Assembly (NCBI GenBank): GCA_964499445.1
Contig: CAZCLE010000002.1
Span: 19,677 to 83,676 of the forward strand
Direction: 5' to 3'
DNA length: 64,000 bases
From: an uncultured Dehalococcoidales bacterium
GTDB lineage: Bacteria; Chloroflexota; Dehalococcoidia; Dehalococcoidales; GCA-2688105
Notes under the pieces: model-generated
Databases searched by the model: none
What the model was told of the DNA's origin: nothing
The model's input: only the letters and a program-made list of their open reading frames with translations
Program-made: the position numbers and the translations under genes
Shown: positions 1 through 64,000 of the stretch, in pieces
Numbering within the stretch: the first letter of the stretch is position 1
Layout of the letters: each line of letters starts with the position of its first letter

Positions 1-663
1 GAAAACAGTCTCCTCAAGCAATCTGGCATCAAGCGATTTTATCCGGTCAAGATTTCTCTCAAGGTAGGCGAAGAACTCTTTATCCCAGATGACGGCACTT
101 TTTATGGCTTCGGCTAATCCGTTAGCCAGTTCTTTGGCGGGAAGGGTTTTTAAGGTGTCGGTGTCCGAGATTACCAAGCTCGGTTGGTAGAATGCCCCAA
201 TTTTATTTTTCAATTGGCCGTGGTTTACTGCCACCTTACCGCCGATACTGCTATCGACTTGTGCCAGCAGGGTGGTTGGTATTTGTACCAGCGGCACCCC
301 CCGTAGATAGGTGGCAGCCACGAACCCGGCTAAGTCGCCAATAACTCCGCCACCTAAGGCTAATATCGGCGTTGTCCGTTCCGCATAGTGATTGGTTAAT
401 TCATGGTATAGCCTGCCCGCGGTGTCTAGTGATTTTTGCTCTTCTCCATCAGGAACCTCCAAGATGATTGCCTTGAAGCCATCCCTGGTGAGGCTCTGCT
501 TCAGGGTATTACCATATAGCTTCTTCACTACGGGGTTGGTGACAATTATTACCTTGCCGGTAAACCCATTTTCTTCTAGCTGGTGTCCGGTATGGTCAAA
601 TATACCTGAACCTATATGGACCTCGTAGCTATTGCTGTTAAGTCTAACCTTAACCTTTCTCAT
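1..663 (-). CDS. aroB: 3-dehydroquinate synthase, 3'-truncated by the window edge
   Basis: My own reverse translation from the ATG at 663 gives MRKVKVRLNSNSYEVHIGSGIF...LALGGGVIGDLAGFVAATYLRGVPLVQIPTTLLAQVDSSIGGKVAVNH, the typical DHQ synthase core. It is absent from the ORF track because it runs off the window. Its start overlaps the aroF stop by 14 nt. Confidence 0.85.
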   Translation of the reverse strand, partial: MRKVKVRLNSNSYEVHIGSGIFDHTGHQLEENGFTGKVIIVTNPVVKKLYGNTLKQSLTRDGFKAIILEVPDGEEQKSLDTAGRLYHELTNHYAERTTPILALGGGVIGDLAGFVAATYLRGVPLVQIPTTLLAQVDSSIGGKVAVNHGQLKNKIGAFYQPSLVISDTDTLKTLPAKELANGLAEAIKSAVIWDKEFFAYLERNLDRIKSLDARLLEETVF

Positions 664-1741
664 CCGATGTTACCTTAGTTTTTGTTGCTCTGGGGTGTAT
701 CAGTTTATGGATTCTCAGGCAGGTTTTGATGGTGTCTTTAAGTTCATCGGCAGTGATTGCCTGTTGAGCATCGACCAGTGCTTCCGCCGGGTCATAGTGC
801 ACCTCAATCATCAAGCCAAGAGCTCCGGCGGCTATAGCAGCGCAGCTCATATTGAAAATAAGGTCTCTGCGCCCGGTGCTATGACTGGGGTCAACGATAA
901 CCGGTAGGTAAGTCTCTTTCTGAATGGCGGGAACAGCGGCCAGGTCAAGGGTATACCTGGTGTATGCCTTACCTTTGCCCAGAGGTAGTATTCCCCTCTC
1001 ACAAAGAATGATATCCTTGTTGCTCTCGGCAGCAATGTATTCAGCAAAGGACAGGAATTCTTCAATACCAGCCCCAAAATGTCTTTTAAGCAGAACCGGT
1101 TTCTTCTTTCTGGCTGCCTTGGTGAGCAGGTCCTGGTCATACATATTTCTGGCTCCTATCTGGAGTATATCAACATAATCTGCCACCAGGTCGACCTGTG
1201 ATTCCCCTCTTATTTCGGTTATTACTGGCATTTGGAACATATCCCCGGCTTGGCGCAACCAGTTTAAGGTTTCCTCGGCTTTTTCCTGATTTATAGCTCC
1301 CAGTCCCTGGAAAGAGTGAACCGAACTCCTCGGTTTAAAAATACCGCCTCTTAGAATGTGAGCCCCAGCCGTCTTCACCTCTTCGGCAATTCTAAATAGC
1401 TGTTTTTTACTCTCCACGGCACAGGGTCCAGCTATGAATACTGGTTCATTGCCACCTATGGTCACGTTCCCCACTTTAATCCTCCGGTACTTATGGGGGC
1501 TTTCAAAGAATTTACCATATTCCCGGCTAACTAGTTTATAGGGTCTCTCCACCCTCATCACCTCTTTTACGCCGGGGAGAATGGCAAAATGGTCAAACGG
1601 TATTTTCATTTCATCTCCGATGAACCCAATCACACTCCTATACTCTCCCTGGCTAACATCGGCTCTTAGTCCCTGTCTCTTTATTTCTTCTATTACGTGA
1701 GCTATTTGTTCTGGTGTGGCATCTTTTTTCATTATTATCAT
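650..1741 (-). CDS. aroF: 3-deoxy-7-phosphoheptulonate (DAHP) synthase, type I-beta with an N-terminal regulatory domain
   Basis: 363 aa. Motifs: PYKLVSRE, IAGPCAVES, LRGGIFKPRSSVHSFQGLG, IQIGARN, KPVLLKR, LCERGI, VDPSH. The architecture resembles Thermotoga-type DAH7PS. Coupled to aroB. Confidence 0.9.
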   Translation of the reverse strand: MIIMKKDATPEQIAHVIEEIKRQGLRADVSQGEYRSVIGFIGDEMKIPFDHFAILPGVKEVMRVERPYKLVSREYGKFFESPHKYRRIKVGNVTIGGNEPVFIAGPCAVESKKQLFRIAEEVKTAGAHILRGGIFKPRSSVHSFQGLGAINQEKAEETLNWLRQAGDMFQMPVITEIRGESQVDLVADYVDILQIGARNMYDQDLLTKAARKKKPVLLKRHFGAGIEEFLSFAEYIAAESNKDIILCERGILPLGKGKAYTRYTLDLAAVPAIQKETYLPVIVDPSHSTGRRDLIFNMSCAAIAAGALGLMIEVHYDPAEALVDAQQAITADELKDTIKTCLRIHKLIHPRATKTKVTSDEKG

Positions 1742-1770
1742 TTTACTCTCCCAATATTATACTCTTACTA

Positions 1771-1806
1771 AAATAGGAAAACCCTCCGTCTGGGAGGGTT
1801 CTTTTT
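1771..1806. terminator. Symmetric terminator-like hairpin in the aroF/hpt divergent region
   Basis: AACCCTCC (1780-1787) and GGAGGGTT (1793-1800) form an 8-bp stem with a 5-nt loop. It is flanked by an A-rich stretch upstream and CTTTTT downstream, so it reads as hairpin plus U-run on either strand. Confidence 0.35.
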
Positions 1807-2133
1807 GAACTTTCTGCTTTAGATTTGTTGCCTTAATAATTGTAGTTACATCTTCATACCAAATCCCCCCAAGCGCACCGTGTGCGCTCCGGAAATATAA
1901 AATAAGTATAGTACCATGCGCCTGAGGTAATATTAATTAACATGCTCTATCTATACCCGGTTTATTTTAAGCTAATATAGCACATGAAATATGGTTTGTC
2001 AACATGTTTTATTGGCGGTCGGGTAGAATATGTTATCACAGCCTTAGCCTGAAGCTGGTTTGCCGAATATGTGGGTTGGGATGAGAGGATGATGTCCGTT
2101 AAACTGAGACGCAGTAACTCCTTCAATCCTGGC

Positions 2134-2162
2134 TGGACAGGGTTAAAGAGAAAGGCTATAAT
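2134..2162 (+). promoter_or_regulatory. Candidate sigma70-type promoter for hpt
   Basis: TGGACA (2134-2139), 17-nt spacer, TATAAT (2157-2162), 27 nt upstream of the hpt ATG, followed by SD AAGGAAGG. Confidence 0.4.
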
Positions 2163-2189
2163 CTCACGGCTGGATTAAGGAAGGTAGAT

Positions 2190-2723
2190 ATGCGTTCTCA
2201 ACCCAAACCCCGCATTCTTTTTACCAGGGGCGAGATAGAAGCCACGGTTAAGAGGCTGGCGGCTGAAATCAAGCGGGATTTTCAGGATAAGCACCCCCTG
2301 TTGATAGGTGTTCTTAAAGGCTCTTTCGTGTTTATGGCTGACCTGGTTCGACGGCTTGATTTCCCGCTGGAGGTGGAGTTTATCAGGCTATCCAGCTATG
2401 GCGGGGCTATGGAGAGTTCGGGGAAGATTAAAGTGGTGCAAGGTCTGCGCACTAAAGTTATAGGCCGGGATGTATTGGTGATTGAGGATATAGTAGATAC
2501 TGGTCTGTCTATTTCTTTCCTTCTGGATTACCTGCGGAAGAAAAAGCCTGCTTCTTTGAAGCTTTGTGCCCTGACCGATAAACCTTCCCGGCGACAGGTT
2601 CCAGTTACTATTGACTATCTGGGGTTCACTGTTCCCAATAAGTTCATAGTGGGCTATGGCTTAGATTGGGACGAGAAGTTTCGCTATCTTCCTGACATCT
2701 GCACTTTAGAGGACGATATATGA
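2190..2723 (+). CDS. hpt: Hypoxanthine(-guanine) phosphoribosyltransferase
   Basis: 177 aa. Motifs: LLIGVLKGSFVFMADL, PRPP-binding loop VLVIEDIVDTGLS, and C-terminal VGYGLDW. Confidence 0.9.
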   Translation: MRSQPKPRILFTRGEIEATVKRLAAEIKRDFQDKHPLLIGVLKGSFVFMADLVRRLDFPLEVEFIRLSSYGGAMESSGKIKVVQGLRTKVIGRDVLVIEDIVDTGLSISFLLDYLRKKKPASLKLCALTDKPSRRQVPVTIDYLGFTVPNKFIVGYGLDWDEKFRYLPDICTLEDDI

Positions 2724-2845
2724 TGTTTTTGTGGAGACATATGCCCTTCCCGGATATCCAGCCGGGAGGCTGACTTCATTGACTCTACATTTTATAGAGT
2801 GGTAAAATTGAATTGAAGGTATAAGAACTAGGAAAGGAGGGAAAT

Positions 2846-3631
2846 ATGGAAGAAGACGTATGCAAGCAGAACCTTAAGGGGTGGAGGGCGGAAGTAGGCA
2901 TGTTAGCCCCGGTGGCGGAAATGTATCGGGAGTATGAAGTCGTGGCTCCAGAGGGAGTCAGGTTCTCCAGGGCACTATTGGGGCTGGAGGCGGTTACTCC
3001 TGAAGCGCTCAGGAAGATGGCTGATAATGTGGTGAGCGAATCCAAAAAGCTGTGTATTGGTCATAAACCTGACCTGATATGCCTCGGCTGCACCTCCGGC
3101 TCATTTGTCGGTGGACCAGGCTATGACGAAGGTCTCATTAAACAGATCGAAGACGCTACCGGTATACCCGCTACAACTACCGCCACCGCATTACGGGTGG
3201 TATTCAAGGAGCTGGGTATTAAGAAAATTGCCATGTGCGGCCCTTATTTGAAGGAAGTCTTTGACATAGCCATAGATTTCTTCAAGGCCTATGGTATTGA
3301 AACCCTTCACCTGGAGTACCTGGGATACAATAAAACTGAGGAGTTCTGGGACTACCGCCACAATCCTTACCCGGTCTACAAATTAATTAAGGATAGTCAC
3401 CAAGCGGCACCCGACGCCGATTGTGTGTTTGTCAGCTGTATGTGGAGTCGTATACTGGGGATAGTGGATACGGCTGAGGAAGAAATCGGGAAGCCAGTCA
3501 TATCAAGTTGCAATGCAGTGCTGTATAATATTTTAAAGATGCTGCAGATTCCCGACCCCGTTTACCATTACGGGCAGCTTTTGCAGAGGCCTCGTCTGGC
3601 GCCGACGCCAGTAGCAGCGGCGGTTAGATAG
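2846..3631 (+). CDS. Asp/Glu/hydantoin racemase superfamily protein (maleate isomerase / arylmalonate decarboxylase-like)
   Basis: 261 aa. Two candidate catalytic Cys contexts (LGCTSGSF and VFVSCMW) and an N-terminal GMLAP motif fit the maleate cis-trans isomerase family layout. Good SD (AGGAAAGGAGGG). Confidence 0.6.
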   Translation: MEEDVCKQNLKGWRAEVGMLAPVAEMYREYEVVAPEGVRFSRALLGLEAVTPEALRKMADNVVSESKKLCIGHKPDLICLGCTSGSFVGGPGYDEGLIKQIEDATGIPATTTATALRVVFKELGIKKIAMCGPYLKEVFDIAIDFFKAYGIETLHLEYLGYNKTEEFWDYRHNPYPVYKLIKDSHQAAPDADCVFVSCMWSRILGIVDTAEEEIGKPVISSCNAVLYNILKMLQIPDPVYHYGQLLQRPRLAPTPVAAAVR

Positions 3632-3786
3632 TGAGTAAGTCTTAGTCAAGATTATATAGGCTATTGAGTTTAAGAGAACTCAGGGAACCGGAATAAAAGA
3701 AGCTGAGAAACGAAGATTTTTATACTGTTGTTGAAATGCCTTTAAGCTCAGAACAGGTAAGTTTATATTATTTTTGAGGGCTTACC

Positions 3787-4677
3787 TTAATTTTTGGCAT
3801 TGGTATGCTGTTCTACCATCTCTCTATAGGCAGCCATTAATCTTCTGGTAACCGGGCCTGGATTTCCTGAACCTATAGATGTGATATTGTCGTTATTCTC
3901 CCTGACCTCAACCAGCGGCATTATCTCAATCAGCGAATTGGTAAGAAAAGCCTCCTCAAATTGCCTCAGGTCGGTCAACTTTACCTCACTCTCGACAGCA
4001 TCTATCCCTAATGAATCGGCAAGCTCCATTACTACCTGGCGGGTAATGCCGGGCAGTAGGCCACTTTCAACCGGAGGCGTAACCAGACTGGGAGCTGGGG
4101 TTACGAAGAAAACGTTACTTATGCTGCCCTCAGTAATACAGCCGTGCTCATTTAGGAACATTGTTTCATCCAGTCCGGCGGCTTCAGCTTCTAGCCTGGC
4201 TCTAATATTAAGTAAATAATTGGTAGATTTCAGCCTGAGTATTGGTGATTGGCTATAGCGAGGAAAGGAGGCGACCCCGGCTCGGGAACCATTAGCGTAG
4301 GTCTCTGGTGGTGGAGGGGAGTAATCGCTCGCCGTAACCAGTACCGTGGGGTTATTACCAACGCCGGGTCCCGGGAAAGAATCTACCTCACCCCTGGAGA
4401 CGGTGAGCCGCAGGCGGGCGTTTTCCAGACCGTTGGCTACTAATGTATCCCTGCAAGCCCTGCCCAGTTCGGCAGCATTAAGCCTTGAGCCCAAGCCGAG
4501 AACCAAAGAGGCGCTTAGCAGGCGATTGAGGTGTCGCTCCAGTAGAAAGATTTTCCCATGATAGGCACGCATGGTCTCAAATAGTCCATATCCATAGAGA
4601 AAGCCGTGGTCAAAAACCGAGATGTGCGCTTGAGAGCGGGGGAGCAGGGAGCCATTCAAATAGACAAGCTCTTCCAT
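3787..4677 (-). CDS. pabC: Class IV aminotransferase fold, probable aminodeoxychorismate lyase
   Basis: 296 aa. Motifs: DHGFLYGYGLFET, ERHLNRL and the class IV PLP fold. It is the last gene of a tightly coupled pabB-pabA-pabC string, divergent from folP. Confidence 0.7.
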   Translation of the reverse strand: MEELVYLNGSLLPRSQAHISVFDHGFLYGYGLFETMRAYHGKIFLLERHLNRLLSASLVLGLGSRLNAAELGRACRDTLVANGLENARLRLTVSRGEVDSFPGPGVGNNPTVLVTASDYSPPPPETYANGSRAGVASFPRYSQSPILRLKSTNYLLNIRARLEAEAAGLDETMFLNEHGCITEGSISNVFFVTPAPSLVTPPVESGLLPGITRQVVMELADSLGIDAVESEVKLTDLRQFEEAFLTNSLIEIMPLVEVRENNDNITSIGSGNPGPVTRRLMAAYREMVEQHTNAKN

Positions 4678-4679
4678 TA

Positions 4680-5270
4680 TTACTTCCTCACCTTTAGCGA
4701 CGGCTTGGGTAAGTTCAGGAAGTTGGTCAATATGTCATGACCACTATCGGTTAGTATCGACTCCGGGTGAACTTGGGTTCCCTCTACCACGTGTTCCCGG
4801 TTTCTCACTCCCATAATTATTCCGTCCTCCGTCCTGGCAGAAACCTCAAGAGAAGCCGGGATGGTCCCGGCGTCTATTATTAGGGAGTGATAGCGACCAC
4901 CAAGCAGGGGGGATGGTAAACCTTTAAAGATGGTTTCACCGTCGTGGAAGACAAGAGACTGCTTACCATGTACCGGCACTGCGGCTCGCTTTATGGTACC
5001 GCCATATACATACCCGATGCATTGATGTCCCAGGCATACCCCCAAAATGGGAATCTTTCCCCTGAAGTAACGAACTACATCATTGGAAATCCCGGCTTCC
5101 AGTGGAGTACAAGGCCCGGGGGAGATTACTATGTGGCTCGGAGCTAAAGCTTCAATCTGCTCCAGGGTTATACAATCATTCCGGTAGACTACTGGTTCGC
5201 CGCCCAGCTCGCCCAGATATTGAACCAGGTTATAAGCAAATGAATCATAGTTATCTATAACCAGAATCAC
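4680..5270 (-). CDS. pabA: Glutamine amidotransferase component II (PabA/TrpG type)
   Basis: 196 aa. Motifs: MILVIDNYDSFAYNLVQYL, GVCLGHQ (catalytic Cys), HPES. Its GTG start overlaps the pabB TAG by 1 nt. Confidence 0.8.
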   Translation of the reverse strand: MILVIDNYDSFAYNLVQYLGELGGEPVVYRNDCITLEQIEALAPSHIVISPGPCTPLEAGISNDVVRYFRGKIPILGVCLGHQCIGYVYGGTIKRAAVPVHGKQSLVFHDGETIFKGLPSPLLGGRYHSLIIDAGTIPASLEVSARTEDGIIMGVRNREHVVEGTQVHPESILTDSGHDILTNFLNLPKPSLKVRK

Positions 5271-6718
5271 TACCTCGCCTCCACCGTAACTTGAGTCGAC
5301 AGGTTAAGCGCCTGAATTAGCGCCCTGGCTTTGTCCAGTGTTTCCTCATACTCTGCCTCCGGTTCCGAATCATAGACGATACCACCCCCTACCTGAAAGT
5401 AAGCCCGGCCATCTTTAATAATAAAGGTTCGAATAACTATGTCTATGTCCATTTCCCCACTGAAGCTGAGGTAGCCGAGTGAGCCGGTGTAGATGCTCCT
5501 CCGGGTAGGTTCCAGCTCGTCAATAATTTCCATCGCCCGCACCTTCGGGGCTCCGGTTATGGAACCGCCGGGAAAGGTGGCTTTGAGAAGGTCAATTCGG
5601 TTTTTCCCCGGGCGCAGTTTACCCTCGACAGTGGAGGTCAGGTGAAAGACGGTGGGATAGGTCTCAAGGATAGCCAGTTCAGTAACCTTCACTGTTCCAT
5701 ATCGGCATACGCGCCCTAAATCGTTCCGTTCAAGGTCAACTATCATAATATTCTCCGCCCGGTCCTTAATACTCGACAATAATTCTTGCGCCAGGGCTTC
5801 ATCTTGGACTGCAGATTTACCGCGCGGTCGAGTTCCCTTGACGGGTCGGGTTTGAACCCAATCCCCTTTAACTCTGAGAAATCTCTCAGGAGAAGCACCG
5901 ACCACACTTACCCCATCAAAGTTGAAGTAGTTGGCGAAAGGAGCCGGATTGATGTTGCGTAATTGCCGGTAGAGTTCGTAGGGGGAAACCGGCAGGTCGG
6001 CTTCAAATCTCTGGGATAGGTTTACCTGGAAGATGTCCCCGGCACATATGTATTCCCTGACGGCGGCTACAGCCTTGAGGTATTCCTCTCGGGTAAAATT
6101 TGATTTGAGCACAACGTCTTGTCTAACTGTAGCCGTTGTCAATAGCTCTTCGGCATTAGGAACCCAGGGCTTATTCAGAAGTTTGGTCTTCATCTCCTCA
6201 AGTTTTTCTTCTGCCTGATGCTTTCTTTTTCCCTCTTCCAGTTCGGGAAATCCGGTGGCGACCAAATATGTCTTCCCGGTTAGGTTGTCAAAGGCAACAA
6301 CCGTGTCATAGAAGGCCAGGTAGCATTCGGGGAGGTTCAAATCATCAACCGCCGTTGACGGCAGGCGCTCGATAAAATGGCACAGGTCATAGCTGAAATA
6401 GCCTACCGCCCCACCCACCAGGGGAATGCCCGCCGGGGGGGCATCCAGGGAATAGAGCTCCAGTAACTCATTGACCACATCAAAAGGGTTGCCCTGAATA
6501 ATTTTTTGTTTCTCATTACTGTGGCTGAGCGAGATTTCTTTGCCCCGGCTTTGCAGCACCAGAAAGGGGTCGCTGCCCATAAAGGAGTAACGCCCCAGCT
6601 TACCCGGGTCCATGCCACTATCCAGAAAAAAGCTGAAGGGACGGTCTTTGAATAGCTCAAAGCACTGGGGTGCGGTGAGTGGAGTATATATCTCTTCCAG
6701 TAGGGGATAGCGTTTCAC
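5270..6718 (-). CDS. pabB: Aminodeoxychorismate synthase component I (chorismate-binding enzyme)
   Basis: 482 aa. Motifs: SPERFL, GGSITGAPKVRAMEII, PRGIYTG-like SIYTGSLGY. The context with a class IV lyase and folP favours PabB over TrpE. Confidence 0.75.
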   Translation of the reverse strand: MKRYPLLEEIYTPLTAPQCFELFKDRPFSFFLDSGMDPGKLGRYSFMGSDPFLVLQSRGKEISLSHSNEKQKIIQGNPFDVVNELLELYSLDAPPAGIPLVGGAVGYFSYDLCHFIERLPSTAVDDLNLPECYLAFYDTVVAFDNLTGKTYLVATGFPELEEGKRKHQAEEKLEEMKTKLLNKPWVPNAEELLTTATVRQDVVLKSNFTREEYLKAVAAVREYICAGDIFQVNLSQRFEADLPVSPYELYRQLRNINPAPFANYFNFDGVSVVGASPERFLRVKGDWVQTRPVKGTRPRGKSAVQDEALAQELLSSIKDRAENIMIVDLERNDLGRVCRYGTVKVTELAILETYPTVFHLTSTVEGKLRPGKNRIDLLKATFPGGSITGAPKVRAMEIIDELEPTRRSIYTGSLGYLSFSGEMDIDIVIRTFIIKDGRAYFQVGGGIVYDSEPEAEYEETLDKARALIQALNLSTQVTVEAR

Positions 6719-6863
6719 TCTTTAAAACTCATTATTAAAAGTGTTTTGACCAAGAAGACGGTGCTTAAGTATGGAAAGAAGCCAGCATTAATTATATACT
6801 ATCCCGATAAAATAGGGAATTCAAGACTTAGAGAGACTTCAGGTAATGTGGTAGAATCTAGTC

Positions 6864-7724
6864 ATGAATCAATCGGGTATTACTCAATGTGGCAATACCG
6901 AGTTCCGCTGGGGGGAACGAACCTATGTTATGGGCATCATCAACCTATCCCCCGATTCTTTCTCCGGGGACGGAATTAGCGACCTCGAGTCAGCGGTGGC
7001 TCAGGCGCATCGCCTGGTTGCTGAAGGTGCTGACATTATAGATGTTGGTGGAGAATCCACCCGTCCTAATTCAGCTCCGGTCTCAGTTGACGAGGAAATT
7101 AAGCGGGTAATTCCGGTTATAGAGCGGATGGTTTCTGAGGTGCCTGTCCCCCTGAGCATTGATACCTATAAGTCGGAGGTGGCACGCCGGGCACTTGAGG
7201 CTGGTGCCGTCATGCTCAATGACCAGTGGGGTTTGAAACGAGACTCAAAGCTAGCCGAGCTGGCTGCCGAAAAGGGTGTTCCTCTTATTTTGATGAGTAA
7301 CCAGCGGGACAAGGGTGGTTATGATGCCGGCGTCCGGCGTGATACCGCTTACTACGGGGATGTTATAGCTGAGGTGACTGCTTCCCTTCAAAATAGTCTG
7401 GACCTGGCATTGAAACTGGGCGTACCCGGGGAGAGCATTATTCTCGACCCCGGCATCGGGTTCGGCAAGACCTGGCGGCAGGAGTTAGAAATCATCCGCC
7501 GCTTAGGCGAACTGAAGTCATTGGGAAGACCCATTTTAATTGGTACTTCCCGTAAGTCCTTCATTGGTCTGGTGCTGGACCTCCCCGCCGACCAGCGCGT
7601 TGAGGGTACTGCGGCGACTATATCTATTGCTATCGCCAATGGTGCTGACATAGTGCGGGTTCACGATGTTAAGCAGATGGTGCGAGTGTGCCGGATGAGT
7701 GATGCCATTGTGCGCTCGTCCTGA
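6864..7724 (+). CDS. folP: Dihydropteroate synthase
   Basis: 286 aa. Motifs: MGIINLSPDSFSGDG, ADIIDVGGESTRP, SIDTYK, DPGIGFGKT, GTSRKSFIG. Confidence 0.9.
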   Translation: MNQSGITQCGNTEFRWGERTYVMGIINLSPDSFSGDGISDLESAVAQAHRLVAEGADIIDVGGESTRPNSAPVSVDEEIKRVIPVIERMVSEVPVPLSIDTYKSEVARRALEAGAVMLNDQWGLKRDSKLAELAAEKGVPLILMSNQRDKGGYDAGVRRDTAYYGDVIAEVTASLQNSLDLALKLGVPGESIILDPGIGFGKTWRQELEIIRRLGELKSLGRPILIGTSRKSFIGLVLDLPADQRVEGTAATISIAIANGADIVRVHDVKQMVRVCRMSDAIVRSS

Positions 7725-7750
7725 CCACGCTTACCCGACGTCCTCTGGAG

Positions 7751-8296
7751 TTAGTAAGAATTAAAGGATGCGATTTCATCCATCGGCTCCCTGTCATGTT
7801 CTGAACGTACCGTTTCCCTATCGTAATAGCCTAAACTTATCAGGATGTCTACCTTTTTATTCGGTGGTATGTTCAAGATTGCTTTTATCGCCCGTTCGTT
7901 AAACCAGCCTATCCAGCATGTCCCTAGGCCTAATTCCTCAGCCTGCAACACGAAATGCTCACCGGCTATCCCGATATCTATGAGGTAATATTTGGTGCTC
8001 CGAAACATACCGCCTATTCTAGCTAAGAACTTGGACTTTTCGGAAATGACGGCGACGATAACCGGTGCCGTTTTGCCAAAAGAGTTTATCGAATATATCC
8101 CTCTAAAGGCCGCATCGCAGAGTTTATTCTTTAATTCCCGGTCATCTACGACTATGAATTTCCACGGCTGTGAATTGCAGGCGGAAGGAGCCACTCTGGC
8201 TGCCTCAAGACACATCATAATCTTTTCTCTCTCAACGGCTCTATCTAAGTAACCCCTGATGCTTTTTCTGTGTTTTACCAGGTCTAGTAAGTCCAT
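7751..8296 (-). CDS. Nitroreductase family (FMN) protein
   Basis: 181 aa. Motifs: RKSIRGY, APSACNSQPW, and a C-terminal GY...R pattern typical of the nitroreductase fold. Confidence 0.75.
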   Translation of the reverse strand: MDLLDLVKHRKSIRGYLDRAVEREKIMMCLEAARVAPSACNSQPWKFIVVDDRELKNKLCDAAFRGIYSINSFGKTAPVIVAVISEKSKFLARIGGMFRSTKYYLIDIGIAGEHFVLQAEELGLGTCWIGWFNERAIKAILNIPPNKKVDILISLGYYDRETVRSEHDREPMDEIASFNSY

Positions 8297-8400
8297 ATTT
8301 CACTCCTTAGGGACAGTTTAGATGGATATGCCCTAAGGCAAATCCTAGTGCTGAATTATGTCTTTGTCAATATAGCCGTAAGGGGAAAGGGGGTTGGTAG

Positions 8401-9669
8401 TTAGTGTCCCGATAGTGTTTGTGCCCCTCGCTTGGGTTGTGTTACCAGCAGAATTAACACGGCTGCTATCAGCATGGCTATCATCCCGGCTAGGAAAGCA
8501 AAAGCATAGTTACCGCTAACATCAAAAATATAGCCAGCTAGAACTGGACCGATGGCGGCACCAGAGTTCCAGCCCACTACCAATACCCCTATAATTACTC
8601 CGATATGACGCATCCCGAAGACATCTCCAATCAGGGCGATAAGGGGAGGGTCAAGCCCTCCAAAGGACAGGCCGAAGATGATACCAAATAGGTATAACAT
8701 CCACAAATTTGACCCTCCAGCCAGCAGCAACATTGCCCCCGCCATTAACAGCGCGCTGACTATAGCCGTCTGTTTCCGGCCAATAGCGTCTGACAGCCTA
8801 CCCGTAAGTAGCCTGCCGGGAATACTTGTGCCCCCTACTAAGCTAAGTATTGCTGCCGCCTCGATTGGACTGATACCCAAATCAATAGCATGCGGCACCA
8901 GATGGATGAGCACTGAATGTAAACAGAAGGAATACAGTAGCCACACCAGAGACAGCAACCAGAAGTTCTTGGTCTTAGCTGCCTGGGGCAGCGAAAAACC
9001 CTCTGGCTCATTCGGGGGTTGTTCCTGGAGTGCAGTGGGAGCAGGGGTTGCCCACTTCTCTGCATTGGCTAACGGTGCTACCGCGGTGGGAGCCTTTCTC
9101 AGCGGCAGTGCACATGGGATTATGGTGAACCAGGCTACAATACCAATAATGAAATAAGCAGTTTGCCAGCCGTAGCCGGAAATAAGGTAGGCAGCAATTG
9201 GCGCCATGACTATCATTCCCAAACCGGATCCAGAACCGACAATAGCCAACGCTAACCCTCGCCCTTTGGCGAACCACCTTGAAGCGGTTGCCATGGTAAC
9301 CGTGTAAGTGGGTCCAATGCCTATCGCCAATAATAGGCTGTAAGTGATAAATAGATGCCCCAGCGAGTTAGCATAGCTGGTCAGTAACAGGCTTAACCCG
9401 GCAAAAAAGCCCATGATGATGATAACTATCCTCGGTCCATACCGGTCTAGAGCCCAGCCTCCTAAAATGGCGAACACACAGCCGAGCGACACGTAAACTG
9501 AAAAAATCCCCGAGGTTAGGGTTCGGCTCCAGATGAAGTGTTGCTCCAGGGAGGTAAAGAACACGCCGTAAGAGAAGTGTATGCCATAACTAATAATCCC
9601 AATAGAAAAGCAGGCTGCCACCACTATCCAGCCATAGTATAGCCGGTCTTTTTTCACCTTATTTACCAT
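8401..9669 (-). CDS. MFS transporter (about 12 TM)
   Basis: 422 aa. Hydrophobic throughout, with a GGWALDRYGPR-type loop between TM2 and TM3 and a central hydrophilic loop. Confidence 0.8.
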   Translation of the reverse strand: MVNKVKKDRLYYGWIVVAACFSIGIISYGIHFSYGVFFTSLEQHFIWSRTLTSGIFSVYVSLGCVFAILGGWALDRYGPRIVIIIMGFFAGLSLLLTSYANSLGHLFITYSLLLAIGIGPTYTVTMATASRWFAKGRGLALAIVGSGSGLGMIVMAPIAAYLISGYGWQTAYFIIGIVAWFTIIPCALPLRKAPTAVAPLANAEKWATPAPTALQEQPPNEPEGFSLPQAAKTKNFWLLSLVWLLYSFCLHSVLIHLVPHAIDLGISPIEAAAILSLVGGTSIPGRLLTGRLSDAIGRKQTAIVSALLMAGAMLLLAGGSNLWMLYLFGIIFGLSFGGLDPPLIALIGDVFGMRHIGVIIGVLVVGWNSGAAIGPVLAGYIFDVSGNYAFAFLAGMIAMLIAAVLILLVTQPKRGAQTLSGH

Positions 9670-10006
9670 GTCCCTCCAACGAGGAATAAAGACTCTTCAT
9701 GCCTAGTCAGGTTACGAGTGCAGCTAGAGCCCTATTATACCGGTTGCTTTCCCCCGGTTGCATAGAGCCCTCTCGGTTTCAGGTATTTTACATAACTTTT
9801 TAGGAGGAAGCAAAGTTTTCCTCTTTATCGGCTGCCGAGCCATCGGCACGCAAGCGATGGAAAATGCCCGAGACAGCTTGGGGGAAACATATATTTTGCG
9901 GAGCAGAGGCTGAAGTCTTAGCATGCTCATCGGTGATATGGCGGGTGCCAGGACACTGTTAGGGGTAGACTTTTTATCGCTACGTTTTGGTCTCTCACCT
10001 CTTCCT

Positions 10007-10981
10007 TCACACCAGCCCCTGCTTTTTGAAGTAGAAGATAAATCCCTCGACAATCATCCCCATCTCCAACCCCTCCCCACTGGCACCAAGCTGGCGGGAA
10101 ATGTATTCCTGGATTCGGTGAGTAATAGCCTCAGTAGTCTCCCCGCTCCTCAGGGCTTTCAGGATTATATCACCAAAAATCCTGGTGTTTTCGGCGGCAG
10201 TGGAGATGAGCTCCTCCGGCTGGTTACCTACTCCGTCGTGCGAATAGAAAAGAACCCGGGGATGGAGTTCCCTTAATCTTTCCATAGTCTCCAGGTAGAC
10301 CTCTATATCAAAGCTTGGTGGGGCGGCAACCGGTACTGGTGATGATTCTGCCCCCGGCATTGGCACCCCGAGGGCTTCTCCACAAAAAAGACCCCTTGTC
10401 TTCCTATCGAAGATAGCCATGTGATGGCTGGCATGGCCTGGGGCATAGATTATCTGGAGTTCCCTACCATCAACGGAAATTGTCTCCCCATCTTCAGGAA
10501 TCTTTAACTGGGATTCGGGGACGGGGAGAATGGAGCCGTAGTAGACCTCAAAATCATCGCCAAAGGACATTCTGGAACTCTCAATCAAGCGGGAGGGATT
10601 GACCACGTGCTTTGCTCCCCGGGGATGAATCACTACTTTAGCCTGAGGAAAAAGTTGAGCCAGGCTGCCTATCGCCCCGGCGTGGTCTAGGTGAATATGG
10701 GTGGGGATAATATAAGCCGGCTCTTTCATCCCCAATTGTTTCATCGCCTCCTGAATTGAAGGAAGAATGGCTGTGGGACCGGGCTCTATCACTACCCCTC
10801 TTGTCTCATGGATGAGATACGCTGCAAAGATAGTATTAACCTTGGGTATCCATACTTCTACTCGGTATGTCCCTTCGGCTACTTCCTCCATTTTTATCAT
10901 TACCTCCTCTGCTTTGGTGGTATGGAAGCTTGATAAATTTTTGGCTTCAACTGGAGTTGCGTAATGGGCGTAGCTAAACAA
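10007..10981 (-). CDS. MBL-fold metallo-hydrolase
   Basis: 324 aa. Contains the HxHxDH motif (PTHIHLDHAG) and downstream HASHH and D/H ligands. Confidence 0.8.
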   Translation of the reverse strand: MFSYAHYATPVEAKNLSSFHTTKAEEVMIKMEEVAEGTYRVEVWIPKVNTIFAAYLIHETRGVVIEPGPTAILPSIQEAMKQLGMKEPAYIIPTHIHLDHAGAIGSLAQLFPQAKVVIHPRGAKHVVNPSRLIESSRMSFGDDFEVYYGSILPVPESQLKIPEDGETISVDGRELQIIYAPGHASHHMAIFDRKTRGLFCGEALGVPMPGAESSPVPVAAPPSFDIEVYLETMERLRELHPRVLFYSHDGVGNQPEELISTAAENTRIFGDIILKALRSGETTEAITHRIQEYISRQLGASGEGLEMGMIVEGFIFYFKKQGLV

Positions 10982-11239
10982 CTTAGGCTCAACTTATTCA
11001 ATGGGCACTATAAGCCAGCGGTGGCATCTTGTCAATCCGTCTCAGGAGCTTTTATGGTCCGCTGCTTTCTTCCCAGCCTCAGTCCTTGGGGCGGTGAAAC
11101 CAGGCCTCGTCTGTTTAGGGCTCAATATAGTAAATATCATCCCTTACCTATTACTTAACATTTTGTCACAATAGGGTTATTATAAACGCTGAAACTGGCA
11201 TTGCCAGACTTTTGATGAGCAGGTAGAGGCAAAGCTGAG

Positions 11240-12472
11240 TTGAAGATAAAATTGATTACCCTGGCCAGTCTAGCATTAGTTTGTTTCCTTGGCGGAGGTT
11301 GTGCTCATTCCCTGGATTTCGATAATCGCCTGAGCTCAATCGTCGAACCATATAGCTTTAGTATTGTGGAATGGGAGTCAAGGGCTATATCACGGGAAGC
11401 AAATCAATGGCTTTTCGGTAAGGATGAAAAGATTGATGATGAAATCCACGTAGTCATGGAGTATTTCTCCTCTGGTGAGCGGATAAAAACCCTGGAATCC
11501 GAATTAGAAGCCATCAATGCCGGTGAAGGGCAGGGCAACCCGACTTCAATCGAAGCCGAGCTAAATATATTACAAGAGCGAAGGATAGCTTTAAAGGAAA
11601 TGGTGGAGAGGATAATAGAGAAGCAGGTAAAAGAAACGCTGGTTCAAGAGGGCATCTTCCATCCAATAGATGAATACATAAGGTTAAAGGTTAGCTTTCC
11701 GCCAATAAATTTCAAGCTGGAGAAACCACCCCATTTGCTGGTGATTTCACCTAGGGAAAAAATAGAGAGCATGAGAGAAATTACCCTGCAGACGAACATT
11801 AGCCTGGAGGAAATAGAGGGGATTGAATCCGAGGCTGATAAGTTAGGCGTCTCATCACTGGTGGTAGAACTCGGTGGTCTGGGAGCGACATATCCCAGCT
11901 TGGTTACCACTGACGCTGACCTGGAGTTTACTATTGATACGGCGACTGAGGAGTGGCTGCATCAATATCTGGTTTTCAAGCCGTTAGGTTTTCTATACTT
12001 ACTGGATTTAATCGGTGTGTCCAGAAATTATGAAATTGCCACCATAAATGAGACCTTAGCCAGTATGGTCAGCGATGAAATTGGGTCTATCGTATGCCAG
12101 AAATACTACTCTCAGTATGAAAATAACGGTGCTCGCCAGAACCAGGAAGCAGAGGCAGGATTTGACTTCAACCGGGAAATGAGGGAGATAAGACGGGCGG
12201 TTGACAATTACCTAGCCCAGGGAGAAATTGAGCAGGCTGAAGAATTTATGGAACAGAAACGGCAATATTTAGCTTCAAGGGGCTATTATATTAGGAAACT
12301 AAATCAAGCCTATTTTGCCTTTCACGGGACATATGCTGATGACCCAACCTCTATTAGCCCCATCGGGCTTGAGTTAAAGGAATTAAGAAGTCGGAGTGCC
12401 TCACTCAAGGATTTTCTAAATACGGTCGCCGCTATGACCAGCCGCCAGGACCTGATAGACAGCATCAAATAA
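11240..12472 (+). CDS. Hypothetical lipoprotein
   Basis: 410 aa with a TTG start. Signal peptide with lipobox: MKIKLITLASLALVCFLGGGC. I recognise no other domain. Confidence 0.55.
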   Translation: MKIKLITLASLALVCFLGGGCAHSLDFDNRLSSIVEPYSFSIVEWESRAISREANQWLFGKDEKIDDEIHVVMEYFSSGERIKTLESELEAINAGEGQGNPTSIEAELNILQERRIALKEMVERIIEKQVKETLVQEGIFHPIDEYIRLKVSFPPINFKLEKPPHLLVISPREKIESMREITLQTNISLEEIEGIESEADKLGVSSLVVELGGLGATYPSLVTTDADLEFTIDTATEEWLHQYLVFKPLGFLYLLDLIGVSRNYEIATINETLASMVSDEIGSIVCQKYYSQYENNGARQNQEAEAGFDFNREMREIRRAVDNYLAQGEIEQAEEFMEQKRQYLASRGYYIRKLNQAYFAFHGTYADDPTSISPIGLELKELRSRSASLKDFLNTVAAMTSRQDLIDSIK

Positions 12473-12486
12473 TCATAGCCATGTTC

Positions 12487-12891
12487 TTATTTTCCCACGA
12501 CTTCAATGATGCCGGCGGTGGCATCGACCTTTACATAATCCCCGGTTTTTATCAGCTCAAATACATTCTTCTCCGGTCTATCCACAGTAGGAATCTTGGT
12601 AATGATAACCGCGCCCGATAAGATGGGCTCACTCTCCAGGCATATCATAGCCGCGGGTGCGTTATTGTTTTGTTTTGCCGCCCAGGCGGCAGAATCACCG
12701 GCACTGGACCCCTTGCCGGTAGTGAACACAAACACCTTACCGACCAGGCTTGTACCCTCTAATTGGTGCCGCGGCATAGGAACCTTACCGGTAGCCGGGT
12801 CTAAATCACCGAGGAAGGAGAACGGCCCGTTATAGACCACCGCTTCCCCTTCTGCCTTACCAGCGCTTATCATGTGAGCTTTTATTTCCAT
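12487..12891 (-). CDS. Aconitase X swivel-domain subunit (DUF126), copy 1
   Basis: I prefer the ATG at 12891 (MEIKAHMISAGKAEGEAVVYNGPFSFLGDLDP...). That start overlaps the large-subunit stop in ATGGAAATAA. TGKGSS and EPILSGA motifs are shared with the second copy at 51728. Confidence 0.75.
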   Translation of the reverse strand: MEIKAHMISAGKAEGEAVVYNGPFSFLGDLDPATGKVPMPRHQLEGTSLVGKVFVFTTGKGSSAGDSAAWAAKQNNNAPAAMICLESEPILSGAVIITKIPTVDRPEKNVFELIKTGDYVKVDATAGIIEVVGK

Positions 12892-14141
12892 TTTGGTATC
12901 TCTCCTTTCCATTTACCGGTGATGGCAGCATTGACGCATTCTTCGTCGGTACCAAAAAAGACTTTGACCTTGCTTACCGTGGCTAGGTAGTGAGCACTTC
13001 GGGCTGAGTTGGTAGCGGCGCTCTTCGCCTGCTTATCGCCGGCGATATCACTGCGGGTGAAGGGATTGTTTATAGATGGGCAGACACATTGGAAATACCC
13101 ACCGGCTTTTTCGATAATGTCGGCCCAACCTTGCCGTCTGGCTAGAGCTTCAACCGGCGCTGAAGCTCCTATTATCATTGTGGTCTTGATTTTTTTGCCC
13201 TCTAATAACTCGGCAACTCGACCTATCTCATCAATGGTGGCATGAGGGCAACCGAAAGCCACGTGCTCCACTATATCATTATCCCAGACGTTTAACCTTT
13301 CCCAGGTTTTGGTCATCTCCTGTTTCCCCACCTTTATCACCTGCTCAGGCCTCTTTTTCCCCAGAGCTGCCTCTAAGGTGGGAGCCTCCGGGGTAGTCCC
13401 TACTATATGAGCCAGGGTTACTGCTCCTGATGTCGGCATTGAGACCACCAGTGCCCGGGCAAAATCGAAAGGAAGGTTAGACGGCAGCCCAGTTATCGCC
13501 ACGGGTTTGAACCCGGGTATCTGGTCGCCAATGTAGTAGCCCAGGCAGTGATAATGAGGAATACCCCAATCGCTTATATCCAGACCATCCAGCTCCGCCA
13601 GGTGACTAGCATATCTATTCTCGGGCAATAGTATGCCCATCAGCGGTGTCCGTCCGCAGACCGCCGCCGCCAGGGAAATCAAAATACCCATCCTGTCTAC
13701 CCTTGCCCCGAACAGGCTGTTATTGGTAACCTGCATACAACTGCCACCCATGGAGACGATATCACCCTTGCGTGGCATGATGCCAATGAGATACTCGGCA
13801 CAGGTCTCGGTGCGCAGCCAGCCCAACTCCAAGTATTTCTTAAGCTTCTTCTCATGTGGGCCTAGCCAGTTGTCAGCCAGGGGTAGTCCCCATTTTTTCC
13901 ATTCTTCGGGGTCGAAGGAAGGATGAGTGGTAACCCGGTGTGGTGTTTTTTTAACCCCCTCAGTCAAAAGGTCCCAGTAATCCACAGGAGAAAAATCGTA
14001 GCTAGTGTGAGCATAAGCGGTTTGAACCAGCTTTTCGGCATCGGCTGATTCGCCTAACTTTATTAATAGGTCTATAGACCTCTGTGTCCCGGGGCCATAT
14101 TCCCCGGCCAGCATCCTTGTCTCTTCATCAGTGAGTAGCAT
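12882..14141 (-). CDS. Aconitase X catalytic subunit (DUF521), copy 1
   Basis: 419 aa. Motifs: LTDEETRMLAGEYG, FGCPH, ATNSARSAHY, AITGKW. It is paralogous to 50453-51727. Confidence 0.8.
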   Translation of the reverse strand: MLLTDEETRMLAGEYGPGTQRSIDLLIKLGESADAEKLVQTAYAHTSYDFSPVDYWDLLTEGVKKTPHRVTTHPSFDPEEWKKWGLPLADNWLGPHEKKLKKYLELGWLRTETCAEYLIGIMPRKGDIVSMGGSCMQVTNNSLFGARVDRMGILISLAAAVCGRTPLMGILLPENRYASHLAELDGLDISDWGIPHYHCLGYYIGDQIPGFKPVAITGLPSNLPFDFARALVVSMPTSGAVTLAHIVGTTPEAPTLEAALGKKRPEQVIKVGKQEMTKTWERLNVWDNDIVEHVAFGCPHATIDEIGRVAELLEGKKIKTTMIIGASAPVEALARRQGWADIIEKAGGYFQCVCPSINNPFTRSDIAGDKQAKSAATNSARSAHYLATVSKVKVFFGTDEECVNAAITGKWKGEIPKWK

Positions 14142-14426
14142 GGTAACTCTCCTTTCCTCGCATTATGTTCGTTCGCATGATTAGCCACGCATTATACCAC
14201 CCGCTCGTTATTAAGTTTTTGTTTCCTCTCAACCTTTTCCAGTATTGCCTATTCCAGCCGCTGCTCTGGGGTCTTCTTCTGGATGACGGCAGTCACGAAA
14301 ACAACTGTAGCGCCTGGCTAGAGAAATGTCAACGGGTGCAGGGGTCAAAAGGGGGGAACTTTTAAGAATGGAGTTCCTACCACCTTATCATTTACCATAA
14401 AATTCGGTATAGAGTCAACAAACTCC

Positions 14427-14466
14427 TGACAAGCTCTTGACAAACTTTTGACAAATCCCCTATAAT
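14427..14466 (+). promoter_or_regulatory. Consensus promoter preceded and overlapped by three phased TGACAA repeats
   Basis: TTGACA (14437-14442), 18-nt spacer, TATAAT (14461-14466). TGACAA occurs at 14427, 14438 and 14449, which is exactly 11-bp phasing. Confidence 0.55.
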
Positions 14467-14529
14467 TACGGAAAGGTCAAGGATTTCCAACATCAAGTAA
14501 GGAGAGTTAACATAAACGCTAAAGAACGT

Positions 14530-15519
14530 GTGATGGCGGTATTGAACCGTCAAAAACCGGACCGTATGCCCTGCTTTACTGCCAACTCGACTATAACCTA
14601 CGACCAAATGGAAAAGGTGGGCGCCTTCTGGCCGGAAGGGCATGAAAAGGCAGAAGCCATGGCTAAACAGGCTATGGCTGCCTATACCGTACTAGGCTTT
14701 GATGTGGTAAGGGCCCCCTTCTGTCAGACCATGGAGGCTGAGGCTCTTGGTTGTCCCATAAAGTCCGGCGGCGAGAAAGGTATCCCCGGTATGGCACATC
14801 CAGAGGCATATTCACTAGATGATACCCCGGTGATTCCCGACGACTTTCTGTCACGGGGGAGAATACCGGAACTACTCAAGGCAATTACAATAATGAAGAA
14901 GGAACTGGGGGATGAGGTACTCATTGAGGGTGGAATTATCGGACCCTTCTCCATTGCCGCTTCTATGTTAGGGGTGACAAAAACACTGAAAGCTACCGTT
15001 AAGGCACCGGATAAGCTTCTCCCCTTCCTGGATGTAGCCGAAAGGGCAGGAACCATGTTAGCCCATGCCCTTATTGATGCCGGCGCCGACATCATCTCCA
15101 ATGAGGATATGAGTGCTTCTCCCGCTATTATAATGCCTAATAGTTACCATGACTTGGTATATGAATTCCAAGTCAAGCAGTTTGCGGAGATAAAGGTTCC
15201 CAAGATACTTCATATCTGTGGTGACGTGGGGCAGACCATAGAGTGGGAGGCGAAGAGCGGCCCCGAAATTTTGAGTATAGAACCTGCCACTGACCTAAAG
15301 AAAGCCAGAGAAAAAGTTGGAGAGAAGCCCATCTTTATGGGCGGGGTAGACACGGCTAATGTATTGTTTATGAAAGATGTAGAAACAGTAAAAGCGGAAT
15401 GCAGAAAGTCTATAGAGGCGGGTATTCAGATATTGGCTCCGGGCTGCGCCGTAGCCCCGGGTACACCCATAGAAAACCTTATGGCTATGGTGGAAGTAGC
15501 CAAAAGTTATACAAGTTAA
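14530..15519 (+). CDS. MtaA/CmuA-type corrinoid methyltransferase (URO-D family), paralog 1
   Basis: 329 aa. Motifs: DRMPCF, Zn ligands LHICGD and APGCAV. The conserved N-terminal KERV motif lies upstream of the called GTG, so the real start may be a non-canonical ATA at 14512 (see findings). Confidence 0.8.
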   Translation: MMAVLNRQKPDRMPCFTANSTITYDQMEKVGAFWPEGHEKAEAMAKQAMAAYTVLGFDVVRAPFCQTMEAEALGCPIKSGGEKGIPGMAHPEAYSLDDTPVIPDDFLSRGRIPELLKAITIMKKELGDEVLIEGGIIGPFSIAASMLGVTKTLKATVKAPDKLLPFLDVAERAGTMLAHALIDAGADIISNEDMSASPAIIMPNSYHDLVYEFQVKQFAEIKVPKILHICGDVGQTIEWEAKSGPEILSIEPATDLKKAREKVGEKPIFMGGVDTANVLFMKDVETVKAECRKSIEAGIQILAPGCAVAPGTPIENLMAMVEVAKSYTS

Positions 15520-15891
15520 TCAAAACCTTCACCGGTTTTGCCGAGATTAATTTATTGATAATCTATAATAACATTGCCAGAAGGAGGTAAGGCAGGGAAA
15601 AGAAGAGTATAAAGCGTGGGTCAAAAATACATGACTAAACCGGTAAGTTGACCTGTATATTAAGAATAGCAATGGCTATAATGTCTATATAGAACCCAGG
15701 TAAACGTGCTCTAATATATAATAAGAAACAAGAAGAATTTTGGACATAGTCTACAGGTAGTAAAAAGATTTTTGAGCAGAAAGGTATCATGTAGGCGAAA
15801 ACCTTAAGCGGATTTTTGGGTTATTAAGTACTTTAATATTTAGTACTTAGTTTACATAAATCCGCTCGTTGTTTATTATGGGCCAGAATAA

Positions 15892-16071
15892 TGGCTTGAC
15901 AAAAATTTAAGATGTGGTAAAGTAATATACAATTCGCCATCTGACAAAGAATTGAAATGTGGTAGAGTAATATAAAATTAGCCACTTGACAAAAAACTGA
16001 GGTATGGTAAAATAGCGCACAATTTGCCGCTTAACAAAAAACTGAGGTGTGACAGGTTAACATAAGTTTAT
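15892..16071 (+). repeat. Four tandem 45-bp direct repeats, each a -35 / extended -10 promoter-like module
   Basis: The hexamers TTGACA 15896, CTGACA 15941, TTGACA 15986 and TTAACA 16031 have a period of exactly 45 bp. Each is followed after 16 nt by TAAAGT, TAGAGT, TAAAAT or CAGGTT, and these are preceded by TGg (TGa in unit 4). Confidence 0.8.
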
Positions 16072-16169
16072 TCTCTAAAGCCATAATTAAACACGAAAGG
16101 AGGTGATACCCAAGAAGATAAATTTAAAGATAAATAGGAGCAAGCTATTTATTAAAAAGGAGGAAAAAA

Positions 16170-17552
16170 ATGGCTAGAAAACCAACTACTGCAATGGCAT
16201 ATAAGAGCGGCGATGAGATGATTTTCGGAACTACCAAGTTCCCGGTTACCAGCAAGAGGGGAATTAAGTACGGTGGAGGCTATGTCCATCCTACGATAAA
16301 ACCTCATCCCAGACCGGGCACCGAAAAGACCAAGAAGACCCTGATGCGGGAGTATGAAAAGATGAACTTCGATGCCCTGGAAAGAATGGTCATCGTGGGA
16401 CATCCTACTCTTGTGGTCGAGAATGAGCACGTCTTCCAGATGACTCATACCCCCGACTGGGGTGCCGATATCGCCGCCCTGACAGCTAGGATGATGGACG
16501 ATTTGCAGGCTAAATATGGGCTGAAGTCCGCTTATACGGCGACTATAGCCGACCTGCGCAGGCCAGAGAGCGTACACATGCGGACAAGCGATTATACCAA
16601 GGAAATCATTGAATCCTTTAAGGCGTGCTCCAAGTATGCCGACCATGTTTCCATTGAGTCCATGGGTGGTAAGGAAGTATTTGACTATGCCCTCATCCGC
16701 CAGGATATGGCGGGTATTTTATTTGGCATAGGTTATCTGGGCTCTAGAGACATGGAGTGGATGTGGGACCAGATTGTGGCTATTTGTAAGCAGAATAACT
16801 GCATTCCCGGCGGGGACACCAACTGCTCAGAGGCTAACACTGCCATGTTCATGGCAGGGGGTATGACATCCAAGGATGTGCCTCATGTATATGCCGCTCT
16901 AGCCCGTGCTATTTCGGCGGCAAGGACTATGGTAGCCTATGAGTGTGGTGCTACTGGACCTACCAAGGACTGTGCCTATGAGGATCCCATTGTCAAAGCC
17001 ATGACTGGAGTTCCTATCACCACCGAGGGCAAAACTAGTGCTTGCGGGCACTCCGACTTGGCCAGCAACCTGATTGCTGCCGTATGTGACCTTTGGAGCA
17101 ACGAGGCCGTGGAATATCACGATATGTTCGGTGCTACCACTACCTCGGTCTTCGCCGAGATACTCGGTTATGATTGCGCTCAGTTCAACTGCGCCATCGA
17201 CTTGGGTTTGGCGAAAGAGATGCAAACTATCCTGGTCAACTCTGACGCATATCGGGATTCCCACAGCCTGATTCTGGTGCCCGATAATGCCTGGGCGATA
17301 GGTAACGCCATCGTCAGCAACACGGCTAAGGGATACTACACCAGAGCCAGAGCCGGAGCCATGAAGGCAGGTAGTATCATCCTGGCTGATGCCAAGATGA
17401 AATTGACCGCCTTTGAAAAAGATGCCCTAGAGGATGCAATGAAGCAGATGGAGGCTCTGCCCGAGGATGAAGGAACCTTTGTCGATATGTGTATGAAGAA
17501 ATACACGAAGTTAGTGCCAGGCTTTAATCCTGATTCCTATGGATTGAAATAG
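16170..17552 (+). CDS. mtaB: Methanol:corrinoid methyltransferase
   Basis: 460 aa and collinear with my recollection of Methanosarcina MtaB. Motifs: AYKSGDEMIFG, SIESMGGKEVFDYA, GGDTNCSEANTAMF, GPTKDCAYED, EGKTSACGHSD, WSNEAVEYH, NPDSYGL. The Glu/Cys/Cys zinc-ligand contexts are conserved. Strong SD. Confidence 0.9.
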   Translation: MARKPTTAMAYKSGDEMIFGTTKFPVTSKRGIKYGGGYVHPTIKPHPRPGTEKTKKTLMREYEKMNFDALERMVIVGHPTLVVENEHVFQMTHTPDWGADIAALTARMMDDLQAKYGLKSAYTATIADLRRPESVHMRTSDYTKEIIESFKACSKYADHVSIESMGGKEVFDYALIRQDMAGILFGIGYLGSRDMEWMWDQIVAICKQNNCIPGGDTNCSEANTAMFMAGGMTSKDVPHVYAALARAISAARTMVAYECGATGPTKDCAYEDPIVKAMTGVPITTEGKTSACGHSDLASNLIAAVCDLWSNEAVEYHDMFGATTTSVFAEILGYDCAQFNCAIDLGLAKEMQTILVNSDAYRDSHSLILVPDNAWAIGNAIVSNTAKGYYTRARAGAMKAGSIILADAKMKLTAFEKDALEDAMKQMEALPEDEGTFVDMCMKKYTKLVPGFNPDSYGLK

Positions 17553-17690
17553 AAGTAGAGGACATTAGAAACATTGGTTCTGGGCCCACCCGGTAAAACT
17601 TTTGGTTATGTGAAAGTAGTCAAAAAGAAGCAGAATTAGGGGTGGCTTTCCTAGAATCACTTAGAATCAATTGATAAAAAGGAGGGAAGC

Positions 17691-18440
17691 ATGAAATTCT
17701 TGGCTGATTATTCTAATATTTTCAGACGCTACGACCTTGAGACTGAGGTGAAAAAGGAAGCGGCACGTAAAATCTCCAGTGACGCTGCTTTACAAGGGGT
17801 TGGCACTTTAGTTGTTGAAGGCGAAGCGGAAGACATTGAGCCAGCAGTCAAAAAGGCATTAGAGTCCAAAGACCCCATGACTGTTATTACTGATGGACTT
17901 ATCGCTGGCATGAATGAAGTGAGCCGTCTGTGGGATGAGGGCGTTTATTTTCTGCCCCAGGTTATTCTGGCCGCGGATGCCATGAACGCCGGCATCGTCC
18001 TATGCGAGAAGAAGATGGGCAAGCCCATGGCGAGGAAGGGTAAAGTGGTTACCCACACTGCTGAGGGTGATATTCACGACATCGGTCAGATTATCGCCAA
18101 CGCCCTTTTCAATGCTGGTGGTTTTGAAGTTATCAATCTGGGGTGTGATTGTCCGGTAGATACGGTTGTAGCCACAGTTAAGAAGGAGAAACCGCTTCTG
18201 GTTACCGGAACAGCCCTGATGACCACCACTATGACTGCTTTTCCGAAGATTTGCCACCAGCTTCAGGAAGCGGGGATAAACACCCCCTTTATCAGTGCTG
18301 GGGGAGCAGTCGCCGAAGAATGGTCAACCTCTTTTCCGCTGAGTATTTGGGGCAAAGAGGATTCCCAGTCAGTGCCACTGGCTGAAGATGCCCTAGGCGG
18401 TATGAGTTGGGAGGATATGCGGTCAAAGTGGAACGGATAA
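17691..18440 (+). CDS. mtaC: Methanol-type corrinoid protein (B12-binding, His-on)
   Basis: 249 aa. A helical cap domain precedes a Rossmann domain carrying the DxHxxG motif (EGDIHDIGQ). It lies immediately downstream of mtaB. Confidence 0.85.
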   Translation: MKFLADYSNIFRRYDLETEVKKEAARKISSDAALQGVGTLVVEGEAEDIEPAVKKALESKDPMTVITDGLIAGMNEVSRLWDEGVYFLPQVILAADAMNAGIVLCEKKMGKPMARKGKVVTHTAEGDIHDIGQIIANALFNAGGFEVINLGCDCPVDTVVATVKKEKPLLVTGTALMTTTMTAFPKICHQLQEAGINTPFISAGGAVAEEWSTSFPLSIWGKEDSQSVPLAEDALGGMSWEDMRSKWNG

Positions 18441-18461
18441 CGAGATAAAGAAAGGCAGAGG

Positions 18462-19442
18462 ATGATTGCAGATATTATCTTTGGTTTCTTAGGTTCCGGC
18501 AAAACCACTGTTATCGCCAATATCCTTAAGGAATGGGGGCGGGATGAAAAAATTGTAGTGTTGGTAAATGAGTTCGGCGAGGTGGGCATAGATGGGGACC
18601 TGTTAGCCAGTCAGCACGGTGATGTAGTAGAAATGCCCGCCGGCTGTATCTGCTGCACCCTTCAAGTGGACTTTAGACGCCAAATGCTGGAGATAAGTGA
18701 AACCATCAATCCGCAGAGGGTACTAATTGAGCCCACTGGTGTAGCTCAAATAACCCAAATAATGTACATCATACACGCCGAATTATTCAAGGATAGAATC
18801 GAAGAAATCCATAATATCCTGATTACCGATGCTACCAATTTCATCAATTTTTATCGGCTCAACCGAAATTTCGTTGAGTCGCAGGTAAAAAATGCACATG
18901 TGGTCTTGCTGAACAAATGCGATAGAGTCAAAAAAATACAAGCCGAGGTTACCAAAAACGCTATATCTGCAATCAATCCTCAAGTTCCTGTTCTTTTGAC
19001 TGAGTTTGGGGCAGTGGAGTGGGGCGAATACAAATCAGCCCTCTCCGCTGTCCCTTGTTTGTCAGCGGATTTTGAAGCGGAACCGTCTTCCCCGACAGGG
19101 GAAGTTGAAGAAGAGGGACTTATCCATCTCCACGAGGAGGAAGATACATTAGGCTATGAATCTTTTGGTTGTACTTATGAACTTTCTTTTGATAGGCAGG
19201 AACTGGAAAAGCTGTTTCAAGAGTTGTTAAATTCTACCCTTTTGGGCGAGGAAATAGTTAGAGCCAAAGGAATATTCAGGGTAGATAACAAATGGGTAGT
19301 GGGACAACTCGCCTCAGGAGAAGTTTCCTGGCAAGAAGTTAAAGGTGTCAAACAGAGTAAAATCTCAATAGTCGGGAGAAACCTAAAAAGGGAACTGATT
19401 GGGACCGCGGTCAACCGATGTTTAGCCGGGATTAGCGGTTAG
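18462..19442 (+). CDS. CobW/COG0523-family G3E GTPase (metallochaperone-like)
   Basis: 326 aa. P-loop GFLGSGKTT, the CxCC motif in AGCICCTL, NKCD, and a C-terminal CobW_C-like domain. It starts 21 nt after mtaC. Confidence 0.85.
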   Translation: MIADIIFGFLGSGKTTVIANILKEWGRDEKIVVLVNEFGEVGIDGDLLASQHGDVVEMPAGCICCTLQVDFRRQMLEISETINPQRVLIEPTGVAQITQIMYIIHAELFKDRIEEIHNILITDATNFINFYRLNRNFVESQVKNAHVVLLNKCDRVKKIQAEVTKNAISAINPQVPVLLTEFGAVEWGEYKSALSAVPCLSADFEAEPSSPTGEVEEEGLIHLHEEEDTLGYESFGCTYELSFDRQELEKLFQELLNSTLLGEEIVRAKGIFRVDNKWVVGQLASGEVSWQEVKGVKQSKISIVGRNLKRELIGTAVNRCLAGISG

Positions 19443-19658
19443 AAGGTCATTTCCTAATCTGTTACCACTCTGTGTTGCCGACGGGATAGGAGCGGCAAGC
19501 TTGCTCGGAGGAATCTTTAGAGGATTCAAAGCAAAGTTCGAGCAAGGACAGGGTTGTTTATTATAAGTACTCAGTTGGATTGAGGTTCGTCACTGGTTTG
19601 GAATTGAAAGTCAAGTGACATAAAATTTTCAATCCAACAAGAAAAGGAGGGAAGGAAA

Positions 19659-20168
19659 ATGGCAATACCAGTACTTATGGCAATTAGCCTTATGTGGATA
19701 CCTGTAGGATTGCTTAACCTGGGTAAAGGAGAAGCCAAGGGGACAGGTGCCCTTACCCTTATGGTGGGCACAGTCGTGATCATAGGCGCAATCATTCAGG
19801 CAACCATTTTCAAGGATCCGTGGATTGGCGCCCTGCTCTTCACATACGGCCTCTTTTACAGTATCGTCGGTTACGCCCTATTTACCGAACAGAAAGACAT
19901 TAAGTTCGTAGGCAACGCCAGTATTACGGTAGGACTAATATCCATTGGCTACATAATTCTCTGTTTAGCCGGCCCCGCTGCTTTAAGAAGCAACTTCCTG
20001 GCGCTGGCTTGCGCTGGATACCTGGTCCTCTATATCATGGTCTGGGGCAACGCATACGGCTGGCTCTCGGGCAAGATCACAGGTGTGTCACTCATCGTGT
20101 GGACGTTTGTGGGTCTCTTTGTCCCTGCCTTCTGGCTGGTGGCTACGGGTCAGTTGCCGTGGGCATAA
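19659..20168 (+). CDS. Small six-helix membrane protein, AmiS/UreI-like channel family (tentative)
   Basis: 169 aa. Helix pattern and segments (LLNLGKGEAKGTGALTLMVG, GALLFTYGLFY, GKITGVSLIVWTFVGLFVPAFWLVATGQ) resemble my recollection of the AmiS and UreI sequences. Strong SD. Confidence 0.5.
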   Translation: MAIPVLMAISLMWIPVGLLNLGKGEAKGTGALTLMVGTVVIIGAIIQATIFKDPWIGALLFTYGLFYSIVGYALFTEQKDIKFVGNASITVGLISIGYIILCLAGPAALRSNFLALACAGYLVLYIMVWGNAYGWLSGKITGVSLIVWTFVGLFVPAFWLVATGQLPWA

Positions 20169-20209
20169 GCGGCGGATTTGTTCTTATTTAGAGCAACAAG
20201 TGTAACAAG

Positions 20210-20280
20210 AGGAGGTTCACCGAATCACCTTATTGTTCGGGGAAGCAGTGAAATACGAGCATTCGGTGCGCCTCCTTTTG
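20210..20280 (+). terminator. Long terminator-like hairpin after the AmiS/UreI-like gene
   Basis: AGGAGGTTCACCGAAT (20210-20225) pairs with ATTCGGTGCGCCTCCT (20261-20276), followed by TTTG. The 35-nt loop contains an alternative TTCGG partner. Confidence 0.35.
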
Positions 20281-20570
20281 TATGTGCGTATGGTTACCCG
20301 ATTCATTTACCTTGGACTGAGAGGGTAATTACCAAATCATCATCCTAAGGTTCCCAAGGTAATAGTGGGCAAAGCGAAGCTAGCGATTGTTAGTAAACAG
20401 TATTGTGTCGGTCAGAGATTGCTATAATTCAGTATGAAGGTTTAGGATTTCCATCCCACCTTCTTATAGTGCTCTGTGAATGTTGGTTTGCTTGAGGTGA
20501 AAATTCGCCATATATGATAAAATCCTGTTAACGCTTAACTAATTCTTAGTCTTGAAGGAGAAATAATAAG

Positions 20571-21206
20571 ATGGCTGGAGAACAAAAATATGAAGAGTTC
20601 CGTCCCCTTGAAGAGGAAGATTTGCTTAATTATCTTCCAGATGTGAGCTACAGTGAATGTGGGGCGGACAGCGATGTGGAATATGCCGAACTGGTAATTG
20701 AAGGCAAAGCCATGCCTTCTAAATGTCCCATACTGGACGAAAAAATTGCGGCCGCGATGGAAAAAGTGTTTAAGCTTGAACTCCCTTCAATACCCGATAC
20801 CGCACCAGGGACACCGGTCAACTGTGGTATCATAAAAGTTGGAAATCCAACCGCTGATTCTATGGTACTGATAAACGGAAATTGTCAGGAAACTATTTCC
20901 GTCATAAAGTTTATCCTTGAAGAAACTCAAACCGATGCCTTTTTATTAGCCATAGATACCCAGGGCTACAGCATAGAGAATGCGCTGGCGGCAGGAATCT
21001 TTCAGCCTTCCGAAGTTTTTAAATCACTCGGCGAATCAGGGCTAGCCAATGAAATTAGCCATCGGAAGGTCATTCTTCCCGGATTGTGCGAGCCTTTGGC
21101 TGCGGATATTAAAAGGTTAGCCTCGTGGGATTGGGAGGTCACATTAGGTCCGGTTAGCGCCCTTGAATTGCCACTCTATCTCATAAAAATGGCTCAAGAG
21201 GCTTAA
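20571..21206 (+). CDS. Truncated CFeSP large-subunit (AcsC/CdhE)-like corrinoid-binding protein with a degenerate N-terminal Fe-S motif
   Basis: 211 aa. The N-terminus LPDVSYSECGADSDVEYAELVIEGKAMPSKCP parallels the LPxxNCGxCGxxTCxxFA...CP Fe-S domain but keeps only 2 of 4 Cys. The C-terminus FLLAIDTQGYSIENALAAGIF...SHRKVILPGL...WEVTLGPVSALELPLYL parallels the AcsC/HgcA corrinoid domain. No TIM-barrel middle domain is present. Confidence 0.6.
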   Translation: MAGEQKYEEFRPLEEEDLLNYLPDVSYSECGADSDVEYAELVIEGKAMPSKCPILDEKIAAAMEKVFKLELPSIPDTAPGTPVNCGIIKVGNPTADSMVLINGNCQETISVIKFILEETQTDAFLLAIDTQGYSIENALAAGIFQPSEVFKSLGESGLANEISHRKVILPGLCEPLAADIKRLASWDWEVTLGPVSALELPLYLIKMAQEA

Positions 21207-21337
21207 ATCTGTCACTTAACAATTAAGCAGAAATCAAGAATTAGTCCGACTCTTATAAAGGTCTAGATGAGTGGGTGCTTATTCGCCGAAATGGCTAAAC
21301 GAGCAATGATATGCCCGTAGTCGAATAAACTTCGTGG

Positions 21338-21928
21338 TTACAATTTGACCCCGATGAGAATAGTCCCCAAGCCTCGCTGATCAAGCCCTTCAAAATAGCC
21401 TTTCTTCAAAAATATATCACAAGGCGTGGTAGGCGTACCGTAAGTAATAGAATGATATGAAAAATCGCTTTCTTCCAGGACACGCCATTCTGCCGAGCCG
21501 CACGGAATCTCAAAATGGCACAACTTTTTCATGATATCCTGGGGGAAAGATATCTTGTCCTTGTAAATAACAAAATTTTTGTGCATAAACCAGACATTTT
21601 CCTTTTGGGACAGACTGGCGATGGTTTCTTCATCATGAACCTCTTCGCCCACCACCTCATCGCCCTTTCTTAAAATCAGGGAACAAGAGCCCCACTCAAA
21701 CTCCATGTCAGTTAGGGCTACATAGATTAAATCATAAGTTAAGACTTCTCTTACCCCGACGTTGACGACCTTACCCATACCCATCAAGGAGTGCTTTTCG
21801 GCATCCTCCTCGATGCCAAGGACCTCCTGCCTGTCTTTTTCGAGAAGAGGGCTGACGTCCACAATCCCCTTCACCTTTTTCAAGGCGGCTATCATCAGGG
21901 TATTTGCCCTCATCCGGTCTATGGTCAT
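21338..21928 (-). CDS. Hypothetical protein, no recognised domain, coupled to the RamA-like activase
   Basis: I prefer the ATG at 21928 (MTIDRMRANTL...), which is preceded by GGAGGAGAA. That start lies 26 nt downstream of the activase stop. Cys pattern CHFEIPCG...PCD. Confidence 0.55.
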   Translation of the reverse strand: MTIDRMRANTLMIAALKKVKGIVDVSPLLEKDRQEVLGIEEDAEKHSLMGMGKVVNVGVREVLTYDLIYVALTDMEFEWGSCSLILRKGDEVVGEEVHDEETIASLSQKENVWFMHKNFVIYKDKISFPQDIMKKLCHFEIPCGSAEWRVLEESDFSYHSITYGTPTTPCDIFLKKGYFEGLDQRGLGTILIGVKL

Positions 21929-21954
21929 TTCTCCTCCGACGCTGAACATCTACT

Positions 21955-23619
21955 TTATCGGACTTTAACTCCAGAGGTAAGCAGTTTAGTCAGGTCGAAC
22001 ACCTTTTCACTACAGGCCTGTTCACATCTACTACAGCCCATACCATCACATAGAGCCAGGTCAATGGTGATGCTAAAACCCTCCTCTTGCTCATCCTGGG
22101 AGAGGGCGTTCTCGGGGCATCTCTCGATGCACTCCTCGCAGCCGATACAGCCCTCGAAAATGATTCTTTTCAGTTCTCCGATGTCGGGAATAATCTTCAG
22201 TCCTTTAACCCCTAAATCGGGTATGTCTCTCTCCACAGTCTTAATAACCTGGGGAAGCTCACTGACCTCCTCCAGAGGGGGGAGCCCGTATCTTTTAAGA
22301 AATTGTTGATAGGTTTTCCAGGGCATACCCTCAGTCCAGAAAGACATTTCAAGCATGTAGACCTGCTTAAAAACTTCGGACTCGGCAAACATGCAGTGGT
22401 TTTGGCGCAGCTCAGTGGCCATCTTTTGCATGTTCCACAGTTCATCCACGTTTTTGACCATATCTCTGGACATAGCTAGAGAGGTATTTCCCACCTGGAA
22501 AACTCTCTTAACACTTGATGGTATCATGCCTATTTGCTGGGACTTCAGGGCATCAACATAGGTTCCGGAGGCGCCAGACATATAAGCCGTTTCTATTTTA
22601 CTCACATCTATGCCGGCTGCCTGGCAAAGGGCTACATGCCCGGCCCTGACCGCACCAATAGCCTTACCCGCCTCCGTAACATCGTGTTCGGTAAACTTGA
22701 TGCCGTTGGCAAGTTTAATTTCACCGTCTCCGGTACTGATTTTGGGAAGTTTAATCAGACCGGCCTTTAGTCCCTGGCTGAGTAAGGCAACCACTCCAGT
22801 GCCGGTAATGCCCACCGCCTCTAAGTCTCCTTTCTCCAGGACTTTTCCCGAACTGGGGACCACCTTATCCCCTTTTTGGACAAACATATCCTGGTCGAGG
22901 ATATAACACTGAAGTCCGCCTCCAGGAGAGCTTGTGTCGGGGAAATAATACTCGACATCAGAGATGGCGCCGGGGAGAGCTAAAAGCCCGTCTTCAATCT
23001 GTTGCCCTTCCAGGGCAGGCCCGGCAGCCGTGGAGCCGGTATAGACGACTCCCTCTACTATGAGGGACATTTCGTTGTTAGTACCGTAGTCGGTGACAAT
23101 GGAGATTTCCTCTCTTTCCAGCGCACCTGCCTGAATCATCATGGCTAGGGCGTCGGCTCCGATCTCGTGGCGGACCGCCGGTGGCACCAATATGTCTACG
23201 CCGGCTGGCAGGTCAAGACCTCTGATATCCCGGGACTTAAATATTTTGGCGTCTCTATTTGGAGGAACCACCCCCAGAGCTTCCAATTTTCGTTTCCCGG
23301 CATAGGCCAGGTCTCTTATCTCAATTTCCCTGAAAAGAGAAAGCTGGATAGGGTTGCCGCAGACAGCGGCTCGTATCACGTCGTTTTTTTCGATTCTAAG
23401 GTTGTCAATAACCCGGTTGACGGCATGAATAACTACATCGTGGGAGATTTCCAGTCCGACCTCCAGGGCAAAATGTAGGTGGTCGATTACATTGGCTCCT
23501 GGTAGGGGGTGTCGGGTGGTAATGGCAGTAGAGATTATTTTATTCCCGTTCTCCAGATCAATGGCTTGCCCTCTGAAGCCGCTGGTTCCTAAATCAAGGG
23601 CTATACCTAGTTTTCCCAT
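21955..23619 (-). CDS. RamA-type corrinoid reductive activase (ASKHA/DUF4445 with C-terminal 2x[4Fe-4S] ferredoxin domain)
   Basis: 554 aa. ASKHA phosphate-1 motif GIALDLGTSGFRG. The C-terminal CIGCEECIERCP and CDGMGCSRCEQAC motifs match the domain order described for Methanosarcina RamA (COG3894). Confidence 0.8.
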   Translation of the reverse strand: MGKLGIALDLGTSGFRGQAIDLENGNKIISTAITTRHPLPGANVIDHLHFALEVGLEISHDVVIHAVNRVIDNLRIEKNDVIRAAVCGNPIQLSLFREIEIRDLAYAGKRKLEALGVVPPNRDAKIFKSRDIRGLDLPAGVDILVPPAVRHEIGADALAMMIQAGALEREEISIVTDYGTNNEMSLIVEGVVYTGSTAAGPALEGQQIEDGLLALPGAISDVEYYFPDTSSPGGGLQCYILDQDMFVQKGDKVVPSSGKVLEKGDLEAVGITGTGVVALLSQGLKAGLIKLPKISTGDGEIKLANGIKFTEHDVTEAGKAIGAVRAGHVALCQAAGIDVSKIETAYMSGASGTYVDALKSQQIGMIPSSVKRVFQVGNTSLAMSRDMVKNVDELWNMQKMATELRQNHCMFAESEVFKQVYMLEMSFWTEGMPWKTYQQFLKRYGLPPLEEVSELPQVIKTVERDIPDLGVKGLKIIPDIGELKRIIFEGCIGCEECIERCPENALSQDEQEEGFSITIDLALCDGMGCSRCEQACSEKVFDLTKLLTSGVKVR

Positions 23620-24005
23620 AACTCCTCCTGGTAAAAAATCAGTCTTTTACTTTCGCACTTTCCTGCTGCCAATTTGTCAGGGTTAATCGTTCAAAGCCTC
23701 TTCCAGCGCTGCTTATCAGGCTGGTGCTTGAACTATCATGGCGACAACTCTCGCCTGAGAGCAAGTGAAATTCTCGACCCTAATATACTAGACGGTAGCT
23801 TGGATGTCAATAAGTTGGAGTGATATCCGGCGGGGGAAACAAAGAGGTTTTGGAAGCGGGTATTTGGGAAGGTATTGCCGGAGCCCAGAATCTGCTGAAG
23901 CTGGGGATATTGAGATGCTACCACAGAGAGTAGTGGTATAAACTTTTTTCAGGTGGGTTGGAGAAATAATCAACTTTTTAACATAACCAAAGCAATGCAG
24001 AGCTA

Positions 24006-24035
24006 TTGACAATGAAGCTAGAAACAGCTTATAAT
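24006..24035 (+). promoter_or_regulatory. Consensus sigma70-type promoter of the second corrinoid operon
   Basis: TTGACA (24006-24011), 18-nt spacer, TATAAT (24030-24035), 35 nt upstream of the ATG at 24071. Confidence 0.55.
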
Positions 24036-24070
24036 CTCATTATCACTATAAATAAAAGGGAGGAAAAAGA

Positions 24071-24754
24071 ATGGCTTCAGAGGAGAGAGCTAAGGAATTA
24101 TTTAAAGGACTTCAGGAGGCGGTGATAATCTGGGATGAGGACAAAGTAGTGGAGCTTTGCCACGCTGTCATAGATGAAGGCGTAGACCCCTATGACGCCA
24201 CCATGGATGGTCTGGCGGCTGGAATGCAGGCGGTAGGCGACCTGTATGAAAAGAAGGAATACTTTGTCCCAGAACTTCTGATGTGCGCCGATGCGCTGTA
24301 TGCCGGGTTGGACCTCCTAAAGCCGGCTATCGTTGCCTCAGGAAGAAAGTCAAAGGTAAAAGGGTCAGTAGTCATCGGTGTTGTTGAGGGCGATGTTCAC
24401 GACATCGGCAAGAACTTAATCAAGATGATGTTTGATGTTGCCGGCTGGAATGTCTTTGACCTGGGAAAGGACGTAGAACTGAGTAGGTTTGTGGAGGAGC
24501 AAATAAAGACCGATTCTGAAATTGTGGCTATGTCAGCTATGATGACGACCTCCATGATGGGCATGCCCAAGGTCATTGAGATGATAAAGGCGAAAAATCC
24601 CAAGTGTCGCATCATGATAGGTGGCGCTCCGATAACCACCGATGTGGCGAAAAAATATGATGCTGACGGATACGCTGAGAGTGCCGCAACCGCAGTTGAG
24701 GAAGCGATGAAACTGATTGAAATGTTAAGGAAAGAAGAGGCAGCGGCAAAGTAA
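24071..24754 (+). CDS. Cobalamin-binding corrinoid protein (MtxC / O-demethylase CP type)
   Basis: 227 aa. A B12-binding-2 cap helix bundle precedes a Rossmann domain with DxHxxG (EGDVHDIGKN) and MSAMMTTSM. Confidence 0.85.
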   Translation: MASEERAKELFKGLQEAVIIWDEDKVVELCHAVIDEGVDPYDATMDGLAAGMQAVGDLYEKKEYFVPELLMCADALYAGLDLLKPAIVASGRKSKVKGSVVIGVVEGDVHDIGKNLIKMMFDVAGWNVFDLGKDVELSRFVEEQIKTDSEIVAMSAMMTTSMMGMPKVIEMIKAKNPKCRIMIGGAPITTDVAKKYDADGYAESAATAVEEAMKLIEMLRKEEAAAK

Positions 24755-24894
24755 AAAAATAAAATCACAAAAGGCAAAATACAAAGATGATATGGTACTA
24801 AGACAGATATAAAATGAATCAGGGGATTGGATGAGTGCGATGCGTAGTAGTCATCCGCTAGATCGAATCCCCTTTATTTGGAAAGGGAGGAAAT

Positions 24895-26853
24895 ATGGCA
24901 GAAAGCACAAATCAAGAGCATGTGGTCATCTTTCAACCGTCGGGACGTAGAGGCTCCATCAGTGATGGGAAAAACCTCAAGGAGGCTTCCGTAGCACTGG
25001 GTGTGGACATAGAAGGCGTCTGTGGTGAAAAGGCTACCTGCGGCAAGTGTAAGGTTAGGATAGAAGACGGGTTCTTCGAGAAATACGGTGTTGAATCAAA
25101 GATGAGCAATCTCACTCCGCTAACAGAAGCGGAGAGAAAGTTTATCAACGCACATGCGGAGAAAGAAGGTTACCGACTGGCTTGTCAGGCTTGGATTAAA
25201 GGTGATGTTGTGGTCTTCGTCCCTGAGGAGAGCCGAATGGGAAAGCAGGTTGTGCGCAAAGCGGCGAGGGAGATAGACATCGAGCTGAACCCGGCGGTGA
25301 AGAAATACTATGTGGAACTAGCTAAGGCTACCTTGAATGATACCTTGGGCGACTGGGAGCGTATACAGGCCGAGCTTAATAAACGTTTTGGCTTGAGCAA
25401 TCTAACCATTGACTATCAGGTGCTCCTGGAAGAACAGAAAATAGTACGTCAGGGCAATTGGAAGGTGACCGTATCAGTCTGGATGGATAAAGAGGTCATC
25501 AAGATAGAGCCCGGGCTTGTGGAGAAAGGCTATGGTCTGGCAGTCGACATTGGCACCACCACGGTAGCTGGCTACCTCTGCGATCTGTCCAGTGGCGAGA
25601 TAGTAGCCACCGAGTCTATGATGAATCCGCAAGTGCTTTACGGCGAAGATGTGATGTCCCGCATCACTTATAATATGAGCCACGACGACGGCTTGGAGCT
25701 GATGGCCCGGGAGATTATTAAGGGTCTTAATCAGATTGCGGGGCGAGCCGCTGCTCAGGCAAACATCAAGCGGCGGGATATCGTTGACATGACCGTTGTC
25801 GGCAATACTTGCATGCATCATCTCTTTTTAGGTATTGATACCCACCATATCGGTATGGCTCCTTTTCCCCCGAGCCTACATCACTCTATAGATGTTAAGG
25901 CGCGCGACTTGGACCTCAAGATATCTCCAGGGGCTTACGTTCATGTGCTTCCCATTGAGGCTGGTTTCGTAGGGGCTGATAATGTAGGGGTGCTCATCAC
26001 AGAGGCGCCCTATAATCAGGATGCTATGGAGCTTATTATCGACATTGGCACCAATGGTGAGTTAATCCTGGGCAACCGGCAAAAGCTCATTTCTTCCTCC
26101 TGTGCCACCGGCCCAGCCTTCGAGGGAGCCGAGATGAAATACGGAATGCGCGCCGCCCCGGGGGCTATCGAAAGGATAGCGATAGACCCGGATACTAAAG
26201 AGGTGAGCTTCAAGGTTATCGGTAAGGAGGAGTGGAGCACGGAGTCGGAGGATATGGGGGCTAACGGTATTTGCGGCTCAGGGATAATTGATGTCGTCCC
26301 CCAATTGTTCAAGGCGGGTATTATCAACCACACCGGTCGCTTCAACAAGGATTTGACTACCCCCCGTTTCCGTGAGACTGAAGAGGGAGGAGAATTCATA
26401 ATCGCTTGGGCAAATGAAACCTCCATTAGCCAAGATATCGTAATTTGCCAGAGTGACATAAGGAACATACAGCTAGCCAAAGGGGCTATGTATGCCGGAG
26501 CCAAGCTGATGATGCGTCACCTGGGTCTGGAGAAAGTGGACAAGGTTATTCTAGCCGGAGCCTTCGGCAGCTACATCGATAAGGAATCAGCGGCATGCTT
26601 GGGTCTTTTCCCTGATTGTGATTTAGAGAATGTCTACGCTGTGGGTAACGCCGCCGGTGATGGCGCCCGCATAGCCCTCCTCAATGTGGATAAACGAAGG
26701 GAAGCTGACGAAATGGCAAGGCAGGTGGAATACATAGAATTAACTGTGGAACCGGATTTTGACAAGGTTTTTGGCGAAGCTATGTGGCTACCTCACATGA
26801 AGGACAAGTTCCCTCACATTGAGCACCTTCTCCCTGAGAAGGCGGTGAAATAA
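24895..26853 (+). CDS. RACo-type corrinoid reductive activase (N-terminal plant-type [2Fe-2S] ferredoxin plus ASKHA/DUF4445)
   Basis: 652 aa. Motifs: CGEKATCGKCKV...LACQA (2Fe-2S), GLAVDIGTTTVAGYL, and ASKHA motifs further on. Confidence 0.85.
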   Translation: MAESTNQEHVVIFQPSGRRGSISDGKNLKEASVALGVDIEGVCGEKATCGKCKVRIEDGFFEKYGVESKMSNLTPLTEAERKFINAHAEKEGYRLACQAWIKGDVVVFVPEESRMGKQVVRKAAREIDIELNPAVKKYYVELAKATLNDTLGDWERIQAELNKRFGLSNLTIDYQVLLEEQKIVRQGNWKVTVSVWMDKEVIKIEPGLVEKGYGLAVDIGTTTVAGYLCDLSSGEIVATESMMNPQVLYGEDVMSRITYNMSHDDGLELMAREIIKGLNQIAGRAAAQANIKRRDIVDMTVVGNTCMHHLFLGIDTHHIGMAPFPPSLHHSIDVKARDLDLKISPGAYVHVLPIEAGFVGADNVGVLITEAPYNQDAMELIIDIGTNGELILGNRQKLISSSCATGPAFEGAEMKYGMRAAPGAIERIAIDPDTKEVSFKVIGKEEWSTESEDMGANGICGSGIIDVVPQLFKAGIINHTGRFNKDLTTPRFRETEEGGEFIIAWANETSISQDIVICQSDIRNIQLAKGAMYAGAKLMMRHLGLEKVDKVILAGAFGSYIDKESAACLGLFPDCDLENVYAVGNAAGDGARIALLNVDKRREADEMARQVEYIELTVEPDFDKVFGEAMWLPHMKDKFPHIEHLLPEKAVK

Positions 26854-26871
26854 GCTCCGGGAGGTATATTA

Positions 26872-27807
26872 TTGATGCTTAAATATGACTTGAAACAAAA
26901 GGTCTGTAACATTGGTGGTGTGAAAGTAGGCGGTCAGCCGGGAGAGAATCCCCCTCTTCTAATCGGCAATATGTTCCAGAAGGGGGACATACTCATTGAG
27001 AGCCGGAAGGAGCGCAAGTTCAACAAGGAGGGAGCTAAGGAGCGCATCCACGAGATGGAGCGCCTCTCCCAGGAGACAGGTGTGCCCGGCTTGGTAGGCA
27101 TGGTCGCTAACGCTCTAGATGAAGTAAAGACTTATGTGGACTTTTTTACCAGCGTGACCAAGATGCCTTTTGCCATTGATATCTGGGTGCAGAAGACGAG
27201 ACTAGCCGCAGCCCGCTATGTGGCTGAGCTAGGGCTCCAGGACCGATTACTTTACAACAGCATCACCCCCTGGGACGAGGACATCGAAGCCCAGGTGGCG
27301 GAACTCAAGGAACTGGGTATCAAGCATGTTGTAATTCAGGCGTTTGATGTAGAGGATATGGGGCCCCGAGGCAGGGTCTCGTCACTCAAGAAGTTGCTAC
27401 CTATGGTGGAGAAGGGGAATTTTGAGAGCATCTTGGTGGACACAGCGGTAATGGGCTTACCGCTGACCGCCTTCTCGTTGATAGGCAATCGTCTGGTCAA
27501 GGAGGAGTTTGGACTACCGGTGGGCTGTGCTCCCTCCAACGGCACCTACATGTGGAAGAAAGCTGTGGGAGCGGAGGGCGCAAGCAAGTTCCCGCCTGTG
27601 GATGCTGCTATAGAGGCAATAACCGCTATGGGAAGCGACTTTATTTTCTATGGTCCCATGACCGGCACCGGCAGGGTCTTCGCTGCGGTGGCTGCCGCTA
27701 TCAGCCTGCTTGCCACCTGGGCTTATGACGAGGGAGCACCCTTACCCACTGAGGGTCACCCTTTGAATCTACTCTTCCCTGAGGTAGTAGAGCAATTATC
27801 AAAATAA
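26872..27807 (+). CDS. mtrH: MtrH-family methyl-corrinoid:pterin methyltransferase
   Basis: 311 aa. N-terminal GGVKVGGQPGENPPLLIGNMF matches the MtrH signature FGGQPGE. The rest is collinear with my recollection of MtrH. The start could instead be the ATG at 26875. Confidence 0.8.
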   Translation: MMLKYDLKQKVCNIGGVKVGGQPGENPPLLIGNMFQKGDILIESRKERKFNKEGAKERIHEMERLSQETGVPGLVGMVANALDEVKTYVDFFTSVTKMPFAIDIWVQKTRLAAARYVAELGLQDRLLYNSITPWDEDIEAQVAELKELGIKHVVIQAFDVEDMGPRGRVSSLKKLLPMVEKGNFESILVDTAVMGLPLTAFSLIGNRLVKEEFGLPVGCAPSNGTYMWKKAVGAEGASKFPPVDAAIEAITAMGSDFIFYGPMTGTGRVFAAVAAAISLLATWAYDEGAPLPTEGHPLNLLFPEVVEQLSK

Positions 27808-27827
27808 GAAGGGGGAAAGAAATAATT

Positions 27828-28916
27828 ATGGGAGCAGAACTTAGTTCCAGAGAGCGAGTGCTTCGATTTCTTAGGAAGGAAAAGGTAGACCGCATCCCCT
27901 GTTTCTCTGGCATGGGGAATGTACTGGTGGAAGAGGTAGAGCGTCTTGGTTGGCGTTTCGGAGATTTGCACCGAGATGCTCATAAGATGGCAATGGCGGC
28001 AGCAGCCACATACCCAGCCACCGGGTTTGAGTGTGCCGTAGTTCCCTATGATTACCACCTAGAGGCTGAATCATTAGGCTCCGTAGTTCGGTTTTACGAG
28101 AAGAAGGAAGGAGAAGAAGAAAGAATCATTTATCCTATCGCATTGCACGAATTGACGGAGAAGCTGGAGGACCTGGACCTTGAGGCGATAAAGAAGAAAA
28201 AGCCATTCGAGTTGGGAAGGATACCTCTAGTAGCTGATGCGATTCGCCTTTTGAAAAAGGAGATAGGCGACCAGGTAGCAGTCGGCGCTTATACCTTGGG
28301 TCCCTACGGCGTAGCCGGGGCAGTAGATTCTGTTGTTGACCTATCTAAGAATGTAGTGAAGAATAGAGACCTGGTGCACAAGCTACTGAAGGTTCTGACT
28401 GACTACATCGCTCAGGAGGTTAAGTTTTTCAGAGAGGCTGGCGCCGACTATGTGTGTATCCGTGAGATGACATGCGCGACAGATCTTTTAAGCCCGAAGA
28501 CGTATGAAGACCTGATTTTGCCTCATTTGCAGGACTTGTTCTCCCAGATAGACCACCCAAGGATTCTGCATACCTGTGGCGACACAGATGACGATATGAT
28601 ATATATGATTAAAACCGGGGCTGATTTCATCTCCGTAGAGCAAAAGAATCATATATGGAAGTCAAGGGAGACGATGAAGGGGACTGATATACGCCTCATG
28701 GGGAACTTGGACGTCTACCAATTGATGGCGATGTCGACACCTGAACAGATTGACCAGCAAGCCAAGCTAGTTATTGGTGAAGGTCTTGACGCATTATGGC
28801 CTGCCTGTGATATATGGCCAGAGGCGCCTGTGAAGAACATAAAAGCGCTGGTGGAAGCAGCCAAGAAATACAGCGACCCTGAGAACCCGGTCCCGGGGAC
28901 TCTCTGGTCCAAGTGA
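27828..28916 (+). CDS. MtaA/CmuA-type corrinoid methyltransferase (URO-D family), paralog 2
   Basis: 362 aa. Motifs: SRERVLRFLRKEKVDRIPCFSGMGN, Zn ligands LHTCGD and WPACD. Confidence 0.8.
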   Translation: MGAELSSRERVLRFLRKEKVDRIPCFSGMGNVLVEEVERLGWRFGDLHRDAHKMAMAAAATYPATGFECAVVPYDYHLEAESLGSVVRFYEKKEGEEERIIYPIALHELTEKLEDLDLEAIKKKKPFELGRIPLVADAIRLLKKEIGDQVAVGAYTLGPYGVAGAVDSVVDLSKNVVKNRDLVHKLLKVLTDYIAQEVKFFREAGADYVCIREMTCATDLLSPKTYEDLILPHLQDLFSQIDHPRILHTCGDTDDDMIYMIKTGADFISVEQKNHIWKSRETMKGTDIRLMGNLDVYQLMAMSTPEQIDQQAKLVIGEGLDALWPACDIWPEAPVKNIKALVEAAKKYSDPENPVPGTLWSK

Positions 28917-28932
28917 AGATAGCTAACGCCTG

Positions 28933-29085
28933 GGGTGTTAATGCTGTCACATGGCCGGAGTGTGATATCGGGTTAACTATGCCCAAGTAAAGCATGGAAG
29001 TGCTAATGGCAGCGATGAGGAAATGCGTTAAGCTCGGGTAATCGCTGCTAAAATTTGCCAGCATTGCTTTAGTCATATTGCCCTA
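28933..29085 (+). pseudogene. 3'-terminal remnant of a URO-D methyltransferase paralog plus its downstream non-coding tail
   Basis: About 150 nt align by eye at roughly 85% to 30067-30215, the last 35 codons of paralog 3 plus 45 nt after its stop. Conceptual translation GVNAV.WPECDIGLTMPK*SMEVLMAAMRKCVKLG* carries an indel and an internal stop. Confidence 0.6.
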
Positions 29086-29134
29086 AGATATGCTAAACCG
29101 CATATTTGAGATATAGTATGCAGAAAGGAATAGT

Positions 29135-30172
29135 ATGGAAACAGAACTTAATTCTAGAGAACGAGTGCTCAGGCTTTTTAGAAGGGAAAAGATAGACCGC
29201 ATTCCTGTCTTCAGTGGTCTGGGGAACATAACCGTAGATGGAATTGAGAAATGTGGTTATAAATTCGTAGGTGTCCATGAAGACGCACGCAAAATGGCGG
29301 ACGTGGCTGCAGCCACGTTCCAGATGTATGGCTTTGAGTGTGCAGTAGTCCCTTTTGACTTCGGGATTGAACCCCAAGCTTTAGGCTGTGAGGTTAATTT
29401 TTACCCTCACCATGAAGATGTTATCTATCCCACCATAAAAAAGAATCTTGCCGAGCATATAGAGGACCTGAATATCCACGTGCCCTCGGATTTAGCCAAC
29501 GCGGGGAGGATACCCGTGGTGACCGAAGCAATTCGTCTCCTGAAAGAGGAAGTAGGCAAGCAAGTGGCAGTGGGAGCCGTGATTCTGGGACCATATACCT
29601 TAGCCGGGCAGATCACCGACCCCGGGAACATGGCTAAGTTGGCGTTTAAGAAGCCAGACATGGTTCATAAGTTGCTGGACATTCTGGATGAGGTTGAAAT
29701 CGAGACCGCCAGGATTTATAAAGAAGCCGGTGCCGATTATGTAACCATCCATGAGATGGCAGCGGGAGGAGATATATTAAGCCCGCGTATGTTTAGATCT
29801 GTAGTACAGCCTCATATAGAACGAATCCTGTCCACTATGCCCTCGCCGAAGGTCCTGCACATGTGTGGCGATACGGATAGCATTGTTGAGGACATGGTAC
29901 TCTGTGGAGCCGATGCCATCAGCGTAGAGCAAAAGAACCATATAGCCGAGACCAGGCAGAAGGTGGGGCCTGATGTGCTCATCTTTGGAAATATTGACAC
30001 TTTCAGGTTGATGGCGACAGGAAAACCTGAAGATGTTGAAAGAGCGGTAAAGCGGGCTATTGACGAGGGTGTCAATGCCGTATGGCCCGGGTGTGATATG
30101 TGGCCAACCGTGCCCAAGGAAAACATGGAAGCGCTAATGGCAGCGACGAAGAAATATGGTAAGCTTGGGTAA
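29135..30172 (+). CDS. MtaA/CmuA-type corrinoid methyltransferase (URO-D family), paralog 3
   Basis: 345 aa. Motifs: SRERVLRLFRREKIDRIPVFSGLGN, Zn ligands LHMCGD and WPGCD. Confidence 0.8.
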   Translation: METELNSRERVLRLFRREKIDRIPVFSGLGNITVDGIEKCGYKFVGVHEDARKMADVAAATFQMYGFECAVVPFDFGIEPQALGCEVNFYPHHEDVIYPTIKKNLAEHIEDLNIHVPSDLANAGRIPVVTEAIRLLKEEVGKQVAVGAVILGPYTLAGQITDPGNMAKLAFKKPDMVHKLLDILDEVEIETARIYKEAGADYVTIHEMAAGGDILSPRMFRSVVQPHIERILSTMPSPKVLHMCGDTDSIVEDMVLCGADAISVEQKNHIAETRQKVGPDVLIFGNIDTFRLMATGKPEDVERAVKRAIDEGVNAVWPGCDMWPTVPKENMEALMAATKKYGKLG

Positions 30173-30433
30173 TCGCTGCTAAAATTTGCCAGCACTGTTT
30201 TAGCCATACTGGCTTCAGACATACTGAACGGCGTGTCGGAGGTATAGGGGTGGCAGAAATGATGGGCGTTAAGAGGGTTCAATAAAGGAGCCCTCCAAGG
30301 CTGGTGTGTGCTGACGTCGGGGCATCGATTTTTAGCTTCCGGTAACGCTTAAAGCCTTTTTTATCGGGTAATCCCAATGTTGACTAATGTGTGGTAAGCT
30401 TATTTAGAATTTCTATGAAGAGGAAGTAGGGAA

Positions 30434-31123
30434 ATGCATGATAAAGCTGAGCTGAGTAAAATAGGAAAGAAATTTTGGTCTTATCTGGAAATCTTGTGCC
30501 AGAAGGCAAAGGAGCTGGGAGCCTCAGAAGCAATAGCAATACCGGTTACTGATATAGTAGTGGATGAGAGAGCAAGGATAAAGTGCCTGGTGCCGGTGTG
30601 TTCTTTCTATGGTAGCAACCTGATGTGTCCCCCCAATGTGATGCCTATATCAGAGTTTAAGGAAATCCTCAAAGACTATCATGGTGCTATTTTAATAAAA
30701 ATAGCCTCGCCATCATCAGGGCCACCTGAGGAGTTGGCAGGTAAAAATGACTTGTCAAAGGCATGGGAGATAGTCATGTCTGCCAGAAGAGAGGATGAGC
30801 AGCTAACGATACCAACAAAAGAATACGCTCATGCTCTCAGAGACAATATGGAGCGACTGTACGAAATAATCAGCCAGATAGAGTCTATCTGCTTGAAAGA
30901 AGGATATTCTTTTGCTGCCGGCTTTTCAGCCGGTGGTTGCCTCTTATGTGACAGATGCGTTGGTATCGAATCCGGGTTACCCTGCCGACATCCTTTTAAA
31001 GCCAGACCGTCAATGGAGGCTATGGGCATAGACGTGGTTGCCACTGCCAAGAAAGCCGGGCTGCGGCTCAACTTTGGCCGGGATGAAGCCAGGGGATGGG
31101 TGGGGCTGATTCTGGTAGATTAA
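30434..31123 (+). CDS. DUF2284-like predicted metal-binding protein
   Basis: 229 aa. Cys clusters CLVPVCSFYGSNLMCPP and GGCLLCDRCVGIESGLPCRHP match my recollection of the DUF2284 pattern, which is often found near corrinoid enzyme genes. Confidence 0.65.
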   Translation: MHDKAELSKIGKKFWSYLEILCQKAKELGASEAIAIPVTDIVVDERARIKCLVPVCSFYGSNLMCPPNVMPISEFKEILKDYHGAILIKIASPSSGPPEELAGKNDLSKAWEIVMSARREDEQLTIPTKEYAHALRDNMERLYEIISQIESICLKEGYSFAAGFSAGGCLLCDRCVGIESGLPCRHPFKARPSMEAMGIDVVATAKKAGLRLNFGRDEARGWVGLILVD

Positions 31124-31283
31124 CCAGGTGGCTTCAACTCTAAAGCTGAGACGGGTAAAATGCATGTAACTTGAGCAAGAGGGAATAGGGACATGCTTGG
31201 TCCCGGGAGCTTTTATTAAAGGTATTGCTAATTTCGTGAGGGGAATTGTAGGCAATAGAAGAGGGCAAAGGTTAAAAGGAAAA

Positions 31284-31820
31284 ATGCCAAAAGGTGACAA
31301 GAAGACCACTGGTCTGGTGATTGTAAATACCGGCAACGGGAAGGGTAAGACTACGGCAGCCCTAGGTATGCTCCTCAGAGGCTGGGGCTGGGAGATGAAG
31401 GTGGTCGTGCTCCAGTTCATAAAACGTTCGGGTGCCAACTGGGGTGAGCACAGAGCAGCAAAACGCATGGGAGTTGAGATATTACCACTGGGAACCGGCT
31501 TTAGTTGGCGAGACAAGGATACCCAGACAAGCAAGTGCCAAGCCATCAAGCTGTGGGACTTGGCAAAGGAGAAAATCACCTCAGGGGCATATGACATGGT
31601 AATACTGGATGAACTCAGCTATCCCCTTCGGTATGGCTGGCTATCTCCTGAAGAAGTGCTTGAGGTATTGAGGAATCGCCCGAAAGAGGTTCACGTAGTT
31701 ATTACCGGTCGGAATATTTCGCAAAGGTGTATTGATTTTGCCGACATGGTGACCGAGATGCGAAAGATAAAGCATCCCCTTCAGAAAGGCATCAAGGCGC
31801 AGCCAGGAATTGAGTTTTAG
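31284..31820 (+). CDS. cobO: Cob(I)yrinic acid a,c-diamide adenosyltransferase (CobO/BtuR type)
   Basis: I prefer the ATG at 31284 (MPKGDKKTTGLVIVNTGNGKGKTTAALG...) over the TTG at 31197 in the track. Motifs: P-loop GNGKGKTTAA, LDEL, and a C-terminal HP...GI segment. Confidence 0.85.
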   Translation: MPKGDKKTTGLVIVNTGNGKGKTTAALGMLLRGWGWEMKVVVLQFIKRSGANWGEHRAAKRMGVEILPLGTGFSWRDKDTQTSKCQAIKLWDLAKEKITSGAYDMVILDELSYPLRYGWLSPEEVLEVLRNRPKEVHVVITGRNISQRCIDFADMVTEMRKIKHPLQKGIKAQPGIEF

Positions 31821-31945
31821 TAAGCAGGGGCGGAATTGAGGGGTGGCATCCCGCTGGTGGAATTAGACTGCTCTGGCACCGCCGGGCAGATGTCTTTGCC
31901 GAACTATCCAGAAGCTTTATTGCTGTTAACACCCTGTCCAAGCAA

Positions 31946-33463
31946 TCAGCCATAATTCTTTCCCAGAGTTATTTTGTAAACCTGAGACATATTGAGGTTT
32001 TGCCTGATTATCTCGGCTAGTTTATCATATTGCGCCTGCTTGTCTATTGATATAGCTGTAGCTAATGGCAACCCCCGGAGCTGTCGCAGCCCGTTCAGGA
32101 AGGCATGGGTGAAGTTGGCGTTGTGAAATAAGCCATGGATGTAAGTGCCGAATATCAAGCGATTACTACTGACAGCGCCGTCAAAATAATCAGCTTTCCC
32201 TTGGGGAGTTTCCAAGACCTGAAACGCAGGCAGGCAGTTTTGATTTCTGGTTTGCCCCATGTGAATCTCGTATCCGGTAATTTCTATTCCCTTCAGTCCC
32301 TCCAGTAAGCCGCCATCGGCAATCACTCGAGCTTTAATTTGAGTAGTCGTTTTGGCGTGATTAAAAGTAGTTTTGTCATCGAGTAAGCCCAGTCCAGCAA
32401 CGCTGGTCTCTTTGGACTCGATTTCATAAGGGTCATCAACCGTTTTGCCCATCATTTGGTAGCCGCCGCAAATACCTATTACCGGTGTGTCAGTCTTAGC
32501 TCGTTGGATAATGGCTTGCGCTAACCCTTGTTGCTTTAGGTAAATTAGGTCGGCTATGGTGCTCTTAGTGCCAGGCAGGATAATCAAGTCTGGATTGCCT
32601 AGCTCAGCGGGATTAGTTATATAGCGAACCGTACAACCTTGTGCCTCCAAAGGGTCAAAATCGTCGTAGTTGGAGATGTGAGGCAAGCGTATGATAGCTA
32701 TATCCACATTCCCATTAGCTGAGTCTACTGGTCTTTCATCCAGGTAGACCGAGTCTTCTTGAGCGATGGCAATGTCCCTGAAGTAAGGAATCACTCCCAA
32801 GACAGGCTTGCCAGTGTTTTTCTCCAGAAAGTGCAGTCCTGGCTTTAGTAACTCAATGTCCCCACGGAACTTATTGATAATAATCCCCTTAATGAGGTCG
32901 CGTTCTTCTTTACTCAGTAGTTCTAGAGTGCCAATGAGGAAAGCGAAAACGCCGCCACGGTCAATATCGCCCACTAGAAGTACAGGAGCGCCGGCCATTC
33001 GTGCTACCCGCATGTTAACTATTTCTCTTTCTTTCAAATTTATTTCAGCCGGACTGCCAGCTCCCTCAATGACCACAATGTCGTAGGCAGAGCGTAGCTG
33101 GTTTAAGGAATCCTCTGTTATCCCTAGCAAATGAGGGGTATAATCGTAATATTGGCTAGCCTTCAGATTTTTAACCACTTTGCCCAGGACAATAACCTGT
33201 GAGCTAGCCTCAGCCTGGGGTTTGAGCAGGACTGGGTTCATATGGACTGAGGGCTCAATGCCGGCTGCCTCAGCTTGAACTGCTTGAGCTCGACCGATTT
33301 CGCCGCCTTCCTTGGTGACAAAGGAATTTAAAGCCATATTTTGGGCTTTAAATGGGGCAACTTTAAAGCCATCCTGATGAAAAATGCGGCATAAGGCAGC
33401 CACAATGATGCTCTTGCCGACTGAAGAGGCTGTGCCCTGTATCATCAAAGTCTTAGCTGTCAT
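31946..33463 (-). CDS. cobQ: Cobyric acid synthase
   Basis: 505 aa. Motifs: MIQGTASSVGKS, EGAGSPAEINL, and a C-terminal GATase domain with GICGGYQMMG and YEIHMG. Confidence 0.9.
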   Translation of the reverse strand: MTAKTLMIQGTASSVGKSIIVAALCRIFHQDGFKVAPFKAQNMALNSFVTKEGGEIGRAQAVQAEAAGIEPSVHMNPVLLKPQAEASSQVIVLGKVVKNLKASQYYDYTPHLLGITEDSLNQLRSAYDIVVIEGAGSPAEINLKEREIVNMRVARMAGAPVLLVGDIDRGGVFAFLIGTLELLSKEERDLIKGIIINKFRGDIELLKPGLHFLEKNTGKPVLGVIPYFRDIAIAQEDSVYLDERPVDSANGNVDIAIIRLPHISNYDDFDPLEAQGCTVRYITNPAELGNPDLIILPGTKSTIADLIYLKQQGLAQAIIQRAKTDTPVIGICGGYQMMGKTVDDPYEIESKETSVAGLGLLDDKTTFNHAKTTTQIKARVIADGGLLEGLKGIEITGYEIHMGQTRNQNCLPAFQVLETPQGKADYFDGAVSSNRLIFGTYIHGLFHNANFTHAFLNGLRQLRGLPLATAISIDKQAQYDKLAEIIRQNLNMSQVYKITLGKNYG

Positions 33464-33588
33464 GATAGTAAACTCCGGCGTCTTCTATAGCTGTGCTTAA
33501 CCTGCGGCATTGTTAACTTTGACCAATAAGAAGTTGGCTGGCGATGGCAATGACAGCAGGCCAAGACATGTCATCTCCTTTACTAAAA

Positions 33589-34569
33589 TTAATCTGAAGC
33601 GAATAGTTCCGGGTGTATCATTTCAGCCAGTTGCTCCAGCGCCTCTACAAACCTGGGTCCAGGGCGTCCAACCAGGTCGGTATATATCTCATATACCCGG
33701 TTGTTAATGCGGGCATCTGTATCCTTCAATCTCGACTCGGTGTTTGCAAATTGAAAAGGCAAATCAGCGCCTCCCCCCATACCGCTGCCGGCGATAATTA
33801 CCTGGGGATTTGCCTGGATGACTGCCTCTAAACTAATCGTCGGATAACCTTCACCGACGTCCTGGGCAATGTTTACCCCGCCAGCTAATTCAATTAGCTC
33901 GTGAATGCGGGTATGGGAACTCACCGTCCTCAATGGCTCATGCCACATAACGTAAAATACCCTCGGCCTTTGAGCCTCGGACAGAGTATCTGTCTTGTCG
34001 GTTACTGCCCTAATCCGATTCCTCATCTCGGTCACCAGCTGGGAAGCCGCCTCTTGCTTACCAGTGCACTTTCCGGTCAGGGTAATAGCTTCCAGTACCT
34101 CGTCAAGGGTTTTTGGGTCCAGGGTAAGGACGGTTAAGCCAAGTCTCTCCAGTACTGGAATGATTTCGTCCTTGTGAATATTAGTGGCTAATATCAGGTC
34201 TGGCTCAATGGCAACCGTCCTCTCTAGGTCAACAGTGCTATAGCCACCTATTTTCGGCTTAGCTTTGGCTGCCTCGGGATAATTGCAAAATTCTGTCACC
34301 CCCACCACTTTATCACCCAAACCCAAGGCAAACAGTACCTCAGTATTGCTTGGGGCAATAGAAACAATCCGTTCCGGGATTTTCTCTAATTTGACTACTC
34401 TACCCGCTTGGTCTGTCACTTCCAGTAGAAATGTTGGCGCCTCTTCGGCAGGCGGTGCGCAAGCTACAATAAGGCTGGCTAGTATTGCTAAAACCAGAGA
34501 GAGTGTCGCTAGCCTCCACAGCTTGCTTTTTATCCTTATCCCAGCAGTAATGCTATGCAATTTCATCAA
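33589..34569 (-). CDS. ABC-transporter periplasmic binding protein, BtuF/cobalamin-siderophore class, lipoprotein
   Basis: 326 aa. Signal peptide with LIVAC lipobox, plus RIVSIAPSNTEVLFALGLGDKVVGVT and a DLILA motif. It is directly preceded by a cobalamin riboswitch. Confidence 0.75.
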   Translation of the reverse strand: MMKLHSITAGIRIKSKLWRLATLSLVLAILASLIVACAPPAEEAPTFLLEVTDQAGRVVKLEKIPERIVSIAPSNTEVLFALGLGDKVVGVTEFCNYPEAAKAKPKIGGYSTVDLERTVAIEPDLILATNIHKDEIIPVLERLGLTVLTLDPKTLDEVLEAITLTGKCTGKQEAASQLVTEMRNRIRAVTDKTDTLSEAQRPRVFYVMWHEPLRTVSSHTRIHELIELAGGVNIAQDVGEGYPTISLEAVIQANPQVIIAGSGMGGGADLPFQFANTESRLKDTDARINNRVYEIYTDLVGRPGPRFVEALEQLAEMIHPELFASD

Positions 34570-34598
34570 GTATTACCTCCTAGCTAATACAATCGGAT

Positions 34599-34820
34599 AA
34601 AAAAACCCCCTCTGCTTAATACAGCAAGGAGGGTCATCACCGTGCTCTGGTCGTTTATCCCACCCCTTTCTCCGCGGAAGTTATAGGATATCCGGAGGCT
34701 CGGCGTTCTGGCTTCTGATAGGGTTTAACTAACAGTCACAGCAAGCGGGTCTGCGTCGGATTCTCACCGACTTGCTCTCCGAGACCTCCAGTAGCCTTGT
34801 TCTTTTTACCACAAACTGGC
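34599..34820 (-). promoter_or_regulatory. Cobalamin riboswitch with an intrinsic-terminator expression platform
   Basis: The minus-strand RNA contains GGAGAGCAAGUCGGUGAGAAUCCGACGCAGACCCGCUUGCUGUGA (conserved core) and a B12-box-like AAGCCAGAACGCCGAGCC. A GC-rich hairpin (34606-34634) plus U7 (34599-34605) follows, just before the SD and ATG at 34569. Confidence 0.7.
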
Positions 34821-34826
34821 ACCCAT

Positions 34827-34855
34827 AGGCTACCACTCTTCCCAAAGGCTGTCAA
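34827..34855 (-). promoter_or_regulatory. Candidate promoter driving the riboswitch leader
   Basis: On the minus strand: TTGACA (34855-34850), 17-nt spacer, TGgTAGCCT extended -10 (hexamer 34832-34827). Confidence 0.4.
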
Positions 34856-34996
34856 GCACCGGATATTTGTGTACCAGGTGGGTTAGTCCGGACTATATGT
34901 GTCCAGGGTGACTCCTATACTGGTGTGGACTAATCTTTTGGAGACTATCTTTGTATGGATACCTACGTCGATGCTTGATTTCTTGTGCCTGTGGTG

Positions 34997-35620
34997 TTAC
35001 CAATATATCTCTACAATTTGCACATGTTGCATCGGCTCCCAACGCCTTTGCGCATCTTGATGATGGGCTAAGTAGTAGTCATATGTGAAGTCCGTAGCTT
35101 CACTTAGGTCGATTCGACCATATACTTTACCTGTTTTTATATAACCGACCGTATCATAATCCCCCGATTCTTCCTTACCGGTGCAATCTATGTAAACTAG
35201 CCCCTTATCAGTTGTCTGGAAGGCATTTACCGCATGGCCGCTACCTTCGTAAAACCCGATTTCCACGAAAGCGGCTTTTATACCCTCTTTCCGGGCATTG
35301 TCTCTGAGGGCTTGAGCAAAACCAGTGCAATCATATTCGCCTGACCTATAAATCCCCCTATCCGTTTTGTCTCTTTCTATGAACTCTTTCAGCTCTGCCC
35401 AGGTGGGGTTCTTGAGTTCAGAAGCGGCTGTAAGCTCAGCATAACGCTTTTCTAGCTCTTCATAATCGAGCCTTCCCAAGTTAAGCTCCTCAGCCAAGGC
35501 CGTGTTTTCTGCTTGCAGGGATTCATATTCAGACGTTGACGCACATCCAGTTAACCAGGTTACGCCCAACAAGCAGGTTATTATACCTACTACTAGCCAA
35601 GTTAAATGCTTTTTCTTCAT
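34997..35620 (-). CDS. Lipoprotein with a coiled-coil linker and a possible transglutaminase/papain-like Cys-His core
   Basis: 207 aa. Lipobox LTGC. Motifs EYDCTGFAQAL, then GSGHAVNAF, then YID are arranged like a Cys-His-Asp triad. Confidence 0.5.
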   Translation of the reverse strand: MKKKHLTWLVVGIITCLLGVTWLTGCASTSEYESLQAENTALAEELNLGRLDYEELEKRYAELTAASELKNPTWAELKEFIERDKTDRGIYRSGEYDCTGFAQALRDNARKEGIKAAFVEIGFYEGSGHAVNAFQTTDKGLVYIDCTGKEESGDYDTVGYIKTGKVYGRIDLSEATDFTYDYYLAHHQDAQRRWEPMQHVQIVEIYW

Positions 35621-35767
35621 TGCTCCGTCCTCCTTTTCTATTACTCAATGCTTGTTTGCGCTTTTAACTTAGCCCTCATTTTCGAGGTTGTCAATCCCCT
35701 ATGAACCCCTGTCCGTGCCGTTATACTTAAGCCCAGGCTGGTTACATGCCTTGAGTCCAGATTCCAG

Positions 35768-38548
35768 TTAGTCAGTAAGTTCCGCCAGCTGTTCCAGCAC
35801 TGCCTTCAGAGCCTCCAGTTCTTTTCCATAGTTAGCCCAATCACCGGCTTTGAGGTACTGCTGAGCCTGGTCATAGTGCCGCTGAGCCTCCTCAATTAGA
35901 TTGGCTATGTCAGCGGCTACCGCCTCCTCCGGTTCTGCTGGAGTTGGCGGTTTAACCACGGGTTCAGTTGGCGGCTCCTCAGCACCAAAGATAGCCGCAA
36001 GACTTTCCTTCAAGGTGGGTTCCATAGCTATCTGGTCACCGGCAGCTACAATAATTCGCTTCAGCTCTGGAAGCCCTCTTTCCTCTGCCTGGAGGAAGAC
36101 CGGCTCCACATACAGGTTGGACTTACCTATGGGAATCAGCAGCAGGTTGCCGCGGATAACGTTTGACCCGCCGCGACCCCACAGGGCAAGCTGCTCGGTG
36201 ATGACGGTGTCCTGCTGGATTCGGTTCTCTATCTGGCTGGGACCGTACACCAGCCGCTCCTTGGGGAAGTGGTAGGCAAGCAGCTTCCCGTAATTATCGC
36301 CATCACAGCGGGCCGCCAGCCAGCCAATGGTATTATCCTTGTTCACTGGGGTGAAGGGCAACATGAGCAGGAACTCCTCTTTATCCTCATCGGGCAGGCG
36401 CATGATAACATAGTAGGGTTCTACAAGCTGTCCTTTGCCAGCATAGACCTCCTTGGGTATGGCCCACAGGTCTTCCTTGTTGTAGAATACCCGGGCATCA
36501 CGCATGTGGTAGCTTTGGTATACCGAGGCCTGGATATTGAACATGTCCTCGGGATATCTCCAGTGGGCTCGCAGATACTCGGGCATCTGGTCTGCGGGGA
36601 CGAAGAGGGTAGGGAAGATAGCCTGGTAGGTTCGAATCAAGGCATCCTCCGGGTCGGTGATATAGAAAGTCACACTGCCATCGTAGGCATCAATAACGGC
36701 TTTAACGCTGTTCCGAATATAGTTTATCCCACCCCCAAGCGGCTCAGAATAGGGATAGCGGTCACTGGTGGTATAGGCGTCCTGTATCCAGAATAACCGT
36801 CCCTCCATCACCACCAGATAGGGGTCACTGTCCAGCTTCAGGAAAGGTGCCAGGTGGTTCACCCTCTCCCTGATGTTCCGATAATAGAGCACCCTGCTCT
36901 CGGGGGTTAGCTCGCCACTGATAAGGATATTAAAGTCACCTAATTGCCAGGCATAGACTAATCGGCGGATGAAACTGTCCAGTCTAACCCCACCCTTGCC
37001 TTCGTAATGACCGTAGACATTCTCATCACCCATAGGATAGTCAAATTCCTGGGTCTTTGTTTTTACGATTACGTAATTATTCGTCTTTTCCCCAAAGTAT
37101 ATCTGAGGCCGCTCTATATTAAAGTCACCAGCGGGGGGTATATCCTTTACCAGCAATACCGGCAGTCCCTCAGCACTGACCTCGTTAACCGGGCTCAGGG
37201 CGATTCCGTAGCCATGAGTAAACTGTAGCCGACGGTTGACCCAGGTTTGCGCCTGCCCGGCTAATTTCTCCGCAGATAGTTCTCGAGCCGATAGCATGAC
37301 CTGCCGGTACTCGCCATCGATGATATAGCGGTCGACATCGACATCATAGAAGTCGTAGTAGAGTCGAATGGACTGGATCTGGTTATAGGTGTCCTTAAGC
37401 GGGCGGTGGTCCCAGAGCCTGATGTTGTTGATGGTCACCTCGTTTTGGACTATATCCTGGAGGCTTGGTGCGTCCTCCGCAGGGAAGGACTGTTCCTCAA
37501 CCCGGTCAAGAGCGAAGGCCTCTCTGGTAAATTCGATGTTATACTCAATGTAGGGCTGCTCTCGAGCTAACTCGCTGGGCTGCACCTGAAAGCGATGTAC
37601 CAGGCTGGGGAAGATGCCCCCGATGATGATGGCAGCCACTATCCATCCCACGATGGCGTAGAGGGGCCAGCGAAGGTTGCGGCGCAATACGGAAACCAGG
37701 AATATCCCCGCACAGATAAGCACTACTGCTAAAAGAATCCACTGTGCAGGAAGCTTGGCATGCATATCAGCATAGCTGGCTCCAAAGATTACCCCCCGTT
37801 CGGAGAAGACCAGTTCCCAGATGCCAAGCCAGTAACCCCAGGCGAAAAGACCCAGGATAGCCATGGCCAGTCCACCAACATGGGCTAAAACCGGCCGAGC
37901 AAGGTCGAACCTAAGCCGCTGCACCGCATAGCTGATAAAGTATACCCCGGCACTGCCAAGAAGGGTGATTATCAGCGCGCCCACGAACCAGCCTTGCAGC
38001 AGGTGCAGGAAAGGCAGTGAGAAGACGTAGAAGCCAATCTCCCTATGGAAAACCGGGTCGGTGATGCCAAAGGGCTGCCCGTTGAAGAACCGAAGCACAA
38101 CCTCCCAGTTGCCCTGGGCCACCAGCCCGAATATTAGACTGAGCAGTGCTGTTCCCAGGATAACGCTCCACTTGAGCCTCTGCTGCAGCCAGTGCACTAT
38201 TGACCAAGGCCAGAAATGTGCCTCCTTCTTGGGTGCCAGGCGCGTAGCCAGCACCAGGTTCCCCAAAAACAGGAGGCAGAAGATGATAGCCGCCGAGAAG
38301 AAGACCAGTACCTTGGTCTTCAGAATAGTGGTGTAGACACTGCCATAACCTAGGCTGCTGAACCAGAGCCACTCACTATAGAGCCCCTTGGTTATATTTA
38401 TAAGAATAAACAGGAACAAAGCCCCGGCCAGTATTAAGAATATCCTGGTAGCCGTCCAGCCGCGCCGGGTGGGCGGTGCCCGCTCTTCGTCTTTACTTTC
38501 GGGAAACCAGCGCTGCCATTGTTTTTCAAATGAATCCATTCTATTCAC
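35768..38548 (-). CDS. UPF0182 (COG1615) family large membrane protein
   Basis: 926 aa. The N-terminal multi-TM region carries the LYSEWLWFSSLGYGSVY signature, followed by a large soluble region with FTHGYG and a C-terminal acidic helix. Confidence 0.8.
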   Translation of the reverse strand: MNRMDSFEKQWQRWFPESKDEERAPPTRRGWTATRIFLILAGALFLFILINITKGLYSEWLWFSSLGYGSVYTTILKTKVLVFFSAAIIFCLLFLGNLVLATRLAPKKEAHFWPWSIVHWLQQRLKWSVILGTALLSLIFGLVAQGNWEVVLRFFNGQPFGITDPVFHREIGFYVFSLPFLHLLQGWFVGALIITLLGSAGVYFISYAVQRLRFDLARPVLAHVGGLAMAILGLFAWGYWLGIWELVFSERGVIFGASYADMHAKLPAQWILLAVVLICAGIFLVSVLRRNLRWPLYAIVGWIVAAIIIGGIFPSLVHRFQVQPSELAREQPYIEYNIEFTREAFALDRVEEQSFPAEDAPSLQDIVQNEVTINNIRLWDHRPLKDTYNQIQSIRLYYDFYDVDVDRYIIDGEYRQVMLSARELSAEKLAGQAQTWVNRRLQFTHGYGIALSPVNEVSAEGLPVLLVKDIPPAGDFNIERPQIYFGEKTNNYVIVKTKTQEFDYPMGDENVYGHYEGKGGVRLDSFIRRLVYAWQLGDFNILISGELTPESRVLYYRNIRERVNHLAPFLKLDSDPYLVVMEGRLFWIQDAYTTSDRYPYSEPLGGGINYIRNSVKAVIDAYDGSVTFYITDPEDALIRTYQAIFPTLFVPADQMPEYLRAHWRYPEDMFNIQASVYQSYHMRDARVFYNKEDLWAIPKEVYAGKGQLVEPYYVIMRLPDEDKEEFLLMLPFTPVNKDNTIGWLAARCDGDNYGKLLAYHFPKERLVYGPSQIENRIQQDTVITEQLALWGRGGSNVIRGNLLLIPIGKSNLYVEPVFLQAEERGLPELKRIIVAAGDQIAMEPTLKESLAAIFGAEEPPTEPVVKPPTPAEPEEAVAADIANLIEEAQRHYDQAQQYLKAGDWANYGKELEALKAVLEQLAELTD

Positions 38549-38617
38549 CCAACCTTTCTTAACCCTGTTTTATAGGGTTACACTGCTCTCTGACTTCTAT
38601 CTCATCGTGGAACCTTC

Positions 38618-39838
38618 TCACCCATTCTGGTGTAATGCCGGTTGCTTTGACCTATCAATCACCTCTTGATAAGCCTTTTCCAGCTTCTCGCAAATTATTT
38701 CCCAGCTATACTTTTGTTCCATCCGTCTCCGCCCTGCCTCTCCCATCTTTTTACCCAATAAGGGATTATTTATAATGGCTTCTATTCTCTTAGCTAAACC
38801 ATCCGCATCTTTTGGCTTTACCAGCCGGCCGGTTTCCCCATCGGCAACAATCTGGGGCACTTCTCCCACGGCGGTGGCAACTACCGGCAGGCCGGAGGCA
38901 CTTGCCTCCATAACCACATTAGCCGCACCCTCTGATAATGATGAAAGGACAGATATATGAGCAATATTCATTAGCTGGGGAACATCATTTCTAAAACCTA
39001 AGAAAATAATGTTGTCCAAAAAGGGGCTGGCCAATTTTTCATATTGTTTCTGTAAACTTCCACCACCAACTATCAGGAATTTGATACTATCGGCATTATC
39101 GTGGTTAGCCAGAATCTCCTTTGCCGCCTGGATAAGATAATTTACCCCTTTAACCAGGTCAAGGCGCCCGACATATAGTATCACAGTATCATTTTCTTTA
39201 ATACCCAGTTCACTTTTCAGGTGTTCATCGCCATCTCTGGGTTGGAACATCTCAGTATCTACACCTCTTGGTATGGTGAAAACTTTATGGTTCTCTATGC
39301 CAAGCTTGGTCACATATTCTCCCAATTGCGAGCTCATTAGTTGTATCCCGTCGGCCAGTTTAAAGACTCTCTTGCCGATAATCATAGAGTATAAATAACC
39401 AATGGTATCGACTACTTTATCACCATAAAACCATGATATACCAGGGAAGCTGTCGGTGGTAACTGCTGAAGGAATTTTTAATCTAGGCTTGAGGTAAAAG
39501 ATGGGCAACACCGTTAGAAAATTTACATGGCTATAAATCAGGAGGTCAGGGTTCCAGTTATCACACAATTTTTTTATCTTATGAGTAAGGGCAAACAGAT
39601 TGGGTATGGGATACCTTATCTGGAGGAATTTAAAAATATAGGGCACTCTATATACTTCAACCCTATCGCTTATTACCTCGTGCTTATCTTGCCCCTTCCA
39701 TTTGAGTGAGATGATTTTAAATTCGTGTCCCCGTTCACTAAGTTTCATTATCTGCCTGTAGCCAAAGATTGCCTGACGAGCTTCTATAGTGCTTACATTT
39801 AAAGATGGGAACCAGGGCACAACGTAACATATTTTCAT
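38618..39838 (-). CDS. Glycosyltransferase family 4 (GT-B)
   Basis: 406 aa. The C-terminal half has the E-x7-E region (SLSEGAANVVMEASASGLPVVAT). Confidence 0.8.
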   Translation of the reverse strand: MKICYVVPWFPSLNVSTIEARQAIFGYRQIMKLSERGHEFKIISLKWKGQDKHEVISDRVEVYRVPYIFKFLQIRYPIPNLFALTHKIKKLCDNWNPDLLIYSHVNFLTVLPIFYLKPRLKIPSAVTTDSFPGISWFYGDKVVDTIGYLYSMIIGKRVFKLADGIQLMSSQLGEYVTKLGIENHKVFTIPRGVDTEMFQPRDGDEHLKSELGIKENDTVILYVGRLDLVKGVNYLIQAAKEILANHDNADSIKFLIVGGGSLQKQYEKLASPFLDNIIFLGFRNDVPQLMNIAHISVLSSLSEGAANVVMEASASGLPVVATAVGEVPQIVADGETGRLVKPKDADGLAKRIEAIINNPLLGKKMGEAGRRRMEQKYSWEIICEKLEKAYQEVIDRSKQPALHQNG

Positions 39839-39880
39839 AATCTACAATGCCTTACTACAAGTTATAGATTTAGGGTATCT

Positions 39881-41269
39881 CTAACCTCCACGTCTCATCT
39901 CCAAAAACATGCCGAGTCCTCTAATATTGGTCTTTAAATCCCTGAGCGACCTTGTCTGTTTCAACCTTTCCCAGATATAGGAGAATCTAAGATAGAATTC
40001 CCGGTATGCCGTTTTACTCCATTTTTTTAAGTCGCCTTTTGACAGTGATGCCGTTTCAAATACCGGTGCGCTTGCTGACCGGAGATTAGCGTAGACAAAA
40101 TTATCCCAACTCTCGTTCCCGATGCCCTGCTTAAGGTATAGGTTGTACAGGTCGGTTCCGGGAAAAGGTATCGTTACTGAAAATTGAGCGAAATCCAGGG
40201 GCAAGTAGTTGGCAAAGTCAATCGTCTGGCGTATGGTAGCTGGCGTCTCTCCAGGAGAACCAAGCATAAAATAGCCAATGCTTTGAATGCCTACGTCGTG
40301 TGTCATCTTAATTGCTTTAGTTACCTGCGCAATGGTTATTTTCTTTCGCAGGTTGTCTAGAATGGTCTGATTTCCCGACTCAATACCATAAGCAATTATA
40401 TAGCAACCAGCCTCTTTCATTGCCTTCAATAACTCTTCGGTGACCAAATCTACCCTGGTTTCACACGTCCAGGGGAGGCTCAGGTTGCGCTGCTTAAACT
40501 CTTCGGCTAGCTTGGCAATTCGTTTCTTGTCGAGGGTGAATATATCATCATAGAAGGCTATTTCCTTAACTTTGAATTTTTCCGCTAAATACTCAACCTC
40601 GCTGGCGATTCTTTGCGGACTTTGTGACCTAACCTTACGACCAAAGATTGGCTTTGAGCAAAAGATGCAATTATAGGGGCACCCCCGGCTGGTTAGCATT
40701 GCCATAAACGGAAGCTTTCTACCATGTGGCGGGTGCAGCTTGTATCTAAGCAGTGGAAGAAGATGATAGGCAGGAAATGGCAAGGAGTCCAAATCAGCGA
40801 TGGGAGGTCTTATCGGAGTGCTTATAACTCTCCCGTTGTCTCGGTAGGTAATGCCACGGACATTTTGCAGGCTGATACCGCTCTTCAGCGCATTGTACAG
40901 TTCTACGACTGTCTCCTCACCTTCACCTCTTACAATTATATCTATCTCCGGGACATTGATTAGTGTCTCTTCGGGAAGAACGGTTACATGGGCTCCGCCT
41001 ACTATTACCGTAGAACCAGGTTTCTCCTTTTTAATCTCCCTGGCTACCTTGATAGCCGAGTTGATAAAGGGAGTCATCGCCGTGATACCAGTAATATCAA
41101 CATTGCCAATTTCCCTGGCTGTCTCAGATTTGGATAGCGGCAAGGCATTGGCATCTAGAATTTCGACTTGATAGTTTTCTGCCTCTAAAACAGCGGCTAT
41201 ACTTGCCAGTCCCAGAGGTGGCTGTGGGTATTTGGTATTCTGTGGCGGGTTGATAAGCACCGTTTTCAC
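39881..41269 (-). CDS. B12-binding domain radical SAM protein (class B)
   Basis: 462 aa. An N-terminal Rossmann B12-binding-like domain (VIVGGAHVT) precedes the CxxxCxxC motif in SRGCPYNCIFCS. Confidence 0.85.
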   Translation of the reverse strand: MKTVLINPPQNTKYPQPPLGLASIAAVLEAENYQVEILDANALPLSKSETAREIGNVDITGITAMTPFINSAIKVAREIKKEKPGSTVIVGGAHVTVLPEETLINVPEIDIIVRGEGEETVVELYNALKSGISLQNVRGITYRDNGRVISTPIRPPIADLDSLPFPAYHLLPLLRYKLHPPHGRKLPFMAMLTSRGCPYNCIFCSKPIFGRKVRSQSPQRIASEVEYLAEKFKVKEIAFYDDIFTLDKKRIAKLAEEFKQRNLSLPWTCETRVDLVTEELLKAMKEAGCYIIAYGIESGNQTILDNLRKKITIAQVTKAIKMTHDVGIQSIGYFMLGSPGETPATIRQTIDFANYLPLDFAQFSVTIPFPGTDLYNLYLKQGIGNESWDNFVYANLRSASAPVFETASLSKGDLKKWSKTAYREFYLRFSYIWERLKQTRSLRDLKTNIRGLGMFLEMRRGG

Positions 41270-41312
41270 TTCTGGTCATTACCCCTCAAGGATAGTAGCT
41301 CGGCCACTTTGG

Positions 41313-42209
41313 TTACGAGCTACCCTTTCGTTTTGATAGTGTATTTAGTATTATCCCGGTGAGTATGCTGAATATACCGATAATAAGGAGAAGGGCTGAT
41401 ACCAGGGCGGTGCCCGTGGCCATTTCTCCCGTCGCCGATAGAGTGTTAAGCACCCTGACGCCGGCAAGAAAGCCGAACACTAACAGGATAATTCCGGATA
41501 TCCCGAAGAAGAAAAGAGGTCTTCTCTCTGAAATCATGGTAATTATCTGGGTAAGGTTCCCCAGTCCATGAGCTACTGGTCTTAGGGTTGAGCCGTCTTT
41601 AGTGTAGATAGCTGAGACGGGAATTTGGGTTACATTGAGACCTTTATCAGCTGCCGCCGCTATCGTCTCGGCAGATATAGCCATTCCCCTTTGCCTCAGT
41701 TTAAGCTCGGTTATTGCTTTGGGGGAGAAAGCCCTGAATCCACATTCTGAGTCAACGACCTTCTTCCCCGAGAGGATATGGGAGAAATGTGAGAGCACCC
41801 TCTGTCCCACTTGGCGGTAGACGGGGATATTGCCCCTTTGCCGCTCCCTTGAGCCGATGACGAGGTCAGAACCGGCTAATATGGACTTGATAAGGTCGGG
41901 GATTTCATCAGGGTTGTGCTGGGCATCGGCGTCAAGCAGCACCAGGACATCAAGGCTCTTTTTCCTTGCCTCGGCTAGGAGTGTTTGAACACTGGCTCCG
42001 TACCCCCTGTTCTGCTGGTGGAGAATAACAGAGGCTCCAGCCAGTCGGGCTATATTCGCCGTCTGGTCGGTGCTGCCATCGTCAACCACTATGACCTCGT
42101 CAACATATTGCCTGGCTTTAAGCACTATGGTGCCGATATATTTCTCCTCGTTATAGGCGGGGATAGCGGCGATAACTTTAGGTCTATTATGAGATTTTGG
42201 TTCGGTCAC
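41313..42209 (-). CDS. Glycosyltransferase family 2 (polyprenyl-phosphate glycosyl synthase-like) with C-terminal TM helices
   Basis: 298 aa. Motifs: IPAYNEE, VVDDGSTD, LDADAQH, followed by a C-terminal hydrophobic tail. Confidence 0.8.
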   Translation of the reverse strand: MTEPKSHNRPKVIAAIPAYNEEKYIGTIVLKARQYVDEVIVVDDGSTDQTANIARLAGASVILHQQNRGYGASVQTLLAEARKKSLDVLVLLDADAQHNPDEIPDLIKSILAGSDLVIGSRERQRGNIPVYRQVGQRVLSHFSHILSGKKVVDSECGFRAFSPKAITELKLRQRGMAISAETIAAAADKGLNVTQIPVSAIYTKDGSTLRPVAHGLGNLTQIITMISERRPLFFFGISGIILLVFGFLAGVRVLNTLSATGEMATGTALVSALLLIIGIFSILTGIILNTLSKRKGSS

Positions 42210-42413
42210 TTAACTACCCTTTAATCTATAGTCGCCTTGCTATTTACTGGGGCTCGGCAATTTTATATAGCCATTGCCTTACATTAGCTTGAATTATGAA
42301 CTATGCACGGGTTAGTGTCAATAGAGCAGCGCTAGGCGGTTTTGATACCGGGCGGAGGGTAGCCCGGCTGGTGAAAGAGAGTCTGAGTCGAATTCCTCGA
42401 CTTAACGAAAATA

Positions 42414-42442
42414 TTGACAATGGGAAAGACTGGGGCTATTAT
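42414..42442 (+). promoter_or_regulatory. Candidate promoter of the oxidative-stress / Fe-S operon
   Basis: TTGACA (42414-42419), 17-nt spacer, TATTAT (42437-42442). The inverted repeat AGTCGAattccTCGACT lies just upstream. Confidence 0.45.
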
Positions 42443-42528
42443 TCGTTGTAGCTCTAATGGGCGTGAGGCGGGACCTTATTGGTAGCAGTAAACTAAATGA
42501 GATTCACCTTGGTAGGAGGAAATTGGCA

Positions 42529-43053
42529 ATGGCAGCGGAGCAGAGCAAAACCTTAGAGGGGCTTCAATTGGCTATCCAGACGGAAATCGATGGCAAGGAG
42601 TATTACCAGAAGGTAGGTCAGAGCAGCGATAACCAACTGGGCAGGCAACTTTTCCAATCTTTAGCTGCTGAGGAAGACACTCACCGGCAGAAGTTTGAGG
42701 AAATATATGAGGCCATCAGTGGTCAAAAGGCTTGGCCCAAGACCGATTTTCAACCTGACGGGGGCAAAGGATTGAGAACCATATTCGTCAGGGTAAGCGA
42801 GGCGATGGGTTCAAACGTAGAAGCTCCACCCACTGAGCTTGAGGCTATAAAGATGGCGATTGATATGGAAGTCAAGAGCTACGAGCTGTATAAAAGCCGA
42901 AGCCAGACCGCTGCCTACGATGCAGAGAGGGATTTCTACGAGACCGTAGCTGCCGAAGAGTGGGAACATCATCTAATCCTGCTTGATTATCAAGAATACC
43001 TCAGTGACCCGGCTGGTTGGTTTGTTACCAAAGAGCATCCGTCTCTGGATTAG
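42529..43053 (+). CDS. Ferritin-like / rubrerythrin-family diiron protein (no rubredoxin domain)
   Basis: I prefer the ATG at 42529 (MAAEQSK...), preceded by GGTAGGAGGA. ExxH-type motifs: AAEEDTHRQKF and AAEEWEHH. Confidence 0.65.
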   Translation: MAAEQSKTLEGLQLAIQTEIDGKEYYQKVGQSSDNQLGRQLFQSLAAEEDTHRQKFEEIYEAISGQKAWPKTDFQPDGGKGLRTIFVRVSEAMGSNVEAPPTELEAIKMAIDMEVKSYELYKSRSQTAAYDAERDFYETVAAEEWEHHLILLDYQEYLSDPAGWFVTKEHPSLD

Positions 43054-43070
43054 AAATAAGGAGGGGAAAC

Positions 43071-43820
43071 ATGTTAGAGATTAAGCATTTAACTGTAGCC
43101 GTGGGAGAGAAGGAAATTCTGCACGGTATAAATTTGACAATAAGAAATGGCGAGACACACGCTCTCTTCGGGCCTAACGGTAGTGGAAAAACCACTCTAC
43201 TTATGGCGATAATGGGCTTCCCCAAGTATCAAGTAATCGAGGGTAGCATCATCTTCAAGGGCAAGGACATAACTAGGCTGCCGCTGGACGAGAGAGCTCG
43301 CTTGGGCATCGGTATGTCTTTTCAGCGGCCACCTGTGGTTCGGGGGGTAAAGACACGTGATATGGTTGACGCCTGTCTCAGAAGGCGAAAAACAAAAGAA
43401 AGTATTGAGCAGCTAGCGGAGAGAGCTGACTTAGCTGATTTTCTGGATAGGGAGATAAACTACGGGTTTTCCGGAGGTGAGATAAAGCGCTCTGAGTTAA
43501 TGCAGATACTAGCTCAAAAGCCAGAGTTGACTTTACTAGATGAGCCAGAGTCTGGGGTTGACTTGGTAAATATAGTCCTGATAGGTGAACTAATAAACGA
43601 CTTGCTGGAGAAACACTGCCCGATACGTTTCCGACGGTGCTCGGGGTTTATCATTACCCATACCGGTCATATTCTAAACTATGTTGATGCCCGCACCGGC
43701 TATGTTATGTGTGATGGTGTGATAGGCTGTGAGGGTGACCCTCACGAGATATTGAAAACCATTAAGGAAAAAGGCTATGGGGAGTGTATCAAGTGCATGG
43801 TGAGGAAGGCGTTAAAATGA
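43071..43820 (+). CDS. sufC: SufC-type Fe-S cluster assembly ATPase
   Basis: I prefer the ATG at 43071 (MLEIKHL...), preceded by AAGGAGGGG. Walker A GPNGSGKTT, signature FSGGEIKR, Walker B LLDEPESGVD. Confidence 0.85.
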   Translation: MLEIKHLTVAVGEKEILHGINLTIRNGETHALFGPNGSGKTTLLMAIMGFPKYQVIEGSIIFKGKDITRLPLDERARLGIGMSFQRPPVVRGVKTRDMVDACLRRRKTKESIEQLAERADLADFLDREINYGFSGGEIKRSELMQILAQKPELTLLDEPESGVDLVNIVLIGELINDLLEKHCPIRFRRCSGFIITHTGHILNYVDARTGYVMCDGVIGCEGDPHEILKTIKEKGYGECIKCMVRKALK

Positions 43821-45052
43821 GTGAAGTGAAATCCGCTAAAACGTATAAAGATAAAGCTAAAGCGGCAATAGCTAAATCAGCTGCCCTTGGTGATGATATA
43901 GATTTGGCTGTTTATGCTGACTCGGCTGAGGAGCAGCCATACCAGACTGACCCGTCAAAACTTCCCACCCGAGCCAAGGAGCAGATGCTGGAAGCCGGAG
44001 TCATTTTGGATGATGTGAGCCAGAGGTCAGGAACCTTTATCCAGATGGATAATACCCCGGTTCACAGTTCAACCAGGCAAGAGGGTATAGAAGTAATGGC
44101 GACCAGCCAAGCTTTAGAAAAGTATGACTGGATGTCAGACTACTGGTGGCAGGCAGTAGCCGTAGATACCGATAAGTACACCGCCAACATAGAGTTGAAT
44201 CAGAACAATGGTTACTTTATCAGAGCTCTACCTGGGTATAAAACTGTTTTCCCGGTTCAGGCTTGCCTCTATCTGGCAAAAGCGCGGCTAGCTCAGAATG
44301 TGCACAATATCATCATTGCTGAAGAGAACTCAGAATTACATATCATCACCGGATGCACCACTGCCTCCAGAGAGGAACCAGGACTGCACCTGGGGGTTTC
44401 TGAATTTTACATAAAGAGAGGAGCCAAGGTTACCTTCACTATGATACATAGCTGGAATCCAGAGGTAGCGGTTCGTCCCCGCACCGCCGTCATCGTGGAA
44501 GAGGATGGCTTATTTCTTAGTAACTATGTACTTATGAAGCCGGTTCACTCGCTGCAAATGTATCCTGTGGCCAAATGCGTCGGGGAAAATGCAGTGGTCA
44601 GATTTAGTAGTATTCTGGTGGCAGCCCCGGGGTCATCACTGGATGTGGGCTCTCGGGTACTCCTCAATGCTAAAGGCGCCAAGACAGAAATCATATCACG
44701 AGCGATAACTACTGGTGGTGACATAATTGCTCGAGGTTACATAGAAGGTAATGCTCCCGATGTCAAGGGTCACCTTGAATGTCGGGGACTGATTTTACAG
44801 GGAAAAGGCATGATTCATGCCATACCAGAGCTAAAGGGTACACTGGCTGGCATTGACCTGTCCCATGAAGCTGCGGTAGGTAAGATTGCTGAAGAGGAGG
44901 TGGAGTATCTGATGGCTCGGGGACTGGATCGAACTGAGGCTACGGCTACTATAATTAGGGGCTTTCTCAGGGTAGATATTGAGGGACTGCCACCCCTGCT
45001 CAGTGCCGAATTGCAGCAGGCTATTGAAGCCAGCGAAGAAGAGCTCATGTAA
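43817..45052 (+). CDS. sufB: SufB/SufD-family Fe-S scaffold
   Basis: The ATG at 43817 overlaps the sufC TGA (ATGA). The C-terminal beta-helix region ends with the motif LMARGLDRTEATATIIRGF, typical of SufB/D. Confidence 0.8.
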   Translation: MSEVKSAKTYKDKAKAAIAKSAALGDDIDLAVYADSAEEQPYQTDPSKLPTRAKEQMLEAGVILDDVSQRSGTFIQMDNTPVHSSTRQEGIEVMATSQALEKYDWMSDYWWQAVAVDTDKYTANIELNQNNGYFIRALPGYKTVFPVQACLYLAKARLAQNVHNIIIAEENSELHIITGCTTASREEPGLHLGVSEFYIKRGAKVTFTMIHSWNPEVAVRPRTAVIVEEDGLFLSNYVLMKPVHSLQMYPVAKCVGENAVVRFSSILVAAPGSSLDVGSRVLLNAKGAKTEIISRAITTGGDIIARGYIEGNAPDVKGHLECRGLILQGKGMIHAIPELKGTLAGIDLSHEAAVGKIAEEEVEYLMARGLDRTEATATIIRGFLRVDIEGLPPLLSAELQQAIEASEEELM

Positions 45053-45090
45053 TTGAAATTAGTTAACATAATTTGTAGGGGAGGTGGGGA

Positions 45091-45777
45091 ATGAATCTTA
45101 AGGCTTTACACAAGTTAAGTTACGGTCTATATGCGGTAGGCTCAAGAAAGGGAGACAGGCTTAATGGGCAAATTGCCAACGCCGTGTTTCAGGTAACTTC
45201 TGAGCCGCCGACTATTGCCGTAAGTATCAATAAGAATAATTTAACCCACGAGTTTATCACCGAAAGCAAGGTCTTTTCGGCTTCTGTCCTCTCCCGGGAG
45301 ACTCCCCTCTCTTTCATCGGTCACTTTGGCTTCAAGTCAGGTAGGGACATAGATAAACTTGAGGGCATTGATTATAAAATAGGTGAGACCCAAGCCCCGG
45401 TGGTTATTGACCACGCCATCGCCTATCTAGAAGCTAAAGTAATTCAACAGATAGACGTGGGAACTCACACTATTTTTATTGGTGAGCTGGTAGGAGCCGA
45501 TGTTATTAGAGAAGGCGAAATTATGACTTACGACTATTATCATCTGGTTAAGCGGGGCACTACTCCCAAGACTGCCCCAGTTTATGTTGAGGAGAAGAAG
45601 TTAGAAGCTATCAAAGTAGCCAAGTATAGGTGTTCTGTTTGTGGCTATATTTATGACCCGGAACTGGGTGACCCCGATGGGGGTATCAAACCAGGAACGC
45701 CTTTTGAAGAGATACCTGATGACTGGGTATGCCCGGTATGCGGGGCGGCCAAGAGCAAGTTTGAAAAAATAGAATAG
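45091..45777 (+). CDS. Flavin reductase-rubredoxin fusion (high-molecular-weight rubredoxin type)
   Basis: 228 aa. An N-terminal flavin reductase-like domain precedes C-terminal [12 protein letters not shown]...[10 protein letters not shown] rubredoxin motifs. Confidence 0.8.
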
Positions 45778-45792
45778 AGGGGGATAGTAAAA

Positions 45793-46170
45793 ATGACAGC
45801 ACTAAGACAGGTCTACAGGTGTAATGTTTGTGGCAACATTGTTGAAGTGTTGCATACCGGGAAGGGAGAGCTGGTCTGTTGCGGGCAGCCCATGGAGTTA
45901 CTTCAGGAGAAGGCAGCGGATGTCGGTCAGGAAAAGCATGTGCCGGTTATAGAAACAACAGACAGAGGAATGAAGGTCAAGGTTGGCGATGTCCCTCACC
46001 CGATGGAGGGAAAGCACTATATAGAGTGGGTGGAGGTAATCACCGATGGCGACATTTACCGTAAGTTTCTCAAGCCGGGGGATAAGCCAGAAGCAGAGTT
46101 TGAAATTAGACCACAAAAAGTAGTAGCTAGAGAGTATTGCAGTATCCACGGCTTGTGGAAATCCAGCTGA
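45793..46170 (+). CDS. dfx: Desulfoferrodoxin (2Fe superoxide reductase)
   Basis: 125 aa. The N-terminal desulforedoxin motif is [10 protein letters not shown]...CCGQPM. Centre II ligand contexts: [23 protein letters not shown]. Confidence 0.9.
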
Positions 46171-46171
46171 G

Positions 46172-46477
46172 ATGAGGTACTACATAAGGAAGGCGACAAG
46201 AAACTATCTTGTATTCTCCTTAATGTTTCTACTGGCCTTGTTGGAGGTCGTATCTGGCTTTGTTCTGTGGCTGGTTTTGCCTAGAGGAGACGGAGGCTAC
46301 ATGGGGGGCAGGGGTGGATTGGCTACCGAAGCTACCTTCTTGTGGGAAAGACACACCTGGCTTGACCTCCATAACTGGGTTGGGGTGGCACTATTAGTGG
46401 TGGTGGTGATACATGTGATTGTGCACTGGAAGTGGATAGTCCGTATGACCAGGAGTTTGGGCAGACAAGAGGAGTAA
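46172..46477 (+). CDS. Small membrane protein, DUF4405-like
   Basis: 101 aa. Two or three TM helices and a HNWVG...HVIVHWKW His pattern. It starts 1 nt after the dfx stop. Confidence 0.45.
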   Translation: MRYYIRKATRNYLVFSLMFLLALLEVVSGFVLWLVLPRGDGGYMGGRGGLATEATFLWERHTWLDLHNWVGVALLVVVVIHVIVHWKWIVRMTRSLGRQEE

Positions 46478-46492
46478 TTACGGAGGGGTTAG

Positions 46493-47338
46493 ATGGACAA
46501 GGATAAAATTATTAAATTACTAAACCAGGACCTTGAAGGTGAACATGGGGCTATTATTCAGTATTTGACCCATGCTTATGCTATGGGTGAGGGTGAGATG
46601 TCTTGCGAGATTGAAGCACTCGCCCGAGAGGAAATGCGTCATCTGGACTGGCTGGCGGAGACCATAGTTGAACTGGGCGGCACTCCCAGCTTGGAGCGGG
46701 GGAGTATGCGTATGGGTGGCGAGTCAGTGGCTGACTGGATGAACAACGATGTGCTGCTGGAAGAGGATGGCATAAGTCTGTATCGGGAGCATATTAAGCT
46801 CATTGATGACCCTAAAATTAAGCGGTTGCTGGAGCGTATCCTGTCTGATGAAGAATCGCACCACGGCGATTTCAAACACTTTGTAGATAAGGCACGGAGG
46901 GAAAGTGCCAAGGATGTGAGGGGCAGTCGTACCGACAAGCTTGTCCAGACTCTCAACTGGGGCATCGAGCATGAATATACAGTCATCCTCCAGTATCTGT
47001 TTCAATCCTACATGTCACCCAATAAGGACGTTAAGAAGGAGATGGAAGACCAAGCCATCAATGAGATGCAGCACTTGGGCTGGTTGGCAGAAAAGATAGT
47101 CGATATTAGCGGCAATCCAAGGATTGAGCACACCGAGATTGACCAGTCGACCAAGACTGCCGACATGCTCCGAGCTGACATCAAAATTGAGCAAGAGGTA
47201 GCGGTGGCATATGACCGCGCCGCTAAGGAGACTGAAGACCCTGACCTGAAAAAGCTTCTCCTCCGCATAAGGGACCATGAAATATATCATACCAATGTGT
47301 TCAGCGACCTGCTAGAGGAAGAGGAGAAGGGGGACTAA
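46493..47338 (+). CDS. Tandem ferritin-like (bacterioferritin-like) two-domain protein
   Basis: 281 aa. Two internally repeated halves, each carrying LxxDLEGEH/IEHEY..IxQYL and EEMRHLDWLAE / NEMQHLGWLAE motifs. Confidence 0.65.
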   Translation: MDKDKIIKLLNQDLEGEHGAIIQYLTHAYAMGEGEMSCEIEALAREEMRHLDWLAETIVELGGTPSLERGSMRMGGESVADWMNNDVLLEEDGISLYREHIKLIDDPKIKRLLERILSDEESHHGDFKHFVDKARRESAKDVRGSRTDKLVQTLNWGIEHEYTVILQYLFQSYMSPNKDVKKEMEDQAINEMQHLGWLAEKIVDISGNPRIEHTEIDQSTKTADMLRADIKIEQEVAVAYDRAAKETEDPDLKKLLLRIRDHEIYHTNVFSDLLEEEEKGD

Positions 47339-47361
47339 AACGGGATAAACGGGATTAAGAT

Positions 47362-49296
47362 ATGTCACCTTTATCATTGCCTTTTGAAACGAGATATTGG
47401 CCTTTAAAGAAGGTTTTCACTATCTATGAGAGGTCAATAAAAGAGCCGGAGGCATTCTGGGCGGAGCAGGCACGCCAGCTCGATTGGTTTAAGACCTGGG
47501 ACAAGGTACTGGAATGGGAGCCGCCTTTTGCCCGGTGGTTTATCGGTGGGCAACTGAACGCATCCTATATATGCGTTGACCGTCATGTTAAGACCTGGCG
47601 ACGGAGTAAGGTAGCCATATACTGGGAAGGCGAGCCAGGAGATGTCAGGGTTCTTAGCTATTCGACTCTGTACAGCGAGGTCAACAAGTTTGCTTCCTTA
47701 TTGAGACGTGCCGGGGTGACCAAAGGAGATAGAGTAGCCCTGTACCTTCCTATGATACCTGAACTCCCCATATTTATGCTTGCCTGTGCCAGGCTTGGGG
47801 CTATACACACTGTCATTTTTTCCGGTTTCAGTGCTCAGGCTGTGGCCGATAGGGTCAACGATGTACAAGCCAAATTGCTGGTAACCGCCGATGGTGGCTT
47901 CAGAAGGGGGAAGGTGGTGCCACTTAAGGAGATAGCAGATGAGGCTGTTGCCCTGACCCCTTCCGTGGAAAAGACCATCGTGGTCAAGAGAACTGGTGTG
48001 CCGGTTAGTATGAAGCCGTCAAGAGACTTCTGGCTCGATGACCTACTTAGTAAGGCGGCGTCTTTTGTTGAACCTGAGCCAGTTGAGTCGGAGCATCCGC
48101 TCTATATCCTTTACACTTCGGGTACTACAGGCAAGCCTAAAGGAATTATCCAAAGTACCGGTGGCTATCTTGTCTATAATTACTCTACCTATAAGTGGGT
48201 CTTTGACCTGAAGGAAGAATCGGTCTACTGGTGCTCCGCTGATGTGGGCTGGGTTACCGGGCATAGCTCGATAGTATATGCCCCGCTGGCGCACGGGGCA
48301 GCCATAGTTATTTACGAAGGAGCCCCTGATTTTCCGACGGCTGATAGGTGGTGGGATATTATCGAAAAATACGGGGTTACCATATTCTATACCTCCCCCA
48401 CTGCTATAAGGATGTTCATGAGGTATGGCGAGGATTGGCCAAAGAAGCATGACCTGAGCAGCCTGGAGCTGCTGGGGAGTGTTGGTGAAGCCATCGATCC
48501 CGAAGCCTGGCTGTGGTATTACCGGCATATAGGTGGGGAGGGGTGCCCCATAGTTGATACCTGGTGGCAGACAGAAACTGGTGGCATCATGATATCGCCT
48601 GCCCCTGGAATAGAGTGTGTTCCACTGAAGCCCGGCTCAGCAACCTTCCCCCTGCCCGGAGTGGATGCGGCTGTAGTCAACGAAAAGGGTGAGACGGTTG
48701 CCGCCGAAGAGCGAGGGCTACTGGTAATAAGAAAACCATGGCCAGGGATGCTGCTCGGCATCTACGGCAACCCGGAGCGGTATAAGAAAGCCTACTGGTC
48801 AACATTTCCCGGCATGTTCTACACTGGTGACTACGCGGTAAGGGATAAGGATGGATACTTCTGGATTCTGGGGAGGGCTGACGAGGTGCTTAAGGTTGCC
48901 GGGCACAGGATAGGTACGGCTGAACTAGAGGATGCTGCCGTCTCCTACCCTCAGGTCGCTGAGGCGGCGGTGGTGAGCAAGCCACACCCAGTGAAAGGTG
49001 AGAGCATCATAGTTTTTGCCATACCCACAGAGGGAAGCGCTCCTTCAGTGAGCCTGAAGAAGAAGCTGACTGACCACATGCGGCGCGTGGTAGGACCTAT
49101 AGCCACCCCTGAAGAAATATATTTCGTGTCTAAGCTACCTAAGACGAGGAGCGGCAAGATAATGCGGCGGGTGTTGAAGGCGGTAGCTAACGATTTACCG
49201 ATTGGCGATTTAACCACCTTAGAGGATGAAGCCTCTGTGGAGGAGATAGTCAGGAGTTACCATGAACTCAAAATGGAAAGGGAAAAGAAGAAATAG
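47362..49296 (+). CDS. acs: Acetyl-CoA synthetase (AMP-forming)
   Basis: 644 aa. Motifs: YTSGTTGKPKG, WWQTETGG, YFTGDYA-like YTGDYA, LPKTRSGKIMRR. Confidence 0.9.
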   Translation: MSPLSLPFETRYWPLKKVFTIYERSIKEPEAFWAEQARQLDWFKTWDKVLEWEPPFARWFIGGQLNASYICVDRHVKTWRRSKVAIYWEGEPGDVRVLSYSTLYSEVNKFASLLRRAGVTKGDRVALYLPMIPELPIFMLACARLGAIHTVIFSGFSAQAVADRVNDVQAKLLVTADGGFRRGKVVPLKEIADEAVALTPSVEKTIVVKRTGVPVSMKPSRDFWLDDLLSKAASFVEPEPVESEHPLYILYTSGTTGKPKGIIQSTGGYLVYNYSTYKWVFDLKEESVYWCSADVGWVTGHSSIVYAPLAHGAAIVIYEGAPDFPTADRWWDIIEKYGVTIFYTSPTAIRMFMRYGEDWPKKHDLSSLELLGSVGEAIDPEAWLWYYRHIGGEGCPIVDTWWQTETGGIMISPAPGIECVPLKPGSATFPLPGVDAAVVNEKGETVAAEERGLLVIRKPWPGMLLGIYGNPERYKKAYWSTFPGMFYTGDYAVRDKDGYFWILGRADEVLKVAGHRIGTAELEDAAVSYPQVAEAAVVSKPHPVKGESIIVFAIPTEGSAPSVSLKKKLTDHMRRVVGPIATPEEIYFVSKLPKTRSGKIMRRVLKAVANDLPIGDLTTLEDEASVEEIVRSYHELKMEREKKK

Positions 49297-49544
49297 AGTG
49301 CCAGTAAAGTAGCTAGTGATGCTGAAGGACAGTAGCGGAAGGATACGCAATGTTGCCCCCCAACTCCAAAGACGGTATAATCTCCCTCGATAGGATGTAA
49401 CCTCACTAATCGTATAGATGGATACACATTGTTAACCCCAAACCCTGAAGATGGTCTAATCATGTGGAAGGGTAAACAGTCCAGGTTTATCGCTCAGCGG
49501 TTATGACTTGTCTACTATCTAATTAGTAAAGGAATATAGTCAAT

Positions 49545-50390
49545 ATGAGGGAAATTAGTGTTGAAGAAGTGACCAAGACAGTAGCCTGTCTATTTCAAGA
49601 GGCGTGCTATTCTCTCCCCGACGATGTGCTAGTTGCTCTCAAGCAAGCTAGAGAAATTGAGGAATCACCCGTAGGACGCGAGGTTCTGGATAGAATCCTG
49701 GAAAATGCAGACATTGCTCGTCGGGGGGAAGTGCCCCTATGTCAGGACACGGGAGATGCGGTAGTCTTTCTGGAGCTGGGGCAGGATGTCCACATAGTCG
49801 GTGGCGACCTCTACTCGGCGATAAATGAAGGGGTGCGGCTGGCGTATACCGAAGGCTATTTACGTAAGTCTATGGTGCGCCAGCCTTTTTCCGCAAGGGT
49901 CAATACCGGTGATAATACACCGGCTATCATTCATACTGACATTGTCCCCGGCGATAGGCTTAAAATTTCCGTAGTGCCCAAGGGCGGCGGTTGTGAGAAT
50001 CCGTCTCGTCTGGGCATGTTGCTACCCGCCAGTGGTCGTCAGGGAATCATAGACTTCGTGGTCGATACTGTAGATGCGGCTGGACCTAATTCCTGCCCTC
50101 CGGTAATAGTTGGGGTGGGTATCGGGGGGACGGTGGACAAGACTATGCTGATGGCTAAGAAAGCGTTATTACGCCAAGTGGGCGAACCCAGCCCGGATGC
50201 TGAGGCTGCTGGACTGGAGAGGGAAATTTTGCAACGGGTCAATAATCTAGGCGTCGGACCAATGGGATATGGTGGCAGAACTACGGCGCTTGCCGTTCAT
50301 ATTGAGGTTTTCCCTTGCCATATAGCTAGCTTGCCGGTAGCGGTTAACCTGCAATGTCATTCGGCTCGGCATAAGGAGGCAACTATTTGA
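49545..50390 (+). CDS. Class I fumarate hydratase / tartrate dehydratase-type Fe-S hydro-lyase, alpha subunit
   Basis: 281 aa. Motifs: PLCQDTG, VPKGGGCEN, GVGIGG. Confidence 0.8.
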   Translation: MREISVEEVTKTVACLFQEACYSLPDDVLVALKQAREIEESPVGREVLDRILENADIARRGEVPLCQDTGDAVVFLELGQDVHIVGGDLYSAINEGVRLAYTEGYLRKSMVRQPFSARVNTGDNTPAIIHTDIVPGDRLKISVVPKGGGCENPSRLGMLLPASGRQGIIDFVVDTVDAAGPNSCPPVIVGVGIGGTVDKTMLMAKKALLRQVGEPSPDAEAAGLEREILQRVNNLGVGPMGYGGRTTALAVHIEVFPCHIASLPVAVNLQCHSARHKEATI

Positions 50391-50452
50391 GCCGAGGCAA
50401 TAAATAGTTGACATAAGACTCAGCTATAACTCGTTATAGAGGGGGAAGACCG

Positions 50453-51727
50453 ATGTTTTTGACCAAGGAAGAGGAGGGGATGCTTGGTGGGGAATATGGG
50501 TCTGGTATACAAAGGTCAATGGAGCTGCTGGTCAAGCTTGGTGAAGCCTTTGATGCCGAAAGGATGGTTAGGGCGCAGAGTGCTCATATCCATTGTGCCG
50601 TGCCGTATGATATGCTTTTGGAGTTAACCGAAGGCGCTGGTCAGTGCCAGGTAACCACTACTACTCATCCTAATGCCTACCCAGATGTACTCGACCCTGC
50701 GGGCTGTAAGCGGATAGGTCTTCCCGAGAGTTATGATATATACGAGTTTATCCATGGGGGACCTTGGGGCAAAATAGAAGACATATTTAAGAGGCTTGGT
50801 TATTTCCTCACCTATACTTGCATTCCTTTTTACGTTGGTAATTTACCCAAGATGGGAGATGTGATTTCCTGGGGTGGCACCTCGGGGGCGGTTACCTGCA
50901 CCTCAATGTTTGGCGCTTGCGGCAGCCGTGATAGTGTACCGGCCAATGTAGCCACCAGTGTTACCGGTAGGGCTCCCTACATGGGGATGGCAGTTAAGGA
51001 GAACCGGTATGCTCAAGTTTTGGTTGAATTAGATAACCTTGATTTGGAGAATTTTACCAGCACCGACTACGGGGCTCTGGGTTACTATATTGGTGGCAAG
51101 ACGGGAAGTAAAAATGTGGTTATTAATGGTCTGCCCGAGACGCTTACCTTGGAACAATTTAGATATCTTGCCTCACCAATGCCAGTTTCTGGAGCTACTA
51201 ATATATGCCATGTGGTAGGGGTTACCCCGGAGGCTCGAACCTTAGGTGAGGCTTTGGGCGGAGGTAAGCCTGAAGAGGTAATCACCGTAGGCAGAGACCA
51301 TATAAAAGAGGCGGTGGATAGGTTAACTACCGCTGATAGTGATAAAGTTGACCTGGTTAAATTTGGCTGTCCTCATTGCTCAATTACCGAACTCAGGAAT
51401 ATTGCCTTGCTTTTGACCGGGAAGAAGGTTCATCCTGATGTGCGATTATTCGTGGCTACAGCCAAGCAAATGTATGTTCTGGCTGAAGCCATGGGATATG
51501 TAGATATTATTAAACAAGCTGGGGGTGTTTTCACTAACACTTGCCTGGGTTCGCAGGACCCCTTTAACCTGTTAGGTCCCAAGCTGGGGGTGAAGATTAC
51601 CGCCACTAACTCAGCACGGAGTGCTCACTATTCGGCAAGGACGAGCGGGGGCAAAGTCAAACTTCTCTACGGGAGTATGAAGCAGTGTATAGATGCCGCC
51701 ATAACCGGGAAATGGAGGGCTGCTTAG
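50453..51727 (+). CDS. Aconitase X catalytic subunit (DUF521), copy 2
   Basis: 424 aa. Motifs: LTKEEEGMLGGEYG, FGCPH, ATNSARSAHY, AITGKW. By eye it is about one-third identical to copy 1. Confidence 0.8.
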   Translation: MFLTKEEEGMLGGEYGSGIQRSMELLVKLGEAFDAERMVRAQSAHIHCAVPYDMLLELTEGAGQCQVTTTTHPNAYPDVLDPAGCKRIGLPESYDIYEFIHGGPWGKIEDIFKRLGYFLTYTCIPFYVGNLPKMGDVISWGGTSGAVTCTSMFGACGSRDSVPANVATSVTGRAPYMGMAVKENRYAQVLVELDNLDLENFTSTDYGALGYYIGGKTGSKNVVINGLPETLTLEQFRYLASPMPVSGATNICHVVGVTPEARTLGEALGGGKPEEVITVGRDHIKEAVDRLTTADSDKVDLVKFGCPHCSITELRNIALLLTGKKVHPDVRLFVATAKQMYVLAEAMGYVDIIKQAGGVFTNTCLGSQDPFNLLGPKLGVKITATNSARSAHYSARTSGGKVKLLYGSMKQCIDAAITGKWRAA

Positions 51728-52138
51728 GTGAAGCTTAAAGGACATAAAATAAACGGGGGCAGGGTAGAGGGTGAGGCAGTGGTATATAACGGTGCCTTCT
51801 CATTTTTAGGCGATTTTGACCCGGTTACGGGAAATTGCCTGATTAAAACTCCTGGACTTGAGGGGAAGAGCCTGGTTGATAAGATACTGGTATGTGCCAC
51901 CGGAAAAGGCTCGTCACGCGGTCCCTTGAATACCTATCGAGCTATGAAACTCAAGAAGAGCCCCAGGGCAATAGTCTGTATAGAGGCTGAACCGGTTCTG
52001 GCTGCGGCGGCGATGGTAGCCGATATGCCTATGGTGGATAGACTCAATGAAAATCCGCTGGAGGTGATTAAGACCGGGGACCGGGTAAAGGTTGACGGTG
52101 ACAAGGGGACAGTTGAGGTAATAAAGTCAGGTGACTAA
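51728..52138 (+). CDS. Aconitase X swivel-domain subunit (DUF126), copy 2
   Basis: 136 aa. The GTG start directly abuts the large-subunit TAG. Motifs: GEAVVYNGAFSFLGDFDP, TGKGSS, EPVLAAA. Confidence 0.75.
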   Translation: MKLKGHKINGGRVEGEAVVYNGAFSFLGDFDPVTGNCLIKTPGLEGKSLVDKILVCATGKGSSRGPLNTYRAMKLKKSPRAIVCIEAEPVLAAAAMVADMPMVDRLNENPLEVIKTGDRVKVDGDKGTVEVIKSGD

Positions 52139-52162
52139 AGTAATTTAAGATGGAGAGTCAAG

Positions 52163-52714
52163 ATGCCAAAGAGAGTTACCTTACCCCTGGATGATGAGAC
52201 GATACGAGACCTTAGAGCGGGAGATAGTGTTCTGATTAGCGGCGTCGTTTATGTGGCTCGTGATGCCGCTCATAAAAGAATGGTTGAGGCTATGGATAGC
52301 GGGTGCGACCTGCCCTTTGATATCCGGGGACAGACAATATATTTTATGGGTCCCACTCCGCCTAGACCGGGGCGGGTCATCGGCTCGGCTGGTCCTACTA
52401 CCAGTGGTCGGATGGATGCTTACTCGCCACGCCTGATAGCCAGAGGTCTTAAAGGGATGATAGGCAAAGGAGTCCGCTCGCCAGCGGTGAAAGATGCCAT
52501 GAAAGAACACAAGGCGGTTTACTTGGCCGCTATTGGTGGTGCCGGTGCTCTCCTGTCAAAGAGCATCAAGAAGGCAAAGGTAGTAGCTTACGAAGACATT
52601 GGAGCAGAGGCAATCCGACAATTAGAGGTAGAGGATTTCCCTGTCACCGTGGTAAATGATATCTATGGCGGAGACCTCTACCAGGAAGGTAAAGCCGAGT
52701 ATAAGAGAGGATAA
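52163..52714 (+). CDS. Class I fumarate hydratase / tartrate dehydratase-type Fe-S hydro-lyase, beta subunit
   Basis: 183 aa. Motifs: GDSVLISGVVYVARDAAHKR, GPTTSGRMD, GKG. Confidence 0.8.
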   Translation: MPKRVTLPLDDETIRDLRAGDSVLISGVVYVARDAAHKRMVEAMDSGCDLPFDIRGQTIYFMGPTPPRPGRVIGSAGPTTSGRMDAYSPRLIARGLKGMIGKGVRSPAVKDAMKEHKAVYLAAIGGAGALLSKSIKKAKVVAYEDIGAEAIRQLEVEDFPVTVVNDIYGGDLYQEGKAEYKRG

Positions 52715-52761
52715 GAGTTAAATAAAATTCTATTTGCCAGTCTGATAGAAGGAGAGTGAAA

Positions 52762-53916
52762 ATGGAGGTTTATCAGGTTACCTTCCCGAAAGTAATCCGT
52801 TTTGGCGTGGGCGCTCTGGATACCCTTGGGGATGAGGCTAACAAGCTTGGGGCTAAGCAGGCTCTTATTGTTACCGACCCCGGGGTTCATAAAGCCGGGC
52901 TGGTAGACCCGGTGAAGGAGCAGTTGTCCCGGGCTAAGCTTTCGGTGGAGGTTTTCTCTGAGGCGGAACCGGAGCCCACATTGCCCAGGCTGAATGCTAT
53001 AGCTAAGGAACTTGGCAAGAACAGTTACGACCTCTTGGTAGGCGTTGGCGGGGGCTCGAGCATAGACACCGCCAAGGGGCTCTCAGTCCTTTTGGCTCAT
53101 GGTGGAAATGGCCAAGATTATGTTGGAATTGAGAAAGTTCCTGGACCTGGCATCCCTATGTTCCTGCTGCCGACAACGGCGGGAACGGGGAGCGAGGTAA
53201 CTAAGGTCGCCATTTTTGACGACCCAGAGAAAGGGCTTAAAATGGGAATGGTGAGCCACTACCTGCTGGCCCAATTGGCTCTGGTGGACCCCACTCTTAC
53301 CTACGGGTGCCCACCGAAGATTACTGCCGCTGCCGGGATAGATGCCCTCGCTCACGCTATTGAGTCCTATACTAGCATCAACGCCAGCAACTTTACTGAT
53401 GCTCTGGAGCTTGAGGCGATACGACTTATTGCGGGTAGCATCAGGACGGTGGTGGCTGATGGTTCGGATAAGGCGGCACGCAGTCATATGGCTGAGGGGG
53501 CATTCTTCGCCGGCATTGGCATTGCCCACGCTGGTGGAGCCGCTGTCCATGCCCTTGGCCATACCCTTGGTTCGCGGTTTCACGTGCCCCATGGGGTAGC
53601 CATCGGCCTTTTATTACCCTATGTTATGGAGTTTAACCTGCCTGCCAGCCTGCCCAAGTATGCCAACATTGCCCAGATATTGGGAGTGAAGACGCCGGGG
53701 CTCTCTCTTCGAGAGGCAGCCGAGCAGGGAGTAGAAGCGGTTAAGACCCTGACTAAGGATATTGGCATTCCCCTCCATCTACGTGAGCTGGGAGTACCCA
53801 GGGAAGCCTTGGAGGAAATGGCAGCGGCTACCTTAAATGTTACTCGGCTCCTGGCTAATAACCCGAAGCCACTCACCCTGGATGATTCTAGACAGATTTG
53901 GGAGAATGCCTGGTAA
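52762..53916 (+). CDS. Iron-containing (group III) alcohol dehydrogenase
   Basis: I prefer the ATG at 52762 over the GTG at 52756, which abuts the SD. Motifs: GVGGGSSIDTAK, PTTAGTGSE, HAIES, HG. Confidence 0.85.
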   Translation: MEVYQVTFPKVIRFGVGALDTLGDEANKLGAKQALIVTDPGVHKAGLVDPVKEQLSRAKLSVEVFSEAEPEPTLPRLNAIAKELGKNSYDLLVGVGGGSSIDTAKGLSVLLAHGGNGQDYVGIEKVPGPGIPMFLLPTTAGTGSEVTKVAIFDDPEKGLKMGMVSHYLLAQLALVDPTLTYGCPPKITAAAGIDALAHAIESYTSINASNFTDALELEAIRLIAGSIRTVVADGSDKAARSHMAEGAFFAGIGIAHAGGAAVHALGHTLGSRFHVPHGVAIGLLLPYVMEFNLPASLPKYANIAQILGVKTPGLSLREAAEQGVEAVKTLTKDIGIPLHLRELGVPREALEEMAAATLNVTRLLANNPKPLTLDDSRQIWENAW

Positions 53917-53968
53917 GATACTGCCTCAGATAATGCCATAGGGATGATAAAGAAAAGGAGAACAACCG

Positions 53969-55843
53969 ATGAGTGACCGATATGGAGGGTATATAGGGAA
54001 AATCCTTTATGTGGAGCTTTCTAGCCGGAAGATTAACGAGGAAACTCTGGAGGATAAACTTTATGCCGATTTCATCGGTGGCTATGGTATTGGAGCTAGG
54101 ATTATATATAGTCGGCAAAAAGCTAAGGTTGACCCGCTAGGTTCAGGTAACACCCTGGGTTTTGTCACCGGCCCCCTGACCGGGACTCCTGCCCTGACCG
54201 GGACCAGATATACACTGGTGGGCAAATCACCATTAACCGGAACCTGGGGAGATGCCAATAGCGGGGGGCGTTTTGGTACCGTCCTTAAATCTGCCGGGTA
54301 TGATGCCGTCTTCTTTTCGGGCATTTCAGAAAGACCAGTATATTTGCTTATTAGTGATGGCAAGGCGGAGCTAAGAGATGCTGGGTGGCTTTGGGGGAAG
54401 GGTTGTGTTGAGACTGAAGCGTTACTTAAAGCTGAACTGGGGAAGGAGGCGAGCATTGCCGGTATCGGTCAAGCTGGAGAAAATCTTTCACTAATCTCGG
54501 GTGTAGTTAACGATAGTGGAAGAATAGCGGCTCGGTCGGGTTTAGGGGCGGTAATGGGTTCTAAAAAGCTAAAAGCGGTGGCGGTGATTGGGCATAATAA
54601 AATCCCGGTACAAGACCCGAGTAGGGCAAATGAACTGAGAAAGAAATATAGGGATGAGCTGAAGGGACGCCATATACCTGAAGTACTTAGTAAATTTGGC
54701 ACTTGTGGTTTTACCCCGGGGGCGATAAAGAAGGGCGATTCTGCCGTCAAGAACTGGGCTGGTGTTAGTGAGGTTGATTATCCTGACCTTGACCTGTTAA
54801 CTGGCGACACTATTACTAGCTATCAGGTGAGAAGACACGGCTGTTATAGATGCCCCATCGCTTGTGGCGGTATTGTAAAAATAGACAGCGGACCTTATAA
54901 GGTGGACGAATGTGGTAAACCTGAGTATGAAACCCTGGCTGTCTTCGGGCCAATGTGCTTGAACCAGGATAAAGAATCAATAATAAAGCTAAATGCTATG
55001 TGTAACGACTACGGATTGGATACCCTCTCGGTCGGAGGCACCATGGCCTTTGCCATGGAGTGCTACCAAAATGGGATTATCACCAGGGAAGACCTGGGGG
55101 GAATTGAATTAACCTGGGGCAATCCAAAAGCCATGATAGCTATCCTTGAAATGATGGCTAAGAGAGAGGGCTTTGGTGCCATACTTGCTGACGGTAGCCG
55201 GGTCGCCGCCGGGAAGATAGGGAAAGGTGCCGAAAAGTATGCTATGCAGGTTCAGGGGCAGGAATTCCCCATGCATGGTATGAGAAATGCTCCGGGTTAT
55301 GCTACCTCTTATAGTATGGACGCTACGCCGGGCCGGCATACGCAAGGGGGGTTTGCTTATGTTGAAAGATTTACCGGACAAATAACCGGGTTAGATTTCC
55401 CCGACCATGATAGGTATGATTATAGTGGTAAAGGGGAATGGTCGGCCAAAATGCATAACCTTTTTCACATACTTAACTCGTCTGGGATTTGTCTGTTAGG
55501 CTATCTGAATATAGATTTCAATTCTATACCGGAATTTATGAACGCCATTGTTGGGTGGGAATACACCCTGGATGATTTATTTAAGATAGGGGAGAGAATC
55601 GGTAATCTCAGGCAAGCCTTTAATATTCGTGAGGGGTTGAATCCCCTGGAATTTAAGCTTCCGGATAGAGCTATTGGTAAGCCCCCTTTGAAAAGAGGTC
55701 CACTTGCCGGTGTCACCATTGACGTTGATACGCAGGTGAAGGAATATCTTAAGGCAATGGACTGGGATATCAATACCGGGAAACCGAGCCGACAGAAACT
55801 CTTAGAACTAGGTCTTGATGATGTAGCTAATGACCTTTATTGA
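53969..55843 (+). CDS. aor: Aldehyde:ferredoxin oxidoreductase (tungstopterin AOR family)
   Basis: 624 aa. Motifs: GYIGKILYVEL, GGYGIGARI, GPLTGT, and cluster Cys contexts CYRCPIAC and CG. Confidence 0.9.
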   Translation: MSDRYGGYIGKILYVELSSRKINEETLEDKLYADFIGGYGIGARIIYSRQKAKVDPLGSGNTLGFVTGPLTGTPALTGTRYTLVGKSPLTGTWGDANSGGRFGTVLKSAGYDAVFFSGISERPVYLLISDGKAELRDAGWLWGKGCVETEALLKAELGKEASIAGIGQAGENLSLISGVVNDSGRIAARSGLGAVMGSKKLKAVAVIGHNKIPVQDPSRANELRKKYRDELKGRHIPEVLSKFGTCGFTPGAIKKGDSAVKNWAGVSEVDYPDLDLLTGDTITSYQVRRHGCYRCPIACGGIVKIDSGPYKVDECGKPEYETLAVFGPMCLNQDKESIIKLNAMCNDYGLDTLSVGGTMAFAMECYQNGIITREDLGGIELTWGNPKAMIAILEMMAKREGFGAILADGSRVAAGKIGKGAEKYAMQVQGQEFPMHGMRNAPGYATSYSMDATPGRHTQGGFAYVERFTGQITGLDFPDHDRYDYSGKGEWSAKMHNLFHILNSSGICLLGYLNIDFNSIPEFMNAIVGWEYTLDDLFKIGERIGNLRQAFNIREGLNPLEFKLPDRAIGKPPLKRGPLAGVTIDVDTQVKEYLKAMDWDINTGKPSRQKLLELGLDDVANDLY

Positions 55844-55899
55844 GGTTGAAAGACCTCTCAGTATGTAGCCGGTCAGCCACCCGCCTTTCCTAGCTAAAG

Positions 55900-55973
55900 C
55901 GTCCCTGGAGGGATTCGAACCCACGACCCGCTGCTTAGAAGGCAGCTGCTCTGTCCGTCTGAGCTACAGGGAC
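55900..55973 (-). tRNA. tRNA-Arg (anticodon TCT)
   Basis: The minus strand reads GTCCCTGTAGCTCAGACGGACAGAGCAGCTGCCTTCTAAGCAGCGGGTCGTGGGTTCGAATCCCTCCAGGGACG and folds by eye into a cloverleaf. The anticodon loop is CTTCTAA and the T-loop is GTTCGAATC. CCA is not encoded. Confidence 0.9.
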
Positions 55974-56039
55974 AGGCTGTTTACTACTCAAATGTAGCAC
56001 AGGCTTTAAGGTAGGTCAAGGTGGTTTTACCCAGGCTTT

Positions 56040-56525
56040 TCACGAGCCAAAAATAGCCCATCCGAGGCGAGTCGCACAGGTAACAATTGTGCCAGCAATT
56101 AATATCCCGATGAAGATAGACAAGAGAGCATGCTTGAATTTTAGACCGAAAAGGACAGCCAACAGCGAGCCTGTCCAGGCGCCGGTGATTGGGAGAGGGA
56201 TGGCAACAAATAACACCAAGCCAATCCGCTCATATTTCTCCACAATTCTTCCCCGTCGCCTGGTATGTTCAAAGAGCCGATGCAAAAATCGGTCAATAAA
56301 ACCTATCTTGCTTAGCAGTCTGGAAATGGCATTAAGGAATAATAGAATAAAAGGCACCGGCAGCAGATTGCCAATGACAGCTAACACAAAGGCATAATAC
56401 CATGGGAAGTCATGCCAAATAGCCCAAGGTATTGCGACTCGAAGTTCAGCTATAGGTGAAGCGGCAATGCCGATCACTTTCAGGACACTAGAAAGACTAA
56501 AACCGAGAAGCTCTTCAGGGGACAC
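56040..56525 (-). CDS. Small integral membrane protein, COG2426 / putative small multidrug-export family
   Basis: 161 aa with four to five TM helices. The segments PIAELRVAIPWAI and LPITGAWTGSL resemble that family. Confidence 0.55.
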   Translation of the reverse strand: MSPEELLGFSLSSVLKVIGIAASPIAELRVAIPWAIWHDFPWYYAFVLAVIGNLLPVPFILLFLNAISRLLSKIGFIDRFLHRLFEHTRRRGRIVEKYERIGLVLFVAIPLPITGAWTGSLLAVLFGLKFKHALLSIFIGILIAGTIVTCATRLGWAIFGS

Positions 56526-56640
56526 ACTTTTCCTTTACAATTATTATTCAAAAAAGACCCCTGTGGGAGTGTAGCAAATGGGCGTTATAGCGTCAAGCTA
56601 ATTTAGGAGAATGTTCAACTACCTCTTTAGGGGTTGTCTC

Positions 56641-56670
56641 TTGACAATTATTCAACTACATTGCTAGTAT
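56641..56670 (+). promoter_or_regulatory. Candidate promoter of the pgk block
   Basis: TTGACA (56641-56646), 18-nt spacer, TAGTAT (56665-56670). Confidence 0.45.
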
Positions 56671-56678
56671 GTGGTCAA

Positions 56679-56724
56679 CTTTCCCTCTTTGAAGGGGGAG
56701 ATTAAGGGGGTGAGATTAATAAAC
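56679..56724 (+). repeat. Intergenic GC-hairpin repeat, copy A (short form)
   Basis: CTTTCCCTCTTTGAAGGGGGAGATTAAGGGGGTGAGATTAATAAAC shares the hairpin-TTTGAA-hairpin and GGGGGTGAG(G/A)TT(G)AT tail with copies B-D. Confidence 0.7.
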
Positions 56725-56827
56725 GATATTAAAGATATATGGCTCATATATTATAGAAGCCGAGTTAAAATATCAGGTGCTTGAGCTTGTGCCTGATATT
56801 TTTGTATCTGCCTCATAGGAGGGACAA

Positions 56828-58021
56828 GTGGCTAAGATGACAGTCAGAGATGTGGAGGTTAGTGGCAAGAGGGTTTTAGTTAGGGTCGATTTCAACGTTC
56901 CTCTAGATGAAAAAACCGGGGTTATCACTGATGATAGCCGTATCCAGGCAGCACTACCTACTATTAAATACCTTATTGACCAGGGAGCAAAGGTTATCCT
57001 GATTTCTCATCTGGGTCGACCTAAAGGTGAAGTAGTTGATAAGTTACGGCTAACGGTTGTTGCCCAACGTCTATCACAATTATTAGGGCAGCAGGTTGGA
57101 GTTACTAAAGATTGCATTGGTGCTGAAGTGGAGAAGTCGGTAAAAAGCTTGAGGAGTGGTGATGTTTTGCTTCTGGAAAATCTTCGGTTTCATTCTGCTG
57201 AGGAGATGGACAGCCCTCTCTTTGCTCGAGCCTTGGCTAGGTTAGCTGACATATACGTTAATGATGCCTTCGGAACCTCCCATCGAAGCCATGCCTCAAT
57301 AGTTAGGATGGCTGAATATCTTCCTGCGGTATCTGGTCTGCTATTGGAGAAGGAACTTAATACCCTGGGCAGTATTTTAAAAAATCCAGCTCACCCCTTT
57401 GCCGCCATTCTTGGTGGAGCCAAGGTGAGTGACAAGCTGGGCATGCTCGAAAATATTGTGGCTAAGGTGGACTATCTTCTAATCGGTGGTGGTATGGCGG
57501 CTACCTTCCTAAAAGCTAAATCCTGCGAGGTAGGACAATCATTAGTTGAGCCTGACCGTCTGGATACTGTTGCCGGGTTAATGGAAAAGGCGGCAGGAAA
57601 CGGAGTGCAGTTGCTATTACCAGTGGATGTGGTTATTGCTGATGAATTTAGTGCCCAAGCTGAGGTCAAAGTAGTACCTATAAAAAATGTGCCACCTGGC
57701 TGGAGTATTGTAGATATAGGCCCCCAAACCGTTAAGAGCTTCTACAAAGAATTACGCCGGTGTAAAACCGTTTTCTGGAATGGTCCTATGGGCATATACG
57801 AGATACCTCAATTTGCTCAAGGAACGCAGACTATAGCCAAGCTCTTATCCAATCTTAACGCCACTACGATTATGGGGGGAGGCTCTACTGCTGAGGTAGT
57901 GATTGAGTTGGGATTAGCCGATAAGATGACCTTCATCTCTACCGGGGGCGGTGCGTCGCTTATATTTTTAGGTGGCGGAGCACTGCCTGGCGTGGAAGTA
58001 CTGCTTGATAAAAAACCATAA
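56828..58021 (+). CDS. pgk: Phosphoglycerate kinase
   Basis: 397 aa. Motifs: KRVLVRVDFNVP, SHLGRPKG, NDAFGTSHR, GGAKVSDK, STGGGAS. Confidence 0.92.
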   Translation: MAKMTVRDVEVSGKRVLVRVDFNVPLDEKTGVITDDSRIQAALPTIKYLIDQGAKVILISHLGRPKGEVVDKLRLTVVAQRLSQLLGQQVGVTKDCIGAEVEKSVKSLRSGDVLLLENLRFHSAEEMDSPLFARALARLADIYVNDAFGTSHRSHASIVRMAEYLPAVSGLLLEKELNTLGSILKNPAHPFAAILGGAKVSDKLGMLENIVAKVDYLLIGGGMAATFLKAKSCEVGQSLVEPDRLDTVAGLMEKAAGNGVQLLLPVDVVIADEFSAQAEVKVVPIKNVPPGWSIVDIGPQTVKSFYKELRRCKTVFWNGPMGIYEIPQFAQGTQTIAKLLSNLNATTIMGGGSTAEVVIELGLADKMTFISTGGGASLIFLGGGALPGVEVLLDKKP

Positions 58022-58044
58022 TCAGGAGTAAAGTTAAGTAGTAC

Positions 58045-58110
58045 ACCCCCTTCAAAGTGCTCTTCTCCCTTTCCTTTGAAAGAGAGGGGAATACGAAAGG
58101 TGAGGTTGAT
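58045..58110 (+). repeat. Intergenic GC-hairpin repeat, copy B
   Basis: CCCCCTTCAAAGTGCTCTTCTCCCTTTCCTTTGAAAGAGAGGGGAATACGAAAGGTGAGGTTGAT fills the pgk/apgM junction and ends at the apgM ATG. Confidence 0.75.
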
Positions 58111-59316
58111 ATGATTAATCTGGAGTTAATAAAATCCATTTCTAGGCCTTCGCCTACCAAAATTGTGTTATTAGTCATCGACGGCTTAGGTGGATTGCCC
58201 AGTCCAGAAACAGGTGAGACAGAGCTGGAGACGGCTAATACCCCGAATCTCGACCAATTGGCGGCTAAAGGTATATGTGGCCTTATTGACCCGGTGAGCC
58301 CGGGGATAACTCCAGGTAGTGCCCCCGGTCACTTAGCTTTGTTTGGGTATAATCCGGTCAGTTTTAATATTGGTCGGGGGGTATTGGAAGCAATTGGTGT
58401 GGATTTTGACCTTCGGCCGGGGGATGTGGCGGCTCGGGGCAACTTCTGCACTACGGATGAGATGGGTTTAGTTACTGACCGCAGGGCAGGGCGCATCTCT
58501 ACTGAGAAGTGTGCCGAACTGTGCCAATTATTGGATGGACTGGTAATAGATAAGGTCAAAATTCTGGTTTGGCCGGTTAGGGAGCACCGCTTTATAGTGG
58601 TATTTCGGGGGCAGGGTCTTATCCCTGACGTCAGCGGTTCTGACCCCCAGCAGCTAGGAGTAGCTCCGGTGGTGGTTACCGCCCTATGTCCCGAAGCTGA
58701 TGGGATGGCTGGTATTGCCAATCAATTTATAGCCCAGGCGAAGACAGCCCTGGCCGGGCATCATCCCGCCAATATGGTTCTCCTCCGCGGCTTCTCCAGG
58801 CTTCCTCAATTGCCGACTATGGGTGAGGTTTATAAATTGAAGCCGGCAGCCATTGCCAGCTATCCAATGTATCGGGGGTTAGCCAGGTTGGTCGGTATGG
58901 AGATTCTGGAGACAGGAATTAGTATTGAAGATGAATTTATGACACTAAAACAGAACTACGCTAATTATGACTTTTTCTTCTTACATATCAAAGGAACAGA
59001 TAGCGCTGGTGAAGATGGTGACTTTGACCGAAAGGTCAGAATTATAGAACAGGTTGATAACGCTCTATCCGAGCTAATAAGCCTGGAGCCCGATGTCATC
59101 GTGGTTACTGGTGACCATTCCACGCCAGCAGTGCTTAAAGGGCATAGCTGGCACCCGGTACCTATTCTTTTGTATTCTAAATGGTGCCGTCCTGACAAGG
59201 TAAGCCAGTTTTCCGAGTCGGCTTGTGTTTCTGGTGGGCTGGGGCGCTTTCCCGCTACCCAGATTATGCCTTTAGCTATGGCTAACGCTCTGAAGCTAAA
59301 TAAATTCGGGGCTTAG
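58111..59316 (+). CDS. apgM: Cofactor-independent phosphoglycerate mutase, archaeal ApgM type
   Basis: I prefer the ATG at 58111 (MINLELIKS...). The GTG at 58057 in the track lies inside the repeat element. Motifs: VLLVIDGLGG, TGDHSTP. Confidence 0.85.
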   Translation: MINLELIKSISRPSPTKIVLLVIDGLGGLPSPETGETELETANTPNLDQLAAKGICGLIDPVSPGITPGSAPGHLALFGYNPVSFNIGRGVLEAIGVDFDLRPGDVAARGNFCTTDEMGLVTDRRAGRISTEKCAELCQLLDGLVIDKVKILVWPVREHRFIVVFRGQGLIPDVSGSDPQQLGVAPVVVTALCPEADGMAGIANQFIAQAKTALAGHHPANMVLLRGFSRLPQLPTMGEVYKLKPAAIASYPMYRGLARLVGMEILETGISIEDEFMTLKQNYANYDFFFLHIKGTDSAGEDGDFDRKVRIIEQVDNALSELISLEPDVIVVTGDHSTPAVLKGHSWHPVPILLYSKWCRPDKVSQFSESACVSGGLGRFPATQIMPLAMANALKLNKFGA

Positions 59317-59370
59317 TTGTAGTCATCCATAAGCAGATAGGGTCATGAGCAATCTCTTTAGGGGGCTAAA

Positions 59371-60141
59371 ATGCGGGTGCCGATGATTGCTGGTAACTGG
59401 AAGATGAATACCACGGTAAGCCAAGCCGTAGAGTTGGTCAGTGAAATGCGCCACGAACTTGATGAGATAGATAATATTGACAAGGTAATTTGTCCCCCAT
59501 TCATTTCGCTAGTTGCGGTAGGGGAGCTAATTAAAGGCACCTCAATAAAGTTGGGAGCGCAGAATATGTACTTTGAGGAGAAGGGAGCCTATACCGGGGA
59601 GATTTCCCCGCTGATGCTGGCTGACCTGTGTGAATTGGTTATTATCGGGCACTCTGAGCGCAGGCAGTATTTTAACGAAACCGGAGAGATGGTTAATAAA
59701 AAGATTCTGGCCGCGCTGGGGGTTGGGCTGAAGCCTATTTTATGTATTGGGGAGAGGTTGGAGGAAAATGAGGCGGGAAGGACGGAAGAGGTGGTAACCG
59801 GGCAGTTAAGGTCAGCCCTGGCCGGGGTAAATCGCCCCAACGACCTGATTATCGCCTATGAGCCGGTCTGGGCTATTGGCACCGGTAAGGCGGCTACCGG
59901 TAAGCAGGCAAATGAGACCATCGGTTTTATTCGCCGTAATCTGGCTGAATTATATGGTAAAGAAATGGCGCAGGAGGTGCGTATTCTGTACGGGGGCAGT
60001 GTTACTGCGGCCAATACCGGTGAATTCATAAACCAGCCTGAGATAGATGGCGCCCTTGTCGGTGGGGCAAGTCTGAAAGCCAGCGAATTTTTGAGCATTA
60101 TCAGGCTGACCTCGGAAATTAGAGAGCACCTATCGGGGTAG
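59371..60141 (+). CDS. tpiA: Triosephosphate isomerase
   Basis: 256 aa. Motifs: IAGNWKMN, IGHSERR, AYEPVWAIGTG, YGGSV. Confidence 0.92.
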   Translation: MRVPMIAGNWKMNTTVSQAVELVSEMRHELDEIDNIDKVICPPFISLVAVGELIKGTSIKLGAQNMYFEEKGAYTGEISPLMLADLCELVIIGHSERRQYFNETGEMVNKKILAALGVGLKPILCIGERLEENEAGRTEEVVTGQLRSALAGVNRPNDLIIAYEPVWAIGTGKAATGKQANETIGFIRRNLAELYGKEMAQEVRILYGGSVTAANTGEFINQPEIDGALVGGASLKASEFLSIIRLTSEIREHLSG

Positions 60142-60144
60142 ATT

Positions 60145-60290
60145 GAAGGGGTGAAGCCCCTCTAAAAACTATGCTCTCCTTATTAAGAGGAAGGGTTTGA
60201 AGGAGAGTGCAAGAGAGGCGAAGCCTCTCTTGCATAACGAATTCCCCCTCCCTTACAAGGGAGGGGGATAAAGGGGGTAGGTTGCTAAGG
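60145..60290 (+). repeat. Intergenic GC-hairpin repeat, copy C (composite, about 145 nt)
   Basis: It contains GAAGGGGTGAAGCCCCTC, AGAGAGGCGAAGCCTCTCT and CCCCCTCCCTTACAAGGGAGGGGG hairpins and the GATAAAGGGGGTAGGTTGCT tail. It starts 4 nt after the tpiA stop. Confidence 0.75.
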
Positions 60291-60318
60291 AAATATAGAG
60301 GGGATAGGGTTATTAAGA

Positions 60319-61239
60319 ATGAACCGTTTGGTGGCTATAGTTGGTCCGACTGGTGTGGGTAAGAGTAAGCTGGCTCTTGGTCTGGCTCAGACTTTTGATG
60401 GAGAGATAGTAAGCACTGATAGCCGACAAGTGTACTGTCATATGGATATTGGCACGGCTAAACCTAGCCCCCAGGAGCTAGCTCTTGTCCCTCATCACCT
60501 GATTAGCATAGTTAACCCTGACGAAGATTTTAGCCTGGCTCAATATCAGGAGCTAGCTTGCCGAGCTATTGACGCTATTCAGCAGCGTAACAAATTGCCG
60601 TTACTGGTAGGTGGTAGCGGACTGTATGTATGGTCGGTACTGGAAGGCTGGGGAATACCGCAAGTTCCGCCCGACCCAGAATTCAGACGTAGCTTGGAGA
60701 AGAAGGCAACCGATGTCGGTAAGGATGAGGTTTATCAGGAATTGGTGAAAGCTGACCCGGTTGCCGCCCAGAGGATTGACCCGCGTAACATGCGCCGCGT
60801 AATAAGGGCTCTTGAGGTGTGCAGGAGTGCAGGAGCCCCTTTTTCTCAGCTTCAAAATAAAGAGGCACCGCCGTTTAATACGTTGATAATAGGGTTGACC
60901 GCAGACAGGGGAGAGCTATATCGTAGAATTGACCTGAGGGTTGATGAAATGATAAAGCAAGGCCTGGTGGCTGAAGTGGAGAAGCTGGTGAATATGGGCT
61001 ATGACTTTAATCTGCCGGCTATGTCGGGCATTAGTTATAAGCAAATTGGCATGTTCCTTAACCGGGAACTGACCTTGCCGGCTGCCATTCAGCAAATCAA
61101 GTTTGAGACCCATCGGTTTGTTCGTCACCAATACGCCTGGTTTCGGCTGAAGGATGACCGGATAAAGTGGTTTAATATACAGAGCCGGCTGGATTCAGAA
61201 ATCACCGCGCTACTGGCTAGATTTATAAGGGGTGAGTAG
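60319..61239 (+). CDS. miaA: tRNA dimethylallyltransferase
   Basis: 306 aa. Motifs: IVGPTGVGKS, DSRQVY, DIGTAKP, HHLI, LVGGSGLY. Confidence 0.9.
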   Translation: MNRLVAIVGPTGVGKSKLALGLAQTFDGEIVSTDSRQVYCHMDIGTAKPSPQELALVPHHLISIVNPDEDFSLAQYQELACRAIDAIQQRNKLPLLVGGSGLYVWSVLEGWGIPQVPPDPEFRRSLEKKATDVGKDEVYQELVKADPVAAQRIDPRNMRRVIRALEVCRSAGAPFSQLQNKEAPPFNTLIIGLTADRGELYRRIDLRVDEMIKQGLVAEVEKLVNMGYDFNLPAMSGISYKQIGMFLNRELTLPAAIQQIKFETHRFVRHQYAWFRLKDDRIKWFNIQSRLDSEITALLARFIRGE

Positions 61240-61255
61240 ACCCGGTGAGGATTTT

Positions 61256-61933
61256 ATGTCTCTAACAAAATCTATAAAGAATATGTTCCCGGAAGCAATA
61301 CCGATGCCTGGCGCCGTAATTTACAATGCCATACCGGCAAGAATCCTCAAGAAGCCAGAGAGAGAGCTAGCTCAGAATATAGCTGGTAGCATGGAAACCG
61401 GGGTTCTGGTGGATTTAGGCTCAGGCACCGGTTTTTTAGCGATAGAGATTGCTAAAAGGGCACCTCAGCTGAAGGTTTATGGCATTGATTTAAGCCGAGC
61501 AATGGTAAAAATCGCCAGAAGGCATGCCCAAACTACTAAAAATGTTCAATTTGAAGTTTGTAATGCTGCTGAACTTACCTTTAAGGATGATTCAATTGAT
61601 TTTATTGTTAGCACCGGTTCTTTGCATCATTGGAAGAAACCAGTCAAGATATTCAATGAATGTTATCGAGTTCTCAAAAGTGGCAAAGAGGCGTGGATAT
61701 ATGACGGGTGCCCAGATATTCCTAAAGAAGAGGCTGGCAAAGTAGTTAAGAAGTATGGTTTTTTGCGCTACCAGGTTTTGAGAAGACTGGTAAGAATTCA
61801 TGGTTTCACTAGAGATGAGTATGAGAGTGAAATCAGAGGTGTTTTGGAGCAGACAAAATTCAAAGGTCATTATAAAATGGAGCAAACAGACATCTGGATG
61901 AAGATAGTGGCTAGAAAGCATGTCAAATCGTAG
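61256..61933 (+). CDS. Class I SAM-dependent methyltransferase
   Basis: I prefer the ATG at 61256 (MSLTKS...), preceded by GGTGAGGA. SAM motif I VDLGSGTGFLAIE and motif post-I YGIDLS. Confidence 0.75.
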   Translation: MSLTKSIKNMFPEAIPMPGAVIYNAIPARILKKPERELAQNIAGSMETGVLVDLGSGTGFLAIEIAKRAPQLKVYGIDLSRAMVKIARRHAQTTKNVQFEVCNAAELTFKDDSIDFIVSTGSLHHWKKPVKIFNECYRVLKSGKEAWIYDGCPDIPKEEAGKVVKKYGFLRYQVLRRLVRIHGFTRDEYESEIRGVLEQTKFKGHYKMEQTDIWMKIVARKHVKS

Positions 61934-61951
61934 TTTTATTTGGGAAGTAAT

Positions 61952-62836
61952 ATGAACTTTACTAAGCTTCAGGGTGCTGGAAACGATTTTATACTGGTTG
62001 AGGCGGGCGGTGTGGGTCAGGATTGGTCACCATTAGCCATGGCTATGTGCGACCGTCACTTTGGTATCGGCGCTGACGGCTTGCTGCTGTTATTGCCTTC
62101 AGATACTGCTGACTTCCGGATGCGTGTGTTTAACCCCGATGGCTCTGAGACTGAGGCTTGTGGCAACGGGCTAAGATGCTTAGTTAGATATGTTGTCGAT
62201 AAAGGACTTTTACCCAAGAAGCTCGAGGGAGCCGGGGAAATATTAGTCGACACAATGGCTGGTATAAGGAGAGCCAAAATCCATAAGGCCAAGGGTAAAC
62301 TAACTAAAATCCAGGTCGGTATGGGGACACCAAAATTTGAGGCTGAAGATATTCCAGTAGTGGTAGGGCAGGATGTAGTTGACATAAAGTCAATGTTAAG
62401 CTACCATATTTGCGTAAAGGGTAAGGAGTTGCTACTAAACCTGGTGTCTATGGGCAATCCTCATGCCGTTTATTTCTGGCAACATTCGGTATCTGATTTT
62501 CCATTGTCTGAGCTAGGACCAGAAGTTGAGAGACATAGAATGTTTCCCAACCGGACAAACTTTGAAGTAGCCAATGTTATAAGTCGGCAGCAGATAGAAG
62601 CCCGGGTGTGGGAAAGGGGAGTAGGGGAGACACTGGCCTGCGGCAGTGGCGCCTGTGCGGTAGCTGTCGCTGCTCAGCGACACGGTTATATAGATAATAA
62701 AGTTGACATAAAACTGCCGGGTGGTATACTGGGGGTGGAGTGGGATGGGGTAGGCGAAGTATTCCTCAGCGGTCCGGCGGAGATAGTATTTACCGGAGAA
62801 TGGCCAGACGAAGACCGTTTATCACGGGTAGATTAA
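61952..62836 (+). CDS. dapF: Diaminopimelate epimerase
   Basis: I prefer the ATG at 61952 (MNFTKLQGAGNDF...). Catalytic Cys contexts: ETEACGNG and TLACGSG. Confidence 0.9.
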   Translation: MNFTKLQGAGNDFILVEAGGVGQDWSPLAMAMCDRHFGIGADGLLLLLPSDTADFRMRVFNPDGSETEACGNGLRCLVRYVVDKGLLPKKLEGAGEILVDTMAGIRRAKIHKAKGKLTKIQVGMGTPKFEAEDIPVVVGQDVVDIKSMLSYHICVKGKELLLNLVSMGNPHAVYFWQHSVSDFPLSELGPEVERHRMFPNRTNFEVANVISRQQIEARVWERGVGETLACGSGACAVAVAAQRHGYIDNKVDIKLPGGILGVEWDGVGEVFLSGPAEIVFTGEWPDEDRLSRVD

Positions 62837-62912
62837 AGGGGCGAAGCCCCTTCAGAAAATTCTTCCCCATCTCCTTTGAAGGAGAGGGGGATACAGGGGG
62901 TGAGGTTGATTA
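62836..62912 (+). repeat. Intergenic GC-hairpin repeat, copy D (full two-module form)
   Basis: AAGGGGC-GAA-GCCCCTT (62836-62852) begins on the last base of the dapF stop. It is followed by CTTCCCCATCTCCTTTGAAGGAGAGGGGGATACAGGGGGTGAGGTTGATTAAC, which runs into the dapL start region. Confidence 0.8.
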
Positions 62913-64000
62913 ACAATCTCATATCAAAACGGGTGGAAAATCTACCACCTTATCTCTTTGTAGAAATTAGTCGGAAGATTGCCGAGAAAAGGGCGAAGGG
63001 CGAAGAGGTGATTAGCTTCGCTATCGGCGACCCCGATATACCAACGCCATCTCACATAATTAACAGGCTGCTTGAGGCAGCCCAAGACCCGGCTAATCAC
63101 CGCTATCCGGAGACAGCCGGTTTACCCGAGCTGCGTCAGGCTATAGCCGAATGGTATCAAAGACGCTTCGGTGTTTCTCTCAATGCCGATTCAGAGGTAT
63201 TACCCCTTATTGGTGCCAAGGAGGGTATTGCCCATATTGCCCTGTGCTTTATTGACCCCGGGGACATCGCCTTGGTGCCTGACCCGGCCTACCCGGTTTA
63301 TTCGATAAGCACTGCCTTAGCCGGTGGGGAGCCTTACTATATGCCACTTGATGCGGAGAATAATTTTCTGCCTGATTTGAAGGCTGTACCTGATGACATT
63401 TGGAAAAGGGCTAAACTTCTGTGGCTCAGCTATCCTAATAACCCCACCGGCGCCGTGGCTGACCTTGACTTCTTCAATAGGGTAGTTGAACTGGCTCATA
63501 AGCATGACGTTGCTATCTGTCACGATGGTCCATATACAGAAGTTACCTACGATGGCTATCAGCCGGTTAGTTTTATGCAAGCGGATGGAGCCAGGGAAGC
63601 GGGTGTGGAGTTCCACTCTTTATCCAAGAGCTATAATATGACCGGGTGGCGGATAGGAATGGTAGTGGGTAATCCTATTATGGTAGATGCCCTGAAGAGG
63701 GTTAAATCAAATTTGGACTCAGGGATTCCCCAGGCAATTCAATATGCTGCCATTGAGGCTTTGACCGGCTCCCAGGATTGTATCCAGGAGCACAATACCA
63801 TATACCAGAAACGCCGCGACCTGGTTGTTGAGCTGTTAAATAGTATTGGGCTTGAAGCCAAGCCGCCTAAGGCAGGTCTGTATATCTGGGCTAAGGTTCC
63901 TGAAGGCTATACATCGGTTGACTTTGCTACCGATTTGCTGGAGAAGGTGGGGGTAGCCGTTACCCCGGGAGTAGGCTATGGCCAAAATGGTGAGGGTTAT
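62900..64000 (+). CDS. dapL: LL-diaminopimelate aminotransferase (class I aminotransferase), 3'-truncated by the window edge
   Basis: My own translation: (M)RLINNLISKRVENLPPYLFVEISRKIAEKRAKGEEVISFAIGDPDIPTP...SYPNNPTGAV...SLSKSYNMTGWRIG. The start is ambiguous (GTG 62900 or TTG 62906). It is absent from the ORF track because there is no stop in the window. Confidence 0.85.
   Translation, partial: MRLINNLISKRVENLPPYLFVEISRKIAEKRAKGEEVISFAIGDPDIPTPSHIINRLLEAAQDPANHRYPETAGLPELRQAIAEWYQRRFGVSLNADSEVLPLIGAKEGIAHIALCFIDPGDIALVPDPAYPVYSISTALAGGEPYYMPLDAENNFLPDLKAVPDDIWKRAKLLWLSYPNNPTGAVADLDFFNRVVELAHKHDVAICHDGPYTEVTYDGYQPVSFMQADGAREAGVEFHSLSKSYNMTGWRIGMVVGNPIMVDALKRVKSNLDSGIPQAIQYAAIEALTGSQDCIQEHNTIYQKRRDLVVELLNSIGLEAKPPKAGLYIWAKVPEGYTSVDFATDLLEKVGVAVTPGVGYGQNGEGY

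Follow-up and report, generated by a model that had tools for sequence, protein, structure and literature searches.

A barrel-less CFeSP-type corrinoid protein encoded in a conserved RamA–CobW–MtaBC module of Dehalococcoidia and Methanomassiliicoccales

The mini gene (‘mini-CFeSP’) of an uncultured Dehalococcoidales bacterium encodes a soluble protein that combines the N-terminal Fe-S-type domain and the C-terminal corrinoid domain of the CFeSP (corrinoid iron–sulfur protein) large subunit. Comparison of the window (the whole 64,000-nt stretch of DNA analysed here) with related loci has shown that this protein belongs to a third lineage of the CFeSP-type corrinoid domain, which is found in both bacteria and archaea, and that its gene is a conserved member of a RamA–CobW–MtaBC module in Dehalococcoidia and Methanomassiliicoccales. 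As a tentative reading, somewhat less likely than not, we infer that the mini protein may act as a RamA-serviced auxiliary Co(I)/methyl-Co(III) carrier, with its cobamide base-off/His-off, that is attached to the methanol methyltransferase system. No published account of the barrel-less architecture was found in the literature searched on CFeSP-like, AcsC-like and truncated CFeSP proteins, on MtaB in Dehalococcoidia or on RamA accessory factors.

Anatomy of the mini gene and its product

The gene, its signals and the parts of its product map to the window as follows.

20154..20175, forward strand: terminator-like hairpin where the upstream membrane-protein gene ends (consensus scan only)
20554..20560, forward strand: ribosome-binding site GAAGGAG (core GGAG), 10 nt 5′ of the ATG (sequence reading)
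20571..21206, forward strand: mini gene, encoding the 211-aa barrel-less CFeSP-type corrinoid protein (ORF and sequence)
20571..20780, forward strand: N-terminal PF04060-type former [4Fe-4S] domain, aa 1-70, helical (family profile; pLDDT >90)
20649..20726, forward strand: columns of the CX2CX4CX16C motif, Y27 (20649-51), C30 (20658-60), D35 (20673-75) and C52 (20724-26) (alignment A1)
20814..21188, forward strand: C-terminal CFeSP/HgcA-type corrinoid-binding domain, aa 82-206 (Pfam, NCBIfam, PDB, Foldseek)
20964..20996, forward strand: cap-helix segment G132-Y-S-I-E-N137-A-L-A-A-G142 (HMMER alignment to 2h9a)

A spacer of 400 nt separates the hairpin from the mini gene, and together they are consistent with the gene forming its own putative transcription unit in the window's clade. 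A promoter scan gave no convincing sigma-70-like site 5′ of the gene, and no cobalamin riboswitch or other RNA element was found in the 400-nt spacer, the sole Rfam match in the window being a tRNA (55900-55973). The protein ends 5 residues past its corrinoid domain, which is the only one of CFeSP type in the window (the six-frame translation contains no second PF03599-type domain), and its close homologues (n=22) are 205-211 aa long.

The first-pass annotation had aligned the product by eye to both ends of the CFeSP large subunit with the central barrel missing. Indeed, a profile of the family matches the CFeSP structure 2h9a at residues 6-58 (E 2.7e-8) and 314-444 (E 5e-25) and nowhere in between; a linker of ~15-20 residues joins the two domains, and the CFeSP TIM barrel (~255 residues) is absent. 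An AlphaFold model built on a 129-sequence alignment, which is the model used here, reached a pLDDT of 93 and a pTM of 0.89 (a 22-sequence alignment gave a pLDDT of 57). When this model was compared with the PDB using Foldseek, the only significant matches were CFeSP large subunits and the HgcA model, in line with the relationship first proposed; the best match was 4c1n, and the rmsd to the CFeSP large subunits (4c1n_G, 2h9a_A and 4djd_C) was 2.1-2.9 Å over ~131 residues.

The corrinoid domain, described at first reading as well preserved, is matched by Pfam PF03599 (aa 77-191, E 1.5e-11), by the NCBIfam CdhE/AcsC model at positions 324-448 of 450 (E 3.7e-28), by the HgcAB-like and HgcA models (E 2e-21 and E 5e-17, respectively) and by residues 317-431 of 2h9a_A (E 2.4e-17), and profile searches thus confirm that it is of CFeSP type. 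The corrinoid contacts common to CFeSP and HgcA have been described as a Thr pair, the backbone of the cap helix and the PG loop (PMC7305189). N104, T108, G171, P194, E199 and P201 do not vary among 129 family sequences, P170 and A138 hardly do, and only T, S or N occur at position 102; judged by alignment, the corrinoid-contact positions of CFeSP and HgcA are retained in the mini protein. In the HMMER alignment to 2h9a, N137 (20979-81) pairs with Thr374 of C. hydrogenoformans CFeSP, a residue on the alpha face at 3.2-4.6 Å from the Co (PMC4934906). Of the 129 family members, 107 have Met and 16 have Asn in this column, and 12 of the 13 Methanomassiliicoccales copies examined have His there, with Asn in L014. 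Two absences reported in the first-pass annotation hold as well. The single His of the protein (H164) lies outside any DxHxxG motif, and a Pfam search gave no PF02310 match; the Cys motif of the HgcA cap helix is missing, there being no Cys in region 129-145, which reads GYSIENALAAGIF. Because DxHxxG is absent, base-off/His-off cobamide binding would be expected for the mini protein.

The barrel-less family and its cluster motif

The family is defined by a length of ~200-215 aa, a PF04060-type N-domain, a short linker and a corrinoid domain with GP-x-[CS]-x-x-E-[LIV]-P at its end, and the mini protein has all of these features, N104, T108, G171, P194, E199 and P201 included (alignments A1-A3). 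The barrel-less form is a large family of long standing: its architecture is shared by no fewer than 327 protein clusters (90% identity) of ~205 aa, proteins with the same length of ~205-211 aa come from hundreds of contigs and samples that are independent of each other, and the mini protein is matched end to end by ~30 short representatives. The corrinoid domains of the short family, with that of the mini protein among them, form a clade of their own beside CFeSP and HgcA (bootstrap 85/100; the HgcA split received 95/100). The suggestion that the TIM barrel had been deleted locally, or lost in assembly, had to be abandoned in view of these clusters and this clade, since hundreds of ~205-aa homologues in a separate clade rule out both an assembly artefact and a recent internal deletion. 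The initial view of an uncharacterised corrinoid protein that is an orthologue of neither CFeSP nor HgcA proved sound: besides falling in its own clade, the mini protein scores 98.6 bits against an NCBIfam equivalog cut-off of 306 for CFeSP (NF003195), which is far below it, and 62 bits against a cut-off of 275 for HgcA (NF040863). Public annotation gives members of the family as ‘hypothetical’, as ‘(Fe-S)-binding protein’ or, wrongly, as ‘CODH/ACS gamma subunit’, and this mis-annotation can inflate the Wood-Ljungdahl capacity inferred in MAG studies.

Searched on its own, the mini protein gives only a weak PF04060 match that is under the cut-off (E 0.056). The identity of the N-domain is nevertheless secured, because the family profile matches that part of CFeSP and because the orthologues P0018-P0022 carry the full CX2CX4CX16C motif (C/C/C/C) in the same alignment columns. 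The window protein has only Cys30 and Cys52 at the motif positions, so the original count of two remaining Cys out of four was correct, and the multiple alignment sets a two-Cys clade against four-Cys sisters: all four Cys are kept in sister sequences from Dehalococcoidales, whereas Tyr27 and Asp35 are fixed in 17 of the 17 two-Cys cluster representatives of the window's clade (Y/C/D/C). In the C52 column, 127 of the 129 family members have Cys. Cluster-less variants also occur among the archaeal members (P0370 and P0375-P0380). The N-domain is under strong purifying selection (dN/dS 0.10-0.16) and is more constrained than the corrinoid domain, with a dN/dS of 0.25-0.27 for the whole mini gene when compared with the orthologues in L001 and L004. 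These dN/dS values rule out a pseudogene, and the word ‘degenerated’ used at first reading does not apply in the sense of decay, given the constraint on the domain and the fixed replacements. The repeated loss of cluster Cys, with one Cys retained and the domain conserved, amounts to a natural experiment on the function of the N-domain.

Gene neighbourhood of the mini gene

The neighbours of the mini gene that bear on its function are listed below.

14530..15519, forward strand: MtaA-like URO-D family methylcobamide methyltransferase (PF01208 E 3e-64; NF004889 302 bits, cut-off 244)
16170-17552, forward strand: mtaB, methanol:corrinoid methyltransferase (PF12176 E 1e-194; NF040651 645 bits)
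17691-18440, forward strand: mtaC, His-on corrinoid protein (B12-binding and B12-binding_2 domains)
18462..19442, forward strand: CobW/COG0523 G3E GTPase (PF02492 E 4.7e-40, and CobW_C)
19659..20168, forward strand: 169-aa membrane protein, directly upstream of the mini gene (PF02293 E 3e-4, under the cut-off)
21338..21949, reverse strand: unk203, conserved 203-aa protein, immediately downstream of the mini gene on the opposite strand (orthologues)
21955..23619, reverse strand: RamA-type ATP-dependent corrinoid reductive activase, 554 aa (TIGR04270 762 bits, cut-off 500)

The activase contains a RACo middle domain, an ASKHA domain and a C-terminal pair of [4Fe-4S] clusters (Pfam RACo_C_ter, Raco_middle and Fer4_7), and by its sequence it is a true RamA. 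Ferguson and colleagues are said to have described RamA in 2009 as the ATP-dependent reductive activase of methylamine corrinoid proteins. The orthologues of unk203 are 71-84% identical in L001, L002 and L004-L007; neither the single sequence nor a profile of unk203 showed any Pfam, NCBIfam or PDB similarity, and it is unrelated to the archaeal 146-aa ORF (unk146) that occupies the same operon position. The 169-aa membrane protein has a weak AmiS/UreI-like match and is kept in L002-L004 and L006-L008, with a MIP channel in its place in L001. The window island also encodes a BtuR/CobO adenosyltransferase, CobQ and a BtuF-like binding protein, and its methyltransferases include three MtaA-like proteins and an MtrH-like one.

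Wherever a Dehalococcoidia locus offered enough flanking sequence, ramA was found beside the mini gene. L006 and L007 have the gene order ramA-unk203-mini with gaps of 9-16 nt, and ancestrally the three genes formed one operon. The module, with ramA, cobW and mtaBC beside the mini gene, is present in the window and in L001-L008, and in the Methanomassiliicoccales loci L013 and L014 the order cobW-unk146-ramA-mini-HD is found beside a divergent mtaB-mtaC, as it is in 11 of the 20 archaeal metagenome loci surveyed with the archaeal alignment A5. The gene cobW is conserved in the module of bacteria and archaea, and a relative in L015 is linked to RACo. What had been taken for an oddity of this island is therefore a shared arrangement, and it was the survey of the short architecture and its neighbourhoods that brought out the RamA link, which the first-pass annotation had missed.

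The idea that linkage to RamA holds throughout the family was considered and rejected, as distant ‘TVDMA’ members adjoin folC, hisG, an aminotransferase and other unrelated genes. Paralogues adjacent to ACR3 were observed in ars operons of Methanomassiliicoccales and of one bacterium, where they are usually followed by the three-Cys protein DUF6951.

Possible roles and comparison with known systems

A widespread family that keeps the company of a B12-reactivating enzyme and of methanol genes probably marks an unknown step in the handling of B12-bound methyl groups by anaerobes, and the conservation of its link with RamA, CobW and MtaBC across two domains of life suggests that a component has gone unrecognised in the activation or maintenance of the methanol methyltransferase or in the routing of methyl groups. 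In the carrier model, the C-terminal domain would bind cobamide base-off/His-off, with Asn137 below the cobalt and the Rossmann-like domain enclosing the nucleotide tail, and the bound cofactor would cycle between Co(I) and methyl-Co(III), as in CFeSP and HgcA, with occasional oxidation to inactive Co(II). The obvious candidates for its methyl donor and acceptor are the island's TIM-barrel methyltransferases. In CFeSP the [4Fe-4S] cluster serves the reductive activation of cobalt (summarised in PMC7305189), and in RACo-type activases Ser398 of RACo mediates direct binding to the Co(II) corrinoid domain (PMC4934906). In the four-Cys relatives, the protein's own cluster could supply the repair electron; in the window's clade, this electron would come wholly from the adjacent RamA, with ATP and two [4Fe-4S] clusters, and the former cluster domain may have been retained as a cap or docking module. 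Four-Cys forms of the family are RamA-linked too, and hence ‘RamA replaces the cluster’ is no clean correlation. MtaC is already the methyl carrier of MtaB, and methanogens such as Methanosarcina are not known to require a mini-like protein, so that a second carrier is not obviously required. The presence of distant family members in unrelated housekeeping contexts also counts against the carrier model, and no dedicated methyltransferase partner of the mini protein was identified.

The main rival to the carrier model is a role as cofactor chaperone, which is possible but on balance unlikely: salvaged cobamide would be taken up base-off and loaded or reloaded into MtaC with the CobW-family G3E GTPase and RamA, no catalytic methyl group being carried, in parallel with the adenosyltransferase and MeaB that service methylmalonyl-CoA mutase. 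The G3E GTPases include the B12 chaperone MeaB, and the retention of cobW in both domains of life, like the BtuR/CobO, CobQ and BtuF-like proteins of the island, agrees with such a role. The archaeal mini gene, moreover, lies in an accessory operon divergent from mtaCB; with the gene placed beside accessory and maturation genes (ramA, cobW, HD hydrolase) and outside the catalytic mtaCB operon, chaperoning or repair fits at least as well. However, CobW may equally be a zinc chaperone for MtaB, every characterised relative (CFeSP and HgcA) is a methyl carrier, there is no corrinoid enzyme to load in the vicinity of the paralogues that sit in ars operons and housekeeping contexts, and Co(I) chemistry on the protein's own cobalt would best explain an ancestral low-potential [4Fe-4S] domain.

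It is improbable that the mini protein is instead an adaptor or redox partner that docks on RamA, possibly with unk203, and aids its engagement of the tight MtaBC complex or relays electrons, its corrinoid domain serving as a recognition handle and not as a methyl carrier. The tight coupling of ramA, unk203 and mini in one operon, the conservation of an N-domain that has lost its cluster and the direct binding of CFeSP-type corrinoid domains by RACo-type activases (the top Foldseek match was 4c1n; PMC4934906) would all suit an adaptor, but RamA has two [4Fe-4S] clusters of its own, the ars-linked paralogues have no RamA nearby, and the conserved residues at the predicted corrinoid contacts argue for real cofactor binding. 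RamA is also reported by Ferguson and colleagues (in the 2009 work) to be active in vitro without a mini-like factor. Very improbable is a methanol-fed carrier that exchanges methyl-Co(III)/Co(I) with arsenic or soft metalloids, which is suggested by analogy with the paralogues adjoining ACR3 in ars operons (8 of the 20 archaeal loci and the bacterial L017) and with the sister lineage HgcA: the window contains no ars, DUF6951 or mercury genes, the ars-linked copies form a clade apart from the RamA-linked ones, and the cap helix has no Cys. A non-functional remnant of a CFeSP gene, left by internal deletion or assembly error, would account for the loss of two of the four cluster Cys and for a long branch, compared with the four-Cys sister sequences, but can be dismissed as extremely improbable given the recurrent length in independent samples, the dN/dS of 0.25 with the N-domain as the more constrained part, the fixed Y27/D35 substitutions, the good ribosome-binding site and the clade separate from CFeSP.

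If the carrier model is extended to the family as a whole, its members might be general-purpose small methyl-corrinoid carriers, a third branch beside CFeSP and HgcA, of which the copies linked to RamA and MtaBC, the cluster-less one of the window included, couple to methanol and the ACR3-adjacent copies act in methylarsenical demethylation or arsenic methylation; this wider proposal is doubtful. Demethylation of methylarsenicals by methylotrophic methanogens follows an unknown route that presumably depends on corrinoids (PMC6776024, PMC10579292). If the proposal were true, the ACR3-adjacent copies would supply the corrinoid component still lacking from methylarsenical demethylation in anaerobes or, alternatively, would drive corrinoid-dependent arsenic methylation, and the ars-operon paralogues, which can be cloned, offer a definite candidate for how arsenic is demethylated anaerobically in paddy soils.

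Of the known systems, the CFeSP large subunit (AcsC/CfsA/CdhE gamma; 2h9a, 2ycl, 4c1n, 4djd and 9fzy) has an N-terminal domain whose CX2CX4CX16C motif shares the alignment register of the mini protein's N-domain and a corrinoid domain that is ~32% identical (rmsd 2.1-2.9 Å). Both proteins lack DxHxxG and have a polar, non-ligating residue at the same position (Thr374 and Asn137), and an activase of the RACo/RamA family is encoded beside the mini gene, one from that family also servicing CFeSP. CFeSP differs in its four cluster Cys, in the central TIM barrel that pairs with the small subunit and in its gene company, which is that of the small subunit (AcsD/CdhD), CODH/ACS and MeTr, whereas mta, ramA and cobW surround the mini gene. 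HgcA and the HgcAB-like proteins belong to the same corrinoid-domain superfamily and likewise have no TIM barrel in the same polypeptide (the HgcA model 9a0b_A is a Foldseek match, E 6e-7). HgcA has an essential Cys in the cap-helix motif N(V/I)WCA(A/G)GK (PMC7305189), a C-terminal five-helix membrane domain and an adjacent hgcB, none of which the mini protein shares, and it lacks the N-terminal Fe-S-type domain that the mini protein has. Proteins of the MtaC/MetH type (PF02310 and PF02607; two in the island) are also small stand-alone corrinoid proteins encoded with a RamA/RACo-family activase and methyltransferases, and MtaC similarly places a small helical domain before a Rossmann-like cofactor domain; its sequence family is unrelated, however, its cofactor is bound His-on via DxHxxG, and its helical cap is a four-helix bundle and not a PF04060 domain. 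RnfB (PF04060), the N-terminal Fe-S domain of which is also matched by the family profile (9eri_B, 7zc6_B and 8ahx_B; E ~3e-3), resembles the family over the ~50-residue N-domain only and has no corrinoid domain. Corrinoid methyl transfer in anaerobes is now described with two scaffolds, the His-on MtaC/MetH and the His-off CFeSP/HgcA; acetyl-CoA synthesis and mercury methylation have been the only known settings of the latter, to which the mini family adds a very common stand-alone form of ~205 aa.

Domain anatomy and phylogenetic placement

The mini-CFeSP is a corrinoid-domain protein related to the large subunit (AcsC/CdhE) of CFeSP, the corrinoid iron-sulfur protein, and it is encoded by a genuine open reading frame:

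20571-21206, + strand: mini-CFeSP, 211 aa, with GAAGGAG 10 nt upstream

The corrinoid domain occupies its C-terminal two-thirds (Pfam PF03599 at residues 77-191, E 1.5e-11). The protein matches positions 324-448 of the 450-position NCBIfam acetyl-CoA decarbonylase/synthase gamma model (E 3.7e-28), alongside the HgcAB-like (E 2e-21) and HgcA (E 5e-17) models, HgcA being the mercury-methylation corrinoid protein; in each case the score is far under the curated equivalog cut-off. Its sequence also matches residues 317-431 of PDB 2h9a_A (E 2.4e-17). The N-terminal Fe-S likeness of the single protein is weak (PF04060, E 0.056). The assignment is nevertheless solid, because the profile of the short family matches 2h9a at two places, residues 6-58 (E 2.7e-8) and 314-444 (E 5e-25), and because orthologues 53-62% identical carry a full CX2CX4CX16C motif in the columns that hold Y27, C30, D35 and C52 in the window protein. 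No match was found across the ~255 TIM-barrel residues that separate the two segments. An AlphaFold model built from 129 homologues (pLDDT 93, pTM 0.89) has as its only significant PDB neighbours the HgcA model 9a0b_A and CFeSP large subunits (4c1n_G, 2h9a_A, 2ycl_A, 4djd_C and 9fzy_F; rmsd 2.1-2.9 A over ~131 residues). The first-pass annotation had described CFeSP N- and C-terminal parts without the barrel and with two of the four cluster cysteines left. Sequence, profile and fold matches bear out the former and the orthologue alignment the latter, and the profile and Foldseek searches that it proposed both recovered the AcsC/CdhE- and HgcA-type corrinoid domain.

Close homologues in a large protein database number 22, nearly all of 205-211 aa. 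When 1.84 billion representatives were searched exhaustively with a profile, 821 relatives were returned, and ~30 among the best 150 of these are ~200-220 aa long and matched end to end; a broader-alignment search gave at least 327 clusters (90% identity, E <= 1e-10). In a neighbour-joining tree of the corrinoid domain, all true short proteins form one clade, separate from the CFeSP and HgcA-like clades (bootstrap 85, 87 and 95 of 100, respectively, in a 58-sequence subset). The tree is distance-based and midpoint-rooted, and is compatible with barrel loss here or barrel gain in CFeSP. The many short homologues and their own clade make the barrel-less form an old third lineage. An assembly artefact or recent internal deletion, which had been raised as an alternative explanation of the missing middle domain, is ruled out by the breadth of the short form and its separation from CFeSP. 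Within the CFeSP/HgcA corrinoid-domain family we count these proteins as a third lineage and a third architecture, with a conserved link to the activase RamA; the cluster-less form with Y27 and D35 is one more sub-variant. The literature searched yielded no description of the barrel-less architecture. In databases its members go by 'hypothetical' or '(Fe-S)-binding protein', and others carry the misleading name 'CO dehydrogenase/acetyl-CoA synthase gamma subunit', the label that many ~205-aa members bear in JGI/IMG, and this misnaming could yield false Wood-Ljungdahl calls in metagenome studies.

The corrinoid site and the cluster domain

The cofactor contacts common to CFeSP and HgcA are a Thr pair, the cap-helix backbone and a PG loop (PMC7305189), and these contacts are conserved in the mini-CFeSP. 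Residues N104, T108, G171, P194, E199 and P201 are invariant in the family, and D129, G132, A138 and P170 nearly so. As had been noted at first reading, the sequence has no DxHxxG motif and its cap-helix segment GYSIENALAAGIF lacks the Cys of HgcA, being Cys-free throughout. N137 (window 20979-20981) aligns with Thr374 of the C. hydrogenoformans CFeSP, which is not bonded to the cobalt but lies 3.2-4.6 A off it on the alpha face (PMC4934906). This column holds Met in 107 and Asn in 16 of 129 family members, and His in 12 of the 13 Methanomassiliicoccales copies examined (Asn in the locus L014), so the residue beneath the cobalt varies within the family; Asn137 predicts base-off/His-off binding in the window protein, as in CFeSP. 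Met in this column co-occurs with Cys in the GP-x-C loop (position 196) in the 129-member alignment, and the window's subclade gained Cys105 and Cys173, each beside a cofactor-contact loop.

Of the 129 members, 46 have CCCC in the four motif columns, 20 have VSAC, 17 YCDC (the window's clade), 11 CACC and seven CAPC, and many rarer patterns occur, which makes cluster loss recurrent; it is found within the archaeal sub-family too. The fourth Cys (C52; window 20724-20726) is retained in 127/129, even where the other three are lost, and the two-Cys cluster representatives of the window's clade without exception have Tyr27 and Asp35. The gene is under purifying selection, with an overall dN/dS of 0.25-0.27 against the Dehalococcoidia orthologues at L001 and L004. 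In the same comparison, residues 1-75 give 0.10-0.15 and residues 76-211 give 0.33-0.35, making the supposedly degenerate N-domain the more constrained half. The earlier description of a degenerated Fe-S motif thus holds for the two lost cysteines and fails for the domain, which in this clade must have a role independent of a canonical cluster.

Gene neighbourhoods

The surrounding genes of the window are as follows:

14530-15519: mtaA-like
16170-17552: mtaB
17691-18440: mtaC
18462-19442: cobW
19659-20168, + strand: 169-aa membrane protein between cobW and the mini-CFeSP gene, with weak AmiS/UreI-channel likeness
21338-21949, - strand (opposite to mini-CFeSP): unk203, 203 aa
21955-23619, opposite strand to mini-CFeSP: RamA-type activase, passing the curated RamA cut-off (TIGR04270, 762 bits against 500)

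Named genomes carrying the window's clade are Dehalococcoidia/Dehalococcoidales MAGs (taxonomy as given in the MAG records), and in tblastn every fetched Dehalococcoidia locus that extended far enough had the same gene set. At L006 and L007, which are four-Cys loci, ramA, unk203 and mini-CFeSP lie on one strand with gaps of 9-16 nt and are a single operon, convergent with mtaB-mtaC-cobW-membrane protein. In the window's clade mini-CFeSP is the sole inverted gene, with a terminator-like hairpin at the end of the upstream gene. No gene of the cluster has diverged more between the two- and four-Cys clades: mini-CFeSP is at 56-60% identity and its neighbours at 67-92%, and its branch in the tree is long, a pattern consistent with a shift after cluster loss. 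Across all Dehalococcoidia loci unk203 is 71-84% conserved, with one invariant Cys (in KLCHFEIP) and no Pfam, NCBIfam or PDB similarity; its near-overlapping ends and its place between ramA and mini-CFeSP in the ancestral operon make it a likely physical partner of either RamA or the mini-CFeSP. The membrane-protein slot is also conserved, and is filled in L001 (8856-9518) by a MIP/aquaporin-type channel; since AmiS/UreI and MIP are both small neutral-solute channels, the 169-aa protein may be a methanol uptake facilitator. The stretch 14530-27807 looks mosaic: its mtaA-to-mini-CFeSP genes are nearest L001/L004 (80-91% identity), and unk203, ramA, the second corrinoid protein, RACo and the mtrH-like gene are nearest L002/L003/L007 (80-93%). 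The switch point is the mini-CFeSP/unk203 junction, the site of the inversion, where L002 and L003 have IS-type HTH_Tnp genes.

A second corrinoid methyltransferase system adjoins (24071-31820), giving the island three corrinoid proteins and two activases:

24071-24754: MtgC/MtbC-like corrinoid protein
24895-26853: Fer2-type RACo
26872-27807: MtrH-family methyltransferase
27828-28916 and 29135-30172: two MtaA/CmuA-family proteins
30434-31123: DUF2284
31197-31820: BtuR/CobO
31946-34569, opposite strand to the second system and after it: CobQ and BtuF-like binding protein
35768-38548, - strand: UPF0182 membrane protein, 926 aa, adjoining the next
39881-41269, - strand: B12-binding radical SAM enzyme, amid glycosyltransferases

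The last two are unrelated to the mini-CFeSP, although the radical SAM enzyme adds another cobalamin-dependent function to the region.

The Methanomassiliicoccales operon comprises cobW, a 146-aa ORF, ramA, a four-Cys mini-CFeSP gene and an HD protein, with a divergent mtaB-mtaC pair alongside; the same arrangement is present in 11/20 loci of an archaeal metagenome survey. A corrinoid carrier of this kind had been thought unusual for a methanol island, yet the linked form recurs in both groups. Identity of the bacterial to the archaeal proteins is 48-50% for RamA, 45-47% for MtaB and MtaC and only ~31% for mini-CFeSP; the linked sub-family spans both domains of life, probably via module transfer. 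Another relative is grouped with Fer2-type RACo, DUF2284 and DUF1638. Distant 'TVDMA' members (Thermodesulfobacteriota, Nitrospirae, others) have folC, hisG, an aminotransferase or unrelated genes as neighbours, and an Asgard copy adjoins lipid genes, so the RamA-CobW-MtaBC link is a property of one sub-family. In Thermodesulfobacteriota a folC-like Mur-ligase gene runs at its end into the start of the short gene, which on a Nitrospirae contig begins 6 nt after hisG (listed at L009:6731-8627 and L010:7119-8627); no methyltransferase lies near these folC/hisG-linked members of the large clade, which seem to be housekeeping genes.

A four-Cys paralogue directly adjoins the ACR3 arsenite pump gene in ars operons at 8/20 archaeal loci, on Methanomassiliicoccales-type contigs, and at the bacterial locus L017 (L017:8001-8618; L028:6001-6627; L031:5753-6379; also L026, L027, L029, L030, L036 and L038). 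These operons also hold arsR, arsA, arsC or arsD. DUF6951 (small, three conserved Cys) usually comes after the archaeal copies, with a flavodoxin too in L028/L029, and in L031 an MtaA-like gene is next to the paralogue. The ars-linked copies group in a clade of their own, apart from the RamA-linked ones. Methylotrophic methanogens including Methanomassiliicoccus anaerobically demethylate dimethyl- and monomethyl-arsenic by a mechanism called unclear and presumed corrinoid-dependent (PMC6776024, PMC10579292, bioRxiv 10.64898/2026.08.27.747368); these papers make no mention of the gene, which is a concrete candidate for that activity.

Proposed role and comparison with known families

Both characterised branches, CFeSP and HgcA, carry methyl on a Co(I)/methyl-Co(III) cycle, and the CFeSP cluster domain serves re-reduction of Co(II) (PMC7305189); on these grounds the ancestral short protein was most likely a corrinoid protein that cycled through Co(I) and had its own repair function. 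Activases of the RamA family directly recognise Co(II) corrinoid domains (4c1n; PMC4934906), and the simplest reading would make the mini-CFeSP, binding cobamide base-off/His-off as its homology suggests, a RamA client. In the window's clade the repair electron would come from RamA alone, with the N-domain retained for capping or docking. On the basis of homology and gene linkage, we tentatively favour a 'RamA-serviced auxiliary methyl-corrinoid carrier', a reading that falls somewhat short of even odds. That the protein is instead a cofactor chaperone or holder working with the CobW-family GTPase would suit its accessory-operon position and the island's corrinoid-salvage genes (BtuR/CobO, CobQ, BtuF-like), and appears rather doubtful. 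A role as a RamA adaptor is improbable, and one as a metalloid methyl carrier still more so.

The mini-CFeSP differs from each established family. Unlike the CFeSP large subunit, it lacks the barrel, a complete cluster motif and any small subunit or ACS context, and it scores under the curated cut-off; unlike HgcA, it lacks the Cys motif, the membrane domain and hgcB; and unlike MtaC-type proteins, it has neither a PF02310 match nor DxHxxG. Functionally, its nearest counterpart would be the corrinoid domain of CFeSP.

Follow-up and report, generated by a model that had tools for sequence, protein, structure and literature searches.

A putative AcnX hydro-lyase pair interleaved with the class I fumarase subunit genes of a Dehalococcoidia bacterium

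We found an AcnX pair of an uncharacterised subclass encoded between the alpha and beta subunit genes of a class I fumarase (fumA and fumB), an arrangement that is real and conserved and not unique to one contig. With middling confidence, the pair is best read as an orphan hydro-lyase whose substrate would be a malate-like hydroxy-di- or tricarboxylate and which would work alongside the fumarase; we infer this substrate class, as well as the functional tie to fumarase, from gene neighbourhoods and a few residues.

Organization of the six-gene run

The window, i.e., the whole stretch of 64,000 nucleotides that was analysed, comes from a host assigned to Dehalococcoidia/Dehalococcoidales. Genes encoding fumarase alpha, AcnX large, AcnX small, fumarase beta, an iron-containing alcohol dehydrogenase (Fe-ADH), and an aldehyde:ferredoxin oxidoreductase (AOR) occupy positions 49545-55843 of its forward strand (Table 1). 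A previous sequence-only reading had described six same-strand genes with gaps of 0-62 nt, and our check of the open reading frames matched its coordinates exactly. The gaps were 62, 0, 24, 41, and 52 nt, and a scan of them revealed no terminator-like sites between the six genes. The same DNA was present on four independent assemblies. The run may well be a real co-transcribed operon, a mosaic of three units (fumarase; AcnX; ADH and AOR).

Table 1. Positions of features in the window and the matches that identify them.
Feature	Position	Strand	Evidence or remark
Acetyl-CoA synthetase (AMP-forming), acs	47362..49296	+	TIGR02188 919 bits (cutoff 725)
Promoter-like region, 5' of fumA	49338..49461	+	TTGCCC-17-TATAAT at 49353-49381
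Fumarate hydratase alpha, class I (Fe-S)	49545..50390	+	PF05681 Fumerase 383 bits; NF004885 412 bits (cutoff 276)
AcnX large, copy 2, uncharacterised 'Gly/Arg' subclass	50453..51727	+	PF04412 329 bits
AcnX small (swivel)	51728..52138	+	PF01989; start abuts stop of large subunit
Fumarate hydratase beta, class I	52163..52714	+	PF05683 Fumerase_C; NF005310 272 bits (cutoff 238)
Fe-ADH (group III, iron-containing)	52756..53916	+	PF00465, PF25137
AOR family, aldehyde:ferredoxin oxidoreductase	53969..55843	+	PF02730 (AFOR_N), PF01314 (AFOR_C)
tRNA-Arg(TCT)	55899..55973	-	convergent; marks operon end
pgk, apgM, tpi (lower glycolysis)	56828..60141	+	
Second AcnX pair, copy 1	12487..14141	-	large 12882-14141, small 12487-12912

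Against the TtdA and TtdB models, the alpha and beta subunits scored 194 and 88 bits, below the cutoffs of 365 and 264, respectively; the best PDB match of the alpha subunit was the fumarate hydratase 7xky. The Fe-ADH remained below every NCBIfam equivalog cutoff. Its closest solved structures were NAD methanol dehydrogenase 8zrl, FucO, and DhaT, and those of the AOR were the true AORs 9g7j and 1aor. In sister species, pgk, apgM, and tpi are found inside the junction between fumA and fumB, together with AcnX.

Upstream of fumA, a 45-nt direct repeat (49338-49382 and 49417-49461) carries GGATACRCAWTGTT, and the promoter-like site sits inside it. Relatives at 79% identity (L012 and L013) keep the -35 and -10 elements and the second GGATAC element, and acs is their upstream neighbour as well. 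The possible inclusion of acs in a common route, raised previously, is not favoured, as 248 nt containing this conserved promoter-like site intervene between acs and fumA; acs is probably either its own transcription unit or read through into the operon.

Conservation of the interleaved order and variability of the junction

The order fumA-AcnXL-AcnXS-fumB was observed again in L012 and L013 (AcnX 79% identical), where the fumB N-terminus follows AcnXS, and in L111 (AcnX 60% identical), which the tree places as the basal member of the copy-2 AcnX orthogroup. The second AcnX pair of the window, copy 1, has the same Gly/Arg type of active site, and its identity to copy 2 is 43%/50%. Its orthologue (75% identical) comes after fumA-fumB in L176 and L178 and adjoins GntR and a DctPQM TRAP transporter there. 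These two genomes are related (RecR 82% identical); therefore, together they provide only one additional independent case. The proposed link of AcnX with a two-subunit fumarase is thus conserved, and a second AcnX paralogue repeats it in another lineage.

Alpha and beta genes had been assumed to be normally adjacent. That assumption fails in this lineage: of the 63 fumA loci that were informative, only 14 had fumB directly after fumA. The gene after fumA otherwise belonged to sdhA-sdhC-sdhB (22/63), AcnX (7/63), tartrate dehydrogenase (4/63), a Fe-S/flavoprotein set (4/63), or an ADH (1/63), and in some relatives the junction held AcnX-ADH-GAPDH-PGK-AOR-malic enzyme. Fumarases of all junction types exceeded the same fumarate-hydratase cutoffs. 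The alpha/beta junction in Dehalococcoidia is a general, recurrent landing site for metabolic genes; therefore, the split of the fumarase by itself means little. In L094, a close relative, a 1.7-kb microhomology deletion removed AcnXLS and left a 65-nt remnant, with ADH-PGK-AOR-fumB-nadB intact. Because of this natural deletion, AcnX is considered an accessory, dispensable enzyme.

Active site of the interleaved AcnX

The large and small subunits of copy 2 matched chains A and B of Thermococcus kodakarensis (Tk) AcnX 7cnr with E values of 1e-48 and 3.5e-27, respectively. A comparison of active-site residues with solved AcnX, which the sequence-only reading had proposed, showed that the cluster cysteines (Cys123, Cys306, and Cys364 of the large subunit, aligned with the Tk cluster ligands) and the catalytic serine of the small subunit are kept and that the substrate landmarks are lost. 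Tk Glu129, Lys361, Asn79, and Asn53 correspond to Gly142, Arg389, His72, and Met54 in the large subunit, and the Tk Q-V-A-G-V-S loop is replaced, with deletion of its phosphate-binding G-V-S; the aligned archaeal loci retain all four residues and the loop. The swivel motif is GKGSSRG in the small subunit versus GKGSTVG in Tk. Only the copy-2 orthogroup has the Arg of GKGS[ST]RGP, and Ser-Ser-Arg resembles GSSRE of a classical aconitase-family small subunit. In the alignment, copy 2 contained none of the phosphate- or proline-N-binding residues of the known AcnX activities, and in the tree it was distant from the mevalonate-5-phosphate dehydratase branch. By these predicted landmarks, copy 2 matches neither known AcnX activity, which bears out the previous view that neither of them explains the locus. 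According to Watanabe 2021 (PMC8184944), neither landmark set is present in the uncharacterised Types IIc-f; copy 2 is plausibly a [4Fe-4S] hydro-lyase pair of one of these function-unknown types.

The Type IIb mevalonate-5-phosphate dehydratases of T. kodakarensis (TK1249/TK1248; PDB 7cnr) and Aeropyrum pernix are approximately 33% identical to copy 2. Like copy 2, they combine a large subunit (domains 1-3) with a small swivel subunit; all three cysteines of the cluster and the small-subunit catalytic Ser recur as well, and the chemistry is probably alike: as in other AcnX enzymes, the Ser alkoxide would take the alpha-proton and the beta-hydroxyl would depart on the cluster iron. However, Thr63-Val64 of the Type IIb small subunit is Ser-Arg in copy 2, Type IIb forms a separate tree branch, and the window lacks a mevalonate pathway context. 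The cis-3-hydroxy-L-proline (C3LHyp) dehydratase has the superfamily, two cluster cysteines, and the Ser base in common with copy 2; its single chain, however, is a fusion and carries a [2Fe-2S] cluster, whereas copy 2 has two chains. Glu292 of the known enzyme is Gly in copy 2. It is very improbable that copy 2 nevertheless has either known activity. Although the Pfam families are in common and JGI calls some relatives 'cis-L-3-hydroxyproline dehydratase', the Tk landmarks are all replaced, At Asp203 (the proline-N binder) and At Thr72 are His and Arg, and the C3LHyp dehydratase NCBIfam model gave 180 bits, short of its 700-bit cutoff. Moreover, the tree places the pair away from both known enzymes, and the 64-kb window contains no mevalonate-pathway or hydroxyproline genes.

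Candidate function of the AcnX pair

The neighbourhoods of related AcnX pairs suggest a shared theme of acidic substrates. The 72% identical AcnX of L005 neighbours a CoA ligase with a citrate-binding domain, a CitE-like lyase, and a PrpD-family protein; other AcnX of this type are accompanied by split dehydratases resembling UxaA/SuyAB, together with GntR and TRAP transporters, and a 2-enoate-reductase-like protein occurs as well. In L009 and L099, mdh is immediately upstream, and the tartrate dehydrogenase that fills the fumarase junction in other, Chloroflexota-like loci belongs to this theme too. The contexts are varied, and some include an FGGY kinase, a class II aldolase, and a DHDPS-family aldolase, which suggest sugar or polyol catabolism; thus, a sugar-acid substrate would fit as well.

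In the anaerobic L-tartrate route of E. coli, TtdAB is followed by Mdh, FumB, and fumarate reductase. This route is a possible analogue, in that a Fe-S dehydratase yields oxaloacetate, from which fumarate is formed by malate dehydrogenase and a class I fumarase; L009-type operons are ordered mdh-fumA-AcnX-...-fumB-nadB. It differs in that its dehydratase is TtdAB-type, whereas here the dehydratase is AcnX-type and the alpha/beta pair scores as fumarase and not as Ttd, and in its fumarate reductase, as AcnX-bearing operons lack a quinol:fumarate reductase. First candidate reactions would be the conversion of a tartrate isomer to oxaloacetate or of D-malate or citramalate to an enoate, tartrate being only a guess. 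The product may feed the branch of malate dehydrogenase, fumarase, and a fumarate-using flavoprotein encoded nearby. The methylcitrate cycle offers a second likeness, since PrpD and aconitase carry out a two-enzyme hydroxy-acid isomerisation, i.e., an aconitase-superfamily hydro-lyase is teamed with a second, unrelated hydro-lyase. AcnX of this type likewise repeatedly adjoins another dehydratase (FumAB, split UxaA/SuyAB-like, or PrpD-family). However, this likeness is one of gene adjacency; a common intermediate would be conjecture.

We also considered that the function of AcnX is unrelated to fumarase (e.g., dehydration of a sugar acid or amino-acid derivative) and that, in a streamlined genome, the pair came to lie by chance at a junction that tolerates insertions. 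The many unrelated cargos of the junction, the dispensability of AcnX, and the sugar/polyol and peptide-transport settings of its relatives would fit. This is unlikely, albeit the least unlikely of the alternatives, as the fumA-AcnX link dates back to the origin of the orthogroup and is repeated by another paralogue in a separate lineage, and other frequent junction cargos, Sdh/Frd and tartrate dehydrogenase, are also C4-dicarboxylate enzymes. The chance is smaller still that the copy-2 orthogroup is a true aconitase or tricarboxylate hydratase (citrate/cis-aconitate/isocitrate), replacing the LeuCD/HacAB-type aconitase of sister-lineage fumarase operons and matching the original 'aconitase X' prediction. 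Such a sister-lineage operon contains an aconitase-family large/small pair and an isocitrate-dehydrogenase-like gene, which AcnX-bearing operons lack; the Ser-Ser-Arg motif agrees with classical aconitase-family enzymes; the L005 orthologue adjoins a ligase with the citrate-binding domain of ATP-citrate lyase; and Re-citrate synthase occurs without any recognised aconitase in some sediment Chloroflexi (PMC3971608). However, isocitrate dehydrogenase and citrate synthase are absent from the window and from AcnX-bearing operons, and a natural relative has AcnX deleted. Type I AcnX, a different subclass though, is inactive on citrate and cis-aconitate (PMC5144071), and classical substrate-binding residues cannot be aligned with AcnX (PMC8184944).

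Relation of ADH and AOR to the operon

The sequence-only reading had joined all six genes, possibly with acs, into one new route, in which the fumarase-type and AcnX dehydratases would process a hydroxy-acid or dicarboxylate ahead of acid-aldehyde-alcohol redox steps by AOR/ADH. Close gene packing without an internal terminator is consistent with this. In all relatives with AcnX at least 82% identical and sufficient downstream sequence, an orthologous ADH follows AcnX (73% identical in L009 and L014-L016), and some AOR lies within 8 kb of copy-2-type AcnX in several independent arrangements, three being those of the window, L005, and L009 type; therefore, AcnX may still be tied to ADH/AOR in function. 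A single route is nonetheless improbable. The AOR is only 31-33% identical to that of L009-type clusters, sister species have a separate AOR subfamily, and the AORs of different arrangements are not orthologous (31% identity). GAPDH, PGK, and malic enzyme share the same block, and Sdh and tartrate dehydrogenase also occupy the junction in relatives; L094 lost AcnX but retained ADH-PGK-AOR, and L108 and L110 have an AOR near fumA without AcnX. The genomes of sediment Chloroflexi encode two to six AORs each (PMC3971608), and adjacent ADH/AOR pairs function elsewhere as a known stand-alone module (PMC10907483; PMC5367853).

Fe-ADH and AOR would instead form a separate, self-sufficient alcohol-aldehyde-acid module, known from anaerobes, that here probably acts on methanol, ethanol, or acetate. 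Known pairs include those of Desulfofundulus kuznetsovii (methanol oxidation) and Clostridium autoethanogenum (acetate-to-ethanol), and as in these, the Fe-ADH adjoins a tungsten-type AOR. Unlike the known pairs, ADH/AOR here are joined to a fumarase/AcnX operon. MtaB/MtaC/RACo methanol genes are present within the window, and the MtaB/MtaC methanol methyltransferase system is shared with D. kuznetsovii 17T. We regard the host as a probable anaerobic, methanol-using, uncultured Dehalococcoidia bacterium.

Operon organization and promoter region

The six ORFs fumA, AcnXL, AcnXS, fumB, ADH and AOR (fumA and fumB, fumarase alpha and beta; ADH, iron alcohol dehydrogenase; AOR, aldehyde:ferredoxin oxidoreductase) were recovered in that order, with exactly the coordinates that the sequence-only reading had given them, and their families were assigned by Pfam and NCBIfam. 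The intergenic gaps are 62, 0, 24, 41 and 52 nt; i.e., the AcnXL stop abuts the AcnXS start codon, and a purine-rich stretch lies 5' of every start codon in the operon.

Features of the window with positions, strands and family matches
Feature	Position	Strand	Match or remark
Arylmalonate decarboxylase family protein	2846-3631	+	PF17645
Predicted lipoprotein, 410 aa	11240-12472	+	N-terminus MKIKLITLASLALVCFLGGGC; no Pfam match
AcnX copy 1	12487-14141	-	43%/50% identical to copy 2
Methanol/methyl-corrinoid system	14530-30172		
MtaB	16170-17552		within the methyl-corrinoid system
Oxygen-defence block	42457-47338	+	directly upstream of acs
Direct repeat, 45 nt	49338-49461		copies 76% identical, 79 nt apart
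Promoter-like site	49353-49381		TTGCCC-17-TATAAT
Fumarate hydratase alpha (fumA)	49545-50390	+	PF05681; NF004885 412 bits vs cutoff 276
AcnX large subunit (copy 2)	50453-51727	+	PF04412, 329 bits vs cutoff 31.5
AcnX small (swivel) subunit (copy 2)	51728-52138	+	PF01989, 79 bits vs cutoff 27
Fumarase beta (fumB)	52163-52714	+	PF05683; NF005310 272 bits vs cutoff 238
Iron alcohol dehydrogenase (ADH)	52756-53916	+	Fe-ADH N- and C-terminal domains
Aldehyde:ferredoxin oxidoreductase (AOR)	53969-55843	+	AFOR_N + AFOR_C
tRNA-Arg(TCT)	55899-55973	-	closes the run downstream of AOR

The spacer between acs (the upstream acetyl-CoA synthetase gene) and fumA is 248 nt long and contains the direct repeat, each copy of which carries a promoter-like -35/-10 pair; the TTGCCC-17-TATAAT site lies within it. 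A GGATACRCAWTGTT element in the repeat region has no other occurrence in the window, and both this element and the -35/-10 pair are kept in the related loci L012/L013. The repeat may represent tandem promoters or a regulator site. No Rfam match to a riboswitch or leader was obtained in the spacer at E up to 0.1, and no terminator-like sites were found between the six genes. Given the upstream promoter-like site, the lack of an internal terminator and the opposite-strand tRNA-Arg, the transcription unit most likely spans fumA to AOR, with acs either separate or read through. The spacer and its promoter-like site speak against the suggestion that acs might belong to the same route.

An AcnX subclass with a predicted rebuilt active site

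Copy 2, the AcnX pair inside the operon, is a heterodimeric Type II AcnX, as PF04412 and PF01989 both exceed the gathering score and the genes are adjacent. The closest solved structures are those of Thermococcus kodakarensis AcnX (Tk; mevalonate-5-phosphate dehydratase, Type IIb; 7cnr_A, E 1e-48; 7cnr_B, E 3.5e-27) and Agrobacterium tumefaciens AcnX (At; hydroxyproline dehydratase), and the 7cnr match is decisive for the predicted fold. Contact residues for comparison were taken from PMC8184944.

Active-site positions of copy 2 compared with Tk and At; (S), small subunit
Role	Tk	At	Copy 2
Cluster ligands, [4Fe-4S]/[3Fe-4S]	Cys110/Cys283/Cys342		Cys123/Cys306/Cys364 (kept)
Catalytic base, small subunit	Ser62		Ser62 in GKGSSRG (kept)
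Leaving-hydroxyl binder	Glu129	Glu292	Gly142
Substrate contact	Lys361	Lys530	Arg389
Substrate contact	Asn79		His72
Phosphate binder	Asn53		Met54
Phosphate loop	Gly48-Val49-Ser50 (G-V-S)		deleted
Proline-nitrogen binder		Asp203	His47
Small-subunit contact	Thr63		Ser63
Small-subunit specificity position	Val64	Thr72	Arg64(S)

The three cluster cysteines and Gly142 are invariant in 25 relatives, and the Gly substitution is common to both window copies of AcnX and to every locus at 40% identity or above. The Arg at the small-subunit specificity position is confined to the copy-2 orthogroup. The diagnostic signature of the subclass consists of W-G-G-[ST]-S-G, N-S-A-R and the small-subunit motif GKGS[ST]RGP, which contains this Arg.

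The sequence-only reading had proposed that this AcnX fits neither known activity and had named mevalonate-5-phosphate dehydratase as the counter-scenario. The proposal was borne out by the landmark residues, the NCBIfam cutoffs and the tree. The mevalonate-5-phosphate dehydratase contacts Glu129, Lys361, Asn53, Asn79 and Thr63 and the phosphate loop are replaced or lost in copy 2, and we therefore rejected that identity; the tree also argues against it. Archaeal loci in the same alignment retain the complete signature of this enzyme, and no mevalonate-pathway genes, including those for UbiD-type decarboxylase, UbiX and IP kinase, were found within the 64-kb window. Hydroxyproline dehydratase was judged by Asp203, Thr72, Trp35/Ile206 and Glu292 together with an NF051439 score above cutoff; copy 2 has His47, Arg64(S) and Gly142 in place of Asp203, Thr72 and Glu292 and scored 180 bits against a cutoff of 700, and the tree again speaks against the assignment. 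Copy 2 is likewise not a classical aconitase, isopropylmalate isomerase or homoaconitase (PF00330 + PF00694), with no full-length large-subunit match: the aconitase-family large-subunit model aligned only locally, over ~85 residues, and scored 32 bits where 385 are required. The only feature that copy 2 shares with the classical family is the swivel-subunit Ser-Ser-Arg, which appears as GSSRE in the classical aconitase-family small subunit of a sister locus and which also corresponds to Ser642-Ser643-Arg644 of mitochondrial aconitase.

Just two activities have been established for AcnX enzymes, and in 2021 four of the bacterial subclasses were still without a function. According to Watanabe et al. 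(PMC8184944), Types IIc-f have the landmarks of neither activity and are uncharacterised. We searched the literature for DUF521/DUF126/COG1679 and for AOR or aconitase in Dehalococcoidia and found neither this subclass nor this arrangement described. Judged from its sequence, copy 2 represents a new and defined AcnX subclass that is uncharacterised and in which the active site is rebuilt.

Interleaved gene order and the fumA|fumB junction

The curated equivalog cutoffs NF004885 and NF005310 identify the alpha/beta pair as a two-subunit class I (Fe-S) fumarate hydratase. L(+)-tartrate dehydratase (TtdAB) was rejected, as NF006084 scored 194 bits against a cutoff of 365 and NF006082 88 against 264. 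The alpha/beta pairs of the relatives all pass the fumarate-hydratase cutoffs whatever the junction cargo, and none reaches those for tartrate dehydratase.

The interleaved order recurs with variations in relatives; i.e., it is not confined to this contig. Four independent assemblies, among them GCA_007279795.1 and an 81-kb JGI contig, carry the identical AcnX gene. The nearest genome records are MAGs of Dehalococcoidia/Dehalococcoidales, and one source labels the identical fumA "Dehalococcoidia bacterium". In L012/L013 (AcnX 79% identical) the order is acs-fumA-AcnXL-AcnXS-fumB, where the ORF fragment 3' of AcnXS corresponds to the N-terminus of fumB, and L111 (AcnX 60% identical) has fumA-AcnXL-AcnXS-fumB. 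As L111 is basal in the copy-2 orthogroup in the neighbour-joining tree, the fumA-AcnX link is as old as the orthogroup. A sister group (L009, L015, L016 and L099; AcnX 82-86% identical) has the order mdh-fumA-AcnXL-AcnXS-ADH-(type II GAPDH)-PGK-AOR-(malic enzyme)-fumB-nadB-smpB, which places fumA and fumB 6-8.7 kb apart. The "complete" chromosome of L014 (CP070810.1) was rejected as proof of a distant fumB, because it has 100-N scaffold gaps inside the cluster (1954-2053 and 13455-13554, one of them within the GAPDH gene) and gene absences in it are therefore unreliable. The flavoprotein after fumB (L009 14538-16067; L016 9573-11108) was also rejected as a fumarate reductase subunit; in AcnX-bearing operons it is NadB, L-aspartate oxidase (TIGR00551, 563 bits vs cutoff 453). 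Fumarate can serve NadB as an electron acceptor, which may account for the conserved fumB-nadB pairing.

A metagenome scan centred on fumA yielded 80 related loci (L094-L173; 63-79% identity), 63 of which had sequence downstream of fumA. The gene directly after fumA was fumB in 14 of the 63, sdhA-sdhC-sdhB in 22 (by Pfam and NCBIfam matches), AcnXL in seven, a tartrate dehydrogenase in four (TIGR02089, 538 bits vs cutoff 470), a set of Fe-S, flavoprotein and acyl-CoA dehydrogenase genes in four and ADH in one, ADH-PGK-AOR being among the junction cargos; in the remaining 11, fumA was followed by some other gene or by 400 nt free of + strand genes. The Sdh-type junction is part of a long TCA superoperon in the order carboxyltransferase, PycB/OadA, aconitase-family large and small subunits, isocitrate-dehydrogenase-like, mdh, fumA, sdhACB, fumB. 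The premise that alpha and beta genes are normally adjacent thus fails in this lineage, where it applies to only the 14 informative loci with fumB next to fumA. Since the split is the rule here, it is by itself no argument for functional interleaving, a lesson that holds generally for split alpha/beta gene pairs. The fumarase alpha|beta junction is a newly recognized, repeatedly colonised site in Dehalococcoidia-like genomes.

One locus of the scan represents a natural deletion of AcnX. L094 is very close to L009 (mdh 96% identical) and has the order mdh-fumA-ADH-PGK-AOR-fumB-nadB, without AcnX. Comparison with L009 9590-9750 shows that its 118-nt spacer from the fumA stop to the ADH start (3743-3860) retains the final ~65 nt of AcnXS and, after them, the spacer between AcnXS and ADH; the junction with fumA lies at a shared TTAAG. 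Two TTAAG microhomologies bound this clean 1.7-kb deletion, which removed AcnXL and most of AcnXS and left ADH-PGK-AOR-fumB-nadB intact. As fumarase, ADH and AOR persist in L094 without AcnX, AcnX is accessory and dispensable.

The ADH-AOR module

The AOR scores best against characterised broad-range AORs (9g7j, 377 bits; 1aor, 370; compared with FOR at 242 and BamB at 201), and by these scores it is assigned as an AOR proper rather than FOR, GAPOR or BamB. The ADH is closest to NAD methanol dehydrogenase (the closest solved structure), FucO and DhaT. Group III Fe-ADH domains are present, but among the specific Fe-ADH equivalogs, including FucO, SarD and 4-hydroxybutyrate dehydrogenase, no cutoff was reached (best SarD, 340 bits vs 700).

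Adjacent ADH/AOR pairs are known from methanol oxidation in Desulfofundulus kuznetsovii, which, like the window organism, has an Mta system besides the pair (PMC10907483), and from the reduction of acetate to ethanol in acetogens (PMC5367853). The window AOR shares only 31-33% identity with the AOR of the L009-type clusters, and AORs occur near fumA without AcnX in L108 and L110. Genomes of sediment Chloroflexi encode between two and six AORs each (PMC3971608). Because ADH/AOR pairs are known elsewhere, the AORs are non-orthologous and AORs occur near fumA without AcnX, we treated ADH-AOR as an independent module. Read in this way, with the divergent L009-type AOR, the operon does not sustain the earlier idea of a single new route running through to ADH/AOR redox steps. 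A link between ADH and AcnX may exist, because an orthologous ADH (73% identical) lies 3' of AcnX in all close relatives. The ADH/AOR part of the operon is ordinary, and all operon genes are of known families.

Copy 1 and the neighbourhoods of related AcnX genes

Copy 1, the second AcnX pair of the window, has the same Gly/Arg active-site type as copy 2, but its small subunit reads GKGSSAGD. It typifies a second paralogous group, and its orthogroup is widespread and conserved at 70-94% identity. A copy-1 orthologue (75% identical) lies directly 3' of fumA-fumB in L176 (2671-4259) and L178 (7001-8712), in the order dnaX-ybaB-recR-fumA-fumB-AcnXL-AcnXS-GntR-DctPQM; RecR identity of 82% shows these two genomes to be relatives, and a TonB-domain gene is present in L178. 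Two different AcnX paralogues, in two different contexts, are therefore linked to fumarase of one and the same kind, indicating a recurrent and previously unreported partnership of this AcnX subclass with two-subunit class I fumarase.

Other contexts were varied. In L005 (8001-14680) an AcnX pair 72% identical to copy 2 has on its 5' side a fused E1 alpha-beta, a free lipoyl protein and an AOR sharing 48% identity with that of the window. On its 3' side come a CoA ligase whose citrate-binding domain is of the ATP-citrate-lyase type, a 95-aa ORF, ligase alpha, a CitE/RipC-like acyl-CoA lyase and a PrpD-family protein; by its gene content this set may be a citrate or citramalate cleavage module. 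A Lys-retaining sister AcnX branch is found in L007, L017, L023, L032, L033, L035 and L176 (7001-8643) and has members in Asgard archaea and Clostridia. Its small subunit reads GKGGT, in which the catalytic Ser is replaced by Gly, and a split UxaA/SuyAB-like dehydratase (GD_AH + SAF) lies immediately 5' in six of the seven loci, only GD_AH being identified in L033. GntR regulators and TRAP transporter genes accompany several of these loci, but not the Asgard ones. Desulfobacterota relatives of this AcnX type adjoin acyl-CoA synthetases, two AcnX pairs adjoin a 2-enoate-reductase-like flavoprotein in L174, and some AcnX relatives have sugar-like contexts (FGGY kinase, aldolases and a DHDPS-family protein). 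In high-GC Desulfovibrio loci the simple ORF caller produced antisense artefacts next to AcnX, ORF clusters c13 and c14, which were discarded.

Proposed mechanism and substrate

We propose that the AcnX pair acts, like other AcnX enzymes, as a [4Fe-4S] hydro-lyase, in which the small-subunit Ser alkoxide would abstract the alpha-proton and the unique iron would serve as Lewis acid for the beta-hydroxyl. Arg389, Arg64(S), His47, His72 and His392 would rebuild the pocket for an additional anionic group, and the loss of Glu may permit aconitase-like bidentate binding. The residue signature, the copy-1 paralogous group and the fumarase partner narrow the substrate search to a short panel of malate-like acids. 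The favoured class would be a malate-like hydroxy-di/tricarboxylate; the first candidate is a tartrate isomer, which would be converted to oxaloacetate and so supply the malate dehydrogenase and fumarase encoded beside it, much as in the L-tartrate route of E. coli. D-malate or citramalate would come next, followed by tricarboxylates. We give the composite picture of operon and AcnX about an even chance of being right; C4 hydroxy-dicarboxylates specifically are a tentative and rather doubtful choice of substrate.

A bolder reading, which we regard as quite improbable, is that the copy-2 orthogroup is a true "aconitase X", a second, independently evolved Fe-S hydratase for citrate/cis-aconitate/isocitrate or a close tricarboxylate. 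It would mean that the LeuCD/HacAB-type aconitase of the sisters' fumarase-TCA operon was replaced in some Dehalococcoidia, and would also account for the sediment Chloroflexi reported without aconitase. Neither citrate synthase, isocitrate dehydrogenase nor classical aconitase is encoded within the 64-kb window. If the substrate of the proposed hydro-lyase is a tartrate or malate isomer or a tricarboxylate, a gap in carbon metabolism would be filled for subsurface Dehalococcoidia and Desulfobacterota, which are abundant and uncultured. Copy-2 AcnX is a good and cheap target for de-orphanisation, not a new kind of system.

Other genes in the window

Besides MtaB, the methanol/methyl-corrinoid system contains two MtaC-like B12-binding proteins, three URO-D-type methyltransferases, two RACo-type reductive activators and MtrH-like, CobW and CdhD-like genes; this gene set suggests methylotrophy in a Dehalococcoidia bacterium. 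The oxygen-defence block is conserved in L012 and comprises rubrerythrin, a SufC-like ABC ATPase, SufBD, a flavin reductase-rubredoxin fusion, desulfoferrodoxin, DUF4405 and a 281-aa double ferritin-like protein. Shortly downstream of the operon lies pgk-apgM-tpi. The PF17645 protein, whose family includes maleate cis-trans isomerases, is encoded 47 kb from the operon and is possibly relevant to C4-dicarboxylate metabolism. The predicted lipoprotein gene sits between AcnX copy 1 and a metallo-beta-lactamase-fold gene.
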